Source of the DNA: a virus | Reading direction: 5' to 3' (one strand) | IMG/VR virus record: IMGVR_UViG_3300028841_000078 | Length of the DNA: 64,000 nucleotides | Shown: piece after piece, positions 1 to 64,000 of the stretch | How the letters are laid out: the number at the start of each line of letters is the position of its first letter | Numbering within the stretch: position 1 is the first letter of the stretch | Translations under genes and position numbers: made by a program | Notes under the pieces: model-generated | Databases searched by the model: none | What the model saw: the letters and a program-made list of their open reading frames with translations, nothing else | What the model was told of the DNA's origin: nothing

Positions 1-146
1 TCATTGGCGCGAACCTGAATCATCTGGGTCAATTGGTTCTGTTTTTGCAAGAGCGTATTTAGCTCGCTGGCATGGGCGACTTCCATATCCTTGAGCAGTT
101 TTGTGGCTGTCTCAAGCATGGTTTTGATGTCATCTTCTCCTAACAT
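1..146 (-). CDS. small coiled-coil protein, runs off window edge (MLGEDDIKTMLETATK...)
   Basis: Hand-translated ATG at 146, open to the window edge; class-B promoter motif ends 27 nt upstream. Confidence 0.4.
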   Translation of the reverse strand, partial: MLGEDDIKTMLETATKLLKDMEVAHASELNTLLQKQNQLTQMIQVRAN

Positions 147-176
147 GTCAAAATTTTTGCACAGGGCTTTTTTAAC

Positions 177-590
177 TCACGCAATAGACTGGGTAATTAC
201 CGGGACGATGTTGAGTGACCCCTTGGCCAGCACTTGTATATAGCCATCGGCTAACTTCACCTTGCAGTCGCACACACACGCGGCGGCGGCATTGGGCAGG
301 TCATCCCCGATATCGTTGGCGGCAACCGTGACAATATTGTGATCGGTGCCACTCACGGAGATCCCCCCGCCGGTCTTGGTGACCTGAATGATGGCGGCGT
401 TGTCGGCATCGTTTATCGAGTTCTTGACCGTGAACCAGATTTGAGCAGCGCTGCTCAGATCAATCGGCAAGCCATCTTCTTTGTTGGTGACCTCCAGCTT
501 AAAGCTGACAGAACCGCGCCAATCGACGGTTAATTTAAGTGGGGCAGGGACAATTTTTACTTGGTTCATAGTCTGGTCGAATTGTGACAA
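177..590 (-). CDS. virion structural protein, BppU N-terminal-like beta domain
   Basis: 'PIDLSSAAQIWFTVK...CDCKVKLADGYIQVLAKGSLNIVP' resembles BppU-type Ig-like domains; in structural block. Confidence 0.55.
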   Translation of the reverse strand: MSQFDQTMNQVKIVPAPLKLTVDWRGSVSFKLEVTNKEDGLPIDLSSAAQIWFTVKNSINDADNAAIIQVTKTGGGISVSGTDHNIVTVAANDIGDDLPNAAAACVCDCKVKLADGYIQVLAKGSLNIVPVITQSIA

Positions 591-612
591 AGAGCGTTTT
601 TAAGTCACACCA

Positions 613-2193
613 TTAGCAGTCATCCGTGAGGCATTTCACTTTTGTAACTTTGGCACTGAGCTTTTGCTGGTAAACATCGGCCAGTAAGTGATTACTTTCG
701 GCGCTGGCGGATAGCTGATAGACGCTTGGCAGGGCCACCAATTGACTGACCCGCACTACTGCCACCAGCTTGAACACGGTGAGTGCCACGCACCCGACCA
801 CATCCCCGCCGGGTTGAATGGCGAACTCTATGGCATCGCGGGCAAAGCCCCACCCCCACGCCGGGGACACCGGCAAGACCACATCGATCATCAAAGCGGC
901 ATCGCGGGCAAACCCGCTGCCAAAGGCTTTATCGGCTTGTAGGATTGCATCAGCCCGCAGAAGGGCATCGCGGGCCGTGCCCCACCCATAGGCTTTGTCG
1001 GTAAGCAATGTCACATCGATGTGACAAATCGCATCGCGGGCAAAGCCGCTGCCATAGGCTTTATCGGCCTGTAGCGTCACCCCGGCGCTCATGGCGGCAT
1101 CTTTGGCAACGCCTGCCCCATAACCCTTATCGACGCTCAAATTCACGCCAATCGTGAGATTTACGTCCTTGGCAATGCCCCACCCATACGCATGATCGGC
1201 CTGCACATTGACGCTAACCCCGGTTGAGATAATGGCATCTTTAGCAAACCCGTTGCCGTAAGCGTAATCAACGGGCAAATTGACCCCTATCGAAAGGGAG
1301 GCATCCTTGGTAAACCCGCTGCCGTGGGCGTGATCGACAGATAGGTTGACCCCGGTCGATAGCGAGGCATCCCTGCCAAGGCCACTGCCAAAGCCCTTGT
1401 CCGCCAGTAAATTAACCCCTGCGCTCACCGTTGCGTCTTTGGTAAATCCCGCCCCAAACCCCTTATCGGGTAGCACGGTCACCCCAATATTCACCGTGGC
1501 ATTGCGGGCAAAGCCTGACCCAAAGGACTTATCCACAGATAGATTTATCCCTGTGGATAACGTTGCGTCCTTGGCAAAGCCCGCGCCGTGGGCCTTGTCC
1601 ACCAACAGGGTCACCCCGGCGGAGATCTGGGCATCTTTGGCGACCCCTGACCCAAAGCCCTTATCGGCGGTAACCGTTATCGACACGCCGACACTGACCG
1701 TGGCATCTTTGGCAAAGCCCGACCCATGCGCCTTGTCTGCCAACAGATTAACCCCGGTTGATAGGCTGGCATCCTTAGCGAAGCCGCTGCCTTGCGCCTT
1801 GTCTGAAAGCAGGGTCACCCCGGCGCTGACCGTGGCATCCTTAGCGAAGCCTGCGCCGTGGGCCTTGTCTGCCGAAACGGTGATGCCAATATTGACAGGG
1901 GCATCTTTGGCGAACCCCGCGCCGTGGGCTTTGTCCACGGACAAATTGATCGAGTTGGCAATGGCCGCATCTTTGGCAAACCCGCCGCCAAAGGCTTTAT
2001 CAGCCACCACCCCCACCCCGGCGCTGACCGTGGCATCTTTAGTGAAGCCTGCCCCATGCGCCTTATCAACCGTCAAGTTCAAGGAGCATGAAATAACAGC
2101 GTCTTTTGCAAAGCCGCTGCCAATGCACTTATCAACCGTGACGTTGACATCCGTGCTTCCTGATTGCGGAATCGGCTGCCATACCCAAGCCAT
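613..2193 (-). CDS. 22-aa tandem repeat virion protein (putative beta-solenoid fibre)
   Basis: About 20 repeats of DKAxGxGFAKDAxxSxGVxLx counted in the translation. Confidence 0.75.
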   Translation of the reverse strand: MAWVWQPIPQSGSTDVNVTVDKCIGSGFAKDAVISCSLNLTVDKAHGAGFTKDATVSAGVGVVADKAFGGGFAKDAAIANSINLSVDKAHGAGFAKDAPVNIGITVSADKAHGAGFAKDATVSAGVTLLSDKAQGSGFAKDASLSTGVNLLADKAHGSGFAKDATVSVGVSITVTADKGFGSGVAKDAQISAGVTLLVDKAHGAGFAKDATLSTGINLSVDKSFGSGFARNATVNIGVTVLPDKGFGAGFTKDATVSAGVNLLADKGFGSGLGRDASLSTGVNLSVDHAHGSGFTKDASLSIGVNLPVDYAYGNGFAKDAIISTGVSVNVQADHAYGWGIAKDVNLTIGVNLSVDKGYGAGVAKDAAMSAGVTLQADKAYGSGFARDAICHIDVTLLTDKAYGWGTARDALLRADAILQADKAFGSGFARDAALMIDVVLPVSPAWGWGFARDAIEFAIQPGGDVVGCVALTVFKLVAVVRVSQLVALPSVYQLSASAESNHLLADVYQQKLSAKVTKVKCLTDDC

Positions 2194-2540
2194 TACACCG
2201 CCCGGATATCACCGACAATCGTTCTGTCGGTGCCTGCTAATTTCTTTACCGTCACGTCCCAACCATGCAGCACCATGAGGGCGGGTAACACAAACATCTT
2301 GCTTTGCGCCCCGGTCAAGATGGCCTCATACACCACGCGCTGTGTGCCGCCGGAGATGGCCTTTTCGTAGACCCTGATCTGATACTGGTCGCCCGCCGCC
2401 ATGTTGAACATGTCGAGCCAAACCTGAATCGTGTAATCGGTGGTCTGCGGAGAACCGGATGAATAAGTTGTGCCGGTCGGGATACTGATTTCGGTTGTGC
2501 TGACCGAGGCATTGATCGTAAAGAGTTCAGATGGGGCCAT
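2193..2540 (-). CDS. small virion structural protein
   Basis: Beta-rich ORF coupled to neighbours in the structural block. Confidence 0.6.
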   Translation of the reverse strand: MAPSELFTINASVSTTEISIPTGTTYSSGSPQTTDYTIQVWLDMFNMAAGDQYQIRVYEKAISGGTQRVVYEAILTGAQSKMFVLPALMVLHGWDVTVKKLAGTDRTIVGDIRAV

Positions 2541-2542
2541 GC

Positions 2543-3373
2543 TTAACCTCCCAGAGCATAGACAACCATGCTCATATTGCTGTCCGGGGTGCCTTCACAC
2601 CACGATCGGCCATAGATCGAGGCCCCGGCAGGCACCTCTCGTTCACAAGGAATGGCAATCCCGGCGCTGTTGGTTTCAACAGAGTTGGTAAACCACAGGT
2701 GATCAGTGATCAGTGGCACTTCTCCGCTTGACCCAACCGCGACATCGTTGAGATAGCACTGGCTGGTCATGGTCGTGTCATTGACACCGAATCCGTCTTG
2801 AAACCACCATGCGCTGTTTGTTAGCGACCCTATCGAGGTCCAAGCACCTTCATTTGTGGTGCCCGGTGTGATTGCGGTGCCGTTCGAGGAGGCTGCGGTA
2901 ACCCCAATCGCCTCGACTCGGCTCCCCACCCGACACGCCGCCGGATTCTTGGGCAGGCCATAGCACTTAATCCATACCCGGAAACCGGTGGTGGACCCGT
3001 TCTGGCTGGCGCGAGCGGCGATTGTGCTACCGGACTTGATAAACAGCGGAAAGACATAGTTAATGCCGCCGCCGCCGTTATTGGTGCTGGCACAAGAGCC
3101 GATCAAGTCTGGAATCTTGACTGTGTAACTGGTGCCGCCAGCCTCGTCAATGCCAATATCACAAATAATGTCACGCGCCGTGGCAGACGTGTTGGCATTG
3201 TTGATATTGACATGGACGAGGTAAACGTCATTGGCAACCGCAGACAATAACTGCGCCCATGACCCCTTACTGTTGTTTCCGGGCGTGACAATCGTGCCCA
3301 TGAAGCCGGTGGGCCTCGTGGTGTGATTGGTCACCGACCAGCCATAGTCTCCGCCGCCATCAGGAACAAACAT
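2543..3373 (-). CDS. minor tail/virion protein with internal duplication
   Basis: G/T/S-rich; two similar halves (GTIVTPGNNSKGSWAQL vs GTAITPGTTNEGAWTSI). Confidence 0.6.
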   Translation of the reverse strand: MFVPDGGGDYGWSVTNHTTRPTGFMGTIVTPGNNSKGSWAQLLSAVANDVYLVHVNINNANTSATARDIICDIGIDEAGGTSYTVKIPDLIGSCASTNNGGGGINYVFPLFIKSGSTIAARASQNGSTTGFRVWIKCYGLPKNPAACRVGSRVEAIGVTAASSNGTAITPGTTNEGAWTSIGSLTNSAWWFQDGFGVNDTTMTSQCYLNDVAVGSSGEVPLITDHLWFTNSVETNSAGIAIPCEREVPAGASIYGRSWCEGTPDSNMSMVVYALGG

Positions 3374-3375
3374 AG

Positions 3376-3537
3376 TTAATCCAAGTGATCTAAAAAGAAG
3401 TTCCTGATGGCAAGACCAAGCAAGAACGCCAGATACACCGATACGCCGGTCGCCGGTCCAAGTGCTGCGGACAAGAAGATGGCCGGTGCCATTAAGACAA
3501 GAAACTCTGTAACACCGGCTGAGTTTTGATCGTTCAT
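3376..3537 (-). CDS. 53-aa two-TM membrane protein (holin candidate), absent from ORF track
   Basis: Hand translation MNDQNSAGVTEFLVLMAPAIFLSAALGPATGVSVYLAFLLGLAIRNFFLDHLD*; fills the gap exactly and abuts the upstream stop. Confidence 0.55.
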   Translation of the reverse strand: MNDQNSAGVTEFLVLMAPAIFLSAALGPATGVSVYLAFLLGLAIRNFFLDHLD

Positions 3538-4173
3538 TTATTTAGCAGCGAACCACATCAAAATGCCTTGCGCGTCAAAAGTTGCCGCCCATGTGCCGTT
3601 TACCGTGGTCACGGCAGCGCCCTGATCGATGAGCGCGATCAGGGGGCGGGTCGCGTCCGTGCCGGGGCTGCGATCTACGATAGCGATATAGCGGGCGGTG
3701 ATGTTGCTCGATGTCCACGAAGGGTCATTGGCATCCAGCACAGTCACACCCTTACCCGCGCACTCCCATGTCACGCCTGAGTCGGTCACCTCGCCGCCAA
3801 TGGTGGTCGGCCAAGTGGGTTCAACCGATGCGTGCGAGGTGCCTGCGGTCTTGACTCGATACAAATACCCGTTGCCTGTGGTGGGTCGCACCACATAGTC
3901 AGCGGCATAAGCAGTATTAGCGACCCATGTCGTCGCCCATGAGTTCGCCGGGGTATAGGTGATGGTGCAGCCGGTCAGCAATTGCCCGTTGGTCGTGTAG
4001 CCATTGCCGTTAGCAACCTCGTTGGCGGAGATATCGTTCCAGTAATCATCCGTGTCGAGGTTGGGGGTGTAGCTTGTGGTCAACAAGGCTGCGTAGATTG
4101 TGTCGCTATTCCAGTCGATTTCTTTATTCCAAACTTGTGATTGAACCTTTCGATATTGAGTTGCTGTTGCCAT
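3538..4173 (-). CDS. virion protein with inserted carbohydrate-binding-like module
   Basis: 'WVANTAYAADYVVRPTTGNGYLYRVKTAGTS...EPTWPTTIG...DSGVTWEC' is a CBM5/12-like insert common in tail proteins. Confidence 0.6.
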   Translation of the reverse strand: MATATQYRKVQSQVWNKEIDWNSDTIYAALLTTSYTPNLDTDDYWNDISANEVANGNGYTTNGQLLTGCTITYTPANSWATTWVANTAYAADYVVRPTTGNGYLYRVKTAGTSHASVEPTWPTTIGGEVTDSGVTWECAGKGVTVLDANDPSWTSSNITARYIAIVDRSPGTDATRPLIALIDQGAAVTTVNGTWAATFDAQGILMWFAAK

Positions 4174-4189
4174 TTCTTACTCCACTAAA

Positions 4190-5602
4190 TTAGTTGCCAA
4201 ACGCGGGCGCTGTGGGCGTTCCGAGAATGGGTGCGCCGCCTCCGCCGACATTGTTGGAGGCGTTGTTTGTAATGACCTGAAACGCTGCCGCCATCGTCTC
4301 AAAGTCCTTGTACCAGTTTTGCTTGTCAAAGTTCGTATCCGGTTCTTGCCGCCACGAAAGACCCTCAAAGAGCGCGGCCACCTCATCAACCACGTTGCCA
4401 GCCGGTCCTTTCTCTAATGACATCGCGCAAGAGTTCCAAGTGGTGTCGTCGGTGAGATAGGCTCCAAAGCGAATGAGCGTCCCGGCGATGATCTTGCCAA
4501 GCGGGGTGAGCAACCCGGACACGTTAAACGTGGGCAAAAGCGCAATCAAGCTGCCGGGTTTGAGTTGGCTGTTGGCTCCGCCATAAGTCGTTCCGTTGGC
4601 GTATCCGTCCGCCGTGGTTGCTGGCCAGCGGTATTGATTGCCGCCACCGCCGCCCCAGTAATAGAAATACTTGGCCTGCCAGTTCATCTTGAGGGCATGG
4701 CTTAGATAGGCTAGATTGTTGGCGACACAGTTGGTCAGTTCGCCGTAACGAATCGTCCCGCCCAAGCCGCTCAAATTTGAGCCACCGTGCCCGCCGTTTT
4801 CACCGGAACTGGTCTTGATGTTGACCGTGGCGAATGTCACAAAACTTGTACCATCAGCCCCGGCAGTGCAACGGGCAAGAGGCTGGTGATGCAACACCGT
4901 GTCACCGTCCACATGCGCGGCAACGTTGTTGCCTCCGTCATTGGGCACGGTGTAAGTGGATGGCATTCTGACCGAGATCGGGAATGACCCACTCGACCCG
5001 TTGGGTGAACAGCGGTTTGCCCCGGTCCACGCAGCGTCTGAGTATCGAATGGTCGTTACCGGAGCGTTTGGGTCAAGGAATAGGTATTCTTCCTCCTCAA
5101 TCAAGCGGGTGATATAGCCATCGCGGGAGGCAAACGAGAAGCCCGCTGACGCATAGACTGCGTCCGCGCCAATCGGGGTATTCCACGCCGAGGTCGAAAG
5201 AAACGGCCACTTGTATTTATCGCGCAGTCCTGACGAAACCCCGGACTGATACACCCCAAACTCGCGGCGACTGGTCGATGAGGCCACCTTGATCGGCGCG
5301 GGCTGAAAGTTGATGATTGATACAGGAGACCCCGGAGTAAATACCGCCGTTGCCACCCAAGGACTATTGATGTAGCCACTGGAGAGACTCGCGGTGACCG
5401 TGATGGTGCCGGGGACAAGTGATAGCGTCCCGCTGTAAAACCCGGTGCTGTCCAATGTGACAGACACGGTTCGACCCGCTGAATCGTTGATGACAGCAGA
5501 GGCTCCCGGCACGGCGGCCCCAAGCGTATCCCTCAGTTGAATACTGACGGTTGCATTGACCGGGGTTAATGCAGTGGTTCGCCCAATAACAAAGTTTGGC
5601 AT
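4190..5602 (-). CDS. putative receptor-binding/tail protein: Ig-like N-domain plus GHGGSxLSxLGGTIRxGEL-family domain
   Basis: Likely start ATG 5602 (TAATG overlap with upstream stop); motifs WPFxxxSAWNTPIG and GGHGGSNLSGLGGTIRYGEL. Confidence 0.6.
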   Translation of the reverse strand: MPNFVIGRTTALTPVNATVSIQLRDTLGAAVPGASAVINDSAGRTVSVTLDSTGFYSGTLSLVPGTITVTASLSSGYINSPWVATAVFTPGSPVSIINFQPAPIKVASSTSRREFGVYQSGVSSGLRDKYKWPFLSTSAWNTPIGADAVYASAGFSFASRDGYITRLIEEEEYLFLDPNAPVTTIRYSDAAWTGANRCSPNGSSGSFPISVRMPSTYTVPNDGGNNVAAHVDGDTVLHHQPLARCTAGADGTSFVTFATVNIKTSSGENGGHGGSNLSGLGGTIRYGELTNCVANNLAYLSHALKMNWQAKYFYYWGGGGGNQYRWPATTADGYANGTTYGGANSQLKPGSLIALLPTFNVSGLLTPLGKIIAGTLIRFGAYLTDDTTWNSCAMSLEKGPAGNVVDEVAALFEGLSWRQEPDTNFDKQNWYKDFETMAAAFQVITNNASNNVGGGGAPILGTPTAPAFGN

Positions 5603-6933
5603 TACTTGAGTAGCTCCTCCAAGATGAGATAGGGTTGATACTTGCCGTTGGCGGTTTCGTTGAAGTTCACGACCCCGGTCGCTCCGGTTGACCACTCAAC
5701 CGCGTATCGCACAATGATGGGATTTGCCCCCGCCACAGACACAAAGCTGAATGGCAGGGTGAGGTTGTGATAGCTGGCGTTGGCCGGTTCCACAAAAGAG
5801 GCCACGAGGCCGGAGTTGGCCCAGACGTGGATGTGTAGATAGGCGGTGCCGGAGGCGGTGACTTTGACATCGGGCACCACCAGCGTCCCCTTAATCGTGC
5901 GCCCCTCAACTCCCGGTGTAAACGTGGTACCGGTAGGAATCAAGGTGTCGCCCATCGAGGTTGTCGGGGCGGTGGTGTGGTTAATTGAGGAGTTAAAGGT
6001 AACTTGATACCCAACCGGGATGTTGGTGCAGGAAACAATGGCACTCGACGCGCCCTTCTCAAGAAAGGTTTTCTCGACGTAAAACGTGTTTGGATTGAGG
6101 GTCAACACCCATGTTGGCGAATTGTTCTCCGCTGTGCTTGGAAGCCACAATAGGCCCTGCAGCGACAAGTTGCCGCTAATAGCGGCGTTTGCAATCACGC
6201 TAAACCCGCTCTCAACCACAGCCCCGGCCTTGAACGTGTTTGGCCCGGTCCAGATGTTGGGTAAGGGCAAATAGTTGGTGCCGCCGCCACCGCCACCGGT
6301 ATTGCCTGTGACCAGCACCTTCCATAGCTTTCCGGTAGCATCGACCATGAGCGTGTAGATGCCAGCTGTCTCAGTGCGAGGGACTTGCGAGAAGGTAATC
6401 GTGTCAGAGTCAAACACGGTTTGACATGCCACGGTGAACTTCGACACAACCCCAACGGTCGGGCTGCGGAGGAACGTGTTGTTGCCGGTGTATGTGTTGT
6501 CACCGGCCATCAGCATCGACTTGGAGAAGAATGGCGCTGTCCACATCTGACCAAGTCCGTCCATCACAACATTAAACGTCGGTGCGGCGAGAGGAAACAA
6601 GTTGACCCGGAATGCGCCATAGATCGTGACCGCATTCGAGAAGGTGTTCGATGCGCCAGTGAAGTTGTTGGTGAGCGGGCGAATATCCGGCGCACCGCCT
6701 CCGCCACCGCCGCCGAGAGCCGTGGCAGGTCCATACACCAGACGACCGTTTTCGATGTAGAGGATGACCGAGCTTGTGGTTGGGGCTGAGTTGCCCTGAA
6801 CCAGCTTGCCCAAGATATATTCGTTGTCGATATCGCCGAGCACAATCCCATACTGGGCGATGGAATCCATCAGCGCACAGATGTCTGCCACCGTGACACT
6901 TCCGGGCGGGTTATAGCCATCAATCAAACTCAT
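5602..6933 (-). CDS. tail fibre protein
   Basis: Repeated 'PxxNxFTGxNTF' segments and poly-Gly hinges; beta-rich C-terminus. Confidence 0.65.
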   Translation of the reverse strand: MSLIDGYNPPGSVTVADICALMDSIAQYGIVLGDIDNEYILGKLVQGNSAPTTSSVILYIENGRLVYGPATALGGGGGGGAPDIRPLTNNFTGASNTFSNAVTIYGAFRVNLFPLAAPTFNVVMDGLGQMWTAPFFSKSMLMAGDNTYTGNNTFLRSPTVGVVSKFTVACQTVFDSDTITFSQVPRTETAGIYTLMVDATGKLWKVLVTGNTGGGGGGTNYLPLPNIWTGPNTFKAGAVVESGFSVIANAAISGNLSLQGLLWLPSTAENNSPTWVLTLNPNTFYVEKTFLEKGASSAIVSCTNIPVGYQVTFNSSINHTTAPTTSMGDTLIPTGTTFTPGVEGRTIKGTLVVPDVKVTASGTAYLHIHVWANSGLVASFVEPANASYHNLTLPFSFVSVAGANPIIVRYAVEWSTGATGVVNFNETANGKYQPYLILEELLK

Positions 6934-6934
6934 C

Positions 6935-7759
6935 TTATGCAGCCTCCAGCGCGGCCACCCGGCCCGCCAAATGTTTTACGGCCCCAAGCAACAGCGACAC
7001 AACGCCATCCATGCTTAAGGTGTGAATCGTCCCGGCCTCTGTGTTGATCGCTCGCGTGACCCGCTCCTCGATGTCTTTAATGTCATTGGCCGAAAAGCCA
7101 AGTTCGACATCCTCCGGCGGGTTTCCATTGCGGACAAAAGAGATCGGGTTAATCAACATCACCTTGTCAAACGACTCCGAATCAACAAGGTCTGTGATGT
7201 TGTATTTTGTGGACACGTCCGAGACGGTGGTTTGGGCTTTGTAGAACGTGATCGCGCCCCCGTCGAGGGTCATGATCAGGTTCTCGGAGGCCGTGCCAAG
7301 GTTATGAGTCACAAAGCGATGCAAGGCAGAGGCGTGTGTGGTTGGGCTGCACCATAGCGTGTATGTGACCGCATTGTTTTGGCCTGCCCCGCGAGTAATT
7401 GAGAAGCCGCCAAACTCAGCATTGGCCGCATCGCCCCCATAAGCGGCAAGGTCGCCATTGGCCCGCAAGTGCAGCGCACTGTTGACCGTGGCCCCGGCTG
7501 CTTTTTTGTTGGGTCCAATCCGGAGCGTGGCGTAGTCGCCGGGGGTGACCGTCTCTTTGAGCAGACTGCCGTTCTTGAGGCTATCGGCGGTTTCCATTTG
7601 AAACCCGCGCATCTGGGCAATGGCGTTGACATCCGTGAACACCGCAGAGTCCCCCATTGTGTTGATGGCAGAGCTTGGGGTGGCCCACGCCGCGCCGTTC
7701 AACCGCAGGAGTTCTAGGATTTGACACCGGTCAAGGCCGGGTGGAATTTGACTGATCAT
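6935..7759 (-). CDS. tail fibre with C-terminal intramolecular chaperone (Peptidase S74-like)
   Basis: 'SDVSTKYNITDL...INPISF...LGFSANDI...' plus terminal coiled coil LAGRVAALEAA. Confidence 0.75.
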   Translation of the reverse strand: MISQIPPGLDRCQILELLRLNGAAWATPSSAINTMGDSAVFTDVNAIAQMRGFQMETADSLKNGSLLKETVTPGDYATLRIGPNKKAAGATVNSALHLRANGDLAAYGGDAANAEFGGFSITRGAGQNNAVTYTLWCSPTTHASALHRFVTHNLGTASENLIMTLDGGAITFYKAQTTVSDVSTKYNITDLVDSESFDKVMLINPISFVRNGNPPEDVELGFSANDIKDIEERVTRAINTEAGTIHTLSMDGVVSLLLGAVKHLAGRVAALEAA

Positions 7760-7803
7760 GGTTTTTGTTGCTTACCCTGTCACATCGATGTGACACTGAA
7801 TTC

Positions 7804-8220
7804 TTATGCCGCACGAATGGGCACCGGAGACAACGCTGACGCGATGACCGTGGAGTGATTGGTGGCTGAGATCGAAAACGAGGCGGTAAACGGCCCATTG
7901 GTGTAACCGATGGGATTTGAGGCCACCTTTAGCAGATTGTTGTTCAGCCACGGCCCCTTGATGCGATACACCCCGGAGTTGTCCGTTTGCCCTGACAGAG
8001 CCACCCCGGAGGCATCGGTGATGATGACCGTGGCCCCGCGCACCGGGCGGCTTAAGGTGTCCACAATCGTTCCCTGAATCGTCACCTCCCAGTCGGCGAT
8101 TGCGTCCTGCTGATTGACACAGGTTGACGGATATTGGTGATAGGGCAACAGCAATAGGCCATGCTCAACAATCCAGTCCAGCATGGCATCCGGCGATGAC
8201 CCGGCAGGAAAGACCTTCAT
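7804..8220 (-). CDS. virion protein with carboxypeptidase-regulatory-like (Cna-B/Ig) domain
   Basis: 'TIQGTIVDTLSRPVRGATVIITD...QTDNSGVYRI'. Confidence 0.6.
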   Translation of the reverse strand: MKVFPAGSSPDAMLDWIVEHGLLLLPYHQYPSTCVNQQDAIADWEVTIQGTIVDTLSRPVRGATVIITDASGVALSGQTDNSGVYRIKGPWLNNNLLKVASNPIGYTNGPFTASFSISATNHSTVIASALSPVPIRAA

Positions 8221-9959
8221 CGCCCCACCCCCCGCATCAGATCGTCATACAGTTTTGAAACACCCCCGTAGAACTCAACCGATAGCCGGTCAAGGCTGCT
8301 TTGTGGGTTGACATACAGCGGCTCGTCGGCCAACCGCAGCAAGCGCGTTTTTAGATCTCCCGCCATTTCGCCCGCATACGCCCTCACCGCAGCCGCGTGT
8401 TGGCGACCCTTCGGGGTAAAGCGAGCCTCCGCCAACGTTCGGCGCAAGACTGACTCGATGCCGCCATTCACACTCACGCTAAAGGCATCGACCACATCAT
8501 CAATCCGCTCCGGGTCCACCCCATACCGGTCTGCCGATTGCATGATCGAGGCGCAACTTAAAGCGAGATCGGCCTTAAGCGCATCGACATCCCCCAAAGT
8601 CTTTTTGACAATCCCTTCCGTGCTCGATGAAATCTGACCGCCATCGTTAAAGGCTTCGCGGGGCGCACCAAGCATGATCGCCAAACGCCGCTGCTCGTCT
8701 GGCCCCATATACGTCGCCTGAGTGACGGTCTGAGCAATCCGAGCCTGATTGTCAATCTTGATCGAATCGGCAGCGCTCGACCCACCCACCCACATAAACT
8801 GCAACGGCAAATTAAAGAAATAGATGTTGTTGATAAAGCTCTGAAAGCGCGACATCACCCATTGAACAGTCGGCTCCTGAGCGTCCATCTGCACGGCACG
8901 CTTGGCGTTGCCGAATTTGCCGGAATTGTTTGCACTGTCGCCGGAGTTAATGCGCCATGCCTTAACCCCAAAGGCAGAGGCAACCATTTCATTCGCCATT
9001 CCCCAAAAATCGAGGAAGTCAATCCCTTCTGGAAACTGACGAAAGCTAACCCACTTGGCATCACCGACCTCTTTCCCGACATTGGCCGCATACAAAAACC
9101 CACCTTGATCTTCCGTATTTCTGACATCCTGCTTGCGCGTTTTCTTACGGGTTTCGATCTGTTTGAGCAGTGCCCGCCATGCCAAGTTATTCATGATGAG
9201 CAAGCCCGACTCATCGGTACCCGATGTGACGCGCTGAATGTATTCCTCTAATGTGGCCGATAGCCATAGGCGCAGGCGATTCTTCTCGACAATCGAACGC
9301 CCCACCAAAAAGGCCCCATGCCCCCGTGCCCCGTCCACGGACTGCTTGTAATTGGACTTGGGCAGCGCATAGGTGCGGTCCCCGTCTACCCACCAGATTC
9401 CGGCGGTGTTCATCACCCCGCGACTGTCCTCAACAATTCGCATCCGGCCACTCATCGAGGGCGAGAGCGAGTTGTAACTCTCCGTCTCAGAGTCATAGTA
9501 GGGGCGCGGGGTGCGGCAGTTAATGGTGCTGATGCCGACCGGTCTGCCGTTGCCATCGGTGGCATATTGCCCAAAAAATCCGGTTGGCTTGGTCAGCAGG
9601 TCATAGACGAACGCTGAGACAAGCCCATCGTAGCCATCGATTCGGCCCAGTGCCATCAGCAACTCGTTCTTGGCCCGCTTGGACGCTGCAATCAGATAGT
9701 CGCTGGAGTCGCCGGGGACGATGTTGAAGTCAAGGCTTGAGATTGTCCGGGCAATCGAATCAATCACACCCAAAGCGGCGGGGCAGTTGTCAACGATATC
9801 AATTGCAATCTCCTGCCTGCAAAACACATCACCGGCAACCTTGGCATAGGCCATGACTAAATCGTTGGCCCAGTGATTAGAGACGATAACCGTCTTTAGG
9901 TTTCCGTCCGGGTTCCCCTGCAGGGTGATATCGTTTGGAGTAATTTCTCGCTTTGCCAC
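8217..9959 (-). CDS. portal protein with C-terminal extension
   Basis: 'DFLDFWGMANEMVASAFGVKAWRIN' resembles the HK97-family portal motif; size and position after TerL. Confidence 0.75.
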   Translation of the reverse strand: MAKREITPNDITLQGNPDGNLKTVIVSNHWANDLVMAYAKVAGDVFCRQEIAIDIVDNCPAALGVIDSIARTISSLDFNIVPGDSSDYLIAASKRAKNELLMALGRIDGYDGLVSAFVYDLLTKPTGFFGQYATDGNGRPVGISTINCRTPRPYYDSETESYNSLSPSMSGRMRIVEDSRGVMNTAGIWWVDGDRTYALPKSNYKQSVDGARGHGAFLVGRSIVEKNRLRLWLSATLEEYIQRVTSGTDESGLLIMNNLAWRALLKQIETRKKTRKQDVRNTEDQGGFLYAANVGKEVGDAKWVSFRQFPEGIDFLDFWGMANEMVASAFGVKAWRINSGDSANNSGKFGNAKRAVQMDAQEPTVQWVMSRFQSFINNIYFFNLPLQFMWVGGSSAADSIKIDNQARIAQTVTQATYMGPDEQRRLAIMLGAPREAFNDGGQISSSTEGIVKKTLGDVDALKADLALSCASIMQSADRYGVDPERIDDVVDAFSVSVNGGIESVLRRTLAEARFTPKGRQHAAAVRAYAGEMAGDLKTRLLRLADEPLYVNPQSSLDRLSVEFYGGVSKLYDDLMRGVGR

Positions 9960-10043
9960 ACGCCAAACTTATCAGGGGTCATTTTTAACTCACGCAATAA
10001 AAATACAGGCGTGAGTTATGCACGGCCTAGAAATAATAATCGT

Positions 10044-10481
10044 ATGGGCAGCATTGATTTCATTGTGCTTGTGGTTGGGCTACTTGCTGCCATGTTCTTT
10101 ATCGACCGGTCCGTTAAAGCCAGAACGGAGGATTACCGGGTATTCATCAAGTATCTTGAAAGCAAACTTGATGAATGCAACGAGTTCTCAAAGTTCTGCC
10201 TACTGCTTGGGGAGGATGCAGGCGCAAACGGGGATGCTCATATCGAACTTGGGCAAGCCACCATCGCATACGGATACCGAGCAAAAATCTCCGAGTATTT
10301 CAACATGGACGAGATGAGGGTGATTTCATACGATCTTTACGGAGAGAAGTCGTCTGATATTCATGGGGAGACAAAAGATGTATATTCGATGCACCTGTTA
10401 TCCTACGCGGTCAGAACTGGAACGACTGGAATGCTCATCAGTCGCTGCAAAACCGATAGACCGCAGGTGAGGTGGGAATGA
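10044..10481 (+). CDS. hypothetical protein with N-terminal membrane anchor
   Basis: MGSIDFIVLVVGLLAAMFF; start chosen from the class-B promoter geometry. Confidence 0.55.
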   Translation: MGSIDFIVLVVGLLAAMFFIDRSVKARTEDYRVFIKYLESKLDECNEFSKFCLLLGEDAGANGDAHIELGQATIAYGYRAKISEYFNMDEMRVISYDLYGEKSSDIHGETKDVYSMHLLSYAVRTGTTGMLISRCKTDRPQVRWE

Positions 10482-11212
10482 ATCACGTTCCAATTAGCCA
10501 GAGAACGCTGACATCCTACATTGGATTTGTAAGTTCGTTTTTGGTGCTGGTGTTCGCATCAACGCACTTAAATATTCCAGCGTCCAAGCCCCCCGCCACA
10601 GGCATCCATATTCGCATCATTCGCCCCGAAGGGGTGACTGTGCGTGAATCCAAAATCATTCCGGTGACGGTCATGCCCAAGCCCCATATCGACCCACTGC
10701 CACAGGCTTACCCGACCGATGTCTATGAGTCGATCATGAGCGTCTACCCAAGCCCGGAACCGACGCTGGCAGAGCCTCCGATGGAGCCACTGGCAATCAA
10801 CTATGACAATGCGGTGGCGGTGGTGATCAAAAATACCCCGGTCGTCATCGAGCCATTGATCAAGGCCACGGTGCCCGGTGTGGCGCGGCTGACACTTGCT
10901 GCGCCCGCCACGCCTATTCCCAGTGTCACATCGATGTTACGCTATGTGCCGCCCGAATGGGTGTATCGGTCTGCCGCCGCTGCCGGGATGAACCCGGTGA
11001 CCCCTGCCAAGATCGAGCCAACCCTTGAGGGAGGCGATACCCCTAGCCCCACCCCGCAACCCACCCCCACCCCAACCGAATCTCCGCGCCCCTCTCCGGT
11101 GCCGCAGCCCACGCCCACCTTAACCCCGGTGCCGCTTCCAGAACCCACCCCCACCATCGACGCGCTGATTAGCCCGCTTGAGGTGCCCACCCCAATTCCC
11201 GATCTGCCGTGA
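10478..11212 (+). CDS. membrane-anchored Pro/Thr-rich protein
   Basis: N-terminal hydrophobic helix; PTPQPTPTPTESPRPSP tail; RBS GAGGTG. Confidence 0.6.
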   Translation: MNHVPISQRTLTSYIGFVSSFLVLVFASTHLNIPASKPPATGIHIRIIRPEGVTVRESKIIPVTVMPKPHIDPLPQAYPTDVYESIMSVYPSPEPTLAEPPMEPLAINYDNAVAVVIKNTPVVIEPLIKATVPGVARLTLAAPATPIPSVTSMLRYVPPEWVYRSAAAAGMNPVTPAKIEPTLEGGDTPSPTPQPTPTPTESPRPSPVPQPTPTLTPVPLPEPTPTIDALISPLEVPTPIPDLP

Positions 11213-11242
11213 GTTAAACCCCATGCCCGTTACAGTGCGGGC

Positions 11243-11668
11243 ATGGATAACCCACGCAACCCGGCGGTGATTACCGCCACGATCTACGCTGTCATTAAAG
11301 TCGCGCTCTATCTCATCGGGGTCATCTGGCCGAACGCCGCCCCTCACGCGCAATTTGTCACGAGCACCCTCACCCCGATCATCATTATTTTTGCGGTGTG
11401 GCACTTTAGCCAGCCGGTCACACAGGCCGCTACCACGCGCTCACTGAACCGCATGGATGAGGTCAAACCCCCATCCACCCTGCAGAAAGTCGGGCTGGCA
11501 ATCCTGTCACCATTTTTAACCATCGTCGGGGCCATCTTCGGACTCATCATTGTGTTGACCCAACAGCCCGGACCCGGCGGCATTTTTGGGAGTGGCAATG
11601 CGGCAACCGAACCGATTAAGCCGACCGAACCAGCCGAACCGGAGGAACACCGAACCGGCCAGTCTTAA
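11243..11668 (+). CDS. three-TM membrane protein (holin-like)
   Basis: Three hydrophobic segments and a charged C-terminus. Confidence 0.55.
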   Translation: MDNPRNPAVITATIYAVIKVALYLIGVIWPNAAPHAQFVTSTLTPIIIIFAVWHFSQPVTQAATTRSLNRMDEVKPPSTLQKVGLAILSPFLTIVGAIFGLIIVLTQQPGPGGIFGSGNAATEPIKPTEPAEPEEHRTGQS

Positions 11669-11715
11669 CCAAATTGTGATTGTGAGCCTTGCGGTGGTGG
11701 CGTTTTTGCTTGGGT

Positions 11716-13167
11716 CTACCTCAGTCGCAACACGCCCACGGCTTGACCGGCTTCCTCGCCCCACTGCATCTCCATCTCCGACTCCATCAATAAGTCCTCA
11801 GTATCAAGCTCTCCTGATCTTGATGCGTCGTTGTAGATCAGATAGCGCAGGCAGTCCGGTCCGTCCACCTCATCATCTTCAGGCTGACCGTTGGCTTTGC
11901 GCGAGTAGCGTTTGGCTTGTTTGATCAGCACAGCGCACTTGTGATCGATTTCAAGCCTAAATTTGCGAAACATCTCGTCCACCAGTTCATTGCCATCCAC
12001 GACCGGGACTTTGGTATCGATGACCGGAAAGCCCGCATCACGAGCGTCTGCCGCGAACTGATTGGCATTGGGGTCAGGTAAAAAGGTGATGTCGCTACGT
12101 GGGCAGGCCCGGATAATCTTTCGCAGGATTTGCTTTGAGGAGATCTGGTCTTGAGTGGCAATTTCGGCAAAGATGCGATAGACCGATTCCACAATCGGGT
12201 CATCGCGCCACTCGACCTTGACGGTGCGCTCATACTTTTGGCACAGCAGCGCAATCGTCCACGCCTCACCCTCACCTTTGTCGAGGCCAATAATGATCTC
12301 CCCGTCCAAGGTCTTGTCATACCCAAACTCGCCCACATGGATATCGGCAAAGTGCGGGAAGATGCGCCCTCCGGTGGGTTCAACTAGCTCCACCAAAATC
12401 TCACGCTTATACGCCGCCTCGCCAATCGTATAAAACAACTCTTTAAGTTGCTTCTCACCAAGCGCCTCATACACCTCCATTGGCCGCACTGGGCGCTTGA
12501 GGGTAATGTCGCGCTGCATGATGGCAAAGCCGATATCTTGGGCGGTGGTGGGGTGGTGCATCACCATCCAGTCAGGCCATTTCTCAGCACGTTCCTTCTC
12601 GTCGGCCATGACAATATCAATCCACCACTTTGATTCCACCCATTCGCTGTATGTTTTTGGGGCGGTGCCCATCCCGGCAAAAAAGCCCATTGTCGTCATC
12701 AACGTGGGGAGAAAGTTGTGCAAGACCTCAGACTTGACCAGTTGAATCTCGTCCACGATGGCCGCGTCATAGGTGTCGCCGCGCCCGACATCGGGGGTAA
12801 TAAATTCAAGTCTGCGCCAGATGGCACCTTCTGGGGCTTCTAAGATACCGTCCTCTGCCGGGGCAAAGCGCCAACCTTTCGCGCCGAACTCCTTGATCAT
12901 GCCCTTACAGTATTTGACGATCTCGCCCCACCCACCGGAGGTGCGTTTTTTGGTGACCGCGCCAAAGGCGAACTCCATTGGCTCGGTAAAGAATGAGGGG
13001 ATAAGTGCGGTGACGACGCTGAAGGTCTTTCCTGACCGACGACCTCCAGCGTCGATAAGTTTTGAGGGGCCTTCCCGCCTAGCTAAATAGCGACGAATCT
13101 GCCGAAAAACTTCCCTTTGGCGGGCGGTCATAGGGGGAGGGGTAATCTTGACTTGCTGTTGCATCAA
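11716..13167 (-). CDS. terL: terminase large subunit
   Basis: Walker A GGRRSGKT, Walker B AAIVDE, nuclease IIGLDKG, C-terminal DDEVDGPDCLRY. Confidence 0.9.
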   Translation of the reverse strand: MMQQQVKITPPPMTARQREVFRQIRRYLARREGPSKLIDAGGRRSGKTFSVVTALIPSFFTEPMEFAFGAVTKKRTSGGWGEIVKYCKGMIKEFGAKGWRFAPAEDGILEAPEGAIWRRLEFITPDVGRGDTYDAAIVDEIQLVKSEVLHNFLPTLMTTMGFFAGMGTAPKTYSEWVESKWWIDIVMADEKERAEKWPDWMVMHHPTTAQDIGFAIMQRDITLKRPVRPMEVYEALGEKQLKELFYTIGEAAYKREILVELVEPTGGRIFPHFADIHVGEFGYDKTLDGEIIIGLDKGEGEAWTIALLCQKYERTVKVEWRDDPIVESVYRIFAEIATQDQISSKQILRKIIRACPRSDITFLPDPNANQFAADARDAGFPVIDTKVPVVDGNELVDEMFRKFRLEIDHKCAVLIKQAKRYSRKANGQPEDDEVDGPDCLRYLIYNDASRSGELDTEDLLMESEMEMQWGEEAGQAVGVLRLR

Positions 13168-13453
13168 CGACGATCTTAATTCGGATGGCCGCTAACGCAT
13201 CCAACGCGGTCACGGCCAGCGAGTCAGCCATCGCGTCAAACAGCAACAGTTCGCGGTCATCGGTTCTGGTGTTCGGCACAAACCGCTGCCGCTTGGTCAG
13301 GCGCACCCGGCGCGACTTGTTAAGTTGGGCCTCAGCCGCCGCCGCGCACACTAACTTGATTTCCTTTTTAACGATATCGATCAGTTCTAGCACCGTTCGA
13401 TCTGAAAGACTTGAATCATGGGTTACCTCTGGGGGACGAATTTTTTTGGGCAT
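13079..13453 (-). CDS. hypothetical protein upstream of terL
   Basis: ORF overlapping both neighbours in the same operon. Confidence 0.45.
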   Translation of the reverse strand: MPKKIRPPEVTHDSSLSDRTVLELIDIVKKEIKLVCAAAAEAQLNKSRRVRLTKRQRFVPNTRTDDRELLLFDAMADSLAVTALDALAAIRIKIVVDATASQDYPSPYDRPPKGSFSADSSLFS

Positions 13454-13821
13454 GGTTCGCTCTGGGGGGATACTTGAACATGATTGCGTTCTAAGATGGC
13501 ATCGAGGGAAACGGGGACACGAAAGGGGATGTTTGCTATTTCGGTTTCAAGGTAAGTCCTCCCATAGTAATCAAGGATGGACTGGATACAGAGGGCATTC
13601 AGTCCGGGGTCCTTGCCGTGAAGCAGTGTGTGCCCCTCAGTGGTGAGGAGCACACAATTCCATGCTTGATCAATCCAGTGTTGGTCGCGTGGATTTAAGC
13701 CTGAGAAGCCACGTTCCAGCAAGCAATGATGAATCTCGTTACCCACCCCGCCGGTTACCGGGCAGCGTGGCCTGACTCGATAGATGGATTGGTAGAGGGC
13801 AAATGTTGCTTGTTTAGCCAT
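13423..13821 (-). CDS. HNH-like nuclease (possibly packaging-associated)
   Basis: 'CPVTG...EIHH...NCVLLTTEGHTLLH' pattern; lies near terL. Confidence 0.6.
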   Translation of the reverse strand: MAKQATFALYQSIYRVRPRCPVTGGVGNEIHHCLLERGFSGLNPRDQHWIDQAWNCVLLTTEGHTLLHGKDPGLNALCIQSILDYYGRTYLETEIANIPFRVPVSLDAILERNHVQVSPQSEPCPKKFVPQR

Positions 13822-14636
13822 CGTTCAACCTTTGGGTTCAGGCGCTTATACAGTCTGTCGTAGTCGGGCTGATTTTCCGCACCGCGCTTCTCATATCCGT
13901 AGCCAATCATCAGCCGCTTGATGATCTGCCCCTTGTTCAAGCCCTCACCGATGTACTGCGTAATCAGCGTGTTCTCATCATCAATCAGCAGAGTATCGGG
14001 CATGGTCGCGGGTTCCGGCAGCTTTGGCAATGAGACTTCGCTATGAATCCTCAAAGTGTCCCCAGATGAAACCACCTGTTGCAGCATGGGCCTGTTTCGG
14101 GCCTCATCCAGCTTGGCCGAAAGTTCCGCGATTTCGGTGTCTTTGGCCGCGATCTTTGCGTCTTGATCGACCTGCCATGTATTCCAGTCGGTGATCTGAT
14201 CGGTCAGGCGCTTAATCTCGCGGGAGACATCCCCGGCATCCCCGGCAAAGCGAATCACGGTCACGACCGCCATCGCAAAGGAGGGAATCGCGGCGACAAT
14301 GATCTTGGCCGGGGCATACGCCCACAATAGCTTCCCCGCCATTTCAGTATCGGTGTTCTCGACAAAAATATCCGCAACCTGAATTGCGCCACTGACAGTG
14401 ATCAAAAAGAGGCTGGTCAGCATCAGGGCGGTCCTAAAGAAGCCCACCCGCGCCTCCCCGTAACTGTTCAGCGCCAAAATCATGAGTTCCAAACAGGCCG
14501 CTCCGCTGATGGCATACAGCGCCCCGCGAAAGTTGGCCCCGCCAATCTCAAAGAAAAAGACAAGGGTGCCGACCATCTGAATCGCGGCAGCGGCCCAGTA
14601 GCCGATCTTGAACCAGTCCGTCTTTTGGGCGTTCAT
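13755..14636 (-). CDS. four-TM membrane protein with coiled coil (DUF2637/Spd-like)
   Basis: Four hydrophobic helices, coiled coil, C-terminal helical domain. Confidence 0.6.
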   Translation of the reverse strand: MNAQKTDWFKIGYWAAAAIQMVGTLVFFFEIGGANFRGALYAISGAACLELMILALNSYGEARVGFFRTALMLTSLFLITVSGAIQVADIFVENTDTEMAGKLLWAYAPAKIIVAAIPSFAMAVVTVIRFAGDAGDVSREIKRLTDQITDWNTWQVDQDAKIAAKDTEIAELSAKLDEARNRPMLQQVVSSGDTLRIHSEVSLPKLPEPATMPDTLLIDDENTLITQYIGEGLNKGQIIKRLMIGYGYEKRGAENQPDYDRLYKRLNPKVERWLNKQHLPSTNPSIESGHAAR

Positions 14637-14911
14637 ATTTCGTCCACCCCCGGCACATCCTTAAGCCCCTGCACAATAGCCCGGTCTTTCGGGGAATTGC
14701 CAGAAACTAAGTCTGATGCTATATACATTTCAGCCTTGACCAAGGCCTGCGAAACTTTCTCGCTGCTATTGCCAAATTTTGCCACGCCCATATTGAGGAC
14801 AGGAATCAGCATCTCCACCACCTCACCCTCGGTGATTCTGAGTTGCCCTGCAGCGGCGGCGACTGCCCGCTTTGTTTCGTCCGAAACGGTAATCACAATT
14901 CGATTTGCCAT
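14633..14911 (-). CDS. ribbon-helix-helix DNA-binding protein
   Basis: MANRIVITVSDETKRAVAAAA: alternating beta strand followed by a helix; ATG 8 nt below the -10 box. Confidence 0.6.
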   Translation of the reverse strand: MANRIVITVSDETKRAVAAAAGQLRITEGEVVEMLIPVLNMGVAKFGNSSEKVSQALVKAEMYIASDLVSGNSPKDRAIVQGLKDVPGVDEI

Positions 14912-14918
14912 GTCTGTC

Positions 14919-14947
14919 ATAGTAAGGCATGGCGTTACAAATGTCAA
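14919..14947 (-). promoter_or_regulatory. sigma70 promoter TTGACA-N17-TACTAT (leaderless, RHH gene)
   Basis: Near-perfect consensus; ATG at 14911 lies at the expected TSS. Confidence 0.8.
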
Positions 14948-14960
14948 CTAGGTAACAAAG

Positions 14961-14989
14961 TTGACATTTGATACATACGGTGCTAGTAT
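14961..14989 (+). promoter_or_regulatory. sigma70 promoter TTGACA-N17-TAGTAT (leaderless)
   Basis: Near-perfect consensus; ATG at 14997 lies at the expected TSS. Confidence 0.8.
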
Positions 14990-14996
14990 GAACGGT

Positions 14997-15395
14997 ATGA
15001 AGTCTCCGCATCCGATCTTTATTGTTTTGGCGACCCTGTTTGGTGTGGTGATCTCGGTGCTGATGACCAACGAGATTCGGTATACCCTCATCGGGTTTAT
15101 CTTTGGTCTACTCATGGCCCCGCTCATTGCGTGGTACGCCTATGCGCTTGGAATGCAGAAGGCGGTTGATTGGTTGTCTGATTTGCAAGACACCACCCGC
15201 CGCTCTGTCATCATTGAGCAGCGCATGGCTGACCGCGCACCGCAGCGAACCTCTGAACGAGCGCCGGTTCCATTGGCCGCATTGCCAGCCCCGGTGCCGA
15301 ACTACATGGGTCCACGCAGCGAAATGCCCACCCAACCTATTCCTGTGACCACGGTCACGGACAGTGATTCGGACATCCCCTTGATCGTTGGATAG
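14997..15395 (+). CDS. two-TM membrane protein
   Basis: Two hydrophobic helices then a Pro-rich tail. Confidence 0.65.
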   Translation: MKSPHPIFIVLATLFGVVISVLMTNEIRYTLIGFIFGLLMAPLIAWYAYALGMQKAVDWLSDLQDTTRRSVIIEQRMADRAPQRTSERAPVPLAALPAPVPNYMGPRSEMPTQPIPVTTVTDSDSDIPLIVG

Positions 15396-15397
15396 CC

Positions 15398-15520
15398 ATG
15401 AATGAACTGTATCAAAGTGCGGCACTGGTCTTTGTAGGGCTGACGCTTGGGTTGGCCCTACTGGTGGCCGTGGCGTTTGTTATAAGTGCCGTGAACCGGA
15501 GCAATGGAATCGATGAATAA
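15398..15520 (+). CDS. 40-aa single-TM peptide, absent from ORF track
   Basis: MNELYQSAALVFVGLTLGLALLVAVAFVISAVNRSNGIDE*; fills the gap and overlaps the next start. Confidence 0.55.
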   Translation: MNELYQSAALVFVGLTLGLALLVAVAFVISAVNRSNGIDE

Positions 15521-16364
15521 CCTGTATATCGTCACCCGCTATACCCCAGATGGATTTTTGGCCGGGACCATTCCCTCTCAGTGGATGTATGAACTGCAGC
15601 GCATCATTGCCGAACAAGCTCAACTGCTGGAGATGATTCGCTGGCGCGGCGGCATTTTGCATCTGGGTAAGTATGTTGAACTGTATTGGACCCCGATTCA
15701 CCCAGAGCTAAAAAACGCGCTGATTGGCCGCATTGCCATGATTACGCAGGTTCCGGTGTCGGTCGATGTCATGATGGGCATCGAGGTGATTCGAACCCAG
15801 ACCCGCGCCTTTTATGGGCAGAAGCATTCCAAGCTGAAAGAGGTCATCGAGCTTTCAAAGGCCAAGAACTTGAAACTTGCGGTCGATGAGTTCAAGGAAC
15901 TGTATAACTACAGCCCGCCCTATTCAGAAAAGCCTGACCCTAAATCCATCATCGACTTTGACGCTGATGCCGATGCCATCAAGAAAGCTCTCTTGGAGAT
16001 CCAAAAGCCCCATGAGAAAGAAACCAAGATCAAAAGCGCCGGTCATGGCGGCAGCAACCTATCGGCACTTGGCGGCACAATTCATTGCGGTGAGCTATCA
16101 AAGCCCCTCAAAAGCAACATGTTTCCGGCCAGCATCTGGGAGACTTCTTCTATCAGTCCGTGGAATATCCCGATCAAAACAGTGAAAGAAAACACAATCC
16201 CCGGACTAACCAGCGAAGCGTATCTCAATAGTTATTTAGGTGAGAAATATGAACACACACATCCAGACGACCAATCCAACTCAGCCCACCCCGGCAAGGG
16301 GCAGCATTCAGGAAGCGGCAAGAATGATGATGAACCGGGCGCGGGAGATGAACCGACCCTTTAA
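15513..16364 (+). CDS. hypothetical protein carrying motifs shared with tail protein 4190-5602
   Basis: Contains AGHGGSNLSALGGTIHCGEL and SISPWNIPI. Confidence 0.55.
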   Translation: MNNLYIVTRYTPDGFLAGTIPSQWMYELQRIIAEQAQLLEMIRWRGGILHLGKYVELYWTPIHPELKNALIGRIAMITQVPVSVDVMMGIEVIRTQTRAFYGQKHSKLKEVIELSKAKNLKLAVDEFKELYNYSPPYSEKPDPKSIIDFDADADAIKKALLEIQKPHEKETKIKSAGHGGSNLSALGGTIHCGELSKPLKSNMFPASIWETSSISPWNIPIKTVKENTIPGLTSEAYLNSYLGEKYEHTHPDDQSNSAHPGKGQHSGSGKNDDEPGAGDEPTL

Positions 16365-17745
16365 CATCGTCAACATCAACGTGATCGGGGAGCGGTCCAA
16401 TCCCTCCGGTTACGAGTGGCGGGTGGTGCCGACCGGTGCCACCAGCATTGATTCCATCGAGAAGATTGTCGATGACCTAGCGATGGTGGCCGGGTGCCCG
16501 ATTCGACTGATGCGGCGTGAGGGCGGGGTTTACCTGCGCTATGTGCGCCCCGGCGCGGTGTCCGCCAACTATGATGTTCTGCTTGAGGCGGTCAAGGAAC
16601 GGGCGGCAGGCCATATCCCGATGATGGGGTTGGGCTTTCTGCCCAATGGTCGCCCACTCATGGCCCGCCTTGATCGGCCCAACGCCTGCCATGTGGGGGC
16701 GTTCAGCCAGACCCAATCGGGCAAGACCAACATGTGTCAGGTGGCGCTGGCGACCTTGGCGGCGGGGTGCCATCACCGGCATGTCCAGATCGTCATCATC
16801 GACCACAAGGCCAATAAGTCGTTTGCAGCGCTGCTTGGCAAGCACGTTCACGCCCACGCCATCAACAAGCCGCAGTGGTTGAACGCCTTGCGCGACGTGC
16901 GCCGACTGATGGACTACCGCCGGGAGCATCTGGAGGAGATCGATAGTTGGTCACATGTGGTGGTGTATTGCGATGAGTTGGGCGAGGTGGCGCATGAGTC
17001 AGGTTCAGAAATCACCGATCAGTTCGACAGCATCGCCCGCCGTGGGGCTGGCCTCAAGGTCCACATGTTTGTCGCCACGCAGCGGCCAAGTTCCGATGAG
17101 GTCAAGACGATTGTCAACAGTCAGATTGCCTTTCGGATTGTCGGGCGCTGCAGCAGTGCGCGGGAGGCGGTCACCGCTGCCGGGGTAGGGGGCACCGGTG
17201 CCCACCTGATCAATCGCATCGGCCACTTCATCGCGGTCAAGGCCGATCAAGGCGGCGGGCATCTGGACTTCTTTGTGCCGCACATGGATGTCCCCGCGCT
17301 GCCGGAGGCGGACTTGTCAAAACTTGCCAACTTACCCGCCGGGCCAAGCCCGGTGTCATCAACAAAACGTCACATCGATGTGACAAAGGCCCGTCACATC
17401 GCCACGCAGGAACCTGCAGATACTGGCGAGAATACTCCGAGCAACTCGCAGCGAGTGGAGCATAGTGAGGGTGTCACGGGGTTTACTGAGATTGATGACC
17501 ATGACGATTCCCGTTTTATCAATGAGTCGGACGTGCTAGTGGCAGATCTGGTGGCCCGCATCATGTTCATCAAGACCGGCGCATCGGACGGAGCCAAGAT
17601 CAGTCAGAACGAAATCCTACGCCGTTGCAAGCTGACCGACAAGGAGGGCAACCCAATCACCCGACTGGGCGGCGGTAGTTTGCACCCGCGCTGGAAGATG
17701 GCGATGCAGATCGTGGAGGCCACCATTGACACATTGAGCAAGTAA
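16249..17745 (+). CDS. FtsK/SpoIIIE (TraB-like) ATPase
   Basis: Walker A-like SQTQSGKT, IIDHK, Walker B VVYCDELG, RRGAGLKVHMFVATQRPS. Confidence 0.85.
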   Translation: MNTHIQTTNPTQPTPARGSIQEAARMMMNRAREMNRPFNIVNINVIGERSNPSGYEWRVVPTGATSIDSIEKIVDDLAMVAGCPIRLMRREGGVYLRYVRPGAVSANYDVLLEAVKERAAGHIPMMGLGFLPNGRPLMARLDRPNACHVGAFSQTQSGKTNMCQVALATLAAGCHHRHVQIVIIDHKANKSFAALLGKHVHAHAINKPQWLNALRDVRRLMDYRREHLEEIDSWSHVVVYCDELGEVAHESGSEITDQFDSIARRGAGLKVHMFVATQRPSSDEVKTIVNSQIAFRIVGRCSSAREAVTAAGVGGTGAHLINRIGHFIAVKADQGGGHLDFFVPHMDVPALPEADLSKLANLPAGPSPVSSTKRHIDVTKARHIATQEPADTGENTPSNSQRVEHSEGVTGFTEIDDHDDSRFINESDVLVADLVARIMFIKTGASDGAKISQNEILRRCKLTDKEGNPITRLGGGSLHPRWKMAMQIVEATIDTLSK

Positions 17746-18013
17746 CCCTACGATAGGGGTTCAGGTCATCGAGAAGTCGATACGGGGAGGGTAGGGCACC
17801 AGACGTTACGCTGGTGCCCTATTCGTTTTCCCCGCCCCTGAACAGGCACAAAAAAGGCCGGTAACAAGGAGCGTTACCGGCCACACACATAGGAAGGCCG
17901 CTTTGCATCCGGCCTTCATCCAGCCGCCGCATCCGAGGGGAATTGCGGCGATTTGATTTTCCACACCTGACCCCCACTTGTCAATCAGACAGTTGGGCAG
18001 CAATGAGCATAGA

Positions 18014-18316
18014 TTATTGCATCCTCCAGACATAGCGTTGCGCCACAAAACTATCCGCCAAGATATGCGCCCCGCGCCGGTCGCGCACCACATCCCGATA
18101 GCTGTATTCACGCCCACTCTCCTGTGATATCGCCTTGTGGAACGATTGCACCACATGATCACCGGCATCGATACTGACACACCAGCGCGACACCACATCG
18201 ACTAGACCAATATCCACGGTAAAGATCGAGCCGATTTCGGTGTTCGTGATCGGGTCGAGCAGCCGATCTATGCGTTCACCATACTCCCACACCGGGGTTA
18301 TTACGTTGTTCCTCAT
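18014..18316 (-). CDS. hypothetical protein
   Basis: ATG with GGAG RBS upstream. Confidence 0.45.
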   Translation of the reverse strand: MRNNVITPVWEYGERIDRLLDPITNTEIGSIFTVDIGLVDVVSRWCVSIDAGDHVVQSFHKAISQESGREYSYRDVVRDRRGAHILADSFVAQRYVWRMQ

Positions 18317-18839
18317 CAGTTGAACTCCTACCAAGTATCTTCGCAACAATGTTCACGTTTTCAAGGTCGATTCGCCGAAACCCCCCAAATGGGCAGGAGG
18401 AGACTGCCCGATTATCCCAGTGGTTGTATTTATCCCAGACTAAACCGCACGACCGTCACATCGATGTGACAGGTATTGGCTGAGATTGGCCCCAAATTGG
18501 CCCCTTTTCGGCCACGCTTTTGTCACGCCTGAAGCAGCGCCAAACATGCCCCTAGATTCGCTCAGAATGGCCCGTAGCGGGGCAGTAGCACTGAGATAGG
18601 CATCCGTGGCCCGTAGCGCCGTGCTTCGCACGAAATCGGGGCTTTTTCGCGCTTCTGTGCTACCGGTAGCAAAATGAGATATGAATTTTTTCAAAGTTGG
18701 TCCGGCGATGATTTGGCGATGACAGACCGATGATTATGTAGGGTGGGGCAGTAGCGGTTTTGAAATTTTTTTAAGATGGCTAAGAGGGACGGTGCGTATT
18801 TTTGGGCGCAGCGCTAACGTGGGCCGGTTGCGCTGCCCT

Positions 18840-19480
18840 AGCCTATCGCTGATCGATGCCTAGGCGATGCCGTGCCGTGCCCCACTCTATTTTGTGGGCA
18901 TCGCCTGAATCCGTGCCCGCATCGCCTAGTCTATCGCTGCCGCATCGCCTGAACGTTGTCACATCGATGTGACATGACCATGATCAGGGCAGCGATAGGC
19001 GACACCATGACCTGACCATGAGGGCACCATGCCACGCATAGACAGCCACTAGGGGCGATGCCTAGGCGATGCTAGGCAATACCTAGGCCATACCAGCGGC
19101 ATCGCCTGATGTGACACGGAATAGACACATAGGCCACACATAGGCAGCGCATAGGCTGATTAGGAGGGCGATGGCTGAGAAGGGCATGATGCCCACCATG
19201 CCGCTATCCGCTATCCGCATCCCCTACACCATGCCCTACGCCTACACGCTGGCACCATGATCAGGCGATGCCTAGGCGATGCGGCATGGTGTCACATCGA
19301 TGTGACACCGGACAAACGGGCACCGTGTCAGCCTAGGCGTATATCGATAGGGCATGGGGTCAGCGGGGAATAATCGCCGGATTGACACCTAGCAGGGTAA
19401 ATCTGAGACCTAGGGCACCAAATAGGCCATTCACGTTCTATAGATAGTGCGTTTACGCCTAGTGTCGCCTAGGCTGAACC
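18840..19480. repeat. non-coding low-complexity region rich in CATCGCCT/AGGCGATG and CCTAGG
   Basis: Seven CCTAGG sites (18859-19473), three copies of CGATGCCTAGGCGATG, two 16-bp palindromes, no credible ORF. Confidence 0.7.
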
Positions 19481-19559
19481 GAACAATCCTCAGTCTAGGC
19501 GTGATAAATTGACAAGTTTTGACAAGTTCACTAGGCGCAATCTGATGTATAAACCTCAT

Positions 19560-19900
19560 GACACTAGGCACGTTCTAGCCATAGTGAGATTAGGCGGATT
19601 AGGTAGTTCTTTCTTTAGCCATCGTGTAGGGCGCGAATCCTAAACGAATTGCCCAACTAGACTGCGGTCATGGTGATGGGTGAAACGTAGAGGCAGGGTA
19701 AGTGAAACGTCCGACGATTGAGTGCAATTCTCAATCATGCCGTAGGTAAATAGCCAGACCATAGGACGCATAATTGTTTGATGTAGGTCAAGGAGCCCTA
19801 AGTAGATTATGCGGAATCAGCCTGATAGCGGGCACTGAGCCAACTGGTAACTAGTCGATGCCGTAAGGATAAGACGATGGCAGAGAATGATTTACCTGAT
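19560..19900 (+). ncRNA. candidate structured RNA upstream of the early genes
   Basis: Nested helices found by eye (19618-25/19874-81, 19666-74/19753-60, 19716-22/19730-36, 19768-75/19805-12). Confidence 0.35.
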
Positions 19901-20006
19901 CAGGCGAATAATTTAATTATGCTCAATAGTAAGTTATAGGGCACCATGCCTACATGGTGCCTTATGTCTATCGATTGAACATATACACACATAGGAAGGT
20001 AAATAA

Positions 20007-20255
20007 ATGAGTAAGACAACCAAAATAATGAGCGATGCCGCATTCGTGCCCGCTGGTCTAAATGATGTCAAAACTGCCCTGATCGTCTTAGCGGGCATCG
20101 ATGCGCTAAAGTGGCAATATCGATGCCTCATGGCGGATACATGCAACCGAATTGAAACGATGATCGATGGCATCGCATCGCGCAACGTCAGATTGGCGAT
20201 GTATGCAGACCTGCGCGACGAATGCAAGCGCATCGTGGCTGAACGCAATAATTAA
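20007..20255 (+). CDS. early hypothetical protein
   Basis: Preceded by ACACACATAGGAAGG start motif. Confidence 0.65.
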   Translation: MSKTTKIMSDAAFVPAGLNDVKTALIVLAGIDALKWQYRCLMADTCNRIETMIDGIASRNVRLAMYADLRDECKRIVAERNN

Positions 20256-20344
20256 ACCTGAACCAGTGCCCTACATCCTCAAATGGTGGGCACTGATACG
20301 GGCTTAATTCTAGGCACGTAATACACACATAGGAAGGTTAAAAA

Positions 20345-21097
20345 ATGTCAGACAATAACAATATGCAAGTCGAATTCGTGACAATTGAGGATGACGGGCG
20401 CGAAGGCGTTCTGATTGCTGAGGATGCGGGCACCGTTGAAACGTCCGGCGATGCCGCGCAGGATGCGGGCACCGACAAAACAACGGGCAAGGCCAAGCGC
20501 GAGAAGCTGCCTGAGTATCGACAATTGGCGGGGATGCCCGCTGAAATTGTCGCCATTCGTCCAGTCTTGGTGCAAATGTTGCAGGATGCCATTTGCAAGT
20601 TGAACGCGGATAGCGTTGAACCCAACACACCGGACAATCTGAAATTCATTGCCAAAGTTGGCCTACATGGTGTAGGCATCAGCGTGCAGGGTTGGGTGTC
20701 CGGCGATGGTCTCAACAAGGAGCTGAAGGCGGGCAAGAAGTCCTACGAATTCAACGCCAGCTTACGTGCCATTCATGAGCAAGATGGGACACGCTCAGGC
20801 TATACCGCCAAACAACGATCTGAAGCCGCTGAAGTGCTGATGTATGAGGATTACACCGCGCTTTTGGATGCCAAAGTCAAGGCTAAGACATTCAAAAATG
20901 CGGCAGCGGCAGCGGCAAAAATTCCTTACATGGCATGGTGCAAACAAAAGCGGGCAAACATGACAGTAAGTGACAAAAATGCCGACGATGTGAACACGGC
21001 AAACAAAGCCCGTTTGGATGCGTGGAATATCCGCATTGAGGCCAAGTGCGCGGAGATGGCGCAAGCTGAACCGCTGAACCTTGACGATATCGAATAG
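20345..21097 (+). CDS. early hypothetical protein
   Basis: Start motif upstream, terminator downstream. Confidence 0.75.
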   Translation: MSDNNNMQVEFVTIEDDGREGVLIAEDAGTVETSGDAAQDAGTDKTTGKAKREKLPEYRQLAGMPAEIVAIRPVLVQMLQDAICKLNADSVEPNTPDNLKFIAKVGLHGVGISVQGWVSGDGLNKELKAGKKSYEFNASLRAIHEQDGTRSGYTAKQRSEAAEVLMYEDYTALLDAKVKAKTFKNAAAAAAKIPYMAWCKQKRANMTVSDKNADDVNTANKARLDAWNIRIEAKCAEMAQAEPLNLDDIE

Positions 21098-21123
21098 ACA
21101 CCCATCGGCATCGCATCGCTACT

Positions 21124-21168
21124 AATGCCCGCTGACTGTTCACTCAGTCAGCGGGCATTTTTGTTTTT
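21124..21168 (+). terminator. intrinsic terminator
   Basis: 15-bp stem AATGCCCGCTGACTG/CAGTCAGCGGGCATT followed by a T-tract. Confidence 0.85.
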
Positions 21169-21226
21169 CCCCTAGGTTATAGCCTGATCAGGCTAGACAT
21201 ATACACACATAGGAAGGATTAAAAAC

Positions 21227-21601
21227 ATGTCTCAGAATCATCCAAAAGCCACTAAATTTGCGTCATTTGTTGCTATCGGTGCCCTTGTCCTAGTCGGTGC
21301 CTTGAACGCGCCAAAATCGGCCTATGCGGGCAATATTCAGCGATGCAAATATGCCACGGCATCGCGCACCATTAAGGCACCGTTTACGGTGCCTGATGGC
21401 ATCGCGCCCTATATCCCCGCCAATACATCAGGCTGCATTGTGTGGCTGAACCAGACGTATACGGCACCTGATGGCACTGAGTGGCCTAGCTATAAGGTCA
21501 TGACGTTTACGGGCAAACATCACACCATGACAATCATCGTGTCAAAAGAACTAGACACGGATGGAATCACCCGCGAATACATCAGCCTAGTCAATCCCTA
21601 G
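21227..21601 (+). CDS. secreted/exported protein
   Basis: Signal peptide ending AYA; start motif upstream. Confidence 0.7.
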   Translation: MSQNHPKATKFASFVAIGALVLVGALNAPKSAYAGNIQRCKYATASRTIKAPFTVPDGIAPYIPANTSGCIVWLNQTYTAPDGTEWPSYKVMTFTGKHHTMTIIVSKELDTDGITREYISLVNP

Positions 21602-21610
21602 CTGACACGG

Positions 21611-21663
21611 TGCCCGATGGCATCGCCTGAACTTAGGCGATGCTATCGGGCATTTTTGTTTTT
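21611..21663 (+). terminator. intrinsic terminator
   Basis: 18-bp stem TGCCCGATGGCATCGCCT/AGGCGATGCTATCGGGCA followed by a T-tract. Confidence 0.85.
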
Positions 21664-21796
21664 CCATAGGCAGGAGCAAGTTGCGTCCCTAGGGACGCGG
21701 CCTCCTGTGTGTAGGAAGGTCTGGTCTGGGGATGCCTAGGCCAGATCTTCCCATTAGTACGAAAGTCCAAAAATTCCCCATGTGACGAGGTGACAA

Positions 21797-22096
21797 ATGT
21801 TTCAAACAGCCCAAAACGCTACGGCAGCACTGACCGACGACACCGCGATGCACGATGAACTGCGTTTGCACGGATTCACCAGCACGAAACAGCTTCTGTG
21901 TCGGTTGGTTGAACTTCTGCAGGCCATCCCTACTGTTACGAACACATTCGAGGTCATCATGGCAATCGACGCGGACGATCTGGTTCGTCCGTGCATCAAA
22001 TCGACTGCGCCCAATGGTGTCAGCAAGAACCTGTTTCGGCGCGATTGCGAGTGGGTTTACCACGCGCTGACAGGCCACAAACCACTGTTTTATTAG
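21797..22096 (+). CDS. hypothetical protein
   Basis: ATG with GAGGTG RBS. Confidence 0.6.
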   Translation: MFQTAQNATAALTDDTAMHDELRLHGFTSTKQLLCRLVELLQAIPTVTNTFEVIMAIDADDLVRPCIKSTAPNGVSKNLFRRDCEWVYHALTGHKPLFY

Positions 22097-22134
22097 GTGT
22101 CACATCGATGTGACGGTTTAAGGAGACAAACATC

Positions 22135-22470
22135 ATGATCGAGATCAAAGACAAGACAGGCAAGGTCGTTCTCTCCGGCAAAGATAAGCGCATTATCACC
22201 AAGCACGCGCAAGAGGTCGGCGTGTATATCGTGGAGGCATGGTGGCGCGAAAGTGGCGGAGTGCCCTGCGCCGATTCCGTCTTTCACTTCGCTGACAACA
22301 CGCTGGCCTGCGTGTCGTGGATGTCGCTGACCGATGTCGAGGACTTCATCGAGCGCCAGCGTTCGTGGAAAGACACCGGTCTGAAACTGCAGGTCGGCAC
22401 ATGGCGCAGAAAGTTCTACAAAGCGCCCGATGAGTGCTTGCTGCAAAACAAGGAGGTGAAACCGGCCTGA
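22135..22470 (+). CDS. hypothetical protein
   Basis: AAGGAG RBS just after a palindrome copy. Confidence 0.65.
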   Translation: MIEIKDKTGKVVLSGKDKRIITKHAQEVGVYIVEAWWRESGGVPCADSVFHFADNTLACVSWMSLTDVEDFIERQRSWKDTGLKLQVGTWRRKFYKAPDECLLQNKEVKPA

Positions 22471-22593
22471 AAACGCTACTCGGAAATCGGCGGTGACCAT
22501 TGCCCGTAAAACGCAGATCGAAAATCGATTCTGGTTTATGGGCAATCGTGATTCTCCGATTTGGGAATCAATACACACATAAGGAGCGCTGAA

Positions 22594-22938
22594 ATGATTC
22601 TTTCTAATACAGTGGTCGTCAAAGCAAATAAGAATGAGGCCATCGCCATTCGTGGCATGACCATTGGCGAGGTGAGAGAACTGATCGATGGCTGGATGGA
22701 ACGTGAGACCGAAATCATCGAGGACGACAAGGAGCTTCTCAACTACGAAGATCACTATGTCTCGACCGGTCGCTACGCCAAGCTGTTCATCGACTACCTC
22801 GAGAGCCAGCTTGACAACACCTCAATCCTGACCAAAGCAGCCCGCTACTCAGCAGACATCAATGCCCGCGAGCGTCTGGTTCGGCGTGTCAATCGCGCCA
22901 ATGTGCGCCTAGGAGAGTTGGCGCACAAGGAGGACTGA
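22594..22938 (+). CDS. hypothetical protein, paralog of 22940-23281
   Basis: Start motif; shared W(M/I)ERExEIIxDD..L..Y..HY.S..RY..L..DY(L/I)ESQ. Confidence 0.7.
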   Translation: MILSNTVVVKANKNEAIAIRGMTIGEVRELIDGWMERETEIIEDDKELLNYEDHYVSTGRYAKLFIDYLESQLDNTSILTKAARYSADINARERLVRRVNRANVRLGELAHKED

Positions 22939-22939
22939 A

Positions 22940-23281
22940 ATGACTGCTGCAAAAACGATCTACATCAAAGCCAGCAGGACACGCGGCATCTCGATCAAGA
23001 ACACATCTGCCGATGTCGTTCAGCGCGCAGTCAATCAATGGATTGAGCGCGAGGGCGAAATCATCTCTGACGACTCGCTTCTCGTGGAATACGACGAACA
23101 CTACAGTTCTGTTCTGCGATACGTGACGCTGCTCATGGACTACATCGAAAGTCAGTTCAACAAGACAACCAGAATCGTCATTCCAAATGATCTGGATACG
23201 GATATCGATGTCTGCGAGATTCTGGACATCAATATTGGCAGGGCGCTTAAGCGCCTAAAGGAGTTGGCAGATCGTGGCTAA
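22940..23281 (+). CDS. hypothetical protein, paralog of 22594-22938
   Basis: Same shared motif; AAGGAGG RBS. Confidence 0.7.
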   Translation: MTAAKTIYIKASRTRGISIKNTSADVVQRAVNQWIEREGEIISDDSLLVEYDEHYSSVLRYVTLLMDYIESQFNKTTRIVIPNDLDTDIDVCEILDINIGRALKRLKELADRG

Positions 23282-23774
23282 GTTTTATCTGGCAAACCCA
23301 ACAACGTTTGATCACTTCGTCAAATATGAGCAGCTGCGCCGAAAGCTGAATGTCAGTCTGCTCGAAAGCAAGTCTTTCTCGCCGCAGGTATTCAACGACC
23401 GAACGGTCGAGGAGTGGACAATCGCGTTTAAGTTTGATCGCAACTTGAATGGCAATAACATCAAGCCAACAGACTTTGATTGGGCTTGGCACTACCACGC
23501 TGGCAAAGTCAGCGGGTATTCACTGGCTGAGAATTGCTGCCTATACAAGCATTGCATCATCTACCAGATGGTCGGTGCCGTGCCTGTGTTTGACGATGGC
23601 AGCTTCAATACGATGTATTGCCTTGACAACGGCAGTCGAGTCCCTGTGACATGGGAATCGGCCTACCTGTCAAAGATACTTGCATCAGTCAACTACGACT
23701 GGGCACCGAAAGAGATTCACCCAATCAAGCTCGAAAGATTGATGGACACGATTGCGCGCGAAGGTCTTGAGTGA
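23274..23774 (+). CDS. hypothetical protein
   Basis: Coupled ORF in the early operon. Confidence 0.6.
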   Translation: MAKFYLANPTTFDHFVKYEQLRRKLNVSLLESKSFSPQVFNDRTVEEWTIAFKFDRNLNGNNIKPTDFDWAWHYHAGKVSGYSLAENCCLYKHCIIYQMVGAVPVFDDGSFNTMYCLDNGSRVPVTWESAYLSKILASVNYDWAPKEIHPIKLERLMDTIAREGLE

Positions 23775-23864
23775 ATGGCAACCACTGCTTACGAATTCGC
23801 CTATCGGAATTCGCTGGCAGTGCTGGCGCATTCACGCCAAACACACACAAAGGGAAATCTGAAA

Positions 23865-24500
23865 ATGAGCATCAAACACAAAACACAAGTCGCCCTCTTG
23901 TCCGTCGCCGCTGCGTTGCTGGTGGGCCAAAACGCCCATGCAGACGGTGTGGCACTGTTCATGCCGAGCATCGTCAAAAACTACGGCATCTCGGCGTGGA
24001 CACCCGAAAAGACCACGCTGGACGATCTGAAAGCCTGCATCAAAGACGCGAAGGCGAACGATGCCTGCGAGATCACCGATGCCATGACAACGGCATGGCA
24101 GTTGATCGGGCACAAGGACAAGGTGCCATTCAAGGTGCGTGACCGGACGCAGCACACCGACCAAGCCATCTATCTGGCGTTCACGTCCGACGACGATGAG
24201 CGTTCCTGCCAGATCGGGTGGCACGTTCAGCGCGACTTCTGGTATAGCGATTGCAAAGGCCCGCTATACGGAGACGGTGGCATGGACACGATTTATCCAG
24301 TGCCCGATGTCACCAAGTCAGAGGCGCACATGTTCACGCTGGCAATCGGCGCGAACGCTGGCGCAGGACGCGCAGGCAACATCATCACCTATGTCATCAA
24401 CGGATTCTGGCTGGTGGATTGGACAGGACAGGCGAAACAAGGCTTCTGCCCAATCGATAACCCATTCACCGGCGCAGACGAGTCCAAGTGCATTCGTTAG
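23865..24500 (+). CDS. secreted protein
   Basis: Signal peptide ending AHA, followed by LFMPSIVKN. Confidence 0.7.
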   Translation: MSIKHKTQVALLSVAAALLVGQNAHADGVALFMPSIVKNYGISAWTPEKTTLDDLKACIKDAKANDACEITDAMTTAWQLIGHKDKVPFKVRDRTQHTDQAIYLAFTSDDDERSCQIGWHVQRDFWYSDCKGPLYGDGGMDTIYPVPDVTKSEAHMFTLAIGANAGAGRAGNIITYVINGFWLVDWTGQAKQGFCPIDNPFTGADESKCIR

Positions 24501-24594
24501 GCTAGGCGCAAATTGGCGTTTGCTACTGGGTGTCACATCGATGTGACACTCGGTGTCGAAATTCCAATTTCAAAACACACATAAGGAGTAAGTC

Positions 24595-25122
24595 ATGAAA
24601 GGTAAAACCAAAATCAAAACAGAAAGTGAGGCGCAAACTCAAGCACAACGCTGCGTGATCGTCGTTCAGGTCAAAGATGTCTGGATGGTTGAACTTCGTT
24701 TCGCCACCCACGCCGAGGCAGAGGCGCACATCGCCAAGAAGATCATCAAAACCGGCTATGTCATTCCGGAGATGATCATGCCGCCGTTTAGCGACATGAT
24801 TAGCTGGAAGCCGATTATTTCACTTGACCCTGTGGGTGGCATGGTTCGGGTTTATTCGGGCAGAATCTCATCGGTCAATCTTCTTGATCGTATTCTTGAG
24901 AATCTCACCAAGCAGTCACGCATCGCCAAGATGCGCGGAAGCAACAGGGGGATTGATACAGACAAAGATCACTTGGCAATTGTCTGGCGCTTCTTGGCGT
25001 TTGAGAACGAGGTCTGCCGAGAATTGATCAAGGGCAATGACACTCGAATCATTGATCATATCAACTACATTGCGGAGTCAATGGGCAAGCATATCGACCT
25101 CCTCAAGAAGAACATCGTCTAA
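24595..25122 (+). CDS. hypothetical protein
   Basis: Start motif ACACACATAAGGAG. Confidence 0.65.
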   Translation: MKGKTKIKTESEAQTQAQRCVIVVQVKDVWMVELRFATHAEAEAHIAKKIIKTGYVIPEMIMPPFSDMISWKPIISLDPVGGMVRVYSGRISSVNLLDRILENLTKQSRIAKMRGSNRGIDTDKDHLAIVWRFLAFENEVCRELIKGNDTRIIDHINYIAESMGKHIDLLKKNIV

Positions 25123-25203
25123 TCGGCGCTTACTACAGGGCATCACATCGATGTGATGCCCTGTGCTCAGATTCCGATTTATTACACACAAGGAGATTTA
25201 GAC

Positions 25204-25413
25204 ATGCTAGGGATAAAGATTCTAGGTGTTGGCAGCAGGGTGACCTGTGCGGGCAAAGTCGGAACGGTTATCTCTGTCAAGAAAGCCAAACAACTCGGCG
25301 CAACCAAGGACAAAAGCCGAATGACAGATCGTGGCGTTCAATTCGATGATGGCAGCGTTGCCATTGTCAACGTCAACAGTCTGAACGCATATAAGGGAGA
25401 CAAGAATGCCTAA
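25204..25413 (+). CDS. small SH3/KOW-like protein
   Basis: VGSRVTCAGKVGTVI; AAGGAG RBS. Confidence 0.55.
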   Translation: MLGIKILGVGSRVTCAGKVGTVISVKKAKQLGATKDKSRMTDRGVQFDDGSVAIVNVNSLNAYKGDKNA

Positions 25414-25882
25414 GATATTCAAAACCGGCGAGCGCGTTCGCATCGGCAACTACTGCGGCATCGACAGCAACAAGACCGGCAAAGTCATCACGTCGATTCA
25501 GGCAGGGCGCAACAATCCAGATGTTCAGCGCGTCCGCCACTACGAGCGCATCATTAGACTGGACGATGGCGGAATCTGCGTGACATCGACCGATAACCTG
25601 TTCCACGAGAACCCATTAGCACAGGCGGTTTACCGCAACGACTGGATGATGACCCGCGTCAAGCGCTGCAAGTGTCCAGACGGGGTGCGCCGATCTGTCG
25701 CCATCACCGGTCAGCCCGATACGTTCTTCTCGATTCCGGCCCAAGTGCGGGCGCACGGCAAGACAGTCACCGGCTACGTCACCGGCTGCGAAACGAATGG
25801 ACAACCCGACTATGAGTTTCACCCGTATCTCTACTGCAAAAACCATGTGGTCTTTCCACAGGCGAGCGAGGCGGCAAAATGA
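25406..25882 (+). CDS. hypothetical protein with KOW-like N-terminus
   Basis: FKTGERVRI...GKVI. Confidence 0.6.
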   Translation: MPKIFKTGERVRIGNYCGIDSNKTGKVITSIQAGRNNPDVQRVRHYERIIRLDDGGICVTSTDNLFHENPLAQAVYRNDWMMTRVKRCKCPDGVRRSVAITGQPDTFFSIPAQVRAHGKTVTGYVTGCETNGQPDYEFHPYLYCKNHVVFPQASEAAK

Positions 25883-26301
25883 TTCGTCAAACTGTGATCA
25901 GGCCACACATGACCATTCATGGCGAGTGTTTCGTGCTTGTCGATGGGGTCGCAACAAACGACAGACCGGCGAGCCTAATGGCGGCGTTAAATCAGTCTCG
26001 GCGCGTGGCCGAAAAGCTGGCAAGTGACAAGTTTGGCAATTTTGAAGTCACAAACAAAATTGGATTAACCCAGTTTGATTACCAGTTCTTTCTGGTGACA
26101 TGGGATGACGAACTCGCTTCGACAAAGCGCACATTGATCAAGGAGCGCCAAGTGATGCCGATACTTGGCGCTCTTTTGTCGTTCATCGGCGCGTATCTGA
26201 TTGGCACCCACGCAGAGACAGCACGAGATTGGTTTCTGTTTATCGTGATGACAATCTCATTCGCCTGTTCAGCGATTAACGCAATTGAGGCACGGAAATG
26301 A
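25879..26301 (+). CDS. hypothetical membrane protein
   Basis: Two C-terminal hydrophobic helices; ATGA coupling. Confidence 0.55.
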   Translation: MIRQTVIRPHMTIHGECFVLVDGVATNDRPASLMAALNQSRRVAEKLASDKFGNFEVTNKIGLTQFDYQFFLVTWDDELASTKRTLIKERQVMPILGALLSFIGAYLIGTHAETARDWFLFIVMTISFACSAINAIEARK

Positions 26302-26786
26302 CAATCGACTATTTCAATTCAGATCGACAGCACGAAATGATCAAGTTTATCGCCGAGATGCTCAAGGTTGAGCCAATGGCGGTCAAGCAAGCCATCGACG
26401 CATTTGAAGCGGAGTATCCAGAAGCGTGTGGCTTCACGATTGCGGACATCTTTGATCAAAACGAACGCGACCCAGATCGGTATCCCCTCAGCAGATCCAA
26501 CCCTGCCCATATTGAGATTGCCAAGGCAGCGGTGATCTCTATTGGTTCTGACTTTGAGTTGCACGATTCGGACTGGTATCGCGTCGATGAGGCCATCGAT
26601 GCCGCATGTGAGGAGGCCGGTCTGGTCAAAGAGAGTCACGACGGAGCGGAAGATGACGCAGACGGTGATGATGATGATCTTGACGATGAACTTCTTTCAG
26701 ACAAGGCAGAGCAGTTGCCAATAGATCAACCCACCCCGCCCGATCTGCGCTACTTTGAGGGAGACAACAAAAACGACTACGAATAA
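26298..26786 (+). CDS. acidic hypothetical protein
   Basis: Asp-rich C-terminus; ATGA coupling. Confidence 0.6.
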   Translation: MTIDYFNSDRQHEMIKFIAEMLKVEPMAVKQAIDAFEAEYPEACGFTIADIFDQNERDPDRYPLSRSNPAHIEIAKAAVISIGSDFELHDSDWYRVDEAIDAACEEAGLVKESHDGAEDDADGDDDDLDDELLSDKAEQLPIDQPTPPDLRYFEGDNKNDYE

Positions 26787-26873
26787 TCAGCAGGTGCTTC
26801 TGGGTGTCACATCGATGTGACACCCAGTGTCGTTCTTCTGATTAGTTAATACACACACATAAGGAAGGTCAAA

Positions 26874-27101
26874 ATGAAAGTCAGCATTCAGCGAATCACT
26901 CCAAAATCGCGCATGATGTGGATTATCCAAAACAAATGCGCGGGCTGCAGTTGGGAAGATGAAAGCAGCTATGAGCCGACCGAGTTCAAAGACATGATGG
27001 CGGACTTGAAAGAGTATCGTGAGTCCTCTGCCAGTCGTCAGATCGAATATCGCGCCATTAAGCGCCGTGTCAAATATGCGGAGGTGCCCAGTGAAAACTA
27101 A
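26874..27101 (+). CDS. hypothetical protein
   Basis: Start motif ACACACATAAGGAAGG. Confidence 0.6.
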   Translation: MKVSIQRITPKSRMMWIIQNKCAGCSWEDESSYEPTEFKDMMADLKEYRESSASRQIEYRAIKRRVKYAEVPSEN

Positions 27102-27708
27102 AACCCTCCGCTACACCGACACCGAAGATGGCCCTGTCAGCTTTGAGTATGACCACATTGCAAAAGGCAGCTTTGCCAAGGTCTACTCCAAAGAAGGCGA
27201 AAGCAAGGTTGTAATCGTGGTGCCGGATGACTGCTACGACAAAGAAATCGCCGCCGCCTGTCGCGGCTATGAGCATGACAACCCGCACATACCAGATGTC
27301 AATCTGGATGGCTACCTGATGATTCACGGTGAGCAATTCAAGGTCTACCGAATGCAGCGGTATCACCGACTCACCACGGGCAGTCAGGCCAAGCGCGATT
27401 ACAACCGCATCAAGCGGCTGTTGAAATTGGTGATCGGCGTTCGCTTCTGCATCGACCCGATTCAGCGATGCGTCGATGCGGCTGAGATTCTGGAGAAGCA
27501 ACCCGATACAGACCGCGTGGCGATGGCGCTGCTTGAGATTGTCCGCTACGCCACCAACTACGGTAAGGAGATGACCTTTGAGTATGGTCTACGAAACGTC
27601 ATGCAAGACGACGCTGGCAATTTAGTCTGGGTCGATATGGTGTTTGACACGAATCTTCTGAAGAAGATTCGCAGCAAAAAGAAGGTGCGTTATGCCTATC
27701 ATTTTTAA
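27091..27708 (+). CDS. divergent protein-kinase-like fold protein
   Basis: Gly-loop IAKGSFAKVY, HIPDV, EYGLRNVM catalytic-loop equivalent, WVDMV DFG equivalent; GTG start with GGAGG RBS. Confidence 0.6.
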   Translation: MKTKTLRYTDTEDGPVSFEYDHIAKGSFAKVYSKEGESKVVIVVPDDCYDKEIAAACRGYEHDNPHIPDVNLDGYLMIHGEQFKVYRMQRYHRLTTGSQAKRDYNRIKRLLKLVIGVRFCIDPIQRCVDAAEILEKQPDTDRVAMALLEIVRYATNYGKEMTFEYGLRNVMQDDAGNLVWVDMVFDTNLLKKIRSKKKVRYAYHF

Positions 27709-27976
27709 CGACGAAACCCCGACCACCTATGAGCTTCTAAAAGATGTGGACAACTTTGAGGTCGAGACGTGGTTTGAGCGCGACCGCGCCTTTGTCGGTC
27801 TCAAACTGAAAGATGGAATCACAGTCAACGAGGCGATGCCAAATCTGCCTGAGTGGTGGGATGAGGCGGTGCATGAAGCAGTTGAAGATGGCTTTCTTGA
27901 CCCGAAAGATTACCTCAGCAGCGCCCATGAATACTACGTGCAGATGTTTTTACAGCCTTGGGCTAAATGGAGTTAG
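27692..27976 (+). CDS. hypothetical protein
   Basis: Coupled ORF. Confidence 0.55.
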   Translation: MPIIFNDETPTTYELLKDVDNFEVETWFERDRAFVGLKLKDGITVNEAMPNLPEWWDEAVHEAVEDGFLDPKDYLSSAHEYYVQMFLQPWAKWS

Positions 27977-27979
27977 GCA

Positions 27980-29020
27980 ATGACAAACCTTAATCAACGT
28001 GAGCTTGAAGCGTATGCAGCCCTGACCAAGTTCTGGGTTGCCACAAACTTTCCGCTTGAGATTCCAACCTTCAGACAGCTTTGTGATCGCAAACCAGAGC
28101 ACAGCGGTCCGCGCTTTGCAATCAAAGAGTGCTACATCTTTAGAACGCATGTGATTCGCATCCCGATTCAATGGAGTTATTACTCCGGCACCGGAATTAA
28201 GATGGCGCTCACCCATGACGCTGTGGTGTTCTACTACTATTTCAAGAGTGAAATAGATGACATGGCAGACGACTGGGAAACGTTCGCAACGGACAACATG
28301 CAGCCCCTTGTCGCGGTGATGTTCGACAACTCACCAGAAATTCATCAGTGGTTCTGCGATCAGCTTCCTGACATCTTGGCTGATAAAAATAACTTCGCGC
28401 TCTATCTTGCAATGTCGGCCACCGATCAGCAGGTTACCCCGCACAAGTTGTATTTACCAGCGGGAGAGTCAGGTCGATACACCGACGCAAACAAAATGTA
28501 TGCCGCTGGTGATATCCAGTCACTTTGGAAATTCATCAATCTTGTCTGGATTGATGTCAAAACACTTTCGGTGGTTAAAGGTGTTTATCCGGTTGTGAAT
28601 GCGGGTGGCGCACGCCCTTGGCAATACTGGAGCGATGGCGCACGGACAAAATACTACATGCTTGGCTCGGTGATGGATATCTCTGTGAACAAATCAGCCG
28701 GTCAAGCAATTCAATGGCTTCTGGCCAGCGGCACACTGACCGTAGACACGGCAGACATCAACGAACTTCGGCAAGTCACCGATATCAAAGAGACGATCAT
28801 CGAGCAGAAGAAGGTTGGCGGCACCGGCAACGGTCAATCTGTCACGCTCTACATGAGTCGTTTCATGGTGAACGACAAGCAAATTCGGTCATACCTGCGC
28901 GTCTCAAGTGAGGAGTGGTCGCTTGGCGGGGATGGCGACTACGACGAAACGACCTCGTTATTTAATGAAAGAGATGAGGCGGATATCGCCTACAAAAATA
29001 GTGCTTCACTTCTCGCGTAA
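27980..29020 (+). CDS. hypothetical protein
   Basis: 346-aa ORF with GGAG RBS. Confidence 0.7.
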   Translation: MTNLNQRELEAYAALTKFWVATNFPLEIPTFRQLCDRKPEHSGPRFAIKECYIFRTHVIRIPIQWSYYSGTGIKMALTHDAVVFYYYFKSEIDDMADDWETFATDNMQPLVAVMFDNSPEIHQWFCDQLPDILADKNNFALYLAMSATDQQVTPHKLYLPAGESGRYTDANKMYAAGDIQSLWKFINLVWIDVKTLSVVKGVYPVVNAGGARPWQYWSDGARTKYYMLGSVMDISVNKSAGQAIQWLLASGTLTVDTADINELRQVTDIKETIIEQKKVGGTGNGQSVTLYMSRFMVNDKQIRSYLRVSSEEWSLGGDGDYDETTSLFNERDEADIAYKNSASLLA

Positions 29021-29060
29021 ATCTGTCACATCGATGTGACAGCAATTCTGATTGACCCTA

Positions 29061-29089
29061 TTGACATTTGTTACAAATGTCGCTAATGT
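29061..29089 (+). promoter_or_regulatory. sigma70 promoter of the Y-RNA array, overlapped by inverted repeat GACATTTG-tta-CAAATGTC
   Basis: TTGACA-N17-TAATGT; inverted repeat at 29063-29081. Confidence 0.7.
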
Positions 29090-29100
29090 ATCGCGGGGGT

Positions 29101-29168
29101 AACGCAGTGGTGTAGACGGTGGTTACTTCACATCTACAAAAGGCCCATCGTCGTCCGTTCCCTGTGTT
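29101..29168 (+). ncRNA. Y-RNA-like unit 1 (minimal)
   Basis: Terminal stem AACGCAG/CTGTGTT; conserved TGGTGTA...GTTCC internal loop; helix GACGGTG/CATCGTC; GTTACTTC. Confidence 0.7.
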
Positions 29169-29180
29169 CGTTCGTCTGTG

Positions 29181-29245
29181 AATTGGTGGTGTAGATTGCG
29201 GTTACTTCTTTGGTTGAAAGCCCGCAGTCGCCTAGTTCCCCAATT
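29181..29245 (+). ncRNA. Y-RNA-like unit 2 (minimal)
   Basis: AATTGG/CCAATT; TGGTGTA...GTTCC; GATTGCG/CGCAGTC; GTTACTTC. Confidence 0.7.
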
Positions 29246-29257
29246 GCTTTGTCTCTG

Positions 29258-29347
29258 ACTGGTGGTGAATAAATCGAGTTCTTCGACTCATTATCGGGCT
29301 GGCGAGCAGTGCTCGTTGGCGTGACGCGATTTAGAACGTTCCCCAGT
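29258..29347 (+). ncRNA. Y-RNA-like unit 3 (anticodon-arm-like CAU hairpin)
   Basis: ACTGG/CCAGT; TGGTGAA...GTTCC; TAAATCG/CGATTTA; TTCGA-CTCATTA-TCGGG hairpin. Confidence 0.7.
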
Positions 29348-29358
29348 GTCTGGTTCGT

Positions 29359-29496
29359 AAATCGGTGGTGTATAAGGCGAGTTCTTCCTATGTTAAAGGG
29401 CTGGTCGGAGGTTCAAGTCCTTCCCCGTCCATTCGTGGACGGGTAGCTCAGGTGGTTAGAGCAGCTTGTAACGCGCTTTAGAATGTTCCCCGATTT
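29359..29496 (+). ncRNA. yrlA: YrlA-like Y RNA with circularly permuted tRNA domain
   Basis: AAATCGG/CCGATTT; T arm GGAGG-TTCAAGT-CCTTC; acceptor CCCGTCCA-TTCG-TGGACGGG; D arm GCTC-AGGTGGTTA-GAGC; next to TROVE gene. Confidence 0.85.
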
Positions 29497-29510
29497 TGTT
29501 TCGTGCAATT

Positions 29511-29545
29511 GGGCAGCAGGTATACCTGCTGCCCTTTTTGTTTTT
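29511..29545 (+). terminator. intrinsic terminator between the Y-RNA array and the Ro60 gene
   Basis: GGGCAGCAGG-TATA-CCTGCTGCCC followed by TTTTTGTTTTT. Confidence 0.85.
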
Positions 29546-29561
29546 CACACACACATAAATC

Positions 29562-30941
29562 ATGAAAAAGCCAATCGATCAGCTTGCCGGTGGGTTCGGG
29601 GCAGTAGCGGCCATCCAAACCCCAGAACAAACGCTTCGCCGCTTAGTGATGGCATCGCTCCTATGGGAGAAGTTGGCCTATGAATCGGGCGAATACAACG
29701 CCCTTGCCATCAAAGAGGCCATCTCGAAAGTGCCCGCGCCACAGGTGGCGGCAATTGCGATTGAGGCCCGCGAAAAGCAGCACCTGCGCCACACCCCGCT
29801 CTTCATCGCCGCCCAGATGTGCAAGTTGCCGACGCATCGCCCGTTTGTGGGCGGTGTGCTTGAGAAGATCTGCACTCGCCCCGACATGTTGGGCGACTTT
29901 ATGGCGCTGTATCAGATGGACAACAAAGACGCGCCCATCGCCAAGCAGGTCAAGACCGGCCTAGCCAAAGCCTTTGTCAAGTTCAGCGAGTATCAGCTTC
30001 GCAAATACGCCTCGCGTCAGGGCCAAGTCACCCTGCGTGATGTGATGTTTTTGGTGCATCCCAATCCGATTGAGAAGTGGCAGGTTGAGGCATTCAAGCA
30101 ACTGGCAAACAAAGAACTACCCCCCGCTGAAACGTGGGAGGTCATGCTGAGTTCAGGGGCAGACAAGTGCCGCACGTTCACTCAGTTGGTGCAAGGCGAC
30201 AAGCTGGGCGGCATGGCGCTATTACGCAACCTGCGCGGCATGAAAGAGGCCGGGGTGGATAAGCGCGTGATTCTGGGCGGGCTTGAACGCATGAAAACGG
30301 GCTACCTCTTGCCGATGAACTTTCTCTCCGCCGCCAAGAACGCGCCGGACTTTAGCGGTGCAATCGAACAGGCCATGTATCGCTGCTATGGCACCCAAGA
30401 GAAGCTGCCCGGAACGACCGTGTTCGCGGTGGACCGGTCGGGCAGCATGAATCAGCGCATCAGCGCACGGTCGGAGAATCAGCGCCTCGATGTGGCAATT
30501 GCGATGGCGATTCTGGCGCGGGAACGCTGCGAGAACCCGATCATCTACGCCACGGCAGGTCATGCCGGTCACGCCACAGTCCGGGTTCATCAGCGCGGCT
30601 TCGGATTGGCTGAGGAAATCAAGAACGCGCCCATCGGTGGCGGCGGTATCTATACCCGCCAGTGCCTTGAGTTCATTAGAAAGGACTTGGGCGACACCCA
30701 TGTTGACCGAGTGATCGTGTTCAGTGACAGCCAAGATTGCGACACCAGCCACAAGCTGCCCGCGCCGTTTGGCACCACGAATTACATCGTGGATGTATCG
30801 GCTCACAGCAAGGGCATCAATTACGGCCAGCTTTGGACCGCCGAAATCAGCGGCTGGTCTGATCACTTTCTCGACTACATTTTTGCGCTGGAAGGCATCA
30901 ACACAGTTGTCGATGACACGGGTGACGAAATCGAAGGCTAG
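29562..30941 (+). CDS. rsr: Ro60/Rsr-family TROVE domain RNA-binding protein with vWA domain
   Basis: LRHTPLF, VKTGLAKAFVKFSEYQLRKY, TLRDVMFLVHP, TWEVMLS, LGGMALLRNLR, MIDAS-like DRSGSM, VIVFSDSQ. Confidence 0.9.
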   Translation: MKKPIDQLAGGFGAVAAIQTPEQTLRRLVMASLLWEKLAYESGEYNALAIKEAISKVPAPQVAAIAIEAREKQHLRHTPLFIAAQMCKLPTHRPFVGGVLEKICTRPDMLGDFMALYQMDNKDAPIAKQVKTGLAKAFVKFSEYQLRKYASRQGQVTLRDVMFLVHPNPIEKWQVEAFKQLANKELPPAETWEVMLSSGADKCRTFTQLVQGDKLGGMALLRNLRGMKEAGVDKRVILGGLERMKTGYLLPMNFLSAAKNAPDFSGAIEQAMYRCYGTQEKLPGTTVFAVDRSGSMNQRISARSENQRLDVAIAMAILARERCENPIIYATAGHAGHATVRVHQRGFGLAEEIKNAPIGGGGIYTRQCLEFIRKDLGDTHVDRVIVFSDSQDCDTSHKLPAPFGTTNYIVDVSAHSKGINYGQLWTAEISGWSDHFLDYIFALEGINTVVDDTGDEIEG

Positions 30942-31015
30942 TTAAACAGTCAGTCTAGGCGTGAGTTTAGGGGAACACGGTGAATAATCACCGTGTTCTT
31001 TTTTTAGGAGGCACC

Positions 31016-31768
31016 ATGCAGGTAGTGAACTTTCACATCAAACTCATTGAACACGCTGGCCTCAAGTTGATACCGGGCAAGAAGTTCTGGGCCAAGCCAA
31101 TTCTCGGATTTGATTTAGACAAAAAAGACGGTTGGCGCTTCAAGAGCCGCGACAAGCCCCCATTCATCCAGTCGGTTGACTACTTTGATGTGCCACAAAA
31201 ACCGCTGGTGATGATCTGCTGCGCTTACCTCAGCGATTCGTTTGCCAGATACGCAGTCGTGGTTTGGGATGGCAACGCCATTCACAGAACGACGATTCGG
31301 ACTGAGGCGACGAAATGGGCAATGGACATCACCGCACAGGTCGAGGACCTATTTAACCTGATCAAAGAGGGTCAGCCGTGGGAGCACTACATCGACACCA
31401 AGCCGCTGCAGGTAGACCTGCTTGATGAAGGCGATGTGGCGACCCATGTCGTAGACGAGGAGATCGTCAAAATCGCCGATGGCATCTCGATCAACAAGAT
31501 CAACAAAAAGATCAAGTCGGCCAAAACAGCCCACAGCGCGGCCAAAGCCGCTGATGCGTTCGGGGTGGTCAAGATCACCCCGCAGCGCAAAGAGTTGATC
31601 GAGGCCATCAATGAGTTATCCGAGAAGTGCCCCGGTATGAGCCTGTGGAGCACGCTACTCATTGCGGTGGGCGACAAGAAAGACACCGACATCAGCGATG
31701 AGGATTTAATCGATCTGGTCTTTGACTACACCATGTCAATCGCTGGTGAGAATCTAGCCCTTGATTAA
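31016..31768 (+). CDS. hypothetical protein
   Basis: AGGAGG RBS; class-B promoter upstream. Confidence 0.65.
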   Translation: MQVVNFHIKLIEHAGLKLIPGKKFWAKPILGFDLDKKDGWRFKSRDKPPFIQSVDYFDVPQKPLVMICCAYLSDSFARYAVVVWDGNAIHRTTIRTEATKWAMDITAQVEDLFNLIKEGQPWEHYIDTKPLQVDLLDEGDVATHVVDEEIVKIADGISINKINKKIKSAKTAHSAAKAADAFGVVKITPQRKELIEAINELSEKCPGMSLWSTLLIAVGDKKDTDISDEDLIDLVFDYTMSIAGENLALD

Positions 31769-31770
31769 CC

Positions 31771-32070
31771 ATGACACAGCAAATCCAAACCCTCTCCCCC
31801 GGCGAGTTCATCGCCTTTCGTATAGACACCCTGAAACAGAACACCGGCACGGTGATCTTAGGCATTGTCTGCGGTATGGATATCGATCTAGCCGGACTGA
31901 ATGCCAACCTGTCCGTTGTTCGCAGTCCAAAGTTCAAAGACGGTCAAGTCGATGTCAAGTTTCGCCGCGTCTATGCCAACCCGCCAGAGCTTAAAGACAA
32001 TGCCGGTGCCCCACTCAAGCGCGACGGTCGCTTCTTTGTCTTTGATCACTCAATGGAGTTTGTCGTTTGA
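31771..32070 (+). CDS. hypothetical protein
   Basis: Coupled ORF. Confidence 0.55.
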   Translation: MTQQIQTLSPGEFIAFRIDTLKQNTGTVILGIVCGMDIDLAGLNANLSVVRSPKFKDGQVDVKFRRVYANPPELKDNAGAPLKRDGRFFVFDHSMEFVV

Positions 32071-32161
32071 ACGTTGACCGCGATTACAGTTCATAAGTCA
32101 CCTTGTGAACTGTGCTGGCGGCACAACCGGCTTATCGGCAACCGTCCAAAGGAAACACAGA

Positions 32162-32692
32162 ATGGAAACCCCGAACGAAAATGAAACCCCTGAAACAAGT
32201 CAACCCAATCAGCCAGACGAACCCACGAACACCAACCCCATCGACAGCTTTCTGAGCGAGATCTCCGGCGGCGTGGCCTCGGACGCTGAGGAGCAAGACC
32301 ACAGCGACGATGCCGCGCACGATTCGGCCAGCGGGCTGACGGTCGATTTTGACAAGTGGTGGAGCGGTCAGGTACGCCTCTATCCGGGCTGGCCCGTCTT
32401 TCACTTTCAGATCGACAAGCCGTTTGCGGCGTTGGACAAGTCATACACCGCATTCAACACCGTTGCCACCCCGGAGATCGTCGCAAAGTGGGTTGAATTG
32501 CAGAGCGCCGGTCAGGTCAATCTGAATTCCAAGTATGGCAGTTCAAATCAATATGCCGCCTGTGAAATTGCGGGTGACCCGGACAACCCTGAGAAAGGCT
32601 TTCTCATTCGACTGGGCGGCGAACGCTACCGACTCGATGGAATGGCCTACGATGGCAAGGAATACACGACCGCGCAGATCATCGGCGAATAA
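32162..32692 (+). CDS. hypothetical protein with acidic N-terminus
   Basis: AAGGA RBS. Confidence 0.6.
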   Translation: METPNENETPETSQPNQPDEPTNTNPIDSFLSEISGGVASDAEEQDHSDDAAHDSASGLTVDFDKWWSGQVRLYPGWPVFHFQIDKPFAALDKSYTAFNTVATPEIVAKWVELQSAGQVNLNSKYGSSNQYAACEIAGDPDNPEKGFLIRLGGERYRLDGMAYDGKEYTTAQIIGE

Positions 32693-32706
32693 ATGAGGGA
32701 GGCAAC

Positions 32707-34491
32707 ATGGCGGCAATCGTCGTTGGTGAGGAGCATCTATTCTCTCAAAAGGCCAAGGGGCTGGTGCGGCTGAACAAACACCGCAGCGACACCCTGCCCG
32801 TTGCCTTTATCCCCGGCGGGTCGCACCGTCCGGTGATTTACGGAGAGATGGAGAAGTTCTTCACCCAACACAAGCATCCTGTTTTGTTTGTGCGGCCCTG
32901 CCCTGAATCGCCCAATCACGGCGGCGAGGTGGCGGGCTTTCAGTCTGAGGCTGTCAAGCGCGAGGCATCCATTCAGCAGGTCTGGAAGGTTCGCCAAGCA
33001 ATTGCCAAGAAGAATCTGCGGGCCGACATTGTGGTGATGCCCTATGTCCACGCCGATCTGTCCTGCGTGGTCGCACCGGGCAAATACTACGTGTGGGGAC
33101 TGGGCAACAACGGAGTCACCGCCGGGACAAGCGAGACGGTGGTGATTCCGATCAACCCCAAGAACCCCGGCCATTACTTTCTGTCCGCCGCCGGGTATGA
33201 CCCCAAGACCGTCGAGGTTGAGTTTGTGCGCGACAAGGCCAATCGAAAGGTCTACTGTGTCCAGATTCGTGCCGCCTCCGCCCACTTGGACATCGACCCC
33301 GCGCCCGAAGGAGCGTTGCCGGGGTTTGTCCCCGGCGGCAAGATGACGGTCGTCAAAACTTATCAAGTGAAAGACCTGAATGATCTTGGCGAACTGGAGT
33401 TTTTGAAGGGAACCGACACCGCAGGGCTATTAGTCATTCAGCCCACCGGCTCAATGCTCAGTCACGCGGCAGCGCACTGTCGCGGAGCCAAGATCGCATT
33501 TTGCATCGGGAAACCGGACATCAAGCCCGGAAGTGTCGTGGCCGAACCCGCGTCCGGTTGGCTGGTGGTCGGGGATGTCGAGGCCAAGCCGTATGACCCG
33601 GCCACCTACTGGGCGGACTTTCGGCGCGGCTTTGATGCGCCCCTCATCTGGGAGAGCATGAAACTAGGCACGTTCTTTCATCAGTGGGCCACCAAGCCCC
33701 TAGGCAGTCCAAATCGAGTCGCCTATCTGGGCGGTCGCTTTTGCAAATGGCTGGTGCAAGCGGGCATCACCGCCTTTTGTGGCGAGTCGCGTCACACCGA
33801 TTGTGTCCACAACAAAGGCGACTGGGGCGGGTATCAGATTCACCACCACTATGTCAACATGACCGGAGAACATGAACCACAACGCGCCACGATCTTAAAG
33901 ATGCTGCGCGACAGTCACGCGACCCTGCCCGATCTGTTGAAAGTCGCCCAATGGACCCACCAGATGTTTAGTCTCAGTTGGATGCACTCAATGGGTGGCT
34001 ACAAGTGGCAGATGTGCGCGGCATCGGCCATCAACTCGATTGAGGCGATTATGAAAGGCGACTGCAGCGCGGCCATCACCGCCCTCAACGCGCTTGAGAA
34101 CGGCGTTCACAACGGCGGGAAGCTGTTCAACAAGTTTCATGAGTCGCTGAAGTGGCTGGATATCGCCACAGCCGGGGTCAGCATGGACACAGGCGAAACC
34201 GGGCTTTCATCCGAGATCGCAGAGGTGGCCTTGCTCACCAAGTTCAACGACACCCCGGTAAAAGAATCTTCTATCCAATGGGCGACGACAGCGGCCTTGG
34301 CCGATATCGTCATCCCCAAGATGGGCAATCCTAAAGCGGTGCAGCCATCGGTTACATCGTCGGCGACGTTTACCGACAACGACTTCGCCCAGAAGTTCAA
34401 CGCAGGCGCGATGGCGGCGATGAACAAATCTCAACCAGAGGTTCCACCTAAAAAATCAGCAATGGTCATTCGACCAAAAAAGGGAATATGA
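32707..34491 (+). CDS. PEP-synthase/RPH-type dikinase: ATP-grasp, His-swivel domain, unknown C-domain
   Basis: KAKGLVRL..LPV, LFVRP, GLGNNGVTAG, VEVEF..VYCVQIRA (PPDK_N-like); GSMLSHAAAHCR phospho-His motif. Confidence 0.75.
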   Translation: MAAIVVGEEHLFSQKAKGLVRLNKHRSDTLPVAFIPGGSHRPVIYGEMEKFFTQHKHPVLFVRPCPESPNHGGEVAGFQSEAVKREASIQQVWKVRQAIAKKNLRADIVVMPYVHADLSCVVAPGKYYVWGLGNNGVTAGTSETVVIPINPKNPGHYFLSAAGYDPKTVEVEFVRDKANRKVYCVQIRAASAHLDIDPAPEGALPGFVPGGKMTVVKTYQVKDLNDLGELEFLKGTDTAGLLVIQPTGSMLSHAAAHCRGAKIAFCIGKPDIKPGSVVAEPASGWLVVGDVEAKPYDPATYWADFRRGFDAPLIWESMKLGTFFHQWATKPLGSPNRVAYLGGRFCKWLVQAGITAFCGESRHTDCVHNKGDWGGYQIHHHYVNMTGEHEPQRATILKMLRDSHATLPDLLKVAQWTHQMFSLSWMHSMGGYKWQMCAASAINSIEAIMKGDCSAAITALNALENGVHNGGKLFNKFHESLKWLDIATAGVSMDTGETGLSSEIAEVALLTKFNDTPVKESSIQWATTAALADIVIPKMGNPKAVQPSVTSSATFTDNDFAQKFNAGAMAAMNKSQPEVPPKKSAMVIRPKKGI

Positions 34492-35021
34492 ACACACAAC
34501 CAACCAAAATCGAAAATCAGAACTCCGCTCCAATCTTCACAATGAAGTGGTGGCGTGGCATCTTTATCACCAATGTCACCTGTGGCGGTCGTCAACCCAT
34601 GACGGACTTTGAACATCGAACCGATAAGCCCGATCTGGTCATCGGTGCAGCGGGGCTTGCCAAAGAGACGTACGCCTTTGGGGGCGGGTTTGACTTCATC
34701 AATCGCACCGCCAGACGCGCCGTGTATATCAACTGGCAAGACTTCGGGGTGCCCGACATGGACAAGTCATGGTGGGAGAACCTTTACGAATCCATCGAGC
34801 AGATCAAGCCCCGCCACATTCATGTGCAGTGCATGGGCGGGATGGGCAGGACGGGCACGATCTTGACGATTCTGCTCATCTTGTCGCGCCGGGATAAGAA
34901 GGACGCATTCAAGACGGTGGGCAGCGCGATTCAGTACATCCGGGCGCATGGCAATCCTCATGCGGTCGAAACCCCGGCCCAACGCCAGTACATCGCCGAC
35001 ATGACAGGAACCCAACTATGA
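34488..35021 (+). CDS. CX5R protein-tyrosine/dual-specificity-type phosphatase 1
   Basis: WQDFGVP acid loop; HVQCMGGMGRTGT; AVETPAQ. Confidence 0.85.
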   Translation: MNTQPTKIENQNSAPIFTMKWWRGIFITNVTCGGRQPMTDFEHRTDKPDLVIGAAGLAKETYAFGGGFDFINRTARRAVYINWQDFGVPDMDKSWWENLYESIEQIKPRHIHVQCMGGMGRTGTILTILLILSRRDKKDAFKTVGSAIQYIRAHGNPHAVETPAQRQYIADMTGTQL

Positions 35022-36028
35022 GCAGCCTTGTCAACGGCGATGATGCCGATGACTTCTTTTTTGGCAACGCCACAGGCGACCATGAGAAGTCAGAACCCAC
35101 ATCCACGCCCCTGCCCTTATTTACAGGGCACAAACACGACTCAGGGGTGAACTCAGCCTACACCTTAAGCTGGAGCGGCGGCAACAAAACCAAAGTGACC
35201 GGCGGCGGCAAGATGTATGCGGGGGACTTTAAGCACGACAAGACGATTGACTTTCTCATCTCGGCGGTCGCGCTTGAACCCCAAGCCCACTATGCCATCG
35301 GCGCAGATCTATCCTGCGCCGATGGCATTAGCGGCGTTCGCCATGCCGTGCTGCTCGATTGGCCGGACATGCAGGTGCCAAAAGTGCCGCTGAATTTTTG
35401 GGTCAATCTGATCAAAGACCTATCCACGATTCGGCCACAACACTTACATGTGCAGTGCGCGGGCGGCAACGGGCGCACCGGGACCACCTTAGCCATTCTG
35501 TTGCAGCTTGCAACCGGCGGCTACCCCTCCGTCGAGGTGTTGGTCAAGTCGCTTCGCGCAGGGTACCGTCAGGCGGCGGTCGAAACCAAATCCCAGTTTG
35601 ATTACATTGCTTACGTCTGCAACATCCCGGTCGGCGATGTGAAAGACATGATTCGGAAAGACCCGGTTGTGGTGAGTACGGCCACAAAGAAGCCGGTCAA
35701 AACCCCGCCGCTGGAAGGGCTTAAGAAGTCGGGCACAACCACGACCATTCAACTCTCGCCTGAGAAAGAGAAGATTCGCAAATCGAAATACTTTCTACAG
35801 TTCGATGCCGACTTCACGAGCAATCTACCGATTGACCTAGCGGTGGCTTACTACGAAATCTGGGAGAGCATCGGTAAGCCCATTCTGATCAAGAAGGGCA
35901 ACGTGCCCTATGCCGCCAAGGTGCCCACTGACCGGGTATATCCAGAACACATCCACCTTTACAAGCTGAGTGAGGACAAGCAGTTTTACCTGTCCGTGGC
36001 CCTCGCTCATGTGAACGAGAAGAAATGA
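35018..36028 (+). CDS. CX5R phosphatase 2 with C-terminal extension
   Basis: WPDMQVP; HVQCAGGNGRTGT; AVETKSQ. Confidence 0.85.
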   Translation: MSSLVNGDDADDFFFGNATGDHEKSEPTSTPLPLFTGHKHDSGVNSAYTLSWSGGNKTKVTGGGKMYAGDFKHDKTIDFLISAVALEPQAHYAIGADLSCADGISGVRHAVLLDWPDMQVPKVPLNFWVNLIKDLSTIRPQHLHVQCAGGNGRTGTTLAILLQLATGGYPSVEVLVKSLRAGYRQAAVETKSQFDYIAYVCNIPVGDVKDMIRKDPVVVSTATKKPVKTPPLEGLKKSGTTTTIQLSPEKEKIRKSKYFLQFDADFTSNLPIDLAVAYYEIWESIGKPILIKKGNVPYAAKVPTDRVYPEHIHLYKLSEDKQFYLSVALAHVNEKK

Positions 36029-38133
36029 ACCCAAACAAGAAGCCATCCTCAGTCAAGCCCCACATGAACACCGCCAAAGATTACGCTGTTAAACCCACCA
36101 GTGTCTCCTCCTCTTGGCATGAGGATGGAGACTTGTTCAAGTGTGTTGCCAAGGTTCGCACCCTGTCTGGCGATACCCTGCGAATGCAGATCGTGGACCT
36201 GTCTGCTGAGTTCAACATCCCGGTCGATGTCGATATCTCCTCGCTCATCACCAATATCTGTGAGGGCAATCCGGGCAAGATGCTGTCATCGAACGTGGCC
36301 GGGTCAAACAAGAAGTATTACCCCTGCTTACTGGCCGTGAACAAAAGCAAGAACTTCGTGATGCGAATTCAGTGCAATCCAGTCAATCGGCCTTATGGCC
36401 TGAGCATCGCCTTCGTGGATGCCGATGTGATCAAGCTGATTCTGGACCAAATCAAAGGCATCAATCAAAGCAAACTCACCGCCAAGGGCTATGAGGGTGA
36501 GGGTGAGGGCGATGATAAGCCACCCACCTTTACCGGCCCATCGCTGGCCGCACAGATTCAAACAAATCCAGACCCGGCAACACCGGTGCACATCATTGTT
36601 AAGACCCAAATCGTCAACTCGACCATTGTCCTAGCCACCAAGATACGCCACCTGCTTGAGTGTCTGCATGAGGGCGTGGCGATGGACGTTCAGCAGGACG
36701 CGATGAATCAGGCGTATGTTGCGGCCAATCATCTAGTGAATAAGCTGACCGAGCACAATCTCTTTTTGTCAGACCGCGACAACATCAAGAGCTTTGCCTA
36801 CTTCGTCAGCGACAACTTTAATACCTTTGTCGGCAACAAGATCGAACCGATTCTGTCCCGCGCCCAGACCGCGCTGGTGTCAGCGGAGCATGTCGCCAGC
36901 CAGTATTCAGCCTACATCACCCCTGACATCAACGATATTTTGGTCCAGCACATCAAGACCTACACATGGGTCAATATGTTGGACGCGAGTTTAAGTCTAT
37001 ATCAACATCACCATGACACCGGCTCCGCCGCTCATATCGCAGCGGCCAGTCAAGCATTTCAATACGCCACCAAAATCGCTAGTCACATCGATGTGACACC
37101 GGCCTACGCTCACGAACTCAAGGCAGACCTGTTGACTGAAAACCCGATCAACCCGGACTATGCCAAGTATTTAAGTGGCAAGGTCAAATCGACCCTGCAT
37201 CAGTTTCACAGCGCCAATGGCAAGCTGATTCTCATGGTGGGCAAAGAGGTTGCCCAAGCCCTCTCGGTGGTAGCGCTGCTTGAGTTGGCGATGGGAATTC
37301 AAGGCCCGGACTGCGCCGATCACCTCATCAAAGAAGCAATCACGGCGCACAACAAGATCATTCTTGGACTGCCCGATGTGGTCCCGGCGCTCATGAAACT
37401 GCTTGGCGGGTCATCCCCGCTATCGATCTATGTCAACAATGGCAGCGCCCTTGATGTTAAAAACGCCTACCTAAATCTGGCACGTGATCTTGTCTACAAA
37501 CACATCTTCCGGCCCATTGGCCCAACCTATACCGGAAACGTGTTGCTAGAACATGAAGAAGAAACGCTGGCAAAGATCGGGCTGCTCATGCTTTACGGGA
37601 TGCACTCCGCACCTGAGACGATGAAAGGCTATGCTCAGTACATTATCACCCTGATCAGGCCGCTGCTGCTTGCCATCAAAGAGGATGGCAAACCGGTGTC
37701 GTATGGCTATCACCTGTCGCTGATGCGGGCGATATCGGCCTGTTTAACCGTGCCCAAGCACAGTTTACAGATGACCGGCAAGGCCGAGATGTTCGCCGGA
37801 ATTAGCCCCGGCGAGATGGATGTAAAGATCACCCTAAGCTCGATTCAGTTTGAAAGCACATTCGGGGTCATCGTGGCGGATATGGCCTTCTTGTATCTGA
37901 CCGCAACACGGCACCTGCCGGTGGGCGCGGCCACCCTGCAAAAGATCGCTATTCAGGCCAAGTCTCTAGCCAATCACCCACTCAAGCACATCTTCCTTGG
38001 CTATGCCACCCGGCTTCTGGGAATCGCCAAATACATCAACGAGAATGAGCAGGGCGCACTGATCACAGACGTTCAAGACAAGATTGCCGACACCGCAGAC
38101 AATGCCTTACAAATGATTCTAGCCTCACTGTGA
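36025..38133 (+). CDS. 702-aa hypothetical protein (helical C-terminal half)
   Basis: Long ORF, ATGA-coupled; no recognisable motif. Confidence 0.75.
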   Translation: MNPNKKPSSVKPHMNTAKDYAVKPTSVSSSWHEDGDLFKCVAKVRTLSGDTLRMQIVDLSAEFNIPVDVDISSLITNICEGNPGKMLSSNVAGSNKKYYPCLLAVNKSKNFVMRIQCNPVNRPYGLSIAFVDADVIKLILDQIKGINQSKLTAKGYEGEGEGDDKPPTFTGPSLAAQIQTNPDPATPVHIIVKTQIVNSTIVLATKIRHLLECLHEGVAMDVQQDAMNQAYVAANHLVNKLTEHNLFLSDRDNIKSFAYFVSDNFNTFVGNKIEPILSRAQTALVSAEHVASQYSAYITPDINDILVQHIKTYTWVNMLDASLSLYQHHHDTGSAAHIAAASQAFQYATKIASHIDVTPAYAHELKADLLTENPINPDYAKYLSGKVKSTLHQFHSANGKLILMVGKEVAQALSVVALLELAMGIQGPDCADHLIKEAITAHNKIILGLPDVVPALMKLLGGSSPLSIYVNNGSALDVKNAYLNLARDLVYKHIFRPIGPTYTGNVLLEHEEETLAKIGLLMLYGMHSAPETMKGYAQYIITLIRPLLLAIKEDGKPVSYGYHLSLMRAISACLTVPKHSLQMTGKAEMFAGISPGEMDVKITLSSIQFESTFGVIVADMAFLYLTATRHLPVGAATLQKIAIQAKSLANHPLKHIFLGYATRLLGIAKYINENEQGALITDVQDKIADTADNALQMILASL

Positions 38134-38293
38134 GACTAGATTGCGTGAGTTACACACATGGTGTGGAAACATCCAGTCATAGGCGGCTTCGGGGGGAGCC
38201 GCCTACGGGGGAGTGCCTATGTAAAACAGACACAAAAAGACACGAATCAAAAGCAACGAATTAAAGACACGAATTAAAAGGAACAAATTAGCA

Positions 38294-39625
38294 ATGACAA
38301 CTTTGAACGTTTCCCACCTCGCCGGGTATAAGGGCGAGGAGATGGACACCCAAGAAATCGGCAGCTTCGGGGTGCCTTACCTGCAATTCTTCAACCCCGC
38401 CACCTTGCACGTCGATACCGAGATCGAGAAGGGTGGGTGGGGAGTCAAGACCGGCGGCGACGGTGGGTATACCCCGCCGAACTTTGGCCCAACCCAGACG
38501 ATTACCCATCAGGGCAACCGCACCTCCAACATGGTCGTGACGAACAAGCCGCTGGAGATGGCAATCATCTGGTATTCCGGCCCCTACACCCGTTGGTGGC
38601 CAGACGGGGACCGCAGCAAAGGCCCGCGCATCTTTCATCAGGACTTCCTGTTTCAGAACATGCACAAGGCCCAAGGCGGTCGCGCTGAAACCGGGGTGAG
38701 CCTGTTTGTCGCGCTCAAGTGCGACGAGCAGCGCGACATCTTGGAGATTCTGGGCAAGACCTATGCGGTCGATGACTGGCTGCGTATCCTCAGCTTGACC
38801 CGCCGCCGCGTGGCTGCGGTGGCCGACTTTCTGATCAAGGCGGGCGAGTTGCCCAAGGGCTTTGTGCTGCCGATCTATTCCCAGTGGATAAAGATCGGGG
38901 TGGGCGGGTTCAGCACCGAGGGGACCGGTGATAAGACCAGCCTGATCGCGCACCCGGAGATCGAGTGGCCGGGGCTTGAAACCCCGCTCAAGGCGGTGTG
39001 GACCGCCGCCGCGCAGCGCAAGCCGGGGAAGGCGATGATCTGTGACGGGGACAAGCAATGGTCACAGATCAAAGATGTCCTCAAGATCGACGACCTGATC
39101 GCCTGTGTGCCCTCCGATCAAGACATGGCCCGCTTTGATGAGCAGCGCAAGTTCTTGGTCGAGAAGCACAAGACGGTCGGCTTTCGCGCCATCGCCGCGC
39201 CGACTCCGGAGAACATCAGCAAGGCCAAGGGTGAATACATGGCCCTGCCGAGCGGCAACACGGACGGTGAGCCGCCAATGCCGGATGAGCCGGGTGAACC
39301 TGTTGGCCCAACCGGACCCGCCGCCACCGCCATCATCGACAGCACCCCCGCCCCGGCAAAACAAATCGCCTACGACGAGAACGGCAATGAGGTTGTCACC
39401 TCACCGAGCCTAGGCGAGGAGGTCACGGCCAACTCCAAGGTTGCCAGCGACTTCTTCAACTTTGTCAAAAAGAGTTTCGATGTGGCCCCTCCAAAAGTCT
39501 TTCAGATTCTGGGCGTGAAGTCGCTGACGAACGTCAAGATTAGCCAAGACGAGGCGCTGGCCCTGATCGAGCGGTTCGTCAACGGTGACATCGTTGATAA
39601 AGCGGTCGGCACGATCACCTACTAA
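38294..39625 (+). CDS. hypothetical protein (possibly replication/recombination related)
   Basis: AAGGA RBS; first gene after a class-B promoter. Confidence 0.7.
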   Translation: MTTLNVSHLAGYKGEEMDTQEIGSFGVPYLQFFNPATLHVDTEIEKGGWGVKTGGDGGYTPPNFGPTQTITHQGNRTSNMVVTNKPLEMAIIWYSGPYTRWWPDGDRSKGPRIFHQDFLFQNMHKAQGGRAETGVSLFVALKCDEQRDILEILGKTYAVDDWLRILSLTRRRVAAVADFLIKAGELPKGFVLPIYSQWIKIGVGGFSTEGTGDKTSLIAHPEIEWPGLETPLKAVWTAAAQRKPGKAMICDGDKQWSQIKDVLKIDDLIACVPSDQDMARFDEQRKFLVEKHKTVGFRAIAAPTPENISKAKGEYMALPSGNTDGEPPMPDEPGEPVGPTGPAATAIIDSTPAPAKQIAYDENGNEVVTSPSLGEEVTANSKVASDFFNFVKKSFDVAPPKVFQILGVKSLTNVKISQDEALALIERFVNGDIVDKAVGTITY

Positions 39626-39628
39626 CCC

Positions 39629-40135
39629 ATGAACACAGACAACTACGTGTCTGTGCTTCACCTTTATCAAGACCTGCCGCCGCTGGACATCTGTCTCACG
39701 GCGGCGGGTCAGATGAGGCAAGACAACCCATCAAGTAACGCATTCATCAAAGCGCATGAGTTCTTTATTGAACTGTGCGCCTCAGATGCAAACATTCAAT
39801 ATGATGCAGCAGGCATTCTTGCCGCGCACACGCTTGGTCAAAGTCATCTCCCCGATGATGTGATCGCCCTGCTTGAACGAGTTAAGGCCATGAAAACCTC
39901 GGCCTTTGTTCGCTCAGATGACACCCATGTATTCATTCGGCGCAGCGCTTCGACCCACGAAGGGTATTACAACGTGAGCGCCCACGAGTGCGAGTGCAAT
40001 GGGTATCAATACCGCAAGGAGCAGTTCAGCGACTTTATCTGTGTTCACATCGCCATCGTGCGTGTCATCGAGCGTGCCCTCATCGATATGACCCTTCACT
40101 CTTTTGCAAAAGGAGTCCCCGTATGGCAAACGTAA
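39629..40135 (+). CDS. SWIM zinc-finger protein
   Basis: CECNGYQYR...ICVHI (CxC-Xn-CxH). Confidence 0.75.
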   Translation: MNTDNYVSVLHLYQDLPPLDICLTAAGQMRQDNPSSNAFIKAHEFFIELCASDANIQYDAAGILAAHTLGQSHLPDDVIALLERVKAMKTSAFVRSDDTHVFIRRSASTHEGYYNVSAHECECNGYQYRKEQFSDFICVHIAIVRVIERALIDMTLHSFAKGVPVWQT

Positions 40136-41094
40136 ATGCGGTAAAGAAAGCCCAAGAGAACAAGGAGAAAGGCTTGACCGTCTTTCAACCCGCGCAAGGG
40201 CTTGTCTCTCAGTTGACCTCCCTGAATGTCACGATTGACACGGTTGGGGTCAACCTCCCCGACACCCTGACCCTGAAAGATTGTTCTGGGGTGATGGAAT
40301 CGATTGCGAACTTTCAAGAGACGTTCGCCGGAACCTATCGCTGGGCGGTCGGTGATATCGTCCTGTATGCCCAGAACAAGTTCGGTGATACAAAGTATTC
40401 GCAAGTTCTGGCCCATACCAAGATGGACGCGGGTGATGCCCGTAACTGCGTCTGGGTCAGCCGCGCCATTCCCCCGGCTTACCGAGTCGAAGGGCTGTCG
40501 TGGACCCATCACCGAGTGGTGGCAACCGACGACATCCCCGATGTCTCAGACAAGCGGGCGCTGCTGCTTGAGGCGCGTGACAACAACATGTCGGTGTCTC
40601 AGTTCAGAATCTACGTCGAGAGCAAGATCAGCAAAAAGGCCAAGCCCAAGTCCGCCCCGGCCAGCGAACCGGTTGCTAGTGTCTCATCGACCCCGCCGCC
40701 GCCAAGCTACTCCGTGACGAGCTTTCAGGCGGTCTGCAAGTGGGCGGAGAATGCCGGTTCACAGCCGGAGATTCAATACCTAATCGACACCTTGACCAAG
40801 AAGGTCACCGACATTCAGTATCTGGCCGGTCTAACCATGATGGCCGATGCCCAGATCGAGGCGCTTGGCAAACTCATCGGCATGGAGGGCATCCCGTCCG
40901 CCAACGCCGAGGACATCGAGGATGACCCCGCCACCAACGCCATCGCCGCGCTGGAATCGATTGGGGTTCAGGTCTACACCCCGAACGGTAAGCAGACGGT
41001 CGAAACAGACGATGACGGTGTGATCGTTGACACCACCGAGTATGTCCCTATCGATGAGGTCGAGACGACCGACGAAAGCGATACCGGTTATTGA
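40123..41094 (+). CDS. LmbU-like DNA-binding protein
   Basis: YRWAVGDIVLYAQNKFGDTKY...RNCVWVSR...LSWTHHRVVA; AGGAG RBS. Confidence 0.65.
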   Translation: MANVNAVKKAQENKEKGLTVFQPAQGLVSQLTSLNVTIDTVGVNLPDTLTLKDCSGVMESIANFQETFAGTYRWAVGDIVLYAQNKFGDTKYSQVLAHTKMDAGDARNCVWVSRAIPPAYRVEGLSWTHHRVVATDDIPDVSDKRALLLEARDNNMSVSQFRIYVESKISKKAKPKSAPASEPVASVSSTPPPPSYSVTSFQAVCKWAENAGSQPEIQYLIDTLTKKVTDIQYLAGLTMMADAQIEALGKLIGMEGIPSANAEDIEDDPATNAIAALESIGVQVYTPNGKQTVETDDDGVIVDTTEYVPIDEVETTDESDTGY

Positions 41095-41142
41095 CCTGTC
41101 ACATCGATGTGACAGGCGTTCAGAAACGCAAAACACAAAATC

Positions 41143-41604
41143 ATGAACGAACAAACCCCTACCCCTATCTTAAGACAAGCCAGCGAAACCTATATCGGAG
41201 CCTCACCGCCCCGGTGGGATATCTTCTCTGACCGCAAGGCGACCGTGGTCGGTGGTCCCTGCGTGGCCCCCGGCGCACTGGAGCGGTTTATCCTGACCGA
41301 TCTCTCTGACGCGGAGATCGAGAAAGCCAAGGTCAATGCCCTCCTGCACATGGACTTGATGCTTGGCCGGATTGACGTGGGTCGAATCCAATTGCACAGC
41401 AACAAATACATCATGATCGACGGGCACGAGATCACATTCAAGCCCCTGCACGTCATGGTGGTCCTCAACACGATTGACTCTAAAGACCCTGATCGCAAAG
41501 CATTCTGTTTTGCGTTGGCAAAGAAGTTTGAACTGATCGCCAGCTTCTCAGGCGATGCCGGTCTTTGGAAAGAAGCCTGTAACGCGGTGGACAAATACAA
41601 ATGA
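41143..41604 (+). CDS. hypothetical protein
   Basis: ORF directly after a palindrome copy. Confidence 0.55.
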   Translation: MNEQTPTPILRQASETYIGASPPRWDIFSDRKATVVGGPCVAPGALERFILTDLSDAEIEKAKVNALLHMDLMLGRIDVGRIQLHSNKYIMIDGHEITFKPLHVMVVLNTIDSKDPDRKAFCFALAKKFELIASFSGDAGLWKEACNAVDKYK

Positions 41605-41930
41605 CAAAATCTCCCGACAAGGGAGGAGGAAAATCATGGTCGGTTGGAGATGTTGCCGGTCAACATCTCCAACAAGCCAAAGGCGAAGCTCACAACTCCA
41701 TCAAAGAAGTCCAAGCCCAATACGGCTTCAGGGTTCAGTTAGAACGCGGCACTGCCAAATCTGGTCGCGCCGACGACAAGACGCTGAACGCACTCGCGCC
41801 GATGCGTGTGATGCGTCTCAGCAACACCCCCCGCAAGATGCGTAAGAAAATCCCCAAGCTGCTCATCGTCCTTTCGATTGCGGTGATTATCCTCACCCTG
41901 ATCGTGATGGCGGTGGCCCTCTCAAGTTAA
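41601..41930 (+). CDS. C-terminally anchored membrane protein
   Basis: C-terminal hydrophobic helix. Confidence 0.5.
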   Translation: MTKSPDKGGGKSWSVGDVAGQHLQQAKGEAHNSIKEVQAQYGFRVQLERGTAKSGRADDKTLNALAPMRVMRLSNTPRKMRKKIPKLLIVLSIAVIILTLIVMAVALSS

Positions 41931-41932
41931 TC

Positions 41933-42316
41933 ATGCTCTCGCTGATTGCAAAATACGTTCGAGATATCAAATCGAATCAAGGCAATCGCAGCCATGCGCT
42001 GGAGATGACTCAAGAGTTCGCCAAGTTCATTCCCTCATTCAAAGGGAATGACTTGGCGATTCTTCTGTTTATCGCGCTTTCCTCAAACGAATATGGCTGC
42101 GCGGCCCTCTCGGCGGCGGATATTGCCAGCCGCTTCTCAATGTCCGATGCGTCTGTATTTGAGGCACTGGCGCGTCTGAGCCGAACCCGCCTTGAAACCA
42201 GACGGTTGATCTTTGTCGGCCATGCCAACAACAAGGAGACTAGCCTGTTTCAAATTGTCTTGCCGACCGATGAGGAACTCGACAAGATGCCAAAGAAGGT
42301 AAAGGAACTCAAATGA
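41933..42316 (+). CDS. winged-HTH protein
   Basis: LSAADIASRFSMSDASVFEALARL. Confidence 0.6.
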   Translation: MLSLIAKYVRDIKSNQGNRSHALEMTQEFAKFIPSFKGNDLAILLFIALSSNEYGCAALSAADIASRFSMSDASVFEALARLSRTRLETRRLIFVGHANNKETSLFQIVLPTDEELDKMPKKVKELK

Positions 42317-42528
42317 ACGAGTCAAATCAAAAACCCGCGACAACCCCGCGCCCGGAGATCGTCAAAGATGAACATCTTGACTATCTTGATGTCTTAAGAG
42401 CGAGTGCCATCACCAACATGTTTGGTGCCGCCCCGTATATTGCAAAAGCATTCGCGCTCGACCTCAAGGATGCCCGTATCATCCTTAGTTACTGGATGGA
42501 CTCATACAGGGAGCGTCATACACAATGA
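42313..42528 (+). CDS. conserved small phage protein
   Basis: YLDVLRASAITNMFGAAPYI motif recalled from many phages. Confidence 0.7.
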   Translation: MNESNQKPATTPRPEIVKDEHLDYLDVLRASAITNMFGAAPYIAKAFALDLKDARIILSYWMDSYRERHTQ

Positions 42529-42890
42529 AACCGCGTGGACCAATTACACCGGAGGCGCTGAGAGCCATTGGCGCTGGAGATCTAAATAAATACCTAAAGC
42601 ACATGGAGAGTAGACCACCCCGGTTTTATCTCACCATCAAAGGCGAGGACATGGAGTTTGACGGGTGGCGCATCGAGATTGACTTCGACAGCACCGTGCT
42701 GGCCGGTCACCCGTTTATGGTGTGGGTGCATGTGCGAGGCAGTTCGATTGCCTTTAGGCACATTGATGACATGACAAAACTCATGGCGCTGTATGAGCTA
42801 TGGAAGGGCGAACCGTGGAAAGGCATGACCTCACTGTTTGCCCCGTCCAATCATCCGGACAAACCCGTTCGCATTACCGGTGACGGTTAA
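42525..42890 (+). CDS. hypothetical protein
   Basis: ATGA-coupled ORF. Confidence 0.55.
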   Translation: MKPRGPITPEALRAIGAGDLNKYLKHMESRPPRFYLTIKGEDMEFDGWRIEIDFDSTVLAGHPFMVWVHVRGSSIAFRHIDDMTKLMALYELWKGEPWKGMTSLFAPSNHPDKPVRITGDG

Positions 42891-42899
42891 GGCGGCATC

Positions 42900-43196
42900 A
42901 TGCTCCCGATTCAATTCATCTTGAAAGATCACAAGCAATTCATCAAACAAGCTGAATGGAGTATCGCCATCCACAAGGGCAAGATGGGGGTATGCGTGTT
43001 CCCCAATATCTGCAGGGGCTTTACGCAATTTATCGCGTTTGACGATTTAGGTTACAACCGAACCGACGAACTGTTTAACACCCGCGAGTTCCCCGATGCC
43101 CCCAACATGGCAGACCCCTATAGTTCGGAGCATGACTGGTATATCGGTGTGGCGATTTTTGAAATAACCCGCCGATATGAATTGACAATTGCCTAG
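42900..43196 (+). CDS. hypothetical protein
   Basis: ORF in operon. Confidence 0.5.
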   Translation: MLPIQFILKDHKQFIKQAEWSIAIHKGKMGVCVFPNICRGFTQFIAFDDLGYNRTDELFNTREFPDAPNMADPYSSEHDWYIGVAIFEITRRYELTIA

Positions 43197-43296
43197 GCTC
43201 AGACTAGGCTTTGAGCGCCTCCGGTTGATCTTCCTCCTCTAGTAGTCTCTAAATCTTGCGCTATATCACACCGGAGGCGCTCTTTACGGTGCCCCC

Positions 43297-45024
43297 ATGA
43301 AAACGATAGTCAAAGCCGATGCCAGCACATACAAGATTGAACTTCATGATTTATCGGTGCTGTTTTTGTATTCGTCCAAACATCCCCTAATTCTGCCCAT
43401 CTTTCTATACATGCTTGCCATGACCGACAAGGCCCGCCGTGGGCAATTGGCGCGAGTGTTGGGTGGGCACCCCATGAATAGCGAGGTGATTGCCCAACTA
43501 TTCGGGGTGGGGCAGTCCACCGTCCGCACCGCCATCAAGGTCATGATCGAGTGCGACCTTGTGCGGTTCAACGAAATAACCCTGCCCGCAAAAAAGGATG
43601 GCCCGCCCATCAAGCGCCGAACGTATACGGTCATGATTCACAAGCTGACCAAGCGGGCGGTTGATCTGTCCAAAGATATCGCCCGTTCAAACAAGGGCGC
43701 GGTCAAGGCCCGCCGAATGGGGCTGGACCCGGAGGCCCTGCTGCGGCTGATTGGGGATACCTTTCAGTGGGTGCCGCAAGTCGGACAACACCCCGCCAAC
43801 GATGCCGCCGCGTCAGGAGCCGTGTCGGACAACGACGATTCTGCCTGCGTCCGTACACTGACGCAGGCAAATCAGCACCGCCTGCGTCCGTACACGGACG
43901 CTATATATACCAGTAGCTCTCAAGTTCTAAAGTCTAAAGAAAAACTGGTACATTCTGTATATTCCGGTGTGACACCGAAAAACATAGAGGTTTCTGGCGT
44001 GACACCGACCCCCGAAATTTTGGCGGGGAATCTTGAACCCCGTCACATCGATGTGACAAATGCTCCCGCTGACGGATTATCCGCCGAAATTCCCGGCGGC
44101 GACAAAAACCGCGTGACACCCTCTGAGACTGCAGTAAATGCAGAACACTCGGAGTATTCTCCGAAGTCTGCTATCTCAGACCCCCAAAAGGCCCAAAATA
44201 GCCCCGTAATCGCACTTACCCATCCTGCCATAGCCAAGTTAGCGAATCACGCCTCAAATGACCCAATAGACGCAAATTTGGGGCATGTTTCAGAGGCTCC
44301 GGCAACGGCGGATAAACCCAATCGGCCCGGTGCGCGGCTGATCGAGGCCCATCGGCAAAATGGCAGGGTTGACCCACTGGAATTTGCATTCGAGGCATCG
44401 GCGGCGGCCAACGATAGCGAACTGGGTGAGGCCACCTTGACCCTACGCAATTGGGGGATGCCTGAAATTTGGGAGCGGCTGTTGATTGAGTTCTGTCGCA
44501 TCACCAAGGTTTATCCGTCGCGCAGCAACAAGGGCAAGGCCAGCCGCTCGGCGTGGACCGCCGCGATGGAGCGCATGACCCAAGACAAGCAAACCGATAG
44601 CTTTGTCGAGGCGTGTCAGATTGCGGTGGAGAAGGCCCGCCGTGGCACATGGACGATCACCGGCCCCTTCTCGATCAAGGTCGATGCGGCGGATATCCGG
44701 TCGCGTAAATCTCGCGGCGAATGGCCGGGGATTGAGGAGTTCATTAGAAAGCACTATCGCGGCGGCGAGTTGGACCGACTTGATCGGTCTGAGGAAAGCG
44801 CCACACAAGAGGAGGTGGTGACCCAAACGACCGATGTGGTCTGGACGATCACAAAGGCCCAACAAGAACAACTGATGAAAGCGCGAATCGTGAAAGACCG
44901 CGCCGTGCTCTGGAAGAAGTTCATCCCAGATGCGGTCATCGTGATTCGCGGAGATCAAAATTCGCCGGTCAATGAATACAACTTTGTTGGCCCTGAAACC
45001 GGAACAGTAAAGGTGATTCCATGA
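43297..45024 (+). CDS. putative replication initiator (N-terminal wHTH, long linker)
   Basis: MNSEVIAQLFGVGQSTVRTAIKVMIECDLV; upstream of helicase and primase. Confidence 0.6.
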   Translation: MKTIVKADASTYKIELHDLSVLFLYSSKHPLILPIFLYMLAMTDKARRGQLARVLGGHPMNSEVIAQLFGVGQSTVRTAIKVMIECDLVRFNEITLPAKKDGPPIKRRTYTVMIHKLTKRAVDLSKDIARSNKGAVKARRMGLDPEALLRLIGDTFQWVPQVGQHPANDAAASGAVSDNDDSACVRTLTQANQHRLRPYTDAIYTSSSQVLKSKEKLVHSVYSGVTPKNIEVSGVTPTPEILAGNLEPRHIDVTNAPADGLSAEIPGGDKNRVTPSETAVNAEHSEYSPKSAISDPQKAQNSPVIALTHPAIAKLANHASNDPIDANLGHVSEAPATADKPNRPGARLIEAHRQNGRVDPLEFAFEASAAANDSELGEATLTLRNWGMPEIWERLLIEFCRITKVYPSRSNKGKASRSAWTAAMERMTQDKQTDSFVEACQIAVEKARRGTWTITGPFSIKVDAADIRSRKSRGEWPGIEEFIRKHYRGGELDRLDRSEESATQEEVVTQTTDVVWTITKAQQEQLMKARIVKDRAVLWKKFIPDAVIVIRGDQNSPVNEYNFVGPETGTVKVIP

Positions 45025-45512
45025 ATGTTGAAAGGAGATTTGCAGAACAAACCACGGTGCCACCCAGTGACACCTTGGCAGACATCGAGGCGCTACTCAC
45101 GCGCTACGGAATGCCGCCCCATTCGTTTGAGTTTATCCGCGACGAAACAGGAACTTTGTGGGTCTTACGGGTGATCTGTGAGGAGATGACGCTGCGGTTC
45201 ACCGCCAAGCACATCATGAACCCACGCGCAAGGCTCACCCAAGATCAGCACAAAAAGCGGGCGGCAAGACGACTGTTGCGGGTGGCGCTGCTTGTCCTCA
45301 AGGGCAAGTTTGAGGAATTGGCGGGCGCAAACGAGATCGGGATTGGCCCTGAAATCGTGGCACGAAACCTGCCCGGAAACTTTGAACTTGCCAACGGCAA
45401 CACATTAGCCGATGAGATTCCAAGTCTCATCGGGAGACGAAAATGGAACAGGAAAATCAAGATCAAGAACCCGGTAAGCGCGGCTATCGCGCCACCCTTG
45501 ACGCAGCCATGA
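45021..45512 (+). CDS. conserved phage hypothetical protein
   Basis: FAEQTTVPPSDTLADIEALLTRYG-type N-terminus. Confidence 0.6.
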   Translation: MNVERRFAEQTTVPPSDTLADIEALLTRYGMPPHSFEFIRDETGTLWVLRVICEEMTLRFTAKHIMNPRARLTQDQHKKRAARRLLRVALLVLKGKFEELAGANEIGIGPEIVARNLPGNFELANGNTLADEIPSLIGRRKWNRKIKIKNPVSAAIAPPLTQP

Positions 45513-45694
45513 TCAGATTGGCCGAGGTCATCAAGACCACCCCGCCCGAACTGATTGGCAATGTTCAATCTTTTGAATCGGGCTGGATGGCGGCGTGTCG
45601 ATTTATCGAGATGAATATCGGGCGGGCACCTTATAAGACTCAAGAACGTAAAAAACTTAAGGCCCCGGTTGTAATTAAAAGGGCAAAACCATGA
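45509..45694 (+). CDS. small hypothetical protein
   Basis: ATGA-coupled at both ends. Confidence 0.5.
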   Translation: MIRLAEVIKTTPPELIGNVQSFESGWMAACRFIEMNIGRAPYKTQERKKLKAPVVIKRAKP

Positions 45695-46056
45695 GCTTTC
45701 TTGAACGCAATCAGATGAGCGAACCGCTGCACAAGGCGATGCGAATGATGTGGAATAGCCCGCTGTCCGGCCCAATGTATGCCGTGATTGATTTGATGTG
45801 GCAAGACAACATCAGATTCGAGAATGGCAATGCGGAGTGGGGCAGTTGGTTGGACCAAGTTCATCGCGTCACCAAAGATTGCAAGACGTATCAAGAGGCA
45901 GCACTGTGCGCCAAGCGCAATAAGTTCCGGGTTAATTTAGGGAGTCACTGCAGCATCATCTTGTTTGGTCTGACTGACCTAATGACCCTTGATGATTGGG
46001 AGACTCTACTGTGCTATTGCCAAATGCACCAAGAACAGATTAGCCATGAATCTTGA
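45691..46056 (+). CDS. hypothetical protein
   Basis: ATGA-coupled. Confidence 0.55.
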   Translation: MSFLERNQMSEPLHKAMRMMWNSPLSGPMYAVIDLMWQDNIRFENGNAEWGSWLDQVHRVTKDCKTYQEAALCAKRNKFRVNLGSHCSIILFGLTDLMTLDDWETLLCYCQMHQEQISHES

Positions 46057-47107
46057 CACCAAACTTCCGCCGATCTTCAACGCCTCCACCGCCGACACCG
46101 CGCTGCTGAAGCTAGTTCAAAAGCGTCAAGCCGAGGGGGTCCACCCGCTGCGCTGGCATATCCCTTACTTTGACAACACCGCCTTCCCCTTGTTCCCCAC
46201 ATGGTCGTATCTGATCTGTGGGCGACCGGGCAGCATGAAGTCCACGCTCCTAGCCTATCTGGTCAAGATGTGGGGCAAGGACTTAGCCGTTGAGAACGAG
46301 GGGCGCGACCTGAAGCGAGTCGGCATCATCTATCGGCCTGAAGAAACCGTTGAACAGGCCCGTCATGCCACATGGGAATACAAGGCCACTAGTTACGTCG
46401 ATATCTTGAACGGCAAGCCCAAGATTGAGGACATGAAGAAGATCATCGCCATGCAAAAGCAGCCGCCGATTCTGTATATGGGTCAGACGGAGGTGAAAGA
46501 ACTCGCCCCCACTGCCCGGATTAACCGGGGGCGGGTGTCCACGCGAGATCTGTGGCGGGCGTGTGAGGCGGTCAAAAAGGGGCAGTTCTTTGAGAAAACA
46601 GAGATTGCGTTCTTAGCCGTGGACGGAATGCACCTGCTTGACGACGAATCTCACGAACGAAAGAAGGTCGAGCGCATGGCAAACGTGCCGACTGAACTGA
46701 ACGCCATCGGCTTTGACTTTGACTGCAGCATCATCGTCACCACCCAAGCCACCCAAAAAGGCACCAAAGATCAGAAAGATTCGATTCCGCGCATGGAGGA
46801 CATCGCGTGGAACTCGACCGCATCCCAAGACTTTTATGCCTTTCTAGGGGTGGAGCGGTTGGTTAAAAAGCCCAATATCACGATGGCAAAGATGAATGCA
46901 CTGGGTCTTTGGGAGGGAGACTTTGTAAAGGTGCAGGACGAACAAAACAAAAAATACGAGGTGCCCATCACGATCAATCTGATGACCGCGATGTTCGACA
47001 AGTTTCGCGGCACCCGTAACTGTGAATCAAGGCGCTTTGCGATGTGGGCGGAGGAGGATGGCGACATCACCCAAAAGCATCTGCCCGCATTTCAGAAAGG
47101 ACTTTAG
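46046..47107 (+). CDS. DnaB/RecA-fold replicative helicase
   Basis: Walker A GRPGSMKST, Walker B LAVDGMHLL, IIVTTQ, DKFRG arginine finger. Confidence 0.8.
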   Translation: MNLDTKLPPIFNASTADTALLKLVQKRQAEGVHPLRWHIPYFDNTAFPLFPTWSYLICGRPGSMKSTLLAYLVKMWGKDLAVENEGRDLKRVGIIYRPEETVEQARHATWEYKATSYVDILNGKPKIEDMKKIIAMQKQPPILYMGQTEVKELAPTARINRGRVSTRDLWRACEAVKKGQFFEKTEIAFLAVDGMHLLDDESHERKKVERMANVPTELNAIGFDFDCSIIVTTQATQKGTKDQKDSIPRMEDIAWNSTASQDFYAFLGVERLVKKPNITMAKMNALGLWEGDFVKVQDEQNKKYEVPITINLMTAMFDKFRGTRNCESRRFAMWAEEDGDITQKHLPAFQKGL

Positions 47108-47174
47108 TTCAACTCACGCGGGTCGTAACGGATTCGCGTGAGTTATCACATCGATGTGACATCCTAGGTGACCT

Positions 47175-48152
47175 ATGACAACTCCCCGTTTCGACAAAGA
47201 CGCTCTCAAACGACAAATCCCAATTGAAGAAGTCATTGCGGCAGATCACCCACTCAAACAAAAAAGTCCTAGATTGCTAGTCGGTGCCGCCGACGACTGC
47301 GATAGCTTAATGGTCGAGGTCGATAAACAGATGTTCAGTTGGTGGCGACCCGGCTGGCACGGCGATGTCTTTGTCTACCTGATGGAGACGCGCAACATCG
47401 ACTTTCGGGAAGCCTTACGCATCTTGGCTGAGTTTCGGTCAGCCTGCCCAGACATCCCGCCGCCCAAAGCCTTTAAGCAATACGACGAAAAGCCCAAGCC
47501 CGCCATTGACCCGACCCTGCCAGACCGGTTGCACAACAACCTGTTAGACAACACCGTGGCCCTTGATTACCTGATCAATCGCGGCATCGGCTTTGATGAC
47601 ATCACCCGCTACAAACTAGGCTTCCAGTCGAATTACTTAGGCCAAGGCGACATCATCGCCATCCCGGTCTACGATGGCGAGAAACTCATGAACATGCGCT
47701 TTCGGCGCATGGTGGACAGCAAACAGTCCAAGCTACCGCGCTATGGCTACATGCTCACCGGTCACGGTGCCCAACTGTATAACGCCGCGCTGCTCGATCA
47801 AAAGCGCGATACGGTCTACATCGTGGAGGGTGAGTTCAAGGCCATCACCGCCAACGCCTTTGACCTGCCCGCAGTCGGCATCATGGGCGCGTCCTCAATG
47901 AAAACTGAATGGTTTGGCCGGTTCAAGTCTGCCCGCCGGGTGATCGTCGCACTCGACAATGATCAACGTCCGTTTGAGTTACCGTGGGTGAAGGGCCTTG
48001 CCGCCGCACATGGCAACGTGCGGGTCATTCAACTCTACGACAAGATCGATGACCTTTTACTGAGTGGAGGCGCATCGTTCGTATTGAGCGCCAGCGAATC
48101 TGCTCAAAAGGTTATTCCTGATGAAAGTCAAAAACAACCAAGATACGGTTAA
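47175..48152 (+). CDS. DnaG-type/TOPRIM primase
   Basis: GDVF..LM....DFREAL; YIVEGEFKAI; IVALDND. Confidence 0.85.
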   Translation: MTTPRFDKDALKRQIPIEEVIAADHPLKQKSPRLLVGAADDCDSLMVEVDKQMFSWWRPGWHGDVFVYLMETRNIDFREALRILAEFRSACPDIPPPKAFKQYDEKPKPAIDPTLPDRLHNNLLDNTVALDYLINRGIGFDDITRYKLGFQSNYLGQGDIIAIPVYDGEKLMNMRFRRMVDSKQSKLPRYGYMLTGHGAQLYNAALLDQKRDTVYIVEGEFKAITANAFDLPAVGIMGASSMKTEWFGRFKSARRVIVALDNDQRPFELPWVKGLAAAHGNVRVIQLYDKIDDLLLSGGASFVLSASESAQKVIPDESQKQPRYG

Positions 48153-48654
48153 TAAGATCGGCAAACGTGCCGCTGTCGAACTAGCCCTGTCCAAAGCGCC
48201 AAAGGCAAAACATCCCTTTGGCGCTTTTGGCGAGGCGGTCATTCTTGCCAACGGCAAACCCTATTTCCCCTCACCGGCTGAGGTGATGCGGGCAGAGCGG
48301 GTGGTCTTGCCTTACATCGTCAGCTTCTATGTCTCACATGGCCGGGTGCCCAGCGCGGTCGAATGCAGCCAAGACTTGAATATCTCAAGCATTGACCGAG
48401 TTCGCAAGCTCTTTCACATCCTAATCGGGCGCGGGCACCTGAGCAAGTCATCAACCGGCGGCTTCATGCAACTCGTCGGCCACGCTGACCAAAAGGGCGC
48501 GGCGGAGTTGCTCAAGCAAATCACCCCGGAATACTTGAAAGGGCTGGACGCGCTGGACAGCAAAACCCGCGACGACATGCTGGCGCTGATTAAATTTGTG
48601 GCACTCACAAAATGGGTGTTGCCTGCAGGAGAGGTGAAATGGGGAAAGAGTTAA
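48121..48654 (+). CDS. LexA-like wHTH DNA-binding protein without peptidase domain
   Basis: GRVPSAVECSQDLNISSIDRVRKLFHILIGRGHL. Confidence 0.65.
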   Translation: MKVKNNQDTVNKIGKRAAVELALSKAPKAKHPFGAFGEAVILANGKPYFPSPAEVMRAERVVLPYIVSFYVSHGRVPSAVECSQDLNISSIDRVRKLFHILIGRGHLSKSSTGGFMQLVGHADQKGAAELLKQITPEYLKGLDALDSKTRDDMLALIKFVALTKWVLPAGEVKWGKS

Positions 48655-49169
48655 TCATGGGGCTGGACCTTGGCATCGCCTCCCCCTGCGGGGTGGCGGT
48701 CATTAACTACGACACCGAGAAACTGCTCTTTTGCTTTCAGGTAGAGCAGCCGTTTAGCAAGGGCAGGCACCCGACCGAGCAAAAGATCATGGCGATGGTG
48801 GACGCGGTTGACAAAGCCTGTCGTGACATCTGGCCGCTTTCGGCGTGGTGCGGCTTTGAGGCCGCGCCTTTCATGCAGAACCGAAAAATATACGGCGACA
48901 TGGCCCGACTGTCCGGGGCGCTCATGTGGATGCTGCGGTCGCGTGGGGTGGGGTATCAGAATATCTCCGTCTCAGAGGCCAAGGGGTCACTTGGACTGAC
49001 GGCGGGTAAAAGCGACAAGGCCGATGTGCAGCGCATGGTGCGCGGTATCTACGGCGAGTCGATTGGGGCGGTGCCTGAACATGCCGCCGATGCCGTGGCC
49101 GTGGCCCGCGCCACAGTGCTACGCATCAAAAACATTCAAGCCGAAATGAAAGCGGCGGCGTTTATGTAA
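48639..49169 (+). CDS. ruvC: RuvC-like Holliday junction resolvase
   Basis: IMGLDLG, FE, SEAK...GKSDKADV, HAADAVAVA. Confidence 0.85.
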   Translation: MGKELIMGLDLGIASPCGVAVINYDTEKLLFCFQVEQPFSKGRHPTEQKIMAMVDAVDKACRDIWPLSAWCGFEAAPFMQNRKIYGDMARLSGALMWMLRSRGVGYQNISVSEAKGSLGLTAGKSDKADVQRMVRGIYGESIGAVPEHAADAVAVARATVLRIKNIQAEMKAAAFM

Positions 49170-49213
49170 CAGTGAAAATCCTGCTTATCAGGGTTTTGGT
49201 CAATAGGAGATTT

Positions 49214-49549
49214 ATGGCTAAGAAATTCTTTTCATACGACCCACTTGAAGGGATGTTGTTTTGGGATACAGCAGAGCAAGCCAAGGCCGAAGCCGAACGG
49301 GCATTGAGTGGCAATGTGGACTTTGGCGAGTGGTCATCGCAAGAGGATGAGATTGAGTTGATTTGTTGGGGCGCTGTCACTGAGGCCGCCACTTGCACTC
49401 TACGCAAGGAGCGACCGTCTTTGGCCGAACTGGATAACGAGGGGTACAGCAAGGATGGCACATGGTGGGGGCGCAATGTTGATTCAATTTTGGATTTCAA
49501 GATGAAGCCAATCAGTGAACACATGGAGCCTATCAGAGCAAAACCCTGA
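49214..49549 (+). CDS. hypothetical protein
   Basis: AGGAG RBS. Confidence 0.6.
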   Translation: MAKKFFSYDPLEGMLFWDTAEQAKAEAERALSGNVDFGEWSSQEDEIELICWGAVTEAATCTLRKERPSLAELDNEGYSKDGTWWGRNVDSILDFKMKPISEHMEPIRAKP

Positions 49550-49567
49550 TAAGGCACGTTATCAAGG

Positions 49568-50110
49568 TCACCCGTCCCACTCTTTGCTAAAGACCGCAAC
49601 CTTGCCGCCGGGGATATCGATGTGGGTGGCTGCGATATTCTTGATCTCGATCTTGGTTACGGCGGCGGCGGCTTTGATTAGGATGTTGGCAAGTCGCTCC
49701 TGCGCCCGGAGTGCCTCTTTGTAATCTGGGTCGTCGATTCCTAAGCCATCTTCACGCAGCTTGTTGATGCGTTCAACCACAGCGGCGTGAGCCTCAAGCG
49801 CGGTCTTAACCGCCTGAGACACGCCGATGTAGCTGGTCGTTTGGGCTTGTGCGGCGGCAATCTCCTTGACCGCTAAGACATAGGCCGTGCGACGGTTCCA
49901 CCAGTCATTCATCGCGGCGGTGGTCAACAGGTCTTTCTCATCCGGGTAAACACGGGCGAGATACTCAGTGATGCTTTCGGTCAGCATGGAGTTTCGGCTG
50001 AACTCAAGGAACCGCGAATAATCAACCTCAGTCTCTTGAGGCCAGCGCTCCCATGCTTGGGCGGGGGCGGCAACGGGGGTATCGACGGTGGCAAGGTTTA
50101 GTGATGGCAT
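49568..50110 (-). CDS. terminase small subunit-like protein
   Basis: WERWPQETEVDYSRFLEF...WWNRRTAY pattern typical of TerS-like proteins; -10 TATGCT at leaderless distance. Confidence 0.55.
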   Translation of the reverse strand: MPSLNLATVDTPVAAPAQAWERWPQETEVDYSRFLEFSRNSMLTESITEYLARVYPDEKDLLTTAAMNDWWNRRTAYVLAVKEIAAAQAQTTSYIGVSQAVKTALEAHAAVVERINKLREDGLGIDDPDYKEALRAQERLANILIKAAAAVTKIEIKNIAATHIDIPGGKVAVFSKEWDG

Positions 50111-50279
50111 CAAACAAGCATATCAAAACCTGCAGACATGTCACATCAATGTGACAGGCAACCGGAATTGCCAATAAACGCTCAGACAACGCCTGTGTGA
50201 TATCGATAAATATCTTGTGTCTGAGCGTGGAAAATGGTAAAACTGAGTTAAATCATCATTCATCCACAATGCGGACACT

Positions 50280-50510
50280 ATGAACAACGATATTCAAATC
50301 CGACGCTTAGAGTTCACCATCCAAAGCCTGTTGGTTCGTCTGGCCGATGCCCGCTTCGGCAACCCGCACGAGTCTGCCTCAGCGGTGGCCGCATGGTCGA
50401 ACTTCATCGATCTCCCCAGTGAGAGTTTGTCTGAACGTGCCGCCCGCGATCTTGAGGTCGAGAAACTTATCAACCAACTTACACCGAGGCCAAGCGATGA
50501 TCAACTGTGA
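50280..50510 (+). CDS. hypothetical protein
   Basis: Class-B-like promoter upstream. Confidence 0.55.
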   Translation: MNNDIQIRRLEFTIQSLLVRLADARFGNPHESASAVAAWSNFIDLPSESLSERAARDLEVEKLINQLTPRPSDDQL

Positions 50511-50563
50511 ATTTGTCCTTGTCCTCTTGATTGTGGCGGTGCTGCTCAGTCTTAGGTCTAAAT

Positions 50564-51286
50564 ATGATTGAAACCACTTACGAATTGTTCAACGAAGATT
50601 GCACTAAGTTTTTACGTGAGGCGAAAGACAAACAGTATCAGGTGGTCGTGACTGACCCGCCGTATGGGATTAACGAGAACGAGAAGAAAATCATGTCGCG
50701 TGGCTCAAAGGCAGCGCCCCCGATTGACTATGGCGTGGTCGATTGGGACAAGGAACGGGTGCCCGACGAACTGATCATCAACTGCCTTCGCATCAGCAAG
50801 CAGCAGGTGATCTTCGGCGGCAATTACTACATCGATCTGTTGCGCCCCGGCCCCTCATGGATTGTCTGGGACAAGCAAAACAGCGGCGACTTTGCGGACT
50901 GTGAACTGGCGTGGACCAGCCACAACAAGGCGGTGCGTAAGTTCACCCACATGTGGAATGGCTTCTTGAAGAAAGTCCCTGAGAAGCGATACCACCCCAC
51001 TCAAAAGCCACTAGCCCTCATGCAGTGGGTGATTGAGAACTACACCGAACTCGGCGACACCGTGATCGACCCGTTTATGGGCAGCGGCACGACCGGGGTC
51101 GCGTGTGTGATGCTTGGCCGAAACTTTATCGGCATCGAGCGCAATGAACGTTATTTCGAGGATGCCAAGATGCGGATTGAGTTTGCCTCTAGTCAACCCA
51201 CACTGCTAGGTCTAATGAATGGGGTGGGGCAGGTTGATCTAACGCAAGGCTCAATCGATTTTGGCGAGTCTGAATTATTCAAATAA
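50564..51286 (+). CDS. DNA N6-adenine/N4-cytosine methyltransferase (beta class)
   Basis: VTDPPY, HPTQKP, VIDPFMGSGTTG. Confidence 0.9.
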   Translation: MIETTYELFNEDCTKFLREAKDKQYQVVVTDPPYGINENEKKIMSRGSKAAPPIDYGVVDWDKERVPDELIINCLRISKQQVIFGGNYYIDLLRPGPSWIVWDKQNSGDFADCELAWTSHNKAVRKFTHMWNGFLKKVPEKRYHPTQKPLALMQWVIENYTELGDTVIDPFMGSGTTGVACVMLGRNFIGIERNERYFEDAKMRIEFASSQPTLLGLMNGVGQVDLTQGSIDFGESELFK

Positions 51287-51298
51287 GGAGATCTAAAA

Positions 51299-51880
51299 GT
51301 GACAGAACAAAAGAAAGAAATTGACAAGATCGATTTTCTCAGTTGCCGCTGGTTACCAACCCCTGATGACAATGTTGTATTAGGGGTCGTGATGGTGCGC
51401 GACTCTGACGGAGTGCCCTTTGTCAAGGCGGCAACCTGTTCAGCCAAAAGAAGCGCGGTAGACAATGCCGCCGCCATCTTGGAGCGTGGCGGGCGTATCT
51501 ACGCCACAGATGCCAACGTCATTCAAGCCTTTCTGCAGGACAAGAAAGACAGTGAAATCTTCAAGGTCGCCGAAGGCGGGCACCCCAAAAAGATCGTGTT
51601 CTATCGCTGGATTCAATGGGTGCTTGAACTGATGGGCCAAGAGCAGGAGTATGGGCGTTACCTGATTCAAGACCCCAACTGGGCGCGTTGCTTTGAGGAT
51701 GAAATGTCACCGACCGCCGCACTAGGCGAGGCGGTCGATGCCGGGATTGTGATTCAAAAAGAGGACAAGTGGGTTGTGGTCGATGAGGCGGAGCTAAAAG
51801 AAATGATTGGCAAGGCCATTGCCGATATGATCGGCAGTGTTGCTGATGAGGTTAAGAACGATGTTAAACCTGCCGCTTGA
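51299..51880 (+). CDS. hypothetical protein
   Basis: AAGGAG RBS, GTG start. Confidence 0.6.
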   Translation: MTEQKKEIDKIDFLSCRWLPTPDDNVVLGVVMVRDSDGVPFVKAATCSAKRSAVDNAAAILERGGRIYATDANVIQAFLQDKKDSEIFKVAEGGHPKKIVFYRWIQWVLELMGQEQEYGRYLIQDPNWARCFEDEMSPTAALGEAVDAGIVIQKEDKWVVVDEAELKEMIGKAIADMIGSVADEVKNDVKPAA

Positions 51881-52154
51881 GGTCCAAAACGATTCCAAGA
51901 TTGTCGATGTCATGTGGCTGCGGCCCGGTCAAGGGACAAACTTTGGCATCGTGCTGGTTGAGACGCTATCGGGCAATAAGGCCTATGTTGGTTCGTGCTT
52001 TGGCTACGATGAGCAGGTTGATGCACTGCATATCTATCACACCGGAGCCAAGATTTTGGCAGAGCAAGCCGTGACGATGGCCGCGCACATGATGGCGCAC
52101 AGGGAAGGAGAGGACGACAAATCCCATGAAAGAGACAATCAAAAGACTTTATGA
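51861..52154 (+). CDS. hypothetical protein, similar to the N-terminus of 51299-51880
   Basis: Both contain W-x-x-x-x-x-x-x-x-G(I/V)VxV followed by an AxxI..xG.(K/R)I motif. Confidence 0.55.
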   Translation: MLNLPLEVQNDSKIVDVMWLRPGQGTNFGIVLVETLSGNKAYVGSCFGYDEQVDALHIYHTGAKILAEQAVTMAAHMMAHREGEDDKSHERDNQKTL

Positions 52155-52368
52155 ACGACTTGGCTGGCGCACAATGTTCTTTGGCAAAGAGGAAAGCGTC
52201 GAGGTCAATCAGCAATGCGACTACGACACCGGCAAGCCTGAGTTTCTTTGCTCCATAGAGATCAGAGCACATCACATCGATGTGACGACCGCCGAGGCTC
52301 TGGTTAATGACATCAAGGCGGCGATTACACAGGCGCGGACGTGGAATCGCGGAGTAATTGAACTGTGA
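52126..52368 (+). CDS. hypothetical protein
   Basis: GGAGG RBS; contains a palindrome copy (HIDVT). Confidence 0.55.
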   Translation: MKETIKRLYERLGWRTMFFGKEESVEVNQQCDYDTGKPEFLCSIEIRAHHIDVTTAEALVNDIKAAITQARTWNRGVIEL

Positions 52369-52571
52369 AACAAATAGAACTAAGAACATACGGCGATATG
52401 TTTGTCGCACATGTATACATTTCTCCATTTCAGGAAATGCCCGAAGCCGTTGTGTGGGGCCAGAGAATCTTTATCCACCGTAAAGATTTAATTTACGACG
52501 AGGGCATGTGCGCTGTGGCTTATGACTCAGAAGTGCCGCCGCATGTAGGCATAGGGTCACAGGGTAATTGA
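52365..52571 (+). CDS. hypothetical protein
   Basis: GTGA coupling. Confidence 0.5.
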   Translation: MKQIELRTYGDMFVAHVYISPFQEMPEAVVWGQRIFIHRKDLIYDEGMCAVAYDSEVPPHVGIGSQGN

Positions 52572-52574
52572 ACC

Positions 52575-52928
52575 ATGAATGAACCTCTAACCGTGGAATG
52601 GGTTGACTTTAACGACCCACGACTAAGCGACGACAAAACAATTGGCTGGATGGGAGGATGGGTGCGCGGCGAACAATGGGATGAATATCTCAAACTTATT
52701 GCCGAGCAGTGGCACCCTTACATGAACGCGGTCAAAGACTCTATCATCGCCAACAACATCAAATGCACCGGGTCAGAACATTCCGAGGGCGAAGGCTTTA
52801 CCCCGCTGTTCAGCGATGGTTATCAGCTTGGCCTGACGTGGCGGGCATGGGGCGACCTGATGGCGGCGGTATGGAACACCGCTGAGGACACCAATCGATA
52901 CAGTTACACAAATTTTTACATGAGTTAG
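52575..52928 (+). CDS. conserved phage hypothetical protein
   Basis: PLFSDG...TWRAWGDLMAAVWN. Confidence 0.65.
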   Translation: MNEPLTVEWVDFNDPRLSDDKTIGWMGGWVRGEQWDEYLKLIAEQWHPYMNAVKDSIIANNIKCTGSEHSEGEGFTPLFSDGYQLGLTWRAWGDLMAAVWNTAEDTNRYSYTNFYMS

Positions 52929-52970
52929 CCATATTAACACAATGGCGATTAAGTTAATATAAGGAGATAA

Positions 52971-53291
52971 GTGACAACGCAGAATAATAAACAGGAGACT
53001 ACGGCAATGAACCGTGCCCACCCTTTTGTAAAGGCGCTTGAGGCTGCTGATTGGCAGGTTCAGGCGAAACTTTGTAATCCCGGCGTGATTGTGATGATGC
53101 GAATGTTGACCGAGCCACTGCTGTTCATTTACAGCCACGGACTCATTGAGTTGGGCTACGAAGATAGTCCAAAGCGCAAGTCAATTTGCCGCCCCAAGCA
53201 TGACCCATTTGAGAAGATGAGTGAGTGGGTCAAGCCGATTCGCCAGCTATGGATGGAAGAAACTGAACGGAGACGACTCAACCATGTCTAA
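52971..53291 (+). CDS. hypothetical protein
   Basis: AAGGAG RBS. Confidence 0.55.
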   Translation: MTTQNNKQETTAMNRAHPFVKALEAADWQVQAKLCNPGVIVMMRMLTEPLLFIYSHGLIELGYEDSPKRKSICRPKHDPFEKMSEWVKPIRQLWMEETERRRLNHV

Positions 53292-53679
53292 GCAAATGAC
53301 AGCACCGCAATTTTTGACGGTGATATTTATTGGCGCACTTGTCTTTGCCCTACTCCAGTCTTGCAACTCGTCGCGCACGATTGAGAACAAGGAAGGGCGA
53401 CTGGGCGAGGTGCGCGATGCGATTTATTCGATTGAACCCCGCGCCAACAATGCTTATGTGGTTTGGTTACGCTATGACAACGAGGGCGTGTATTGCACAG
53501 ATGACTTTGCCAAGGTTGCCAAGCTGAGGCAGATTCACAAAGAAGGCACCGGTTGGGCTTACATGAGCTATCACACACTGGCCTACGGCGACAACACAAA
53601 CGTCTGCTACAACGTGGAATCCACCCCCACCCACACGATCTACATCATCAACGACTTTAGCGAGGTTAAGCCGAACTGA
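53284..53679 (+). CDS. putative lipoprotein
   Basis: Hydrophobic N-terminus ending LLQSC. Confidence 0.55.
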   Translation: MSKQMTAPQFLTVIFIGALVFALLQSCNSSRTIENKEGRLGEVRDAIYSIEPRANNAYVVWLRYDNEGVYCTDDFAKVAKLRQIHKEGTGWAYMSYHTLAYGDNTNVCYNVESTPTHTIYIINDFSEVKPN

Positions 53680-53768
53680 TGTGGCGCGATGCTACAAATA
53701 ATTCCCCGGTGCTGCCGCGTCTAACAATCATGGAAGGCGTGTCACATCGATGTGACAAGGAGATTCAA

Positions 53769-53981
53769 ATGCCCGATCTTGAAGATTTTGCTCCGTGGCC
53801 TGAACATGGAACGTTTATCACCATTCTGTCGATTTATGCCCGCAAAATTGGCGGCGACCTTTACAAGGTTGTTTCAGTAGATGCGACGATGAACGAGATC
53901 AAACTGCAGCACACCGGATACAAACACTTTTATTGGATAGGGACTTATCAACAGCTAATTGATGAGTTTTACCTCAGATGA
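53769..53981 (+). CDS. hypothetical protein
   Basis: AAGGAG RBS directly after a palindrome copy. Confidence 0.55.
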   Translation: MPDLEDFAPWPEHGTFITILSIYARKIGGDLYKVVSVDATMNEIKLQHTGYKHFYWIGTYQQLIDEFYLR

Positions 53982-54283
53982 GCGACCTAGCCGACGACTT
54001 CCGGGCGATGACTGAGCGCAAGAATGCCAAGCGAAAGAGCAACACGATTCGGTCCACTCGTATCTTAGACGACCTCAAGATCGGCTACCAGTCTCACAAC
54101 AACGGGGCACACCTGATTATTCGATATCAGGGCAGAACCATTGACTTTTGGCCTTCGACCGGCAAGTGGCAAAACCGCTATACGACTGACAAAACGGTTC
54201 ATCGTGGCATATTCCCACTCCTAAATTCACTAGGAATCGAAACTAAGAAGGGCAGCTATGGCAATCGTATCACCGTCAGTTAG
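53978..54283 (+). CDS. conserved phage hypothetical protein
   Basis: HLII...TIDFWPSTGKW. Confidence 0.65.
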   Translation: MSDLADDFRAMTERKNAKRKSNTIRSTRILDDLKIGYQSHNNGAHLIIRYQGRTIDFWPSTGKWQNRYTTDKTVHRGIFPLLNSLGIETKKGSYGNRITVS

Positions 54284-54569
54284 TCAATTCATCCAGATCA
54301 CCCCGGCAACCGGCTGGTCGGCTGTGGTGCAATACCGCAACGATGGCGGGCTGGTCAGCCAGATCTATCCGGTGCTGTGCTTTGCGCTGCGAACCGATGG
54401 GGTTGTGGTGCCGCTTATCACCAATACCTCACCCGCAATTGTCGATGCGACCAAGGAGCCGGGGTATCAGGGCATGTATCACTCAAGCGAGAGTGCCTAT
54501 GTCAATGTCGAGGGCACCGTGGTCTTTATGAACAACACCCTAGGCCGCCAAACACAGGAGGAGTCTTAA
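54258..54569 (+). CDS. hypothetical protein
   Basis: ORF in operon. Confidence 0.5.
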   Translation: MAIVSPSVSQFIQITPATGWSAVVQYRNDGGLVSQIYPVLCFALRTDGVVVPLITNTSPAIVDATKEPGYQGMYHSSESAYVNVEGTVVFMNNTLGRQTQEES

Positions 54570-54893
54570 ATGCCCAAAGGTAGACGATCGCCACCCATTC
54601 CGCGCACCGAGCATCAGTATCAAATGGACATGCGCCATGACCCGACTATGGCCTTTCTGTTTGATCTGACCCACGACGAACAAACCAAGTATCACCTCTA
54701 CGTCTTGCACGAAGGGTATTGCGGTGCCCATGTTGGCCGACTGTGCAACTGTCACGCCGATGTGGACCTATACAAAAAGGCAGAAACAGAAGATGGAACC
54801 CCAACCAAGATCGCCGAGCTTCACCCCGAAAGAAACCGGCGCGGTGAACGAATACAGCCGATACGTGTCGTCAGTTTTAGACAAGGTGGCTGA
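54570..54893 (+). CDS. Cys/His-containing hypothetical protein
   Basis: GGAGGAG RBS; HEGYC...CNCHAD. Confidence 0.55.
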   Translation: MPKGRRSPPIPRTEHQYQMDMRHDPTMAFLFDLTHDEQTKYHLYVLHEGYCGAHVGRLCNCHADVDLYKKAETEDGTPTKIAELHPERNRRGERIQPIRVVSFRQGG

Positions 54894-55089
54894 GGCACTG
54901 GGCGACGAGGAACTGCCCACCTATCTCTGGAACGCCTTTATGAATGCCATGATGAAGCACCCGCCGACCCCGATGATGATGAAGGAGTATCAAGATGCTG
55001 TGATCTCAGAGCAACTACGCGCCAAATGGAGGCAAGATGCCGAACAACAAATACCCGATGGTGGTTTCATTCCCGGTCAGCCCCAATAA
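54793..55089 (+). CDS. hypothetical protein (start uncertain)
   Basis: Helical ORF overlapping both neighbours. Confidence 0.4.
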   Translation: MEPQPRSPSFTPKETGAVNEYSRYVSSVLDKVAEALGDEELPTYLWNAFMNAMMKHPPTPMMMKEYQDAVISEQLRAKWRQDAEQQIPDGGFIPGQPQ

Positions 55090-55339
55090 CGGTATTGCTG
55101 CCACGCCGGGGGACTATCTCAAGACCCAAACCAAACTGCACGTTACCTACAAAAGCGCCGATCATGCGGCGTTTTTGTTGTACCTGTCCGGGGATAAGTC
55201 GCCGGAAATTCTGGCCGGGGCGTGTCGCTACCTTGAAACAGAATTGCCCTATATCCCCCCACCCCCACCCCCACCTGAACCCCCCGCCCAGTCAGCCAAG
55301 ATCAACGATGAAACGCAAGGCCAACTCAACCTCTTTTAG
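55037..55339 (+). CDS. hypothetical protein with poly-Pro tract
   Basis: GGAGG RBS. Confidence 0.5.
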   Translation: MPNNKYPMVVSFPVSPNNGIAATPGDYLKTQTKLHVTYKSADHAAFLLYLSGDKSPEILAGACRYLETELPYIPPPPPPPEPPAQSAKINDETQGQLNLF

Positions 55340-55490
55340 TCCGCTTGGGCAGCGTCATCTTGCCCAAAATCTGCACACCCCGACCCCAATTAAAAAGGGT
55401 GACCCGGTGATTCGCCGCGCCACCCTTTTAGTGTTCATCTTGGCAACCATTGTTGCCGTGGTTTTTATTGTCACATCGATGTGACACCGA

Positions 55491-56972
55491 TCAGACCGGC
55501 CCCGCCACGGTCACCGCCCCAACTGCCGGGTAAGCCGCCGCCGTGACACACAAGGTGGCCTGTGACTTTGTGGCGGTCAGCAGCACGGCAGTCCCCCCGA
55601 CCGGTGCCGTAATCGTGAGGGTTGGGACTGCCGTGTAGTGCGCCCCGGAATAATCAACCGTCACCTGTCGGCCCGTCACCCCGCAGACCGGGTTCGTGAC
55701 CGTGGCAACAAAGCTAACAACCTGCGTGATGCTGCCCACGCCCGTCACCGGCACCTTATCACCCTTCGTATTGACGTTTTGGTTGCTGCTGGATAGCAGA
55801 TCATCCGGGTCATACAACTGGCTTGATAGCGTAACCGCCGTGGTCATCGAGTCGGATTGATAGCGATGCTCGTATTCGGTGACATACATGCTCTCGCTGA
55901 TCACATAGCCGCCATTGCCATCTGGGATTGTGACCAAGGCTTTTTTGCCCACGATCATGTCTAAAATAATCCACGGACACACCAGATCGACCCGCCGCAC
56001 GGCTTGAGATTTCATCTCCAGATACTTGACCGCGATATCGGTGAGCAACTGCTGCGCGGGGTAAATATGTTCAAGCAGCTTCTCGCCCAGTGGGGTCACG
56101 CCGCCGATATTGATGGCGCGGGTGCAGCCCACTGCGCCGATTTTGCGAAGGCGAAAGTAGTCTTTGAGATTGCGCTTGATCAGTTCAATGACATACCCGG
56201 CGGGCACTGTTGAATACTCCGGAGCCTTTCCGGTGGTGTTATCCCCCATCAGCAGCACGTAATTGTCGTTTGACCCCTCTTTGGTGTATCCCCCACCCTC
56301 CACATACAGCGCCGAGGTCAGTTCCGAAATATCATCGGTGAACTGAGAATGAATCCAGCTTAAGCGAATGTCGCTGTGATCATTCCCCGGCCCCCCAAAA
56401 ATCAGCCCCGACTCCTCTCCGAATTGCCCCACCTCAATTGTGCAGTCATCCTTCACCCTAAAGCTATTCCCACTCACCCCGCACAGATTCCGAATCACCT
56501 CCAGCATGTTGCGCCCGTTTGCATTCAGTCGCCCCCCAAAGTTAAAGTTGTTGGGGTTGACAAAGACCAGCGGAATCGTGCGCCCGGTTTCGTCCAAGAT
56601 GTATTGGCCGATCTTGTTAAAAGTATCGACCACGGTCAGGTCATCAAAGACGGTTGCCCCGCTGGTGGCCGCGCAGCGCAGCACCGAACCACACGAAGGC
56701 TCAAGGCTGAGGGTCACCCCGCCATCGGTTTCTGAGGCATCGTTGACGACCAGATGCACCCGGTAATCCTCAAACTTGACCCCGCTGATATAGACCCGAA
56801 TCGTGTCGTTGTTCTGCACCGTATAAAGATCGGTGATGGGCAGAATCAGTTCAGGCTCGCGCACCTCGTTGAGTGCCCCACTCCGGGTAAAGGACTTGAA
56901 TTTGAGAATTCGGCGAATGAAGTTCACGCCGCGCCACTGCTCGATGACGGGCAACTCTTTACTGACGATCAT
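55491..56972 (-). CDS. siphovirus baseplate hub/Tal-like minor tail protein
   Basis: Position after Dit; 'IVGKKALVTIP...MYVTEYEHRY' OB-like region. Confidence 0.65.
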   Translation of the reverse strand: MIVSKELPVIEQWRGVNFIRRILKFKSFTRSGALNEVREPELILPITDLYTVQNNDTIRVYISGVKFEDYRVHLVVNDASETDGGVTLSLEPSCGSVLRCAATSGATVFDDLTVVDTFNKIGQYILDETGRTIPLVFVNPNNFNFGGRLNANGRNMLEVIRNLCGVSGNSFRVKDDCTIEVGQFGEESGLIFGGPGNDHSDIRLSWIHSQFTDDISELTSALYVEGGGYTKEGSNDNYVLLMGDNTTGKAPEYSTVPAGYVIELIKRNLKDYFRLRKIGAVGCTRAINIGGVTPLGEKLLEHIYPAQQLLTDIAVKYLEMKSQAVRRVDLVCPWIILDMIVGKKALVTIPDGNGGYVISESMYVTEYEHRYQSDSMTTAVTLSSQLYDPDDLLSSSNQNVNTKGDKVPVTGVGSITQVVSFVATVTNPVCGVTGRQVTVDYSGAHYTAVPTLTITAPVGGTAVLLTATKSQATLCVTAAAYPAVGAVTVAGPV

Positions 56973-57265
56973 GATTCACCAATGACTTTAGCAACCTTGC
57001 TAATCAGTTTGAGCTTGACCCGCTTGCGCGGGGGCAGCGCCTGAATCGTTTTCCATTGCCCGGTCGCGGGCAGGTAATGCCGACGCTCGGCGCGGGCGGA
57101 CCACATGATGATTTTGCCGGTAAGTAGATCAGGCATCTTGACCCTGCCGGAGGTTTTGATATCACTCAAGACCGACTCGACAATGGCATCGTAGACCTTG
57201 GCAACGTCAGCGGCGGAGATCTCGGTGGCCTCAGCAATGCGCTTGATAAACTGTTTCTTTCTCAT
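56969..57265 (-). CDS. hup: HU/IHF-like DNA-binding protein
   Basis: MRKKQFIKRIAEATEISAADVAKVYDAIVESV...GRVKMP...RARR..PATGQ..I...RKRVKL. Confidence 0.8.
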   Translation of the reverse strand: MRKKQFIKRIAEATEISAADVAKVYDAIVESVLSDIKTSGRVKMPDLLTGKIIMWSARAERRHYLPATGQWKTIQALPPRKRVKLKLISKVAKVIGES

Positions 57266-58311
57266 AATATCCAGCGGGGCTTGATGCCGATCACGGCACG
57301 GCCCTCGACTTCCAACCGGTTAATACCGGGGGCAATGCGGGGGAAACGACTGGTTTGGGAGGGCTTGGGGGTGCACTGAGAATACACGGATTGTTTGTCT
57401 AAATCAATCGTGTCTTTGTTATTCAGTGTCACCGTCTGCACAAAGTAATGCTCATTGATGATACGAACCGTGGTGTTGTCTTGCTCGGCCCGGATATACC
57501 CGGTCGCCTCAAAGGTTCCGGGGACGTTGACCCCTAAACTCGCCTTCCCCATCAATCGATAGTTGATACTGCCCCACAGACATTCCGCGTCATAAAAACA
57601 AAAACACCCCTGCGCAATACAGGCGAGTGGGTCTTTGTGATACCAGCGCTGGCTGTCCCCACAATCGGGCAGTGATCTTGGTTTACGGGTGTTGCCCGCT
57701 GATATTAACTGCTCCATTTCGTCAATTGTTCGCGCTTGACGGACCGGCGGCGGTGAACCAAAACGCCACTCCGATTTAGTCATGTAGGTAAACGGCGCGG
57801 CCAGCGTGAATTTGACTTCAACCGCATCAAAGCCTTTCAGAATGTCATCGATCTGATTTTTGATATGCGGCTCCTCGATCTTGGCATACGTCCACATCCA
57901 CTCACCAGAAGACTGTGCCGGGAGATAACCATCACAGTTCTCACAGTCACCCGCCGCGTCGTCTTGCACATAGACCACCAGCGGCCTCCAGATACCTGCT
58001 TGCGCCATAATGCCCGATAACTCACTTTGAGCCAAACACGATGAAAGCTGGTTGTTCTGGTAGGTATTGGCATACTTCCCCGACCACGACATCTCGCCGG
58101 TCGAGATGGGGCTGCGAATAATCCCTTGAGAACTGTCAATCACCCCATCCACCAAAAAGGCGCTTTCGGATTTGGTGTCTCGATACTTCCAAGAGATATC
58201 CCCGGAATACTGGACACGCGGCAATAGAAACTTGCCGAACTGATACGCAATGACGCTGCGCCCCATCCGGCCTACCTTTCTGAACTGTTGGGTTGGACTG
58301 AGTTTGATCAT
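57262..58311 (-). CDS. distal tail protein (Dit-like)
   Basis: Follows the tape measure gene; C-terminal 'FPRIAPGINRLEV...PRW'. Confidence 0.7.
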   Translation of the reverse strand: MIKLSPTQQFRKVGRMGRSVIAYQFGKFLLPRVQYSGDISWKYRDTKSESAFLVDGVIDSSQGIIRSPISTGEMSWSGKYANTYQNNQLSSCLAQSELSGIMAQAGIWRPLVVYVQDDAAGDCENCDGYLPAQSSGEWMWTYAKIEEPHIKNQIDDILKGFDAVEVKFTLAAPFTYMTKSEWRFGSPPPVRQARTIDEMEQLISAGNTRKPRSLPDCGDSQRWYHKDPLACIAQGCFCFYDAECLWGSINYRLMGKASLGVNVPGTFEATGYIRAEQDNTTVRIINEHYFVQTVTLNNKDTIDLDKQSVYSQCTPKPSQTSRFPRIAPGINRLEVEGRAVIGIKPRWIL

Positions 58312-61300
58312 TAAATTCTCCCCGTTGCGCGGGCACGTCGCCGCGCCATCGCCTCACTCACCCCGGCGCGGGCACCCCGCTGCGCGGCCCGTTGCACGGC
58401 TTGTGGATTGGTGGCTCCCCGCGCATCGATCTGGAAGGTCTGACGGTTGTCGTAGCTGTGGCTGACCACCGAGGTTGCCCCATCCAAGAAGCGCCCCCCG
58501 CTGATCGAGTTTAGGCGGCTTGAGTTGGCCGCGTTGACAAAGATACCGCTTGAGTCTGACACAAAGTATTCCGGTCCAAGTTCCCCCACCATCGCCAACT
58601 GTCCAGCCTGATACATCCCACCCGCCGCAAATTGCTGCACCGGCCCCCGGCTTCCCGGCCTCCGTGTTGAACGAGGAACGGGGTCTGCGGGGCGATAGGG
58701 GCGATTCCCACTACTACCCCCCGCCCCGGTCACAATCGACGCTGAGAGGGCCTCTGCGGTGATTTTGGTGGCACTATTGATGATCGCCTGCGTGGTCGAT
58801 TGCAGGGCTTTGAAGCGCAACAAATTCTCTTGGCGTTGTTTCTCCGCCAGACTGTCGGCGGTCGATTGGGCGGTCAGCGAACTCATCGACTGAATCCCGC
58901 CCATCCCCACGGCAAACTTTCTGCCGGTGGCCGGGTCGTAGTATTGCGATGACGCGGCCTGCCGCGCCGATTTCGCCGACAGGCGTAGATCATCGATCTG
59001 CTTGTTCAGTGTGTCGATGGCCCCTTCGGTCCGGTAAATTGCCGGGGCATCGCGCTGCTGAATCAGAGCATCCATCTTGGCCTTCTCCGCCAGATACACC
59101 CCCGCCGCACTGTTGGGAGTTTGGTTGGCAATTTCGCGCAGCTTCTTATCGCTGAGTTGTGGACCGATGTCCGGGTGAATGAAGGCGATATCGCTGCCCT
59201 GATTGCGCTTGACCCACTTCGCCAGTTCGCTGGCCGGATAGATATTCGCCAAATCCTCAACCTGTTTGACGGTCGTCGGAGGCGGAATAAAGTCATACGG
59301 CCCGCGTGAGTCTACGGCATAACCAAGCGCATAAAGCTGCTTGAGGATGTCTTTGGTGGTGCCGCCCTGCACGATCAGGCCATCATTGTCAGGCACGAAC
59401 ATTTCCGGCAGACCGCCATCGCCCACGACCACGGCCTGACCGCGCTTGACGCGACCACCCCGCGCCCGCTCGTCCGGCGGCTTACCCCCAATCCCCTTAC
59501 TCTTGCCTTTGTTGCCGGTGCCGCCTCCCCCTGTGCCAGAGCCGGTGCCTGACCCTGTTCCGCTGCCAGTACCGCTGCCGGTGCCACCGACCCCTCCAGA
59601 CCCATCCCCGGTCGCGGTCGTATCGGTGACCACGGTGATCGGCACATACACCGTGCGGCCCTTGATGCTGCCGACAATGCTATCGAGCGAGGCATTGATT
59701 GGCCCGCTGATGTTGTCGGTGACCTTGCCTAAACTCATCGTGACCGGCGGCTGTGGCTCAAGTGGCTTCTCGGCATCCTTCTTGATGCCCTCCCGCGCAT
59801 CGGTGATCGACTTATCAATCGCTGCCGTATCTACACCGGCAGCGGTCAGCGTTGACTTCACCGGAATCTCTAAGCCCTTATCAACGTCGATGCCTTGGCT
59901 GGCCAGCAATTGCTGCACGATCTGACCAGACCCGGCGTTGGCGATTTTATTTTTAGCATCAATCGCCAGCATCAGTTTTTTGTCGTCGGCCTCGGTGCCT
60001 TGATTGACCTTGCCGCCCTTGCCCTTTTTGCCGAACTGATTGGCCTCTTTGGTGAGTTGATCAACCTGACCGGCCAGATCTGCCTCAAAGTTGGTGACCA
60101 ACTTGAACTTCACCGCCTGTTCAATCGTCAGCGGTGCCGCCCCGGTAATCTGAGGGGCTAGGCCCTTGATGCCATCTTGCAGGTTCTTGAGCTTGGTCAG
60201 ATATTCCTCGTAGCTGACCTTGCCTGAAGCCAAGTCATTATCCAGCGCCTGCAAGCCAAGTCCAAGTGTGTAAGTTGTGGTCTTTGCTTTTCCAGTCGCT
60301 CCCAAGTAATTCTCTAGTTGCTTAGTGGTCTCGGCCAACCCCGGCGCGACTCCATCCTTGCTAGTTTCTGCCAAATTCTGAAGCGCGGTTTCAAAGCCGC
60401 CCACCGCCCGGTCTTGAAATGAGTTATCCAAGAACTGATTGAACGCCTCAATCTTGGCTTGTGCCTCGTCAAGATCGCGCTGTTCGGTTTTAGATAGGCC
60501 ACGCCGACGAGTGCCACGAACCACTGTCGGGGTGGCCGGGGTGCCATCTGGGTTGACAATCGGGGTGCCATCATCGTTGTAAGCAGCGGCAACAGTTGAC
60601 GCATTGGGCTTCTCGGCATTAAACACATTGAGGTTGCGTTGTGCGCTGACTAAATTGGCCTCTGCGTTGCCAATCGTGTTTGGGTTGGGTTTCTTGGCAT
60701 TTCGAGCGTTGTTGAGACTTCGCTCTGCGTTTTCAACCGCCTTGACTTTATCTTTGTACTGATCGGCCAACTTCATTGACTTAATCGTTGACTCATTTTC
60801 AACCCGCTTGCCATTCACCACGGTATAGCTATATGCCACCTGTGCGTCTTTGAGCTTGCCCAACTTCTCAACCGTCTTAAATGCGTCCCCGGTGCCTTTG
60901 AATGCGTCATCGAAACTAGCCGAGGTCTTAAGGACGTTATCAACCTGTCCGGTCACGTTTTGAATGATGAACTTATTGCGAGCCTCTAACTCTTTGGGTT
61001 CAAGCGGCTGACCATAGACTGAGGCATCCGGAGGCGGTGCTTGTCCGGGCACCTGTTGGGTTTCATATTGCTCGCGAACTTTGCTTGACCCGCCGGGAAG
61101 CACGGCTCCAAAATTGCCGGTCTGTTGGGCTTTGAGTTGTGAAATGTAGCTGGTCAAATTCTCAACATCGGCCTTCCCGTAAAAATCCAATCCGCCTAAA
61201 AAGCCTTCATTTTTCATTCGGGTTTGGGCTTTAACGAGCTCGGCTTGTGCGGCCTCGATCTGTTTGCCAATGTCTTGCGAGGGAATTTCTTTCGGACTGA

Positions 61301-63161
61301 TCAAGCCAAAGCCGGTCGAGGTCAGTGGCGAACCGCCGACGGTTGGGTTGATGCCCAGTGCGCGAAGGATGCCATACCCTTGAAAGAGTTGACCTGCCGC
61401 CCCCGGAAGAAACTGGCCAAAGGGAGATAGCGCGTCGATAAAGTTGGTTGCATTATTGGCTTTGCGAGTTTGCTGCGTGAGTCTCCCCTTGCCGACATCT
61501 CCAATATCGCCGCCAAGATCATTGTTGATTCTCAGCAGCATTGCCTCAATTGCGTTGCCAACCTCTTGCGTTGCCGGGGCAAACTTATCACCAAGCGTGA
61601 TTTGAATGCCATCAAAGGCCGATTGAATTCGGGCGGCTTGCTGCTCCATCGTGGAACCCATGATGACCGCCGCCTGCATGGTATTCCCTTGGCTCTGGGT
61701 AATGCGTCCTAGGATTTCGTCGTAGGTGTCAAACTCACCCCGCGCCAATGACAGCACGCCGGTATAGGCCCGAATGTTGCCAAAGATTTGACTAAGCACC
61801 GTCTCGCGGTTGCCGGTGGCCGTGGCGCGTAGATCGATATCTTTTAGCACCTCGCCCAACCCCTCGGACTTGAGGCGCTTGGCGATGTCCCCCGGCGTAA
61901 TCCCCAACTCTTTCAGCGCCTTAATCGCCTCTTTTGATGGGTCAATCAAGTTGGAGATCGTCTGCTTGAGTTGTGTAACCGCTTGTGGAGCGGTCGAGCC
62001 TGTTCGGGTGATTGTGGCGATGGCCGCGCCCACCTCCTCGATGCGAACCCCCGCCGCCGCCGCAATGGGCAGCACCAAGCCAAGCGACTTCGCCAACTGT
62101 TCCGGTTCGGCTTTGCCCTCGCGCACCGTGGCGGTAAAGACATCGGTGTATTTAATGGCGCTTGATGCTTGTTCACCGTAGGCCTGCAATGAGCTTGTCA
62201 GCAGGTCCGCAAAGTTCTTGGTGGACCCTAGACCGGCTTGGTTGGCTAGAGACGAGGCCGACAAGACCTGTTGAGCGCCCCGACCGCTGAAACCGGATGA
62301 CGAAATAAAGTAAGCCGCCTGCGCCAGATCTTCCTGAGACTGACCGGTGCCAAGCGAAAGCTGCCGACCCTGTTGTTGCAATCCCCGCGCCTCAGTCGGC
62401 GATGCGCCGGTCAGGGCACGAAGCAGCGCAATCGGGGTTTGCACCCCCTGATACTTCTGAACCGATTCGCGGCCAAAGTTGATCGCCGCTCCGCCCGCCG
62501 TGACGAGCGCCCCCACCCCGGCAGCGGCGGGAACCCCTAGCGACCCACCCAACAACTGAACGATGTTACCGACGCTCGATAGGGTCTTACCACCGGGCAG
62601 GTTTAGAGTGTTAAGTAGGCTTGACGCACCGTAAAACTTTTGCGCGGCGACATAGGCGCTGAACTCTTTATAGGCTTGGCTCTCTTGCTTGGCCTGTTCG
62701 CGGGCGATGCGTTGCTGATCTTGGAACGCTTGACGCGAGGCCAAAATCTGCTGCTGATAGCCGAACTTTTGCGCGGCAAGTTGTTGGTTGTTGTTGGCAT
62801 AGGTGTTCGCCAGCAAAATCGAGGCGGCTGATTTCTGACCGGCCAACTGCTGCGCGGCCCCGGCCTTTTGGCTGGCTAGTTGTTGGGCGAGGGCAGACTT
62901 TGACGCGGCAAGCGACAGTGCATCATTGGCTTTCTGCGATTGAATCTGTTGGGCTTGCTGAAAGTTTTGCTGACTAAGCGCGGCCTTGCCCTGCTGTTGC
63001 AACTGAGCAAGTTGCACCTTGTATTGCTGCAGAATCTGTTGAGCAGGGCTGGCCCCGCCCGTTCCACCCGCCGCTCCACCCAAACTAGCAAGTTGCGCCT
63101 TAATCGCCCCTAGTGCCGCCGGGTCAAGTTGCAAGCCTACCGTTAAAACAATCGTGGACAT
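58311..63161 (-). CDS. tape measure protein (TP901 family)
   Basis: 1616 aa, Ala/Gln-rich helical; DLAQAAYFISSSG...TATVREGKAEP; RARGG/FAAGG...VGELGPE motifs. Confidence 0.92.
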   Translation of the reverse strand: MSTIVLTVGLQLDPAALGAIKAQLASLGGAAGGTGGASPAQQILQQYKVQLAQLQQQGKAALSQQNFQQAQQIQSQKANDALSLAASKSALAQQLASQKAGAAQQLAGQKSAASILLANTYANNNQQLAAQKFGYQQQILASRQAFQDQQRIAREQAKQESQAYKEFSAYVAAQKFYGASSLLNTLNLPGGKTLSSVGNIVQLLGGSLGVPAAAGVGALVTAGGAAINFGRESVQKYQGVQTPIALLRALTGASPTEARGLQQQGRQLSLGTGQSQEDLAQAAYFISSSGFSGRGAQQVLSASSLANQAGLGSTKNFADLLTSSLQAYGEQASSAIKYTDVFTATVREGKAEPEQLAKSLGLVLPIAAAAGVRIEEVGAAIATITRTGSTAPQAVTQLKQTISNLIDPSKEAIKALKELGITPGDIAKRLKSEGLGEVLKDIDLRATATGNRETVLSQIFGNIRAYTGVLSLARGEFDTYDEILGRITQSQGNTMQAAVIMGSTMEQQAARIQSAFDGIQITLGDKFAPATQEVGNAIEAMLLRINNDLGGDIGDVGKGRLTQQTRKANNATNFIDALSPFGQFLPGAAGQLFQGYGILRALGINPTVGGSPLTSTGFGLISPKEIPSQDIGKQIEAAQAELVKAQTRMKNEGFLGGLDFYGKADVENLTSYISQLKAQQTGNFGAVLPGGSSKVREQYETQQVPGQAPPPDASVYGQPLEPKELEARNKFIIQNVTGQVDNVLKTSASFDDAFKGTGDAFKTVEKLGKLKDAQVAYSYTVVNGKRVENESTIKSMKLADQYKDKVKAVENAERSLNNARNAKKPNPNTIGNAEANLVSAQRNLNVFNAEKPNASTVAAAYNDDGTPIVNPDGTPATPTVVRGTRRRGLSKTEQRDLDEAQAKIEAFNQFLDNSFQDRAVGGFETALQNLAETSKDGVAPGLAETTKQLENYLGATGKAKTTTYTLGLGLQALDNDLASGKVSYEEYLTKLKNLQDGIKGLAPQITGAAPLTIEQAVKFKLVTNFEADLAGQVDQLTKEANQFGKKGKGGKVNQGTEADDKKLMLAIDAKNKIANAGSGQIVQQLLASQGIDVDKGLEIPVKSTLTAAGVDTAAIDKSITDAREGIKKDAEKPLEPQPPVTMSLGKVTDNISGPINASLDSIVGSIKGRTVYVPITVVTDTTATGDGSGGVGGTGSGTGSGTGSGTGSGTGGGGTGNKGKSKGIGGKPPDERARGGRVKRGQAVVVGDGGLPEMFVPDNDGLIVQGGTTKDILKQLYALGYAVDSRGPYDFIPPPTTVKQVEDLANIYPASELAKWVKRNQGSDIAFIHPDIGPQLSDKKLREIANQTPNSAAGVYLAEKAKMDALIQQRDAPAIYRTEGAIDTLNKQIDDLRLSAKSARQAASSQYYDPATGRKFAVGMGGIQSMSSLTAQSTADSLAEKQRQENLLRFKALQSTTQAIINSATKITAEALSASIVTGAGGSSGNRPYRPADPVPRSTRRPGSRGPVQQFAAGGMYQAGQLAMVGELGPEYFVSDSSGIFVNAANSSRLNSISGGRFLDGATSVVSHSYDNRQTFQIDARGATNPQAVQRAAQRGARAGVSEAMARRRARATGRI

Positions 63162-63224
63162 AGTTCACCCTTATTTTTGTTATTCTGATGACATGTCACA
63201 TCGATGTGACAACAATCAGAATTG

Positions 63225-63695
63225 CTAACTCAGTGCCTGTGTCACCGCGTCAATAATTTCTTGCTGCTTTTCATTAACCACATGACCGATAAAATCACGC
63301 GGAGCAATCGTGGTTGGCCTACGTTCATACACCAGACCGTCATACGATTTCTCGCCCGGACCAGCAAACGGGTCACCGGGCTGCGAGAAAGCATCATAGG
63401 GGCCAATGGTCATCAGTGTGTGAGACACGCCCGGTGAGGTCGAACCAAAGTTGATCGCCTCCCACCAGCTATCCCCGGAATCGGTGATGACCACATCGGC
63501 ACTGGTAATGCCAGCGTCCACTTTTGGACCATCAATGTCAATGGCGGGCTGATGACTCCAGTCATCGACAATCTTTTGATGCGCCTTTTGGCCCACCTCG
63601 GCCCCGGCCTTGACCGCGATGGCAAATTTAACCGCCAGCGCCTGATTAATGTCGGCCTCGTTGACCAAAGCATTCGTGATAAAGACATTGATCAT
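63225..63695 (-). CDS. tail completion/neck protein
   Basis: Position; 'INFGS...PRDFIG' resembles HK97 gp10-like proteins. Confidence 0.5.
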   Translation of the reverse strand: MINVFITNALVNEADINQALAVKFAIAVKAGAEVGQKAHQKIVDDWSHQPAIDIDGPKVDAGITSADVVITDSGDSWWEAINFGSTSPGVSHTLMTIGPYDAFSQPGDPFAGPGEKSYDGLVYERRPTTIAPRDFIGHVVNEKQQEIIDAVTQALS

Positions 63696-63977
63696 TTAGT
63701 TCCAACCCTCCAGCCAATCCTCAAAGGATTGATCATTCTTAATCGGCACCACAAACTCCGACAGATCAATTTCATCGATGTGCTCGGCGACCATCTCAGT
63801 CGCATCCGAAATGATTGATCTAGCGACAAAATCTAACTTATCTCTGTCGGTCCATTCGTTCACCCATTCACTAATCCGCACCCCGGCGCGGCCTGCCCAA
63901 TACGATGCCTCATGCAGTCGGCTGTGCCTCACGAACGGAGTCTTCCGCTTGTTGCGGACATTCATCGCTAGACTCAT
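63696..63977 (-). CDS. tail assembly chaperone-like protein
   Basis: Small ORF upstream of the tape measure gene. Confidence 0.45.
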   Translation of the reverse strand: MSLAMNVRNKRKTPFVRHSRLHEASYWAGRAGVRISEWVNEWTDRDKLDFVARSIISDATEMVAEHIDEIDLSEFVVPIKNDQSFEDWLEGWN

Positions 63978-64000
63978 CAGGTCGCGGCCCTGATAGGTCG

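Follow-up and report, generated by a model that had tools for sequence, protein, structure and literature searches.

From its sequence, the last of four Y-RNA-like units that precede a phage rsr gene is very probably a Y RNA of the YrlA class, shaped as a circularly permuted, complete look-alike of a tRNA whose anticodon arm is split. The unit lies in a window of 64,000 nt, the whole stretch of DNA that was analyzed (IMG/VR record IMGVR_UViG_3300028841_000078). This contig is phage-like, and near-identical DNA is found in bioreactor, wastewater, and activated-sludge runs; the wastewater runs labeled "RNA-Seq" are probably DNA and were kept as contigs. All four units occupy a 540-nt gap between the ORFs at 27980-29020 and 29562-30941, and repeats and folds reveal a common scaffold composed of a terminal stem, an internal loop (5′ GGUG, 3′ GUUCC), and an inner helix. 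The region is organized as follows:

29061-29089, + strand: putative promoter of the Y-RNA array, TTGACA-17 nt-TAATGT, read by eye
29101-29168, + strand: Y-RNA-like unit 1, short, without a tRNA module; terminal stem, internal loop (5′ GGUG..., 3′ GUUCC), and inner helix as in the other units
29181-29245, + strand: Y-RNA-like unit 2, short, without a tRNA module; same scaffold, conserved in the relatives L001 and L003
29258-29347, + strand: Y-RNA-like unit 3, the scaffold, a 4-bp hairpin, and then a long hairpin that replaces the tRNA body of unit 4; from direct repeats with unit 4, fold, and sequence reading
29359-29496, + strand: unit 4, the whole YrlA-type RNA, last of the four; partial Rfam YrlA match and folds
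29511-29545, + strand: strong intrinsic terminator closing the array; 10-bp GC-rich stem and T run
29562-30941, + strand: rsr, a Ro60 orthologue (TROVE and vWA), 459 aa; Pfam, PHROG, and homologues

The rsr ORF matches Pfam TROVE (1e-14), VWA_2 weakly, and PHROG 850 "RNA-binding protein" (1.5e-23), and its protein has 2917 homologues, many of them named TROVE or Ro. It starts 66 nt past the end of unit 4 on the same strand, and unit 4 is predicted to be transcribed together with the three shorter Y-RNA-like units upstream of it. The TTGACA/TAATGT pair is the putative promoter of the array; a TTGACA-17-TATNGT layout is also present in both L001 and L003, and a consensus promoter scan made no call at 29061-29089.

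The initial annotation had read unit 4 as a YrlA-type Y RNA beside Ro60, and the TROVE gene together with a match to the Rfam YrlA model (RF02553) upholds this. At a relaxed threshold, the match covers 29400-29465 (39.4 bits, E 4.5e-7, model positions 24-84) and spans the variable loop, T arm, sealed stem, UA, and D arm; it is a local match only and does not reach the gathering score of 69 of the full model. Relatives and elements from cultured phages score 33-52 bits against the same model, whose consensus structure lacks the hairpin discussed below. Unit 4 has the permuted core of the class, that is, a T arm, a loop-closed acceptor-like stem, UA, and a D arm, and it lies near a Ro60/TROVE gene on the same strand. 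A bulged terminal stem is found in all four units, and the Ro60-binding motif GNCGAAN0-1G is only approximate in unit 4 (GGCGAG); phage members carry GGUGG...GUUACUUC and a 3′ GUUCC instead of the GNCGAA motif. Searches for conventional genes gave no result: ARAGORN reports no tRNA on native unit 4 or in the whole window, Rfam at gathering thresholds returns nothing for the whole window, and the Rfam tRNA model is blank on native unit 4. A standard-order cloverleaf with free acceptor ends and a 3′ CCA is likewise absent from unit 4, where UUCG joins the acceptor ends.

Within unit 4, the initial annotation had delimited an arm TCCT/ATGTTAA/AGGG (29386-29400), a T arm GGAGG-TTCAAGT-CCTTC (29407-29423), acceptor strands CCCGTCCA (29424-29431) and TGGACGGG (29436-29443) around TTCG (29432-29435), TA (29444-29445), and a D arm GCTC-AGGTGGTTA-GAGC (29446-29462). 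Each of these segments is present at these positions, and the division is complete except for C29401, which falls between the "arm" and the "variable loop TGGTC" and was given to neither. The picture of a complete tRNA look-alike, circularly permuted and with its acceptor stem sealed by a loop, is thus borne out, and the anticodon-like hairpin is real and tRNA-Asn-like, its UGUUAA corresponding to positions 33-38. In tRNA numbering, we delimit the parts of unit 4 as follows:

29359-29383, + strand: 5′ strand of the Ro60-binding stem (basal 29359-29365 and 29367-29368, internal loop, helix 29373-29379, GUU 29381-29383)
29387-29399, + strand: distal anticodon arm, CCU (nt 29-31), loop AUGUUAA (nt 32-38, anticodon GUU), and AGG (nt 39-41); from covariation
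29400-29401, + strand: nt 42-43, proximal split anticodon stem, paired with C29465 and G29464 (nt 28 and 27); from the closing pairs
29402-29406, + strand: variable loop UGGUC (nt 44-48), with C29406 as nt 48; from Levitt covariation
29407-29423, + strand: T arm, 5 bp, loop UUCAAGU; from the Rfam match and coordinate check
29424-29443, + strand: acceptor-like stem, 8 bp, sealed by UUCG (29432-29435); from coordinate check and fold
29444-29463, + strand: U8 A9, D arm (4 bp, loop AGGUGGUUA), and A26; from the Rfam match and coordinate check
29464-29496, + strand: nt 27-28, followed by the 3′ strand of the Ro60 stem (linker, AAC 29470-29472, helix 29474-29480, GUUCC internal loop, basal stem 29488-29496); from folds

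Read from 5′ to 3′, the order is therefore anticodon hairpin, nt 42-43, variable loop, T arm, sealed stem, U8 A9, D arm, A26, and nt 27-28. The 5′ segment 29359-29383 pairs with 29470-29496 in all constrained and free folds, and its motif GAGUUCUUC fits the phage consensus GUUACUUC. The split anticodon stem consists of G29464-C29401 (27-43), C29465-G29400 (28-42), C29387-G29399 (29-41), C29388-G29398 (30-40), and U29389-A29397 (31-39), and encloses the 7-nt loop A32 U33 G34 U35 U36 A37 A38, so that unit 4 agrees with a tRNA in its anticodon stem of 5 bp and its 7-nt loop with U33 and R37. The nucleotides used for tertiary contacts in tRNAs are in place as well (U8, A14, G18 G19, G53-C61, U54 U55 C56, and G15-C48). 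The initial annotation had opened the tRNA between the D and anticodon arms, and here the comparative data lead to a different topology: nt 26 (A29463) and the pairs 27-43 and 28-42 precede the branch, so the Ro60 stem would exit from the 5′ strand of the anticodon stem, at the step from nt 28 to nt 29, splitting this stem 2+3. A fourth arm pair that had been drawn, U29386-G29400, competes with the better-supported C29465-G29400 and was dropped.

Two syntenic phage contigs, L001 and L003, carry the same kind of array, and their Rsr proteins are 80% and 75% identical to that of the window. L003 has two tRNA-like units, of which its unit 4 pairs CCU with AGG around the loop AUGCUAA and its unit 3 pairs UCA with UGA around CUUAAUC, while L001 pairs CCA with UGG around an 8-nt loop. 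Relative to unit 4 of the window, pairs 29-41 and 31-39 have changed on both sides with the hairpin retained, and the nucleotides 3′ of the hairpin covary with those that follow A26 (GC/GC in the window, AC/GU in L003 unit 3, CC/GG in L001). Covariation in the hairpin and covariation in the closing pairs thus fit one and the same model of a split anticodon stem. As the closest relatives have GCU or an 8-nt loop, strict mimicry of tRNA-Asn is disfavored.

To survey phages more widely, we searched IMG/VR with a DNA pattern made of the GUUACUUC motif, the T loop, and the start of the D arm, leaving the intervening region unconstrained, and obtained at least 120 loci. From all loci, 112 distinct phage elements were parsed, mostly among the matches listed in IMG/VR, and the counts of elements given here and below are to be read with this scope. 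The closing pairs 27-43 and 28-42 are found in 103 of the 112, with five to six pair types each, and 70 of these 103 form all three hairpin pairs in register with a 7-nt loop. Shifting the register by 1-3 nt leaves 4-9 such cases, and when the 5′ strands are exchanged among the sequences, the number averages 10.6 and is at most 22. Of the 112 elements, 73 combine a 2+3 stem with a 7-nt loop (7.8 in shuffles), and 88 have a 5-bp split stem of any partition (1+4, 2+3, or 3+2) with a loop of this length (14.4 in shuffles), while all other loop lengths from 3 to 11 nt stay at shuffle level. The hairpin is built from 18 different 3-bp stem combinations across phages. As judged by this comparison, the arm is under selection in the phage elements, and a complete split anticodon arm is widespread in phage YrlA-like RNAs.

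The loops of these 88 elements, again mostly among the matches listed, bear the signature of tRNA anticodon loops, with Y32 in 72, U33 in 81, R37 in 85, and A38 in 80. They also follow the 36/37 rule of real tRNAs, G36 being followed by G37 in 22/23 cases and U36 by A37 in 52/54. Thirty-one different anticodons are represented, none of them a stop anticodon; the commonest are GUU (15), UGU (9), GCU (7), UGG (7), UUU (6), and CUU (5), and where a phage has two such units, their anticodons differ. The Levitt pair, 15-48, shows covariation, being G-C in 85 and A-U in 25 of the 112 elements. As a rule, the acceptor stem is sealed; it measures 5-10 bp, shows no preference for 7, and is capped by GNRA, UUCG, or longer loops. 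An rsr gene is present in 72 of the 99 pattern-derived loci among the matches listed, where 76/76 elements lie on the rsr strand, mostly upstream and at a median distance of 335 nt. We class the anatomy, the rsr linkage, the covariation, and the tRNA-type loop signature across phages as demonstrated rather than inferred.

Other searches yielded little. An initial scan of IMG/VR for a protein pattern of the single Rsr returned nothing, a loose DNA pattern (GTGGTGT..GAGTTCTTC) run on IMG/VR and metagenomes gave nearly all chance matches and one true locus (L021), a scan of genome contigs gave two loci only, and tblastn against plasmids a few bacterial loci. None of the few parsable YrlAs on the bacterial contigs (L427-L430 and L005) has the hairpin.

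Folding of the single sequence does not favor the hairpin, and we therefore rely on comparison. The fold of the initial annotation has −44.4 kcal/mol, as compared with −44.8 for a YrlA-type fold that joins the loop GUU to AAC 29470-29472 and −43.5 for a hybrid fold; the free minimum, which likewise pairs the loop GUU with AAC 29470-29472, has −48.4, and the hairpin pairs reach a probability of ~0.10. This free-energy minimum speaks for a plain YrlA fold that has no anticodon arm and forms a single long stem with a kink, like that of the Salmonella crystal structure, joining UGUUA 29391-29395 to UAACG 29469-29473 and GGGCU 29398-29402 to AGCUU 29463-29467. Some elements do have a plain closing stem of 4-5 bp without the hairpin (L021, L270, element 1 of Xanthomonas phage Sopo, and Streptomyces phage LuckySocke). 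We nevertheless regard this fold as unlikely for unit 4: it needs GUUA loops, whereas the hairpin is kept in 88 of the 112 elements with 31 anticodons, mostly among the matches listed; in L003 unit 4, where the loop reads GCU, the middle C faces A in the rival pairing with AAC, a mismatch that breaks it; and the hairpin alone shows compensatory changes (U-A to A-U at 31-39, C-G to U-A at 29-41). The split-arm model is thus retained, with one limit on its interpretation: given that a GUUA loop can pair alternatively, the excess of GUU among the phage loops could reflect pairing and not mimicry. A further observation is that the loop GUUA repeats the GUU of the conserved GUUAC-type 5′ motif 10 nt upstream (29381-29396), and that both copies of GUU can pair with AAC 29470-29472 (29469-29473). 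This repeat may be a coincidence or a two-state switch.

We then compared unit 4 with known YrlA RNAs. The Salmonella YrlA domain, whose crystal structure is available (6CU1; Wang 2018, bioRxiv 10.1101/312249), has no anticodon loop, and its equivalent of the anticodon stem is kinked. Like unit 4, Salmonella Typhimurium YrlA lies beside rsr, ends in the Ro60 stem, has the tertiary nucleotides and the Levitt covariation, and follows the permuted order of T arm, loop-sealed acceptor stem, U8 A9, and D arm. The two differ in that the Salmonella stem equivalent runs on into the Ro60 stem, whereas in unit 4 it is at this place that a 3-bp hairpin carrying a tRNA-type loop of 7 nt branches off; in addition, unit 4 carries the motif GAGUUCUUC/GUUACUUC and not GNCGAA, and it is located upstream of rsr in a four-unit array. 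The phage hairpin thus appears to branch where Salmonella YrlA kinks. An elbow formed by the T and D loops and modification by host tRNA enzymes had also been proposed for unit 4; both are sound expectations, but they belong to known biology rather than to new inference, as the elbow is known and TruB- and DusA-dependent modification shown for Salmonella YrlA, the latter in the main text of Chen 2014 (PMC4201824).

The same main text (Chen 2014, PMC4201824) reports that 254 bacteria and 22 phages have YrlA RNAs next to Ro60, and Fig. 1 there marks a less conserved stem-loop just upstream of the YrlA T arm as "V," the tRNA variable arm. This stem-loop and the hairpin of unit 4 are probably the same physical element; that main text describes neither the closing pairs 27-43/28-42 nor the fixed 7-nt loop nor the anticodon-loop signature. 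One could accordingly take the hairpin for a spacer helix that mimics no anticodon and take the Ro60 stem itself for the equivalent of the anticodon stem, as the course of the Salmonella RNA, whose stem equivalent leads straight into the Ro60 stem, would suggest. We judge this very unlikely, for the two pairs closing the four-way core exclude the hairpin, which topologically therefore does not sit between nt 43 and the T stem, the variable loop of 4-5 nt exists separately and already has a covarying Levitt partner, and the fixed 7-nt loop, U33, R37, A38, and the 36/37 rule are features of anticodon loops, not of variable arms. By topology and loop signature, then, the hairpin reads as an anticodon arm.

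Another question is whether unit 4 might be a genuine permuted or split tRNA-Asn gene, its UUCG loop being opened by RNase P and a 3′ processing enzyme, CCA being added, and the product decoding. A precedent is Mycobacterium smegmatis YrlA, whose looped 7-bp stem is cut by RNase P and gains CCA in vivo according to the main text of Chen 2014 (PMC4201824). This RNA resembles unit 4 as a tRNA-like Y RNA with a looped acceptor stem and differs from it in that its 7-bp stem is opened, as compared with 8 bp and a UUCG cap in unit 4 and no fixed length in the phage family. For unit 4, too, a 7-bp stem with A29431 as discriminator can be drawn, and the window is devoid of tRNA genes by ARAGORN. Even so, a decoding tRNA is highly improbable: stems in the family range over 5-10 bp without preference for 7 and have GNRA or UUCG caps, the Ro60 stem would stay attached inside the anticodon stem, and relatives swap the anticodon or have 8-nt loops. 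With sealed stems of 5-10 bp as the rule, the initial annotation's view that the RNA cannot be aminoacylated is reasonable, but cleavage and CCA tailing of the M. smegmatis RNA make it unsafe as an absolute. ARAGORN, run as had been suggested on re-permuted sequence, calls tRNA-Asn(gtt) in 7/7 constructs of unit 4; the test is weak and does not discriminate for the arm, as 105/112 permuted elements (mostly among the matches listed) are called tRNAs and 101/112 still are when the 13-nt arm is shuffled, so the case for the arm rests on comparison instead. Permutation as such occurs in the permuted tRNA genes of Cyanidioschyzon merolae and in two-piece permuted tmRNA, which encode the 3′ half of the cloverleaf before the 5′ half and are processed into working tRNA or tmRNA. 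Unlike these, unit 4, which we continue to read as a Y RNA, keeps its original ends sealed, and its new ends are extended into a protein-binding stem.

An anticodon arm has been mentioned before for one Y RNA: in the main text of Chen 2014 (PMC4201824), it is referred to only for Deinococcus radiodurans Yrn1, which is judged there to have evolved independently. As in unit 4, a potential "anticodon arm" with a 5-bp stem can be drawn in Yrn1, but its loop has 6 nt, the orientation of the arms is different, and there is no evident D arm. The Ro60 of Thermus phage phiLo also has Y-RNA-like genes (Yrl1 and Yrl2) upstream, as here, and a complex of phiLo Ro60 and its Y RNAs with host PNPase has been shown (PMC12135203). 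Unlike for unit 4, neither a tRNA-like domain nor an anticodon is mentioned for Yrl1 and Yrl2 (PMC12135203). An anticodon arm on YrlA was not found in the searchable literature. The RNA class is known, and, as far as the readable literature extends, the split anticodon arm of its phage members is undescribed.

Cultured phages provide further elements. Xanthomonas phage Sopo has the arm CGA[CUGUUAA]UCG, and Rhizobium phage RHph_Y65 has an arm of the same kind with a 3+2 split. In Gordonia phage VanLee (L431, NC_073474.1), a deposited tRNA-Arg(tct) at 904-975 overlaps a YrlA-type element at 900-1060 that has CGC[CUUCUAA]GCG and a sealed acceptor stem; evidently, the tRNA finder took a strand of the Ro60 stem as a pseudo acceptor and D arm. 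For annotation, this means that at least one such element (that of VanLee) has been deposited as an ordinary tRNA gene, and some "phage tRNAs" adjoining Ro genes may be parts of Y RNAs.

Several loci depart from the common form. At 1004-1060 of L262, an arm CCA[AUGUUAA]UGG, a T arm, and a D arm are present without an acceptor-like stem, 3 nt separating the T and D arms. In Bacteroides phage crAss001 (L426, MH675552.1), an unannotated stretch of 900 nt downstream of a TROVE gene holds unpermuted tRNA-shaped genes at 3645-3788 and about 3900-4040, in which a ~70-nt Y-RNA-type module (GGUG...GUUACUUC, GUUCC) interrupts the 5′ strand of the anticodon stem. With introns allowed, ARAGORN reads them as tRNA-Asn(gtt) i(31,70) and tRNA-Leu(caa) i(25,53), and the Rfam tRNA model scores 46.6 bits over 144 nt. 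The insertion point is that of the permuted form, giving a second topology with free acceptor ends. A Chloroflexota MAG contig (L429 1-2889) has two tandem TROVE genes with a 390-nt gap between them, which contains two weak YrlA matches (34.5 and 36.4 bits; threshold 69) without the hairpin. In unit 3 of the window, finally, a single 10-bp hairpin (29296-29318) replaces the T, acceptor, and D core, and the 4-bp hairpin has the 7-nt loop CUCAUUA, with U33 and CAU, yet U37; this unit looks like a unit-4-type RNA with the tRNA body swapped out.

How might such an RNA act? By analogy with Salmonella YrlA, unit 4 would form an L shape and be modified by host TruB and Dus enzymes. Ro60 would grip the stem, and the tRNA module would present its elbow and an authentic-looking, tRNA-Asn-like anticodon loop to a host factor that reads tRNAs, the likeliest target being an anticodon-loop nuclease or a loop-modifying enzyme. 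The part then played by the RNA could be that of a competitor, a decoy, or a tether to Ro60 and an exonuclease. We propose such a role towards an anticodon-loop nuclease or modifying enzyme tentatively, as one possibility among others. The 36/37 rule serves decoding and modification and is needless in an RNA that does not decode, which we read as a sign that real tRNA loops were copied. YrlA's tRNA-like domain has been proposed before as a competitive inhibitor of an anticodon nuclease (Hughes 2020). The neighboring genes, two PTP-type phosphatases and several without assignment, offer no link to RNA repair or nucleases.

It is tempting to go further, on more speculative ground, and to picture phage Ro60 particles whose Y RNA panels show host-tRNA anticodon loops (Asn, Thr, Ser, Lys, Pro, Leu, and others) on sealed, non-chargeable bodies, acting as Ro60-tethered decoys, traps, or sensors for host defense nucleases or for enzymes that read anticodon loops; the anticodons on display would then reflect the tRNA-targeting defenses met, and the crAss001 form would represent this device in a second topology. 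Should an authentic-looking arm be present in most phage members, with anticodons that vary between phages and between the units of one phage, the candidate partners narrow to anticodon nucleases, Tgt, the t6A and m1G37 enzymes, and the anticodon-binding domains of synthetases. In the published structure and text, YrlA is presented as a tRNA mimic that lacks an anticodon loop; the arm would be a handle on the partner, and if this is true, the competitive-inhibitor idea (Hughes 2020) becomes directly testable by loop swaps.

Some further observations concern the surroundings of the array. Between 29050 and 29600, strain variants on wastewater and sludge contigs differ in unit 4 only at 29484 (T>A, in the internal loop) and show about twenty differences in units 2 and 3. 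A blastn search with 6 kb around the locus against INPHARED gave no match. Family searches of the neighboring ORFs recognized no RNA ligase, kinase, or nuclease gene adjoining rsr, and PDB sequence searches of the ORFs at 32707-34491 and 36025-38133 returned nothing. A faint Sua5/TsaC (t6A) match of the ORF at 38294-39625 was rejected; the protein resembles DUF5895 / Pam3 gp34 phage proteins and has no PDB relative. Downstream of rsr, two adjacent ORFs resemble protein-tyrosine/dual-specificity phosphatases (34488-36028; Pfam Y_phosphatase 8.5e-10 and 6.2e-9) and are preceded by three ORFs without a family match. The ORF at 39988-41094 resembles an LmbU-family regulator (model match of 8.8e-13, below cut-off).

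What the first reader, a model, noticed from the sequence alone, without database searches (positions are those of the whole stretch)
32707..34491. Phage-encoded dikinase (PEP synthase/rifamycin phosphotransferase architecture) with an unknown acceptor domain
Seen: a reduced ATP-grasp region with PPDK_N-like motifs in the expected order, a swivelling His domain (GSMLSHAAAHCR), and about 290 aa of unrelated helical C-domain (GESRH, MGGYKW, HNGGKLFNKF). Known: this layout transfers the beta-phosphate of ATP via phospho-His to a substrate held by the third domain (pyruvate, rifamycin, glucan). Inference: a new phosphotransferase with an unknown target, such as a protein, nucleotide signal, RNA end or glycan. 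It is translationally coupled to two phosphatases.
Basis: partly seen in the sequence, partly recalled or inferred. Interest (0 to 1): 0.72.

Follow-up and report, generated by a model that had tools for sequence, protein, structure and literature searches.

The report
Phage dikinase with unknown acceptor domain
A phage gene encodes an ATP-driven "swinging-histidine" phosphate-transfer enzyme whose usual substrate domain is replaced by an unknown helical domain; it nearly always travels with tyrosine-phosphatase-like genes, also occurs in cultured Vibrio phages, and what it phosphorylates is unknown.

Summary
ORF 32707-34491 (+, 594 aa) is real, has a strong ribosome-binding site, and is joined by ATGA overlaps to two phosphatase genes and a fourth gene.

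- **Fold.** The AlphaFold2 model has pLDDT 91. Residues 1-290 are a reduced PPDK-type ATP-grasp plus a swivelling His domain (Z 16.7 to rifampin phosphotransferase, 15.8 to PPDK). His253 is invariant.
- **C domain.** Residues 295-545 form an all-helical domain with no convincing match in PDB, AlphaFold DB clusters or the ESM Atlas. It carries an invariant polar set (E360, R362, G430-G431, H468, K476).
- **Family.** There are 594 representatives at 50% identity, and 153 of 159 sampled members carry all three domains.
- **Neighbours.** In 55 of 61 phage loci the adjacent gene is a Cys-phosphatase with classical-PTP signatures. A third orphan domain follows in 29 loci. Here it is probably the N-terminus of the 702-aa downstream protein.
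- **Cultured phages.** The module also occurs split. The "putative membrane protein" of Vibrio phage vB_VneS_J26 is the acceptor domain, next to a Pfam-recognisable PPDK_N + mobile-His protein published as a "PPDK" metabolic gene. 41 phage records hold it.

The target stays unknown. My best guess is a hydroxyl on a protein. This scan has noted the same module on other DNA before.

The parts
32695..32702 (+). Shine-Dalgarno sequence GAGGGAGG, 4 nt upstream of the ATG at 32707
32707..34491 (+). Dikinase-type phosphotransferase gene, 594 aa
32728..33321 (+). Reduced ATP-grasp nucleotide-binding domain (about residues 8-205). K15, R63, E172, Q186 and R188 are invariant.
   Evidence: VIA-align Z 11-12 to the isolated ATP-grasp domains of RPH, PPDK and PEPS; Foldseek hits to RPH/PEPS/PPDK and ATP-grasp ligases; conservation
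33322..33579 (+). Swivelling phospho-histidine domain (about residues 206-291); catalytic His253 codon at 33463-33465
   Evidence: Model residues 1-290 align as one unit to RPH (Z 16.7) and PPDK (Z 15.8); the His motif aligns to PEPS 9dae and to a PPDK; H253 is invariant
33589..34341 (+). Family-specific all-helical acceptor domain (about residues 295-545). E360, R362, G430, G431, H468 and K476 are invariant; H325, R393, W425 and N469 are nearly invariant.
   Evidence: Domain model pLDDT 94; no significant fold match; conservation; stand-alone homologue in Vibrio phage J26
34342..34488 (+). Predicted disordered basic C-terminal tail (residues 546-594)
   Evidence: pLDDT 36-60; pI 10
34488..35021 (+). 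Phosphatase 1 (177 aa), minimal classical-PTP-like; the start overlaps the dikinase stop (ATGA)
   Evidence: PF00102 E 8.5e-10; RPTP epsilon E 9.5e-11; WQD, CX5R and Q-loop intact; junction
35018..36028 (+). Phosphatase 2 (336 aa), PTP core at about residues 100-200 with N- and C-terminal extensions; ATGA overlap
   Evidence: PF00102 E 6.2e-9; WPD and CX5R; junction
36025..38133 (+). 702-aa protein, ATGA-coupled to phosphatase 2; residues about 42-144 (36148-36456) probably carry the module's third conserved domain
   Evidence: hhalign probability 93.5%, E 2.3e-7, 101 columns, against the ~140-aa protein that follows the phosphatase in 22 other loci; weak direct HMM hits in the same gene position in relatives; junction
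32105..32692 (+). 195-aa unknown protein directly upstream, conserved at this position only in the closest relatives
   Evidence: cluster c22 is found at this position in W, L001, L002 and L003 only; no Pfam or PHROG hit

Best explanation
The gene encodes a three-domain His-swivel dikinase-type phosphotransferase. Inferred cycle, by analogy with PPDK, PEP synthase and RPH: the reduced ATP-grasp domain binds ATP and loads His253 of the swivel domain, releasing AMP and later Pi. The swivel domain then carries the beta-phosphate to the helical C domain. There the invariant polar cluster (E360, R362, R393, K476, H468/N469 and the G430-G431 turn) binds an acceptor and catalyses transfer to one of its hydroxyl groups. 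The enzyme is the first gene of a translationally coupled operon with two hydrolytically competent classical-PTP-like phosphatases and a protein that probably carries a third conserved orphan domain. I read this as a writer/eraser (or activate-then-release) module used early in infection. The fold, the motifs and the gene linkage are shown. The reaction products and the acceptor are inferred. My committed guess for the acceptor is a side-chain hydroxyl of a protein, with tyrosine favoured, either on the co-encoded third domain or on a host protein (about 0.4). Alternatives are a small molecule (about 0.3), a nucleic-acid end or base (about 0.15) and a glycan (about 0.1).
For: - **Fold.** AF2 pLDDT 91. 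Residues 1-290 superpose on RPH (Z 16.7, 272 residues) and PPDK (Z 15.8, 268 residues). Foldseek top hits are RPH, PEPS and PPDK at E 3.5e-6 to 1.7e-5. AFDB cluster hits for residues 10-290 are PEP-synthase-like.
- **Catalytic residues.** H253 is invariant and aligns with the catalytic His of PEPS 9dae and of a PPDK. The E172...Q186-x-R188 motif aligns to PPDK's ...EF...LQxR segment.
- **Rosetta-stone fission.** In Vibrio phage J26 a 691-aa protein with PPDK_N (E 1e-45) and the PEP-utilizers mobile domain (E 2e-19), but no TIM barrel, lies close to a PTP (a CsrA-like gene lies between) and a 337-aa protein. That 337-aa protein matches the C-domain profile at E 6.4e-13 and keeps the ExRH, GGKxW and HNxG..NK motifs.
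- **Architecture.** 153 of 159 family proteins carry both the N and C parts.
- **Linkage.** A PTP gene is adjacent in 55 of 61 loci, down to about 23% dikinase identity.
- **Phosphatases look active.** D85, C115, R121, T122, E161 and Q165 are invariant. The nearest solved relatives are classical receptor PTPs.
- **Third domain.** It has invariant Q, S, Y and N.
- **Precedent for aryl hydroxyl acceptors.** HpeHI, CreHI and PpsAB are phenolic dikinases (PMC12167813).
Against: - No biochemistry exists for any family member.
- Pfam and PHROG profiles do not recognise the protein, so the assignment rests on predicted structure, motifs and the fission form.
- For a protein target: every characterised non-central-metabolism dikinase acts on a small molecule or a glucan, not on a protein. 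The deep conservation of many polar residues in the C domain looks more like a small-molecule active site than a docking surface. The third domain is detected in only 29 of 61 loci.
- The ATP-grasp is about 200 aa against about 310-340 aa in RPH and PPDK, so nucleotide handling may differ.
Confidence: 0.62

Rival explanations
1. It is a small-molecule dikinase like RPH, HpeHI, CreHI or PpsAB. The C domain would bind a metabolite, antibiotic-like compound, phenolic compound, nucleotide or immune signal and phosphorylate it. The phosphatases would act on a different phosphate of the same pathway, or recycle the product.
For: All known dikinases outside PPDK, PEPS and glucan dikinases act on small molecules (PMC4844700, PMC12167813). 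The C domain has a compact set of invariant Glu, Arg, His and Lys residues typical of a catalytic pocket. Protein-language-model features of the C domain are nearest to clusters carrying 'Rph_4th' (PF27448), at score 0.86, which is a lead only. The C domain is soluble with a near-neutral pI.
Against: An obligate, translationally coupled phosphatase in 55 of 61 loci would make a futile cycle on a small molecule unless the sites differ. The domain order differs from RPH-type enzymes. Neither the Foldseek PDB list nor the wide VIA-align list for the C domain contained RPH.
Confidence: 0.3
2. It is a polymer-directed phosphorylation cycle like plant alpha-glucan, water dikinase with the SEX4/LSF2 phosphatases. 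The module would phosphorylate and dephosphorylate host glycogen or another glycan to mobilise or remodel it.
For: To my knowledge (not tested here), GWD/PWD with SEX4/LSF2 is the only described system that pairs a His-swivel dikinase functionally with CX5R phosphatases. One relative, L004, sits next to glycosyltransferase, sugar methyltransferase and UDP-galactopyranose mutase genes.
Against: Pfam finds no carbohydrate-binding module in the dikinase, the phosphatases or their long relatives. The phosphatases resemble classical PTPs with a Q-loop rather than SEX4-type DSPs. The sugar genes are not conserved neighbours.
Confidence: 0.1
3. It acts on nucleic acids, either as an end-healing pair (a kinase for 5'-OH or 3'-OH ends plus a phosphatase) or as a DNA-base hypermodification step through a phosphorylated or pyrophosphorylated intermediate.
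For: The phosphatases also hit PTP-SAK, a domain of RNA-repair proteins. In this window a Ro60/TROVE gene lies 1.8 kb upstream. In relatives the module sits among replication and recombination genes: SSB, Rad52-like, PDDEXK, RNA ligase and DnaB in L004 and L006, SNF2 helicase and ArdC-like in L010, and DNA polymerase A in phage J26. A dikinase His-pyrophosphate intermediate could in principle pyrophosphorylate a base hydroxymethyl group; this is inference.
Against: The C domain has a near-neutral pI (median 7.1 over 104 members). Ro60 and RNA ligase are not conserved neighbours. No hydroxymethylase or thymidylate-synthase-like gene was found among the window ORFs scanned. The PHROG 'thymidylate synthase' label on the phosphatases is a mislabel of a PTP domain.
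Confidence: 0.15
4. It is a degenerate relic: the protein binds ATP or a ligand but no longer transfers phosphate, for example as a structural or regulatory protein.
For: The ATP-grasp is much reduced, and the sequence lies outside Pfam's PPDK_N and PEP-utilizers models.
Against: The catalytic His and the Lys, Arg, Glu, Gln and Arg positions are invariant across 100-105 diverse sequences. The phosphatase partner also keeps every catalytic residue.
Confidence: 0.05

Closest known systems
Pyruvate, phosphate dikinase and PEP synthase (C. symbiosum PPDK 1KBL/1DIK; N. meningitidis PEPS 2OLS)
   Same: Same domain order: ATP-grasp, swivelling phospho-His domain, then acceptor domain. Residues 1-290 superpose on PPDK at Z 15.8. 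The His motif and the E...QxR motif align.
   Different: There is no PEP/pyruvate TIM barrel; a 250-aa all-helical domain takes its place. The ATP-grasp is about 200 aa instead of about 340. Pfam PPDK_N and PEP-utilizers models do not hit.
Rifampin phosphotransferase and the small-molecule dikinases (RPH-Lm 5HV1/5HV3; HpeHI, CreHI, PpsAB; PMC4844700, PMC12167813)
   Same: Best structural match to the ATP-grasp plus His unit (Z 16.7; Foldseek E 3.5e-6). The acceptor domain is not a TIM barrel. The engine can be split into separate polypeptides, as in HpeHI and in the Vibrio phage form.
   Different: In RPH-type enzymes the His domain is C-terminal, after the substrate-binding domain; here it is central. 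The RIF-binding domain is a 428-aa three-subdomain cross with an alpha/beta arm (PMC4844700); this C domain is all-helical. RPH appears in neither of the two C-domain PDB search lists.
Split 'PPDK' + PTP + 'putative membrane protein' module of Vibrio phage vB_VneS_J26 and 40 other cultured phage records (Vibrio, Stenotrophomonas, Rhizobium, Rhodobacter phages)
   Same: These are true relatives. The stand-alone 337-aa protein matches the C-domain profile (E 6.4e-13) and keeps its invariant motifs. The PTP matches the partner-phosphatase profile (E 4.4e-17).
   Different: The engine and the acceptor are separate genes, and the engine is a Pfam-recognisable PPDK_N + mobile domain. The gene order is engine, CsrA-like, PTP, acceptor. 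The literature calls the engine a glycolytic auxiliary metabolic gene (PMC12038007); the missing TIM barrel does not support that.
Alpha-glucan, water dikinase with SEX4/LSF2 (plants) and laforin (animals)
   Same: System-level analogy: a His-swivel dikinase is functionally paired with CX5R phosphatases in a phosphorylate/dephosphorylate cycle (my knowledge, not tested here).
   Different: No carbohydrate-binding modules were detected. The domain order and the acceptor domain differ. The phosphatases here are classical-PTP-like with a Q-loop.
Enzyme I / HPr of the bacterial PTS
   Same: A swivel phospho-His domain homologous to that of PPDK passes phosphate to a small protein that docks on a helical subdomain. 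This is a precedent for a protein acceptor (my knowledge; the homology is noted in PMC12167813).
   Different: Enzyme I is charged by PEP through a TIM barrel, not by ATP through an ATP-grasp. No HPr-like protein was identified here.

Membership tests
His-swivel dikinases (PPDK / PEPS / RPH superfamily) | ATP-grasp nucleotide-binding domain of the PPDK_N type | tested here: met
   Met by predicted structure: VIA-align Z 11-12 to the isolated ATP-grasp domains and Z 15.8-16.7 for ATP-grasp plus His together; Foldseek E 3.5e-6. The Pfam PF01326 model itself gives no hit at E<=0.1.
His-swivel dikinases (PPDK / PEPS / RPH superfamily) | Swivelling phospho-histidine domain with the catalytic His in a G-x-x-x-S-H-A-A type motif | tested here: met
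   H253 is invariant in 105 sequences. It aligns with ...GGMTSHAA... of PEPS 9dae (E 0.19 but in register) and of a PPDK. The fold co-aligns with the RPH and PPDK swivel domains.
His-swivel dikinases (PPDK / PEPS / RPH superfamily) | Conserved ATP/Mg site residues (PPDK K22, R92, E323, Q335, R337) | tested here: inconclusive
   K15, R63, E172, Q186 and R188 are invariant. E172/Q186/R188 align to the PPDK ...EF...LQxR segment in a low-probability hhalign and in the J26 engine. The equivalence of K15 and R63 rests on motif order and on PDB titles of K22A and R337A mutants. No residue-level structural alignment was available.
PPDK / PEP synthase proper | C-terminal PEP/pyruvate-binding TIM barrel (PEP-utilizers_C) | tested here: not met
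   No Pfam hit. Residues 295-545 are modelled with high confidence as all-helical. It therefore should not be filed or annotated as PPDK or PEPS.
RPH-type small-molecule dikinases | Domain order ATP-grasp, substrate-binding domain, C-terminal His domain | tested here: not met
   Here the His domain (206-291) precedes the acceptor domain (295-545). The RPH order is taken from PMC4844700.
RPH-type small-molecule dikinases | Substrate-binding domain homologous to the RIF-binding domain / Pfam Rph_4th (PF27448) | tested here: inconclusive
   ESM-feature neighbours carry Rph_4th at score 0.86, a lead only. PF27448 is absent from the Pfam copy available. RPH is listed in neither the Foldseek nor the VIA-align wide output for the C domain.
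His-swivel dikinases (PPDK / PEPS / RPH superfamily) | Reaction ATP + acceptor (+ H2O or Pi) -> AMP + acceptor-P + Pi or PPi via phospho-His | not testable with these tools
   Needs a labelled-ATP assay and the H253A mutant.
Classical Cys-based protein tyrosine phosphatases (the two downstream genes) | C(X)5R(S/T) P-loop, general-acid Asp in a WPD-type loop, Q-loop Gln | tested here: met
   D85, C115, G120, R121, T122, G123, E161 and Q165 are invariant over 46 partner phosphatases. PF00102 hits at E 8.5e-10 and 6.2e-9. The best solved relatives are receptor PTPs epsilon and sigma. The N-terminal half, including the pTyr-recognition loop, is not matched.
Glucan dikinase / glucan phosphatase system (GWD-SEX4) | Carbohydrate-binding modules on the dikinase and/or the phosphatase | tested here: inconclusive
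   No CBM family appears among Pfam hits for the window proteins or for eight long relatives. Absence of a Pfam hit does not exclude a divergent binding module.

The most novel reading that the evidence does not exclude
The module is a new kind of protein-phosphorylation system. An ATP-grasp/His-swivel engine, unrelated to Hanks, BY or histidine kinases, phosphorylates a tyrosine or serine on a dedicated small protein domain. That domain is the third conserved component, which has invariant S, S and Y and here forms the N-terminus of the 702-aa protein; alternatively the target is a host protein. Classical-PTP-like enzymes act as built-in erasers. This would be a self-contained writer/eraser/substrate switch used by phages during takeover.
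Probability: 0.15. Interest if true: 0.88.

Novelty: new variant of a known kind. Interest (0 to 1): 0.7.

Why it matters
The swivelling-His dikinase engine is known from only a handful of reactions: pyruvate, glucans, rifampin and phenolics. Here it is joined to an acceptor domain with no recognisable relatives and is almost always locked to tyrosine-phosphatase-like enzymes.

- **Scale.** The family has hundreds of 50%-identity clusters, mostly in uncultured phages.
- **Tractability.** It is also present, split into separate genes, in at least 41 sequenced cultured phages of Vibrio, Stenotrophomonas, Rhizobium and Rhodobacter.
- **Mislabelling.** In those phages the engine is published as a carbon-metabolism "PPDK" gene and the acceptor as a "membrane protein".

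Finding the acceptor would define a new phosphorylation reaction of phage-host conflict. It would also correct a recurrent misannotation in viral "auxiliary metabolic gene" surveys. Because cultured hosts exist, the question can be tested directly.

Tried and rejected
- **Profile libraries.** Pfam and PHROGs give no hit for the 594-aa protein, eight long relatives, ten N-terminal-only matches or all 104 C domains.
- **PDB sequence search.** Profiles of the whole protein, the N half and the C domain gave only a sub-threshold, in-register hit to the PEPS His motif.
- **C-domain fold searches.** Foldseek against PDB gave nothing at E<=0.3. VIA-align wide gave a best Z of 7.0, to designed or GPCR-like helical bundles, within the background for helical models. 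The ESM Atlas gave TM<=0.28. AFDB clusters returned the family's own member plus five weak unnamed or DUF5636 entries. The scattered heme-oxygenase-like, TenA and PqqC rows have probabilities of 0.03-0.05. The E360-x-x-H363 pattern is not a conserved metal motif, because H363 varies to Y or W.
- **Rph_4th lead.** It could not be tested, because PF27448 is not in the Pfam copy.
- **Complex prediction, dikinase 1-548 with phosphatase 1.** No verdict (score 0.00). This is neither for nor against binding.
- **tblastn of fused forms against cultured phages.** No match. Only the split form was found.
- **Genome collection scan.** Two loci, both in MAGs. No whole genome is held for the window.
- **'Membrane protein' reading of the acceptor domain.** Rejected: the maximum 19-residue Kyte-Doolittle score is 0.96-1.19.
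- **Third component.** No Atlas neighbours. Every homologue with a source name is called 'hypothetical protein' or carries only Tara coordinates.
- **BFVD.** Only Bacillus phage G Gp139 (365 aa, TM by target 0.53) stands out; most other rows are generic ATP-grasp proteins.
- **Literature.** Searches found no functional study of the phage module.
Full report
**Observation.** The window holds an uninterrupted ORF at 32707-34491 on the + strand, 594 aa.
- A GAGGGAGG ribosome-binding site lies four bases upstream of the ATG.
- The ORF's stop overlaps the start of the next gene in an ATGA. The same overlap recurs at the next two junctions: 34488-34491, 35018-35021 and 36025-36028.
- Four genes are therefore read as one translationally coupled unit: the candidate dikinase, two phosphatases and a 702-aa protein.
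- The surrounding contig is phage-like. It has a DnaB-like helicase, a primase, a Dit-type tail protein and an FtsK/terminase-like ATPase, and RuvC and a DNA methylase. No whole genome is held for it.

**Family.** Neither Pfam nor PHROGs recognises the protein, but it is not an orphan.
- A word-indexed search found 19 relatives down to 24% identity.
- An exhaustive HMMER scan of 1.8 billion cluster representatives found 594 at E<=1e-3 and 35 at E<=1e-30.
- Over 105 aligned members, R63, P66, G72, G136, T138, Q186, R188, H253, E360 and R362 are invariant. About twenty further positions are at least 90% conserved.
- With profiles of the two halves, 153 of the 159 proteins collected carry both the N-terminal engine and the C-terminal domain. 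The rest are mostly fragments.

**Structure of the engine.**
- AlphaFold2 with this alignment gives a confident model: mean pLDDT 91, pTM 0.88. Only residues 546-594 are disordered.
- Foldseek against the PDB ranks rifampin phosphotransferase (5hv1, E 3.5e-6), PEP synthase (2ols) and PPDK (1dik, 1kbl) first, followed by ATP-grasp ligases.
- AlphaFold DB clusters return PEP-synthase-like entries for residues 10-290.
- VIA-align re-scoring gives Z 16.7 (272 residues, rmsd 3.9) to RPH 5hv3 and Z 15.8 (268 residues) to PPDK 1kbl, in both cases for model residues 1-290. Isolated ATP-grasp domains score Z 11-12 for residues about 3-192.
- So residues about 8-205 are a reduced ATP-grasp and residues 206-291 are the swivel domain.
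- At sequence level the family profile aligns its ...G-S-x-L-S-H-A-A... segment in register with the catalytic His segment of PEP synthase 9dae (E 0.19) and of a bacterial PPDK. The ...E-x-E-F...V-Q-x-R... segment falls on the PPDK ...L-E-F...L-Q-T-R... segment (a low-probability alignment).
- From established PPDK enzymology, and from the PDB titles of the K22A, R337A and T453A mutants listed, the invariant K15, R63, E172, Q186 and R188 are the expected ATP/Mg ligands. I could not obtain a residue-level structural alignment, so I mark that equivalence as inferred.

**The C domain.**
- Folded alone with 104 sequences, residues 292-548 give pLDDT 94 and about twelve helices.
- Foldseek against the PDB gives nothing better than E 0.3.
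- The Foldseek-independent VIA-align sweep of 48,161 chains peaks at Z 7.0 on designed or GPCR-like bundles, which is background for helical models.
- The ESM Atlas gives TM<=0.28.
- AlphaFold DB clusters return the family's own member and a few weak unnamed entries.
- Protein-language-model features place it nearest to clusters annotated Rph_4th (PF27448) at score 0.86, which the tool itself rates a lead only. That family is missing from the Pfam copy, and RPH appears in neither C-domain PDB search list. I leave the link open.
- The domain is soluble (maximum 19-residue hydropathy 0.96) with a near-neutral pI, median 7.1 across the family.
- E360, R362, G430-G431, H468 and K476 are invariant; H325, R393, W425 and N469 are nearly invariant. 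This is the make-up expected of a phosphoryl-transfer site rather than a passive scaffold. That reading is inference.

**Gene fission in cultured phages.** This is the strongest independent support.
- Fused forms gave no tblastn match in 50,697 phage records.
- The literature, however, led to Vibrio phage vB_VneS_J26, published as carrying a "PPDK" auxiliary metabolic gene (PMC12038007).
- In its record the 691-aa "PPDK" is followed by a CsrA-like gene, a protein-tyrosine phosphatase, a 337-aa "putative membrane protein", a 284-aa gene labelled 'pyruvate decarboxylase' and DNA polymerase A.
- Pfam sees PPDK_N (E 1e-45) and the PEP-utilizers mobile domain (E 2e-19) in the 691-aa protein, but no TIM barrel.
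- The 337-aa protein matches my C-domain profile at E 6.4e-13 and keeps the ExRH, GGKxW and HNxG..NK motifs. The phosphatase matches the partner-phosphatase profile at E 4.4e-17.
- The window's protein is thus the fused form of a textbook dikinase engine plus this acceptor domain.
- The stand-alone acceptor occurs in 41 cultured phage records: Vibrio 34, Stenotrophomonas 4, Rhizobium 2 and Rhodobacter 1. The module can therefore be studied experimentally.

**The module.**
- I collected 61 loci: the window, 8 contigs holding close and distant relatives, and 52 IMG/VR loci.
- I called ORFs and clustered them.
- A phosphatase of one family lies next to the dikinase in 55 loci. Of the six exceptions, one is cut by a contig end and three are near-identical contigs.
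- The phosphatases keep an invariant general-acid Asp, the Cys-X5-Arg-Thr-Gly loop and a ...V-E-T-x-x-Q... Q-loop.
- Their nearest solved relatives are classical receptor tyrosine phosphatases, E 9.5e-11 and 4.5e-8. They also hit the PTP-SAK model weakly.
- They therefore look like competent hydrolases, closer to classical PTPs than to dual-specificity enzymes, although their N-terminal halves are unmatched.
- A third orphan protein of about 140 aa follows the phosphatase in 22 loci and in L004/L005.
- By profile-profile comparison it is probably homologous to residues about 42-144 of the window's 702-aa protein: hhalign 93.5%, E 2.3e-7. Weak direct hits in the same gene position in relatives support this.
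- It has invariant Gln, Ser, Tyr and Asn, no named homologues and no Atlas neighbours.
- Other neighbours (SNF2 helicase, ArdC-like, SSB, Rad52-like, RNA ligase, sugar-modifying enzymes, Ro60) vary from lineage to lineage.

**Mechanism.**
- Shown: an ATP-grasp of the dikinase type, a swivel domain with an invariant His, a conserved third domain that can exist as a separate polypeptide beside a canonical engine, and an obligate intact Cys-phosphatase partner.
- Inferred: ATP loads His253, AMP and Pi leave, the swivel domain delivers the beta-phosphate to the C domain, and an acceptor hydroxyl is phosphorylated. The phosphatases reverse this or process the product.
- On the acceptor I commit only weakly.
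  - A protein hydroxyl (about 0.4) is favoured by the classical-PTP character of the partners, by the writer/eraser logic of a locked pair, by the co-encoded orphan domain with invariant Ser and Tyr, and by the Enzyme I/HPr precedent.
  - The known preference of several dikinases for phenolic hydroxyls makes tyrosine chemically plausible (HpeHI, CreHI, PpsAB; PMC12167813).
  - A small molecule (about 0.3) is favoured by precedent (PMC4844700).
  - A nucleic-acid target (about 0.15) and a glycan target (about 0.1, the GWD/SEX4 analogy) have little specific support.
- A complex prediction for the dikinase with phosphatase 1 returned no verdict. It counts neither way.

**Comparison and novelty.**
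- The protein works like PPDK, PEPS and RPH, but it is not a member of PPDK/PEPS proper (no TIM barrel) and does not fit the RPH layout (different domain order, no detectable RIF-binding-domain likeness).
- It is best described as a new variant of the His-swivel dikinase kind, with a new acceptor domain and a fixed phosphatase partner.
- Published phage genome papers label the engine as a metabolic PPDK and the acceptor as a membrane or hypothetical protein (PMC12038007). The domain content found here does not support those labels.
- Earlier notes of this scan describe the same dikinase-phosphatase module on other DNA. I re-derived the architecture and the linkage here. This report adds the explicit match of the window's C domain to the stand-alone protein of cultured Vibrio phages, and the probable presence of the third component in the window's 702-aa protein.

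**Verdict.** The target is unknown but testable in cultured phages. Interest 0.70.

Noticed in passing
window 29562-30941 (+): A Ro60-like protein (TROVE E 1e-14 plus a weak vWA; PHROG 'RNA-binding protein' E 1.5e-23) lies 1.8 kb upstream of the dikinase. The closest relative L001 has the same gene, but it is not a conserved neighbour of the module elsewhere.
   Followed up: partly
window 34488-36028; L010 8135-9325: PHROG phrog_17568, labelled 'thymidylate synthase', matches only the PTP catalytic core of these phosphatases (E 5e-14, 1e-9, 2e-11). The PHROG label looks wrong for these members.
   Followed up: partly
L067 (Vibrio phage vB_VneS_J26, PP534163) 9495-13640: The published 'pyruvate phosphate dikinase' lacks the PEP/pyruvate TIM barrel. 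The 'putative membrane protein' two genes downstream is a soluble homologue of the window's acceptor domain. The neighbouring 'pyruvate decarboxylase' (284 aa) and 'CsrA' (160 aa) labels have no Pfam support.
   Followed up: yes
L010, L011, L023, L026, L027, L028 phosphatase genes (C-terminal extensions): Many marine-clade partner phosphatases (360-420 aa) carry CxxC pairs after the PTP core, with a weak hit to a small zinc-finger family (HVO_2753_ZBP, E 0.005). This may be a zinc ribbon that targets the phosphatase.
   Followed up: no
window 36025-38133 (+): After the probable third-component domain, the 702-aa protein has about 550 further residues with no Pfam or PHROG match. Relatives of 710 and 871 aa keep the same position, and L008 has only a 251-aa version.
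   Followed up: partly
P0020, P0033, P0071, P0105, P0128, P0134, P0153: Family members of 1,090-1,410 aa carry N-terminal extensions of 450-750 aa with no Pfam match and no CX5R motif. These are further unknown domains fused to the engine.
   Followed up: partly
L004 3374-7171: In one relative the module sits next to a GT2 glycosyltransferase, a TylF/CmcI-type methyltransferase, a UDP-galactopyranose mutase and a GDSL lipase. This sugar-modification cluster is not seen in other loci.
   Followed up: no
window 45989-51286 (+): Replication and recombination block: DnaB-like helicase (45989-47107), primase (47175-48152), RuvC (48612-49169) and an N6/N4 DNA methylase (50531-51286). Most other ORFs scanned have no family match.
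   Followed up: no
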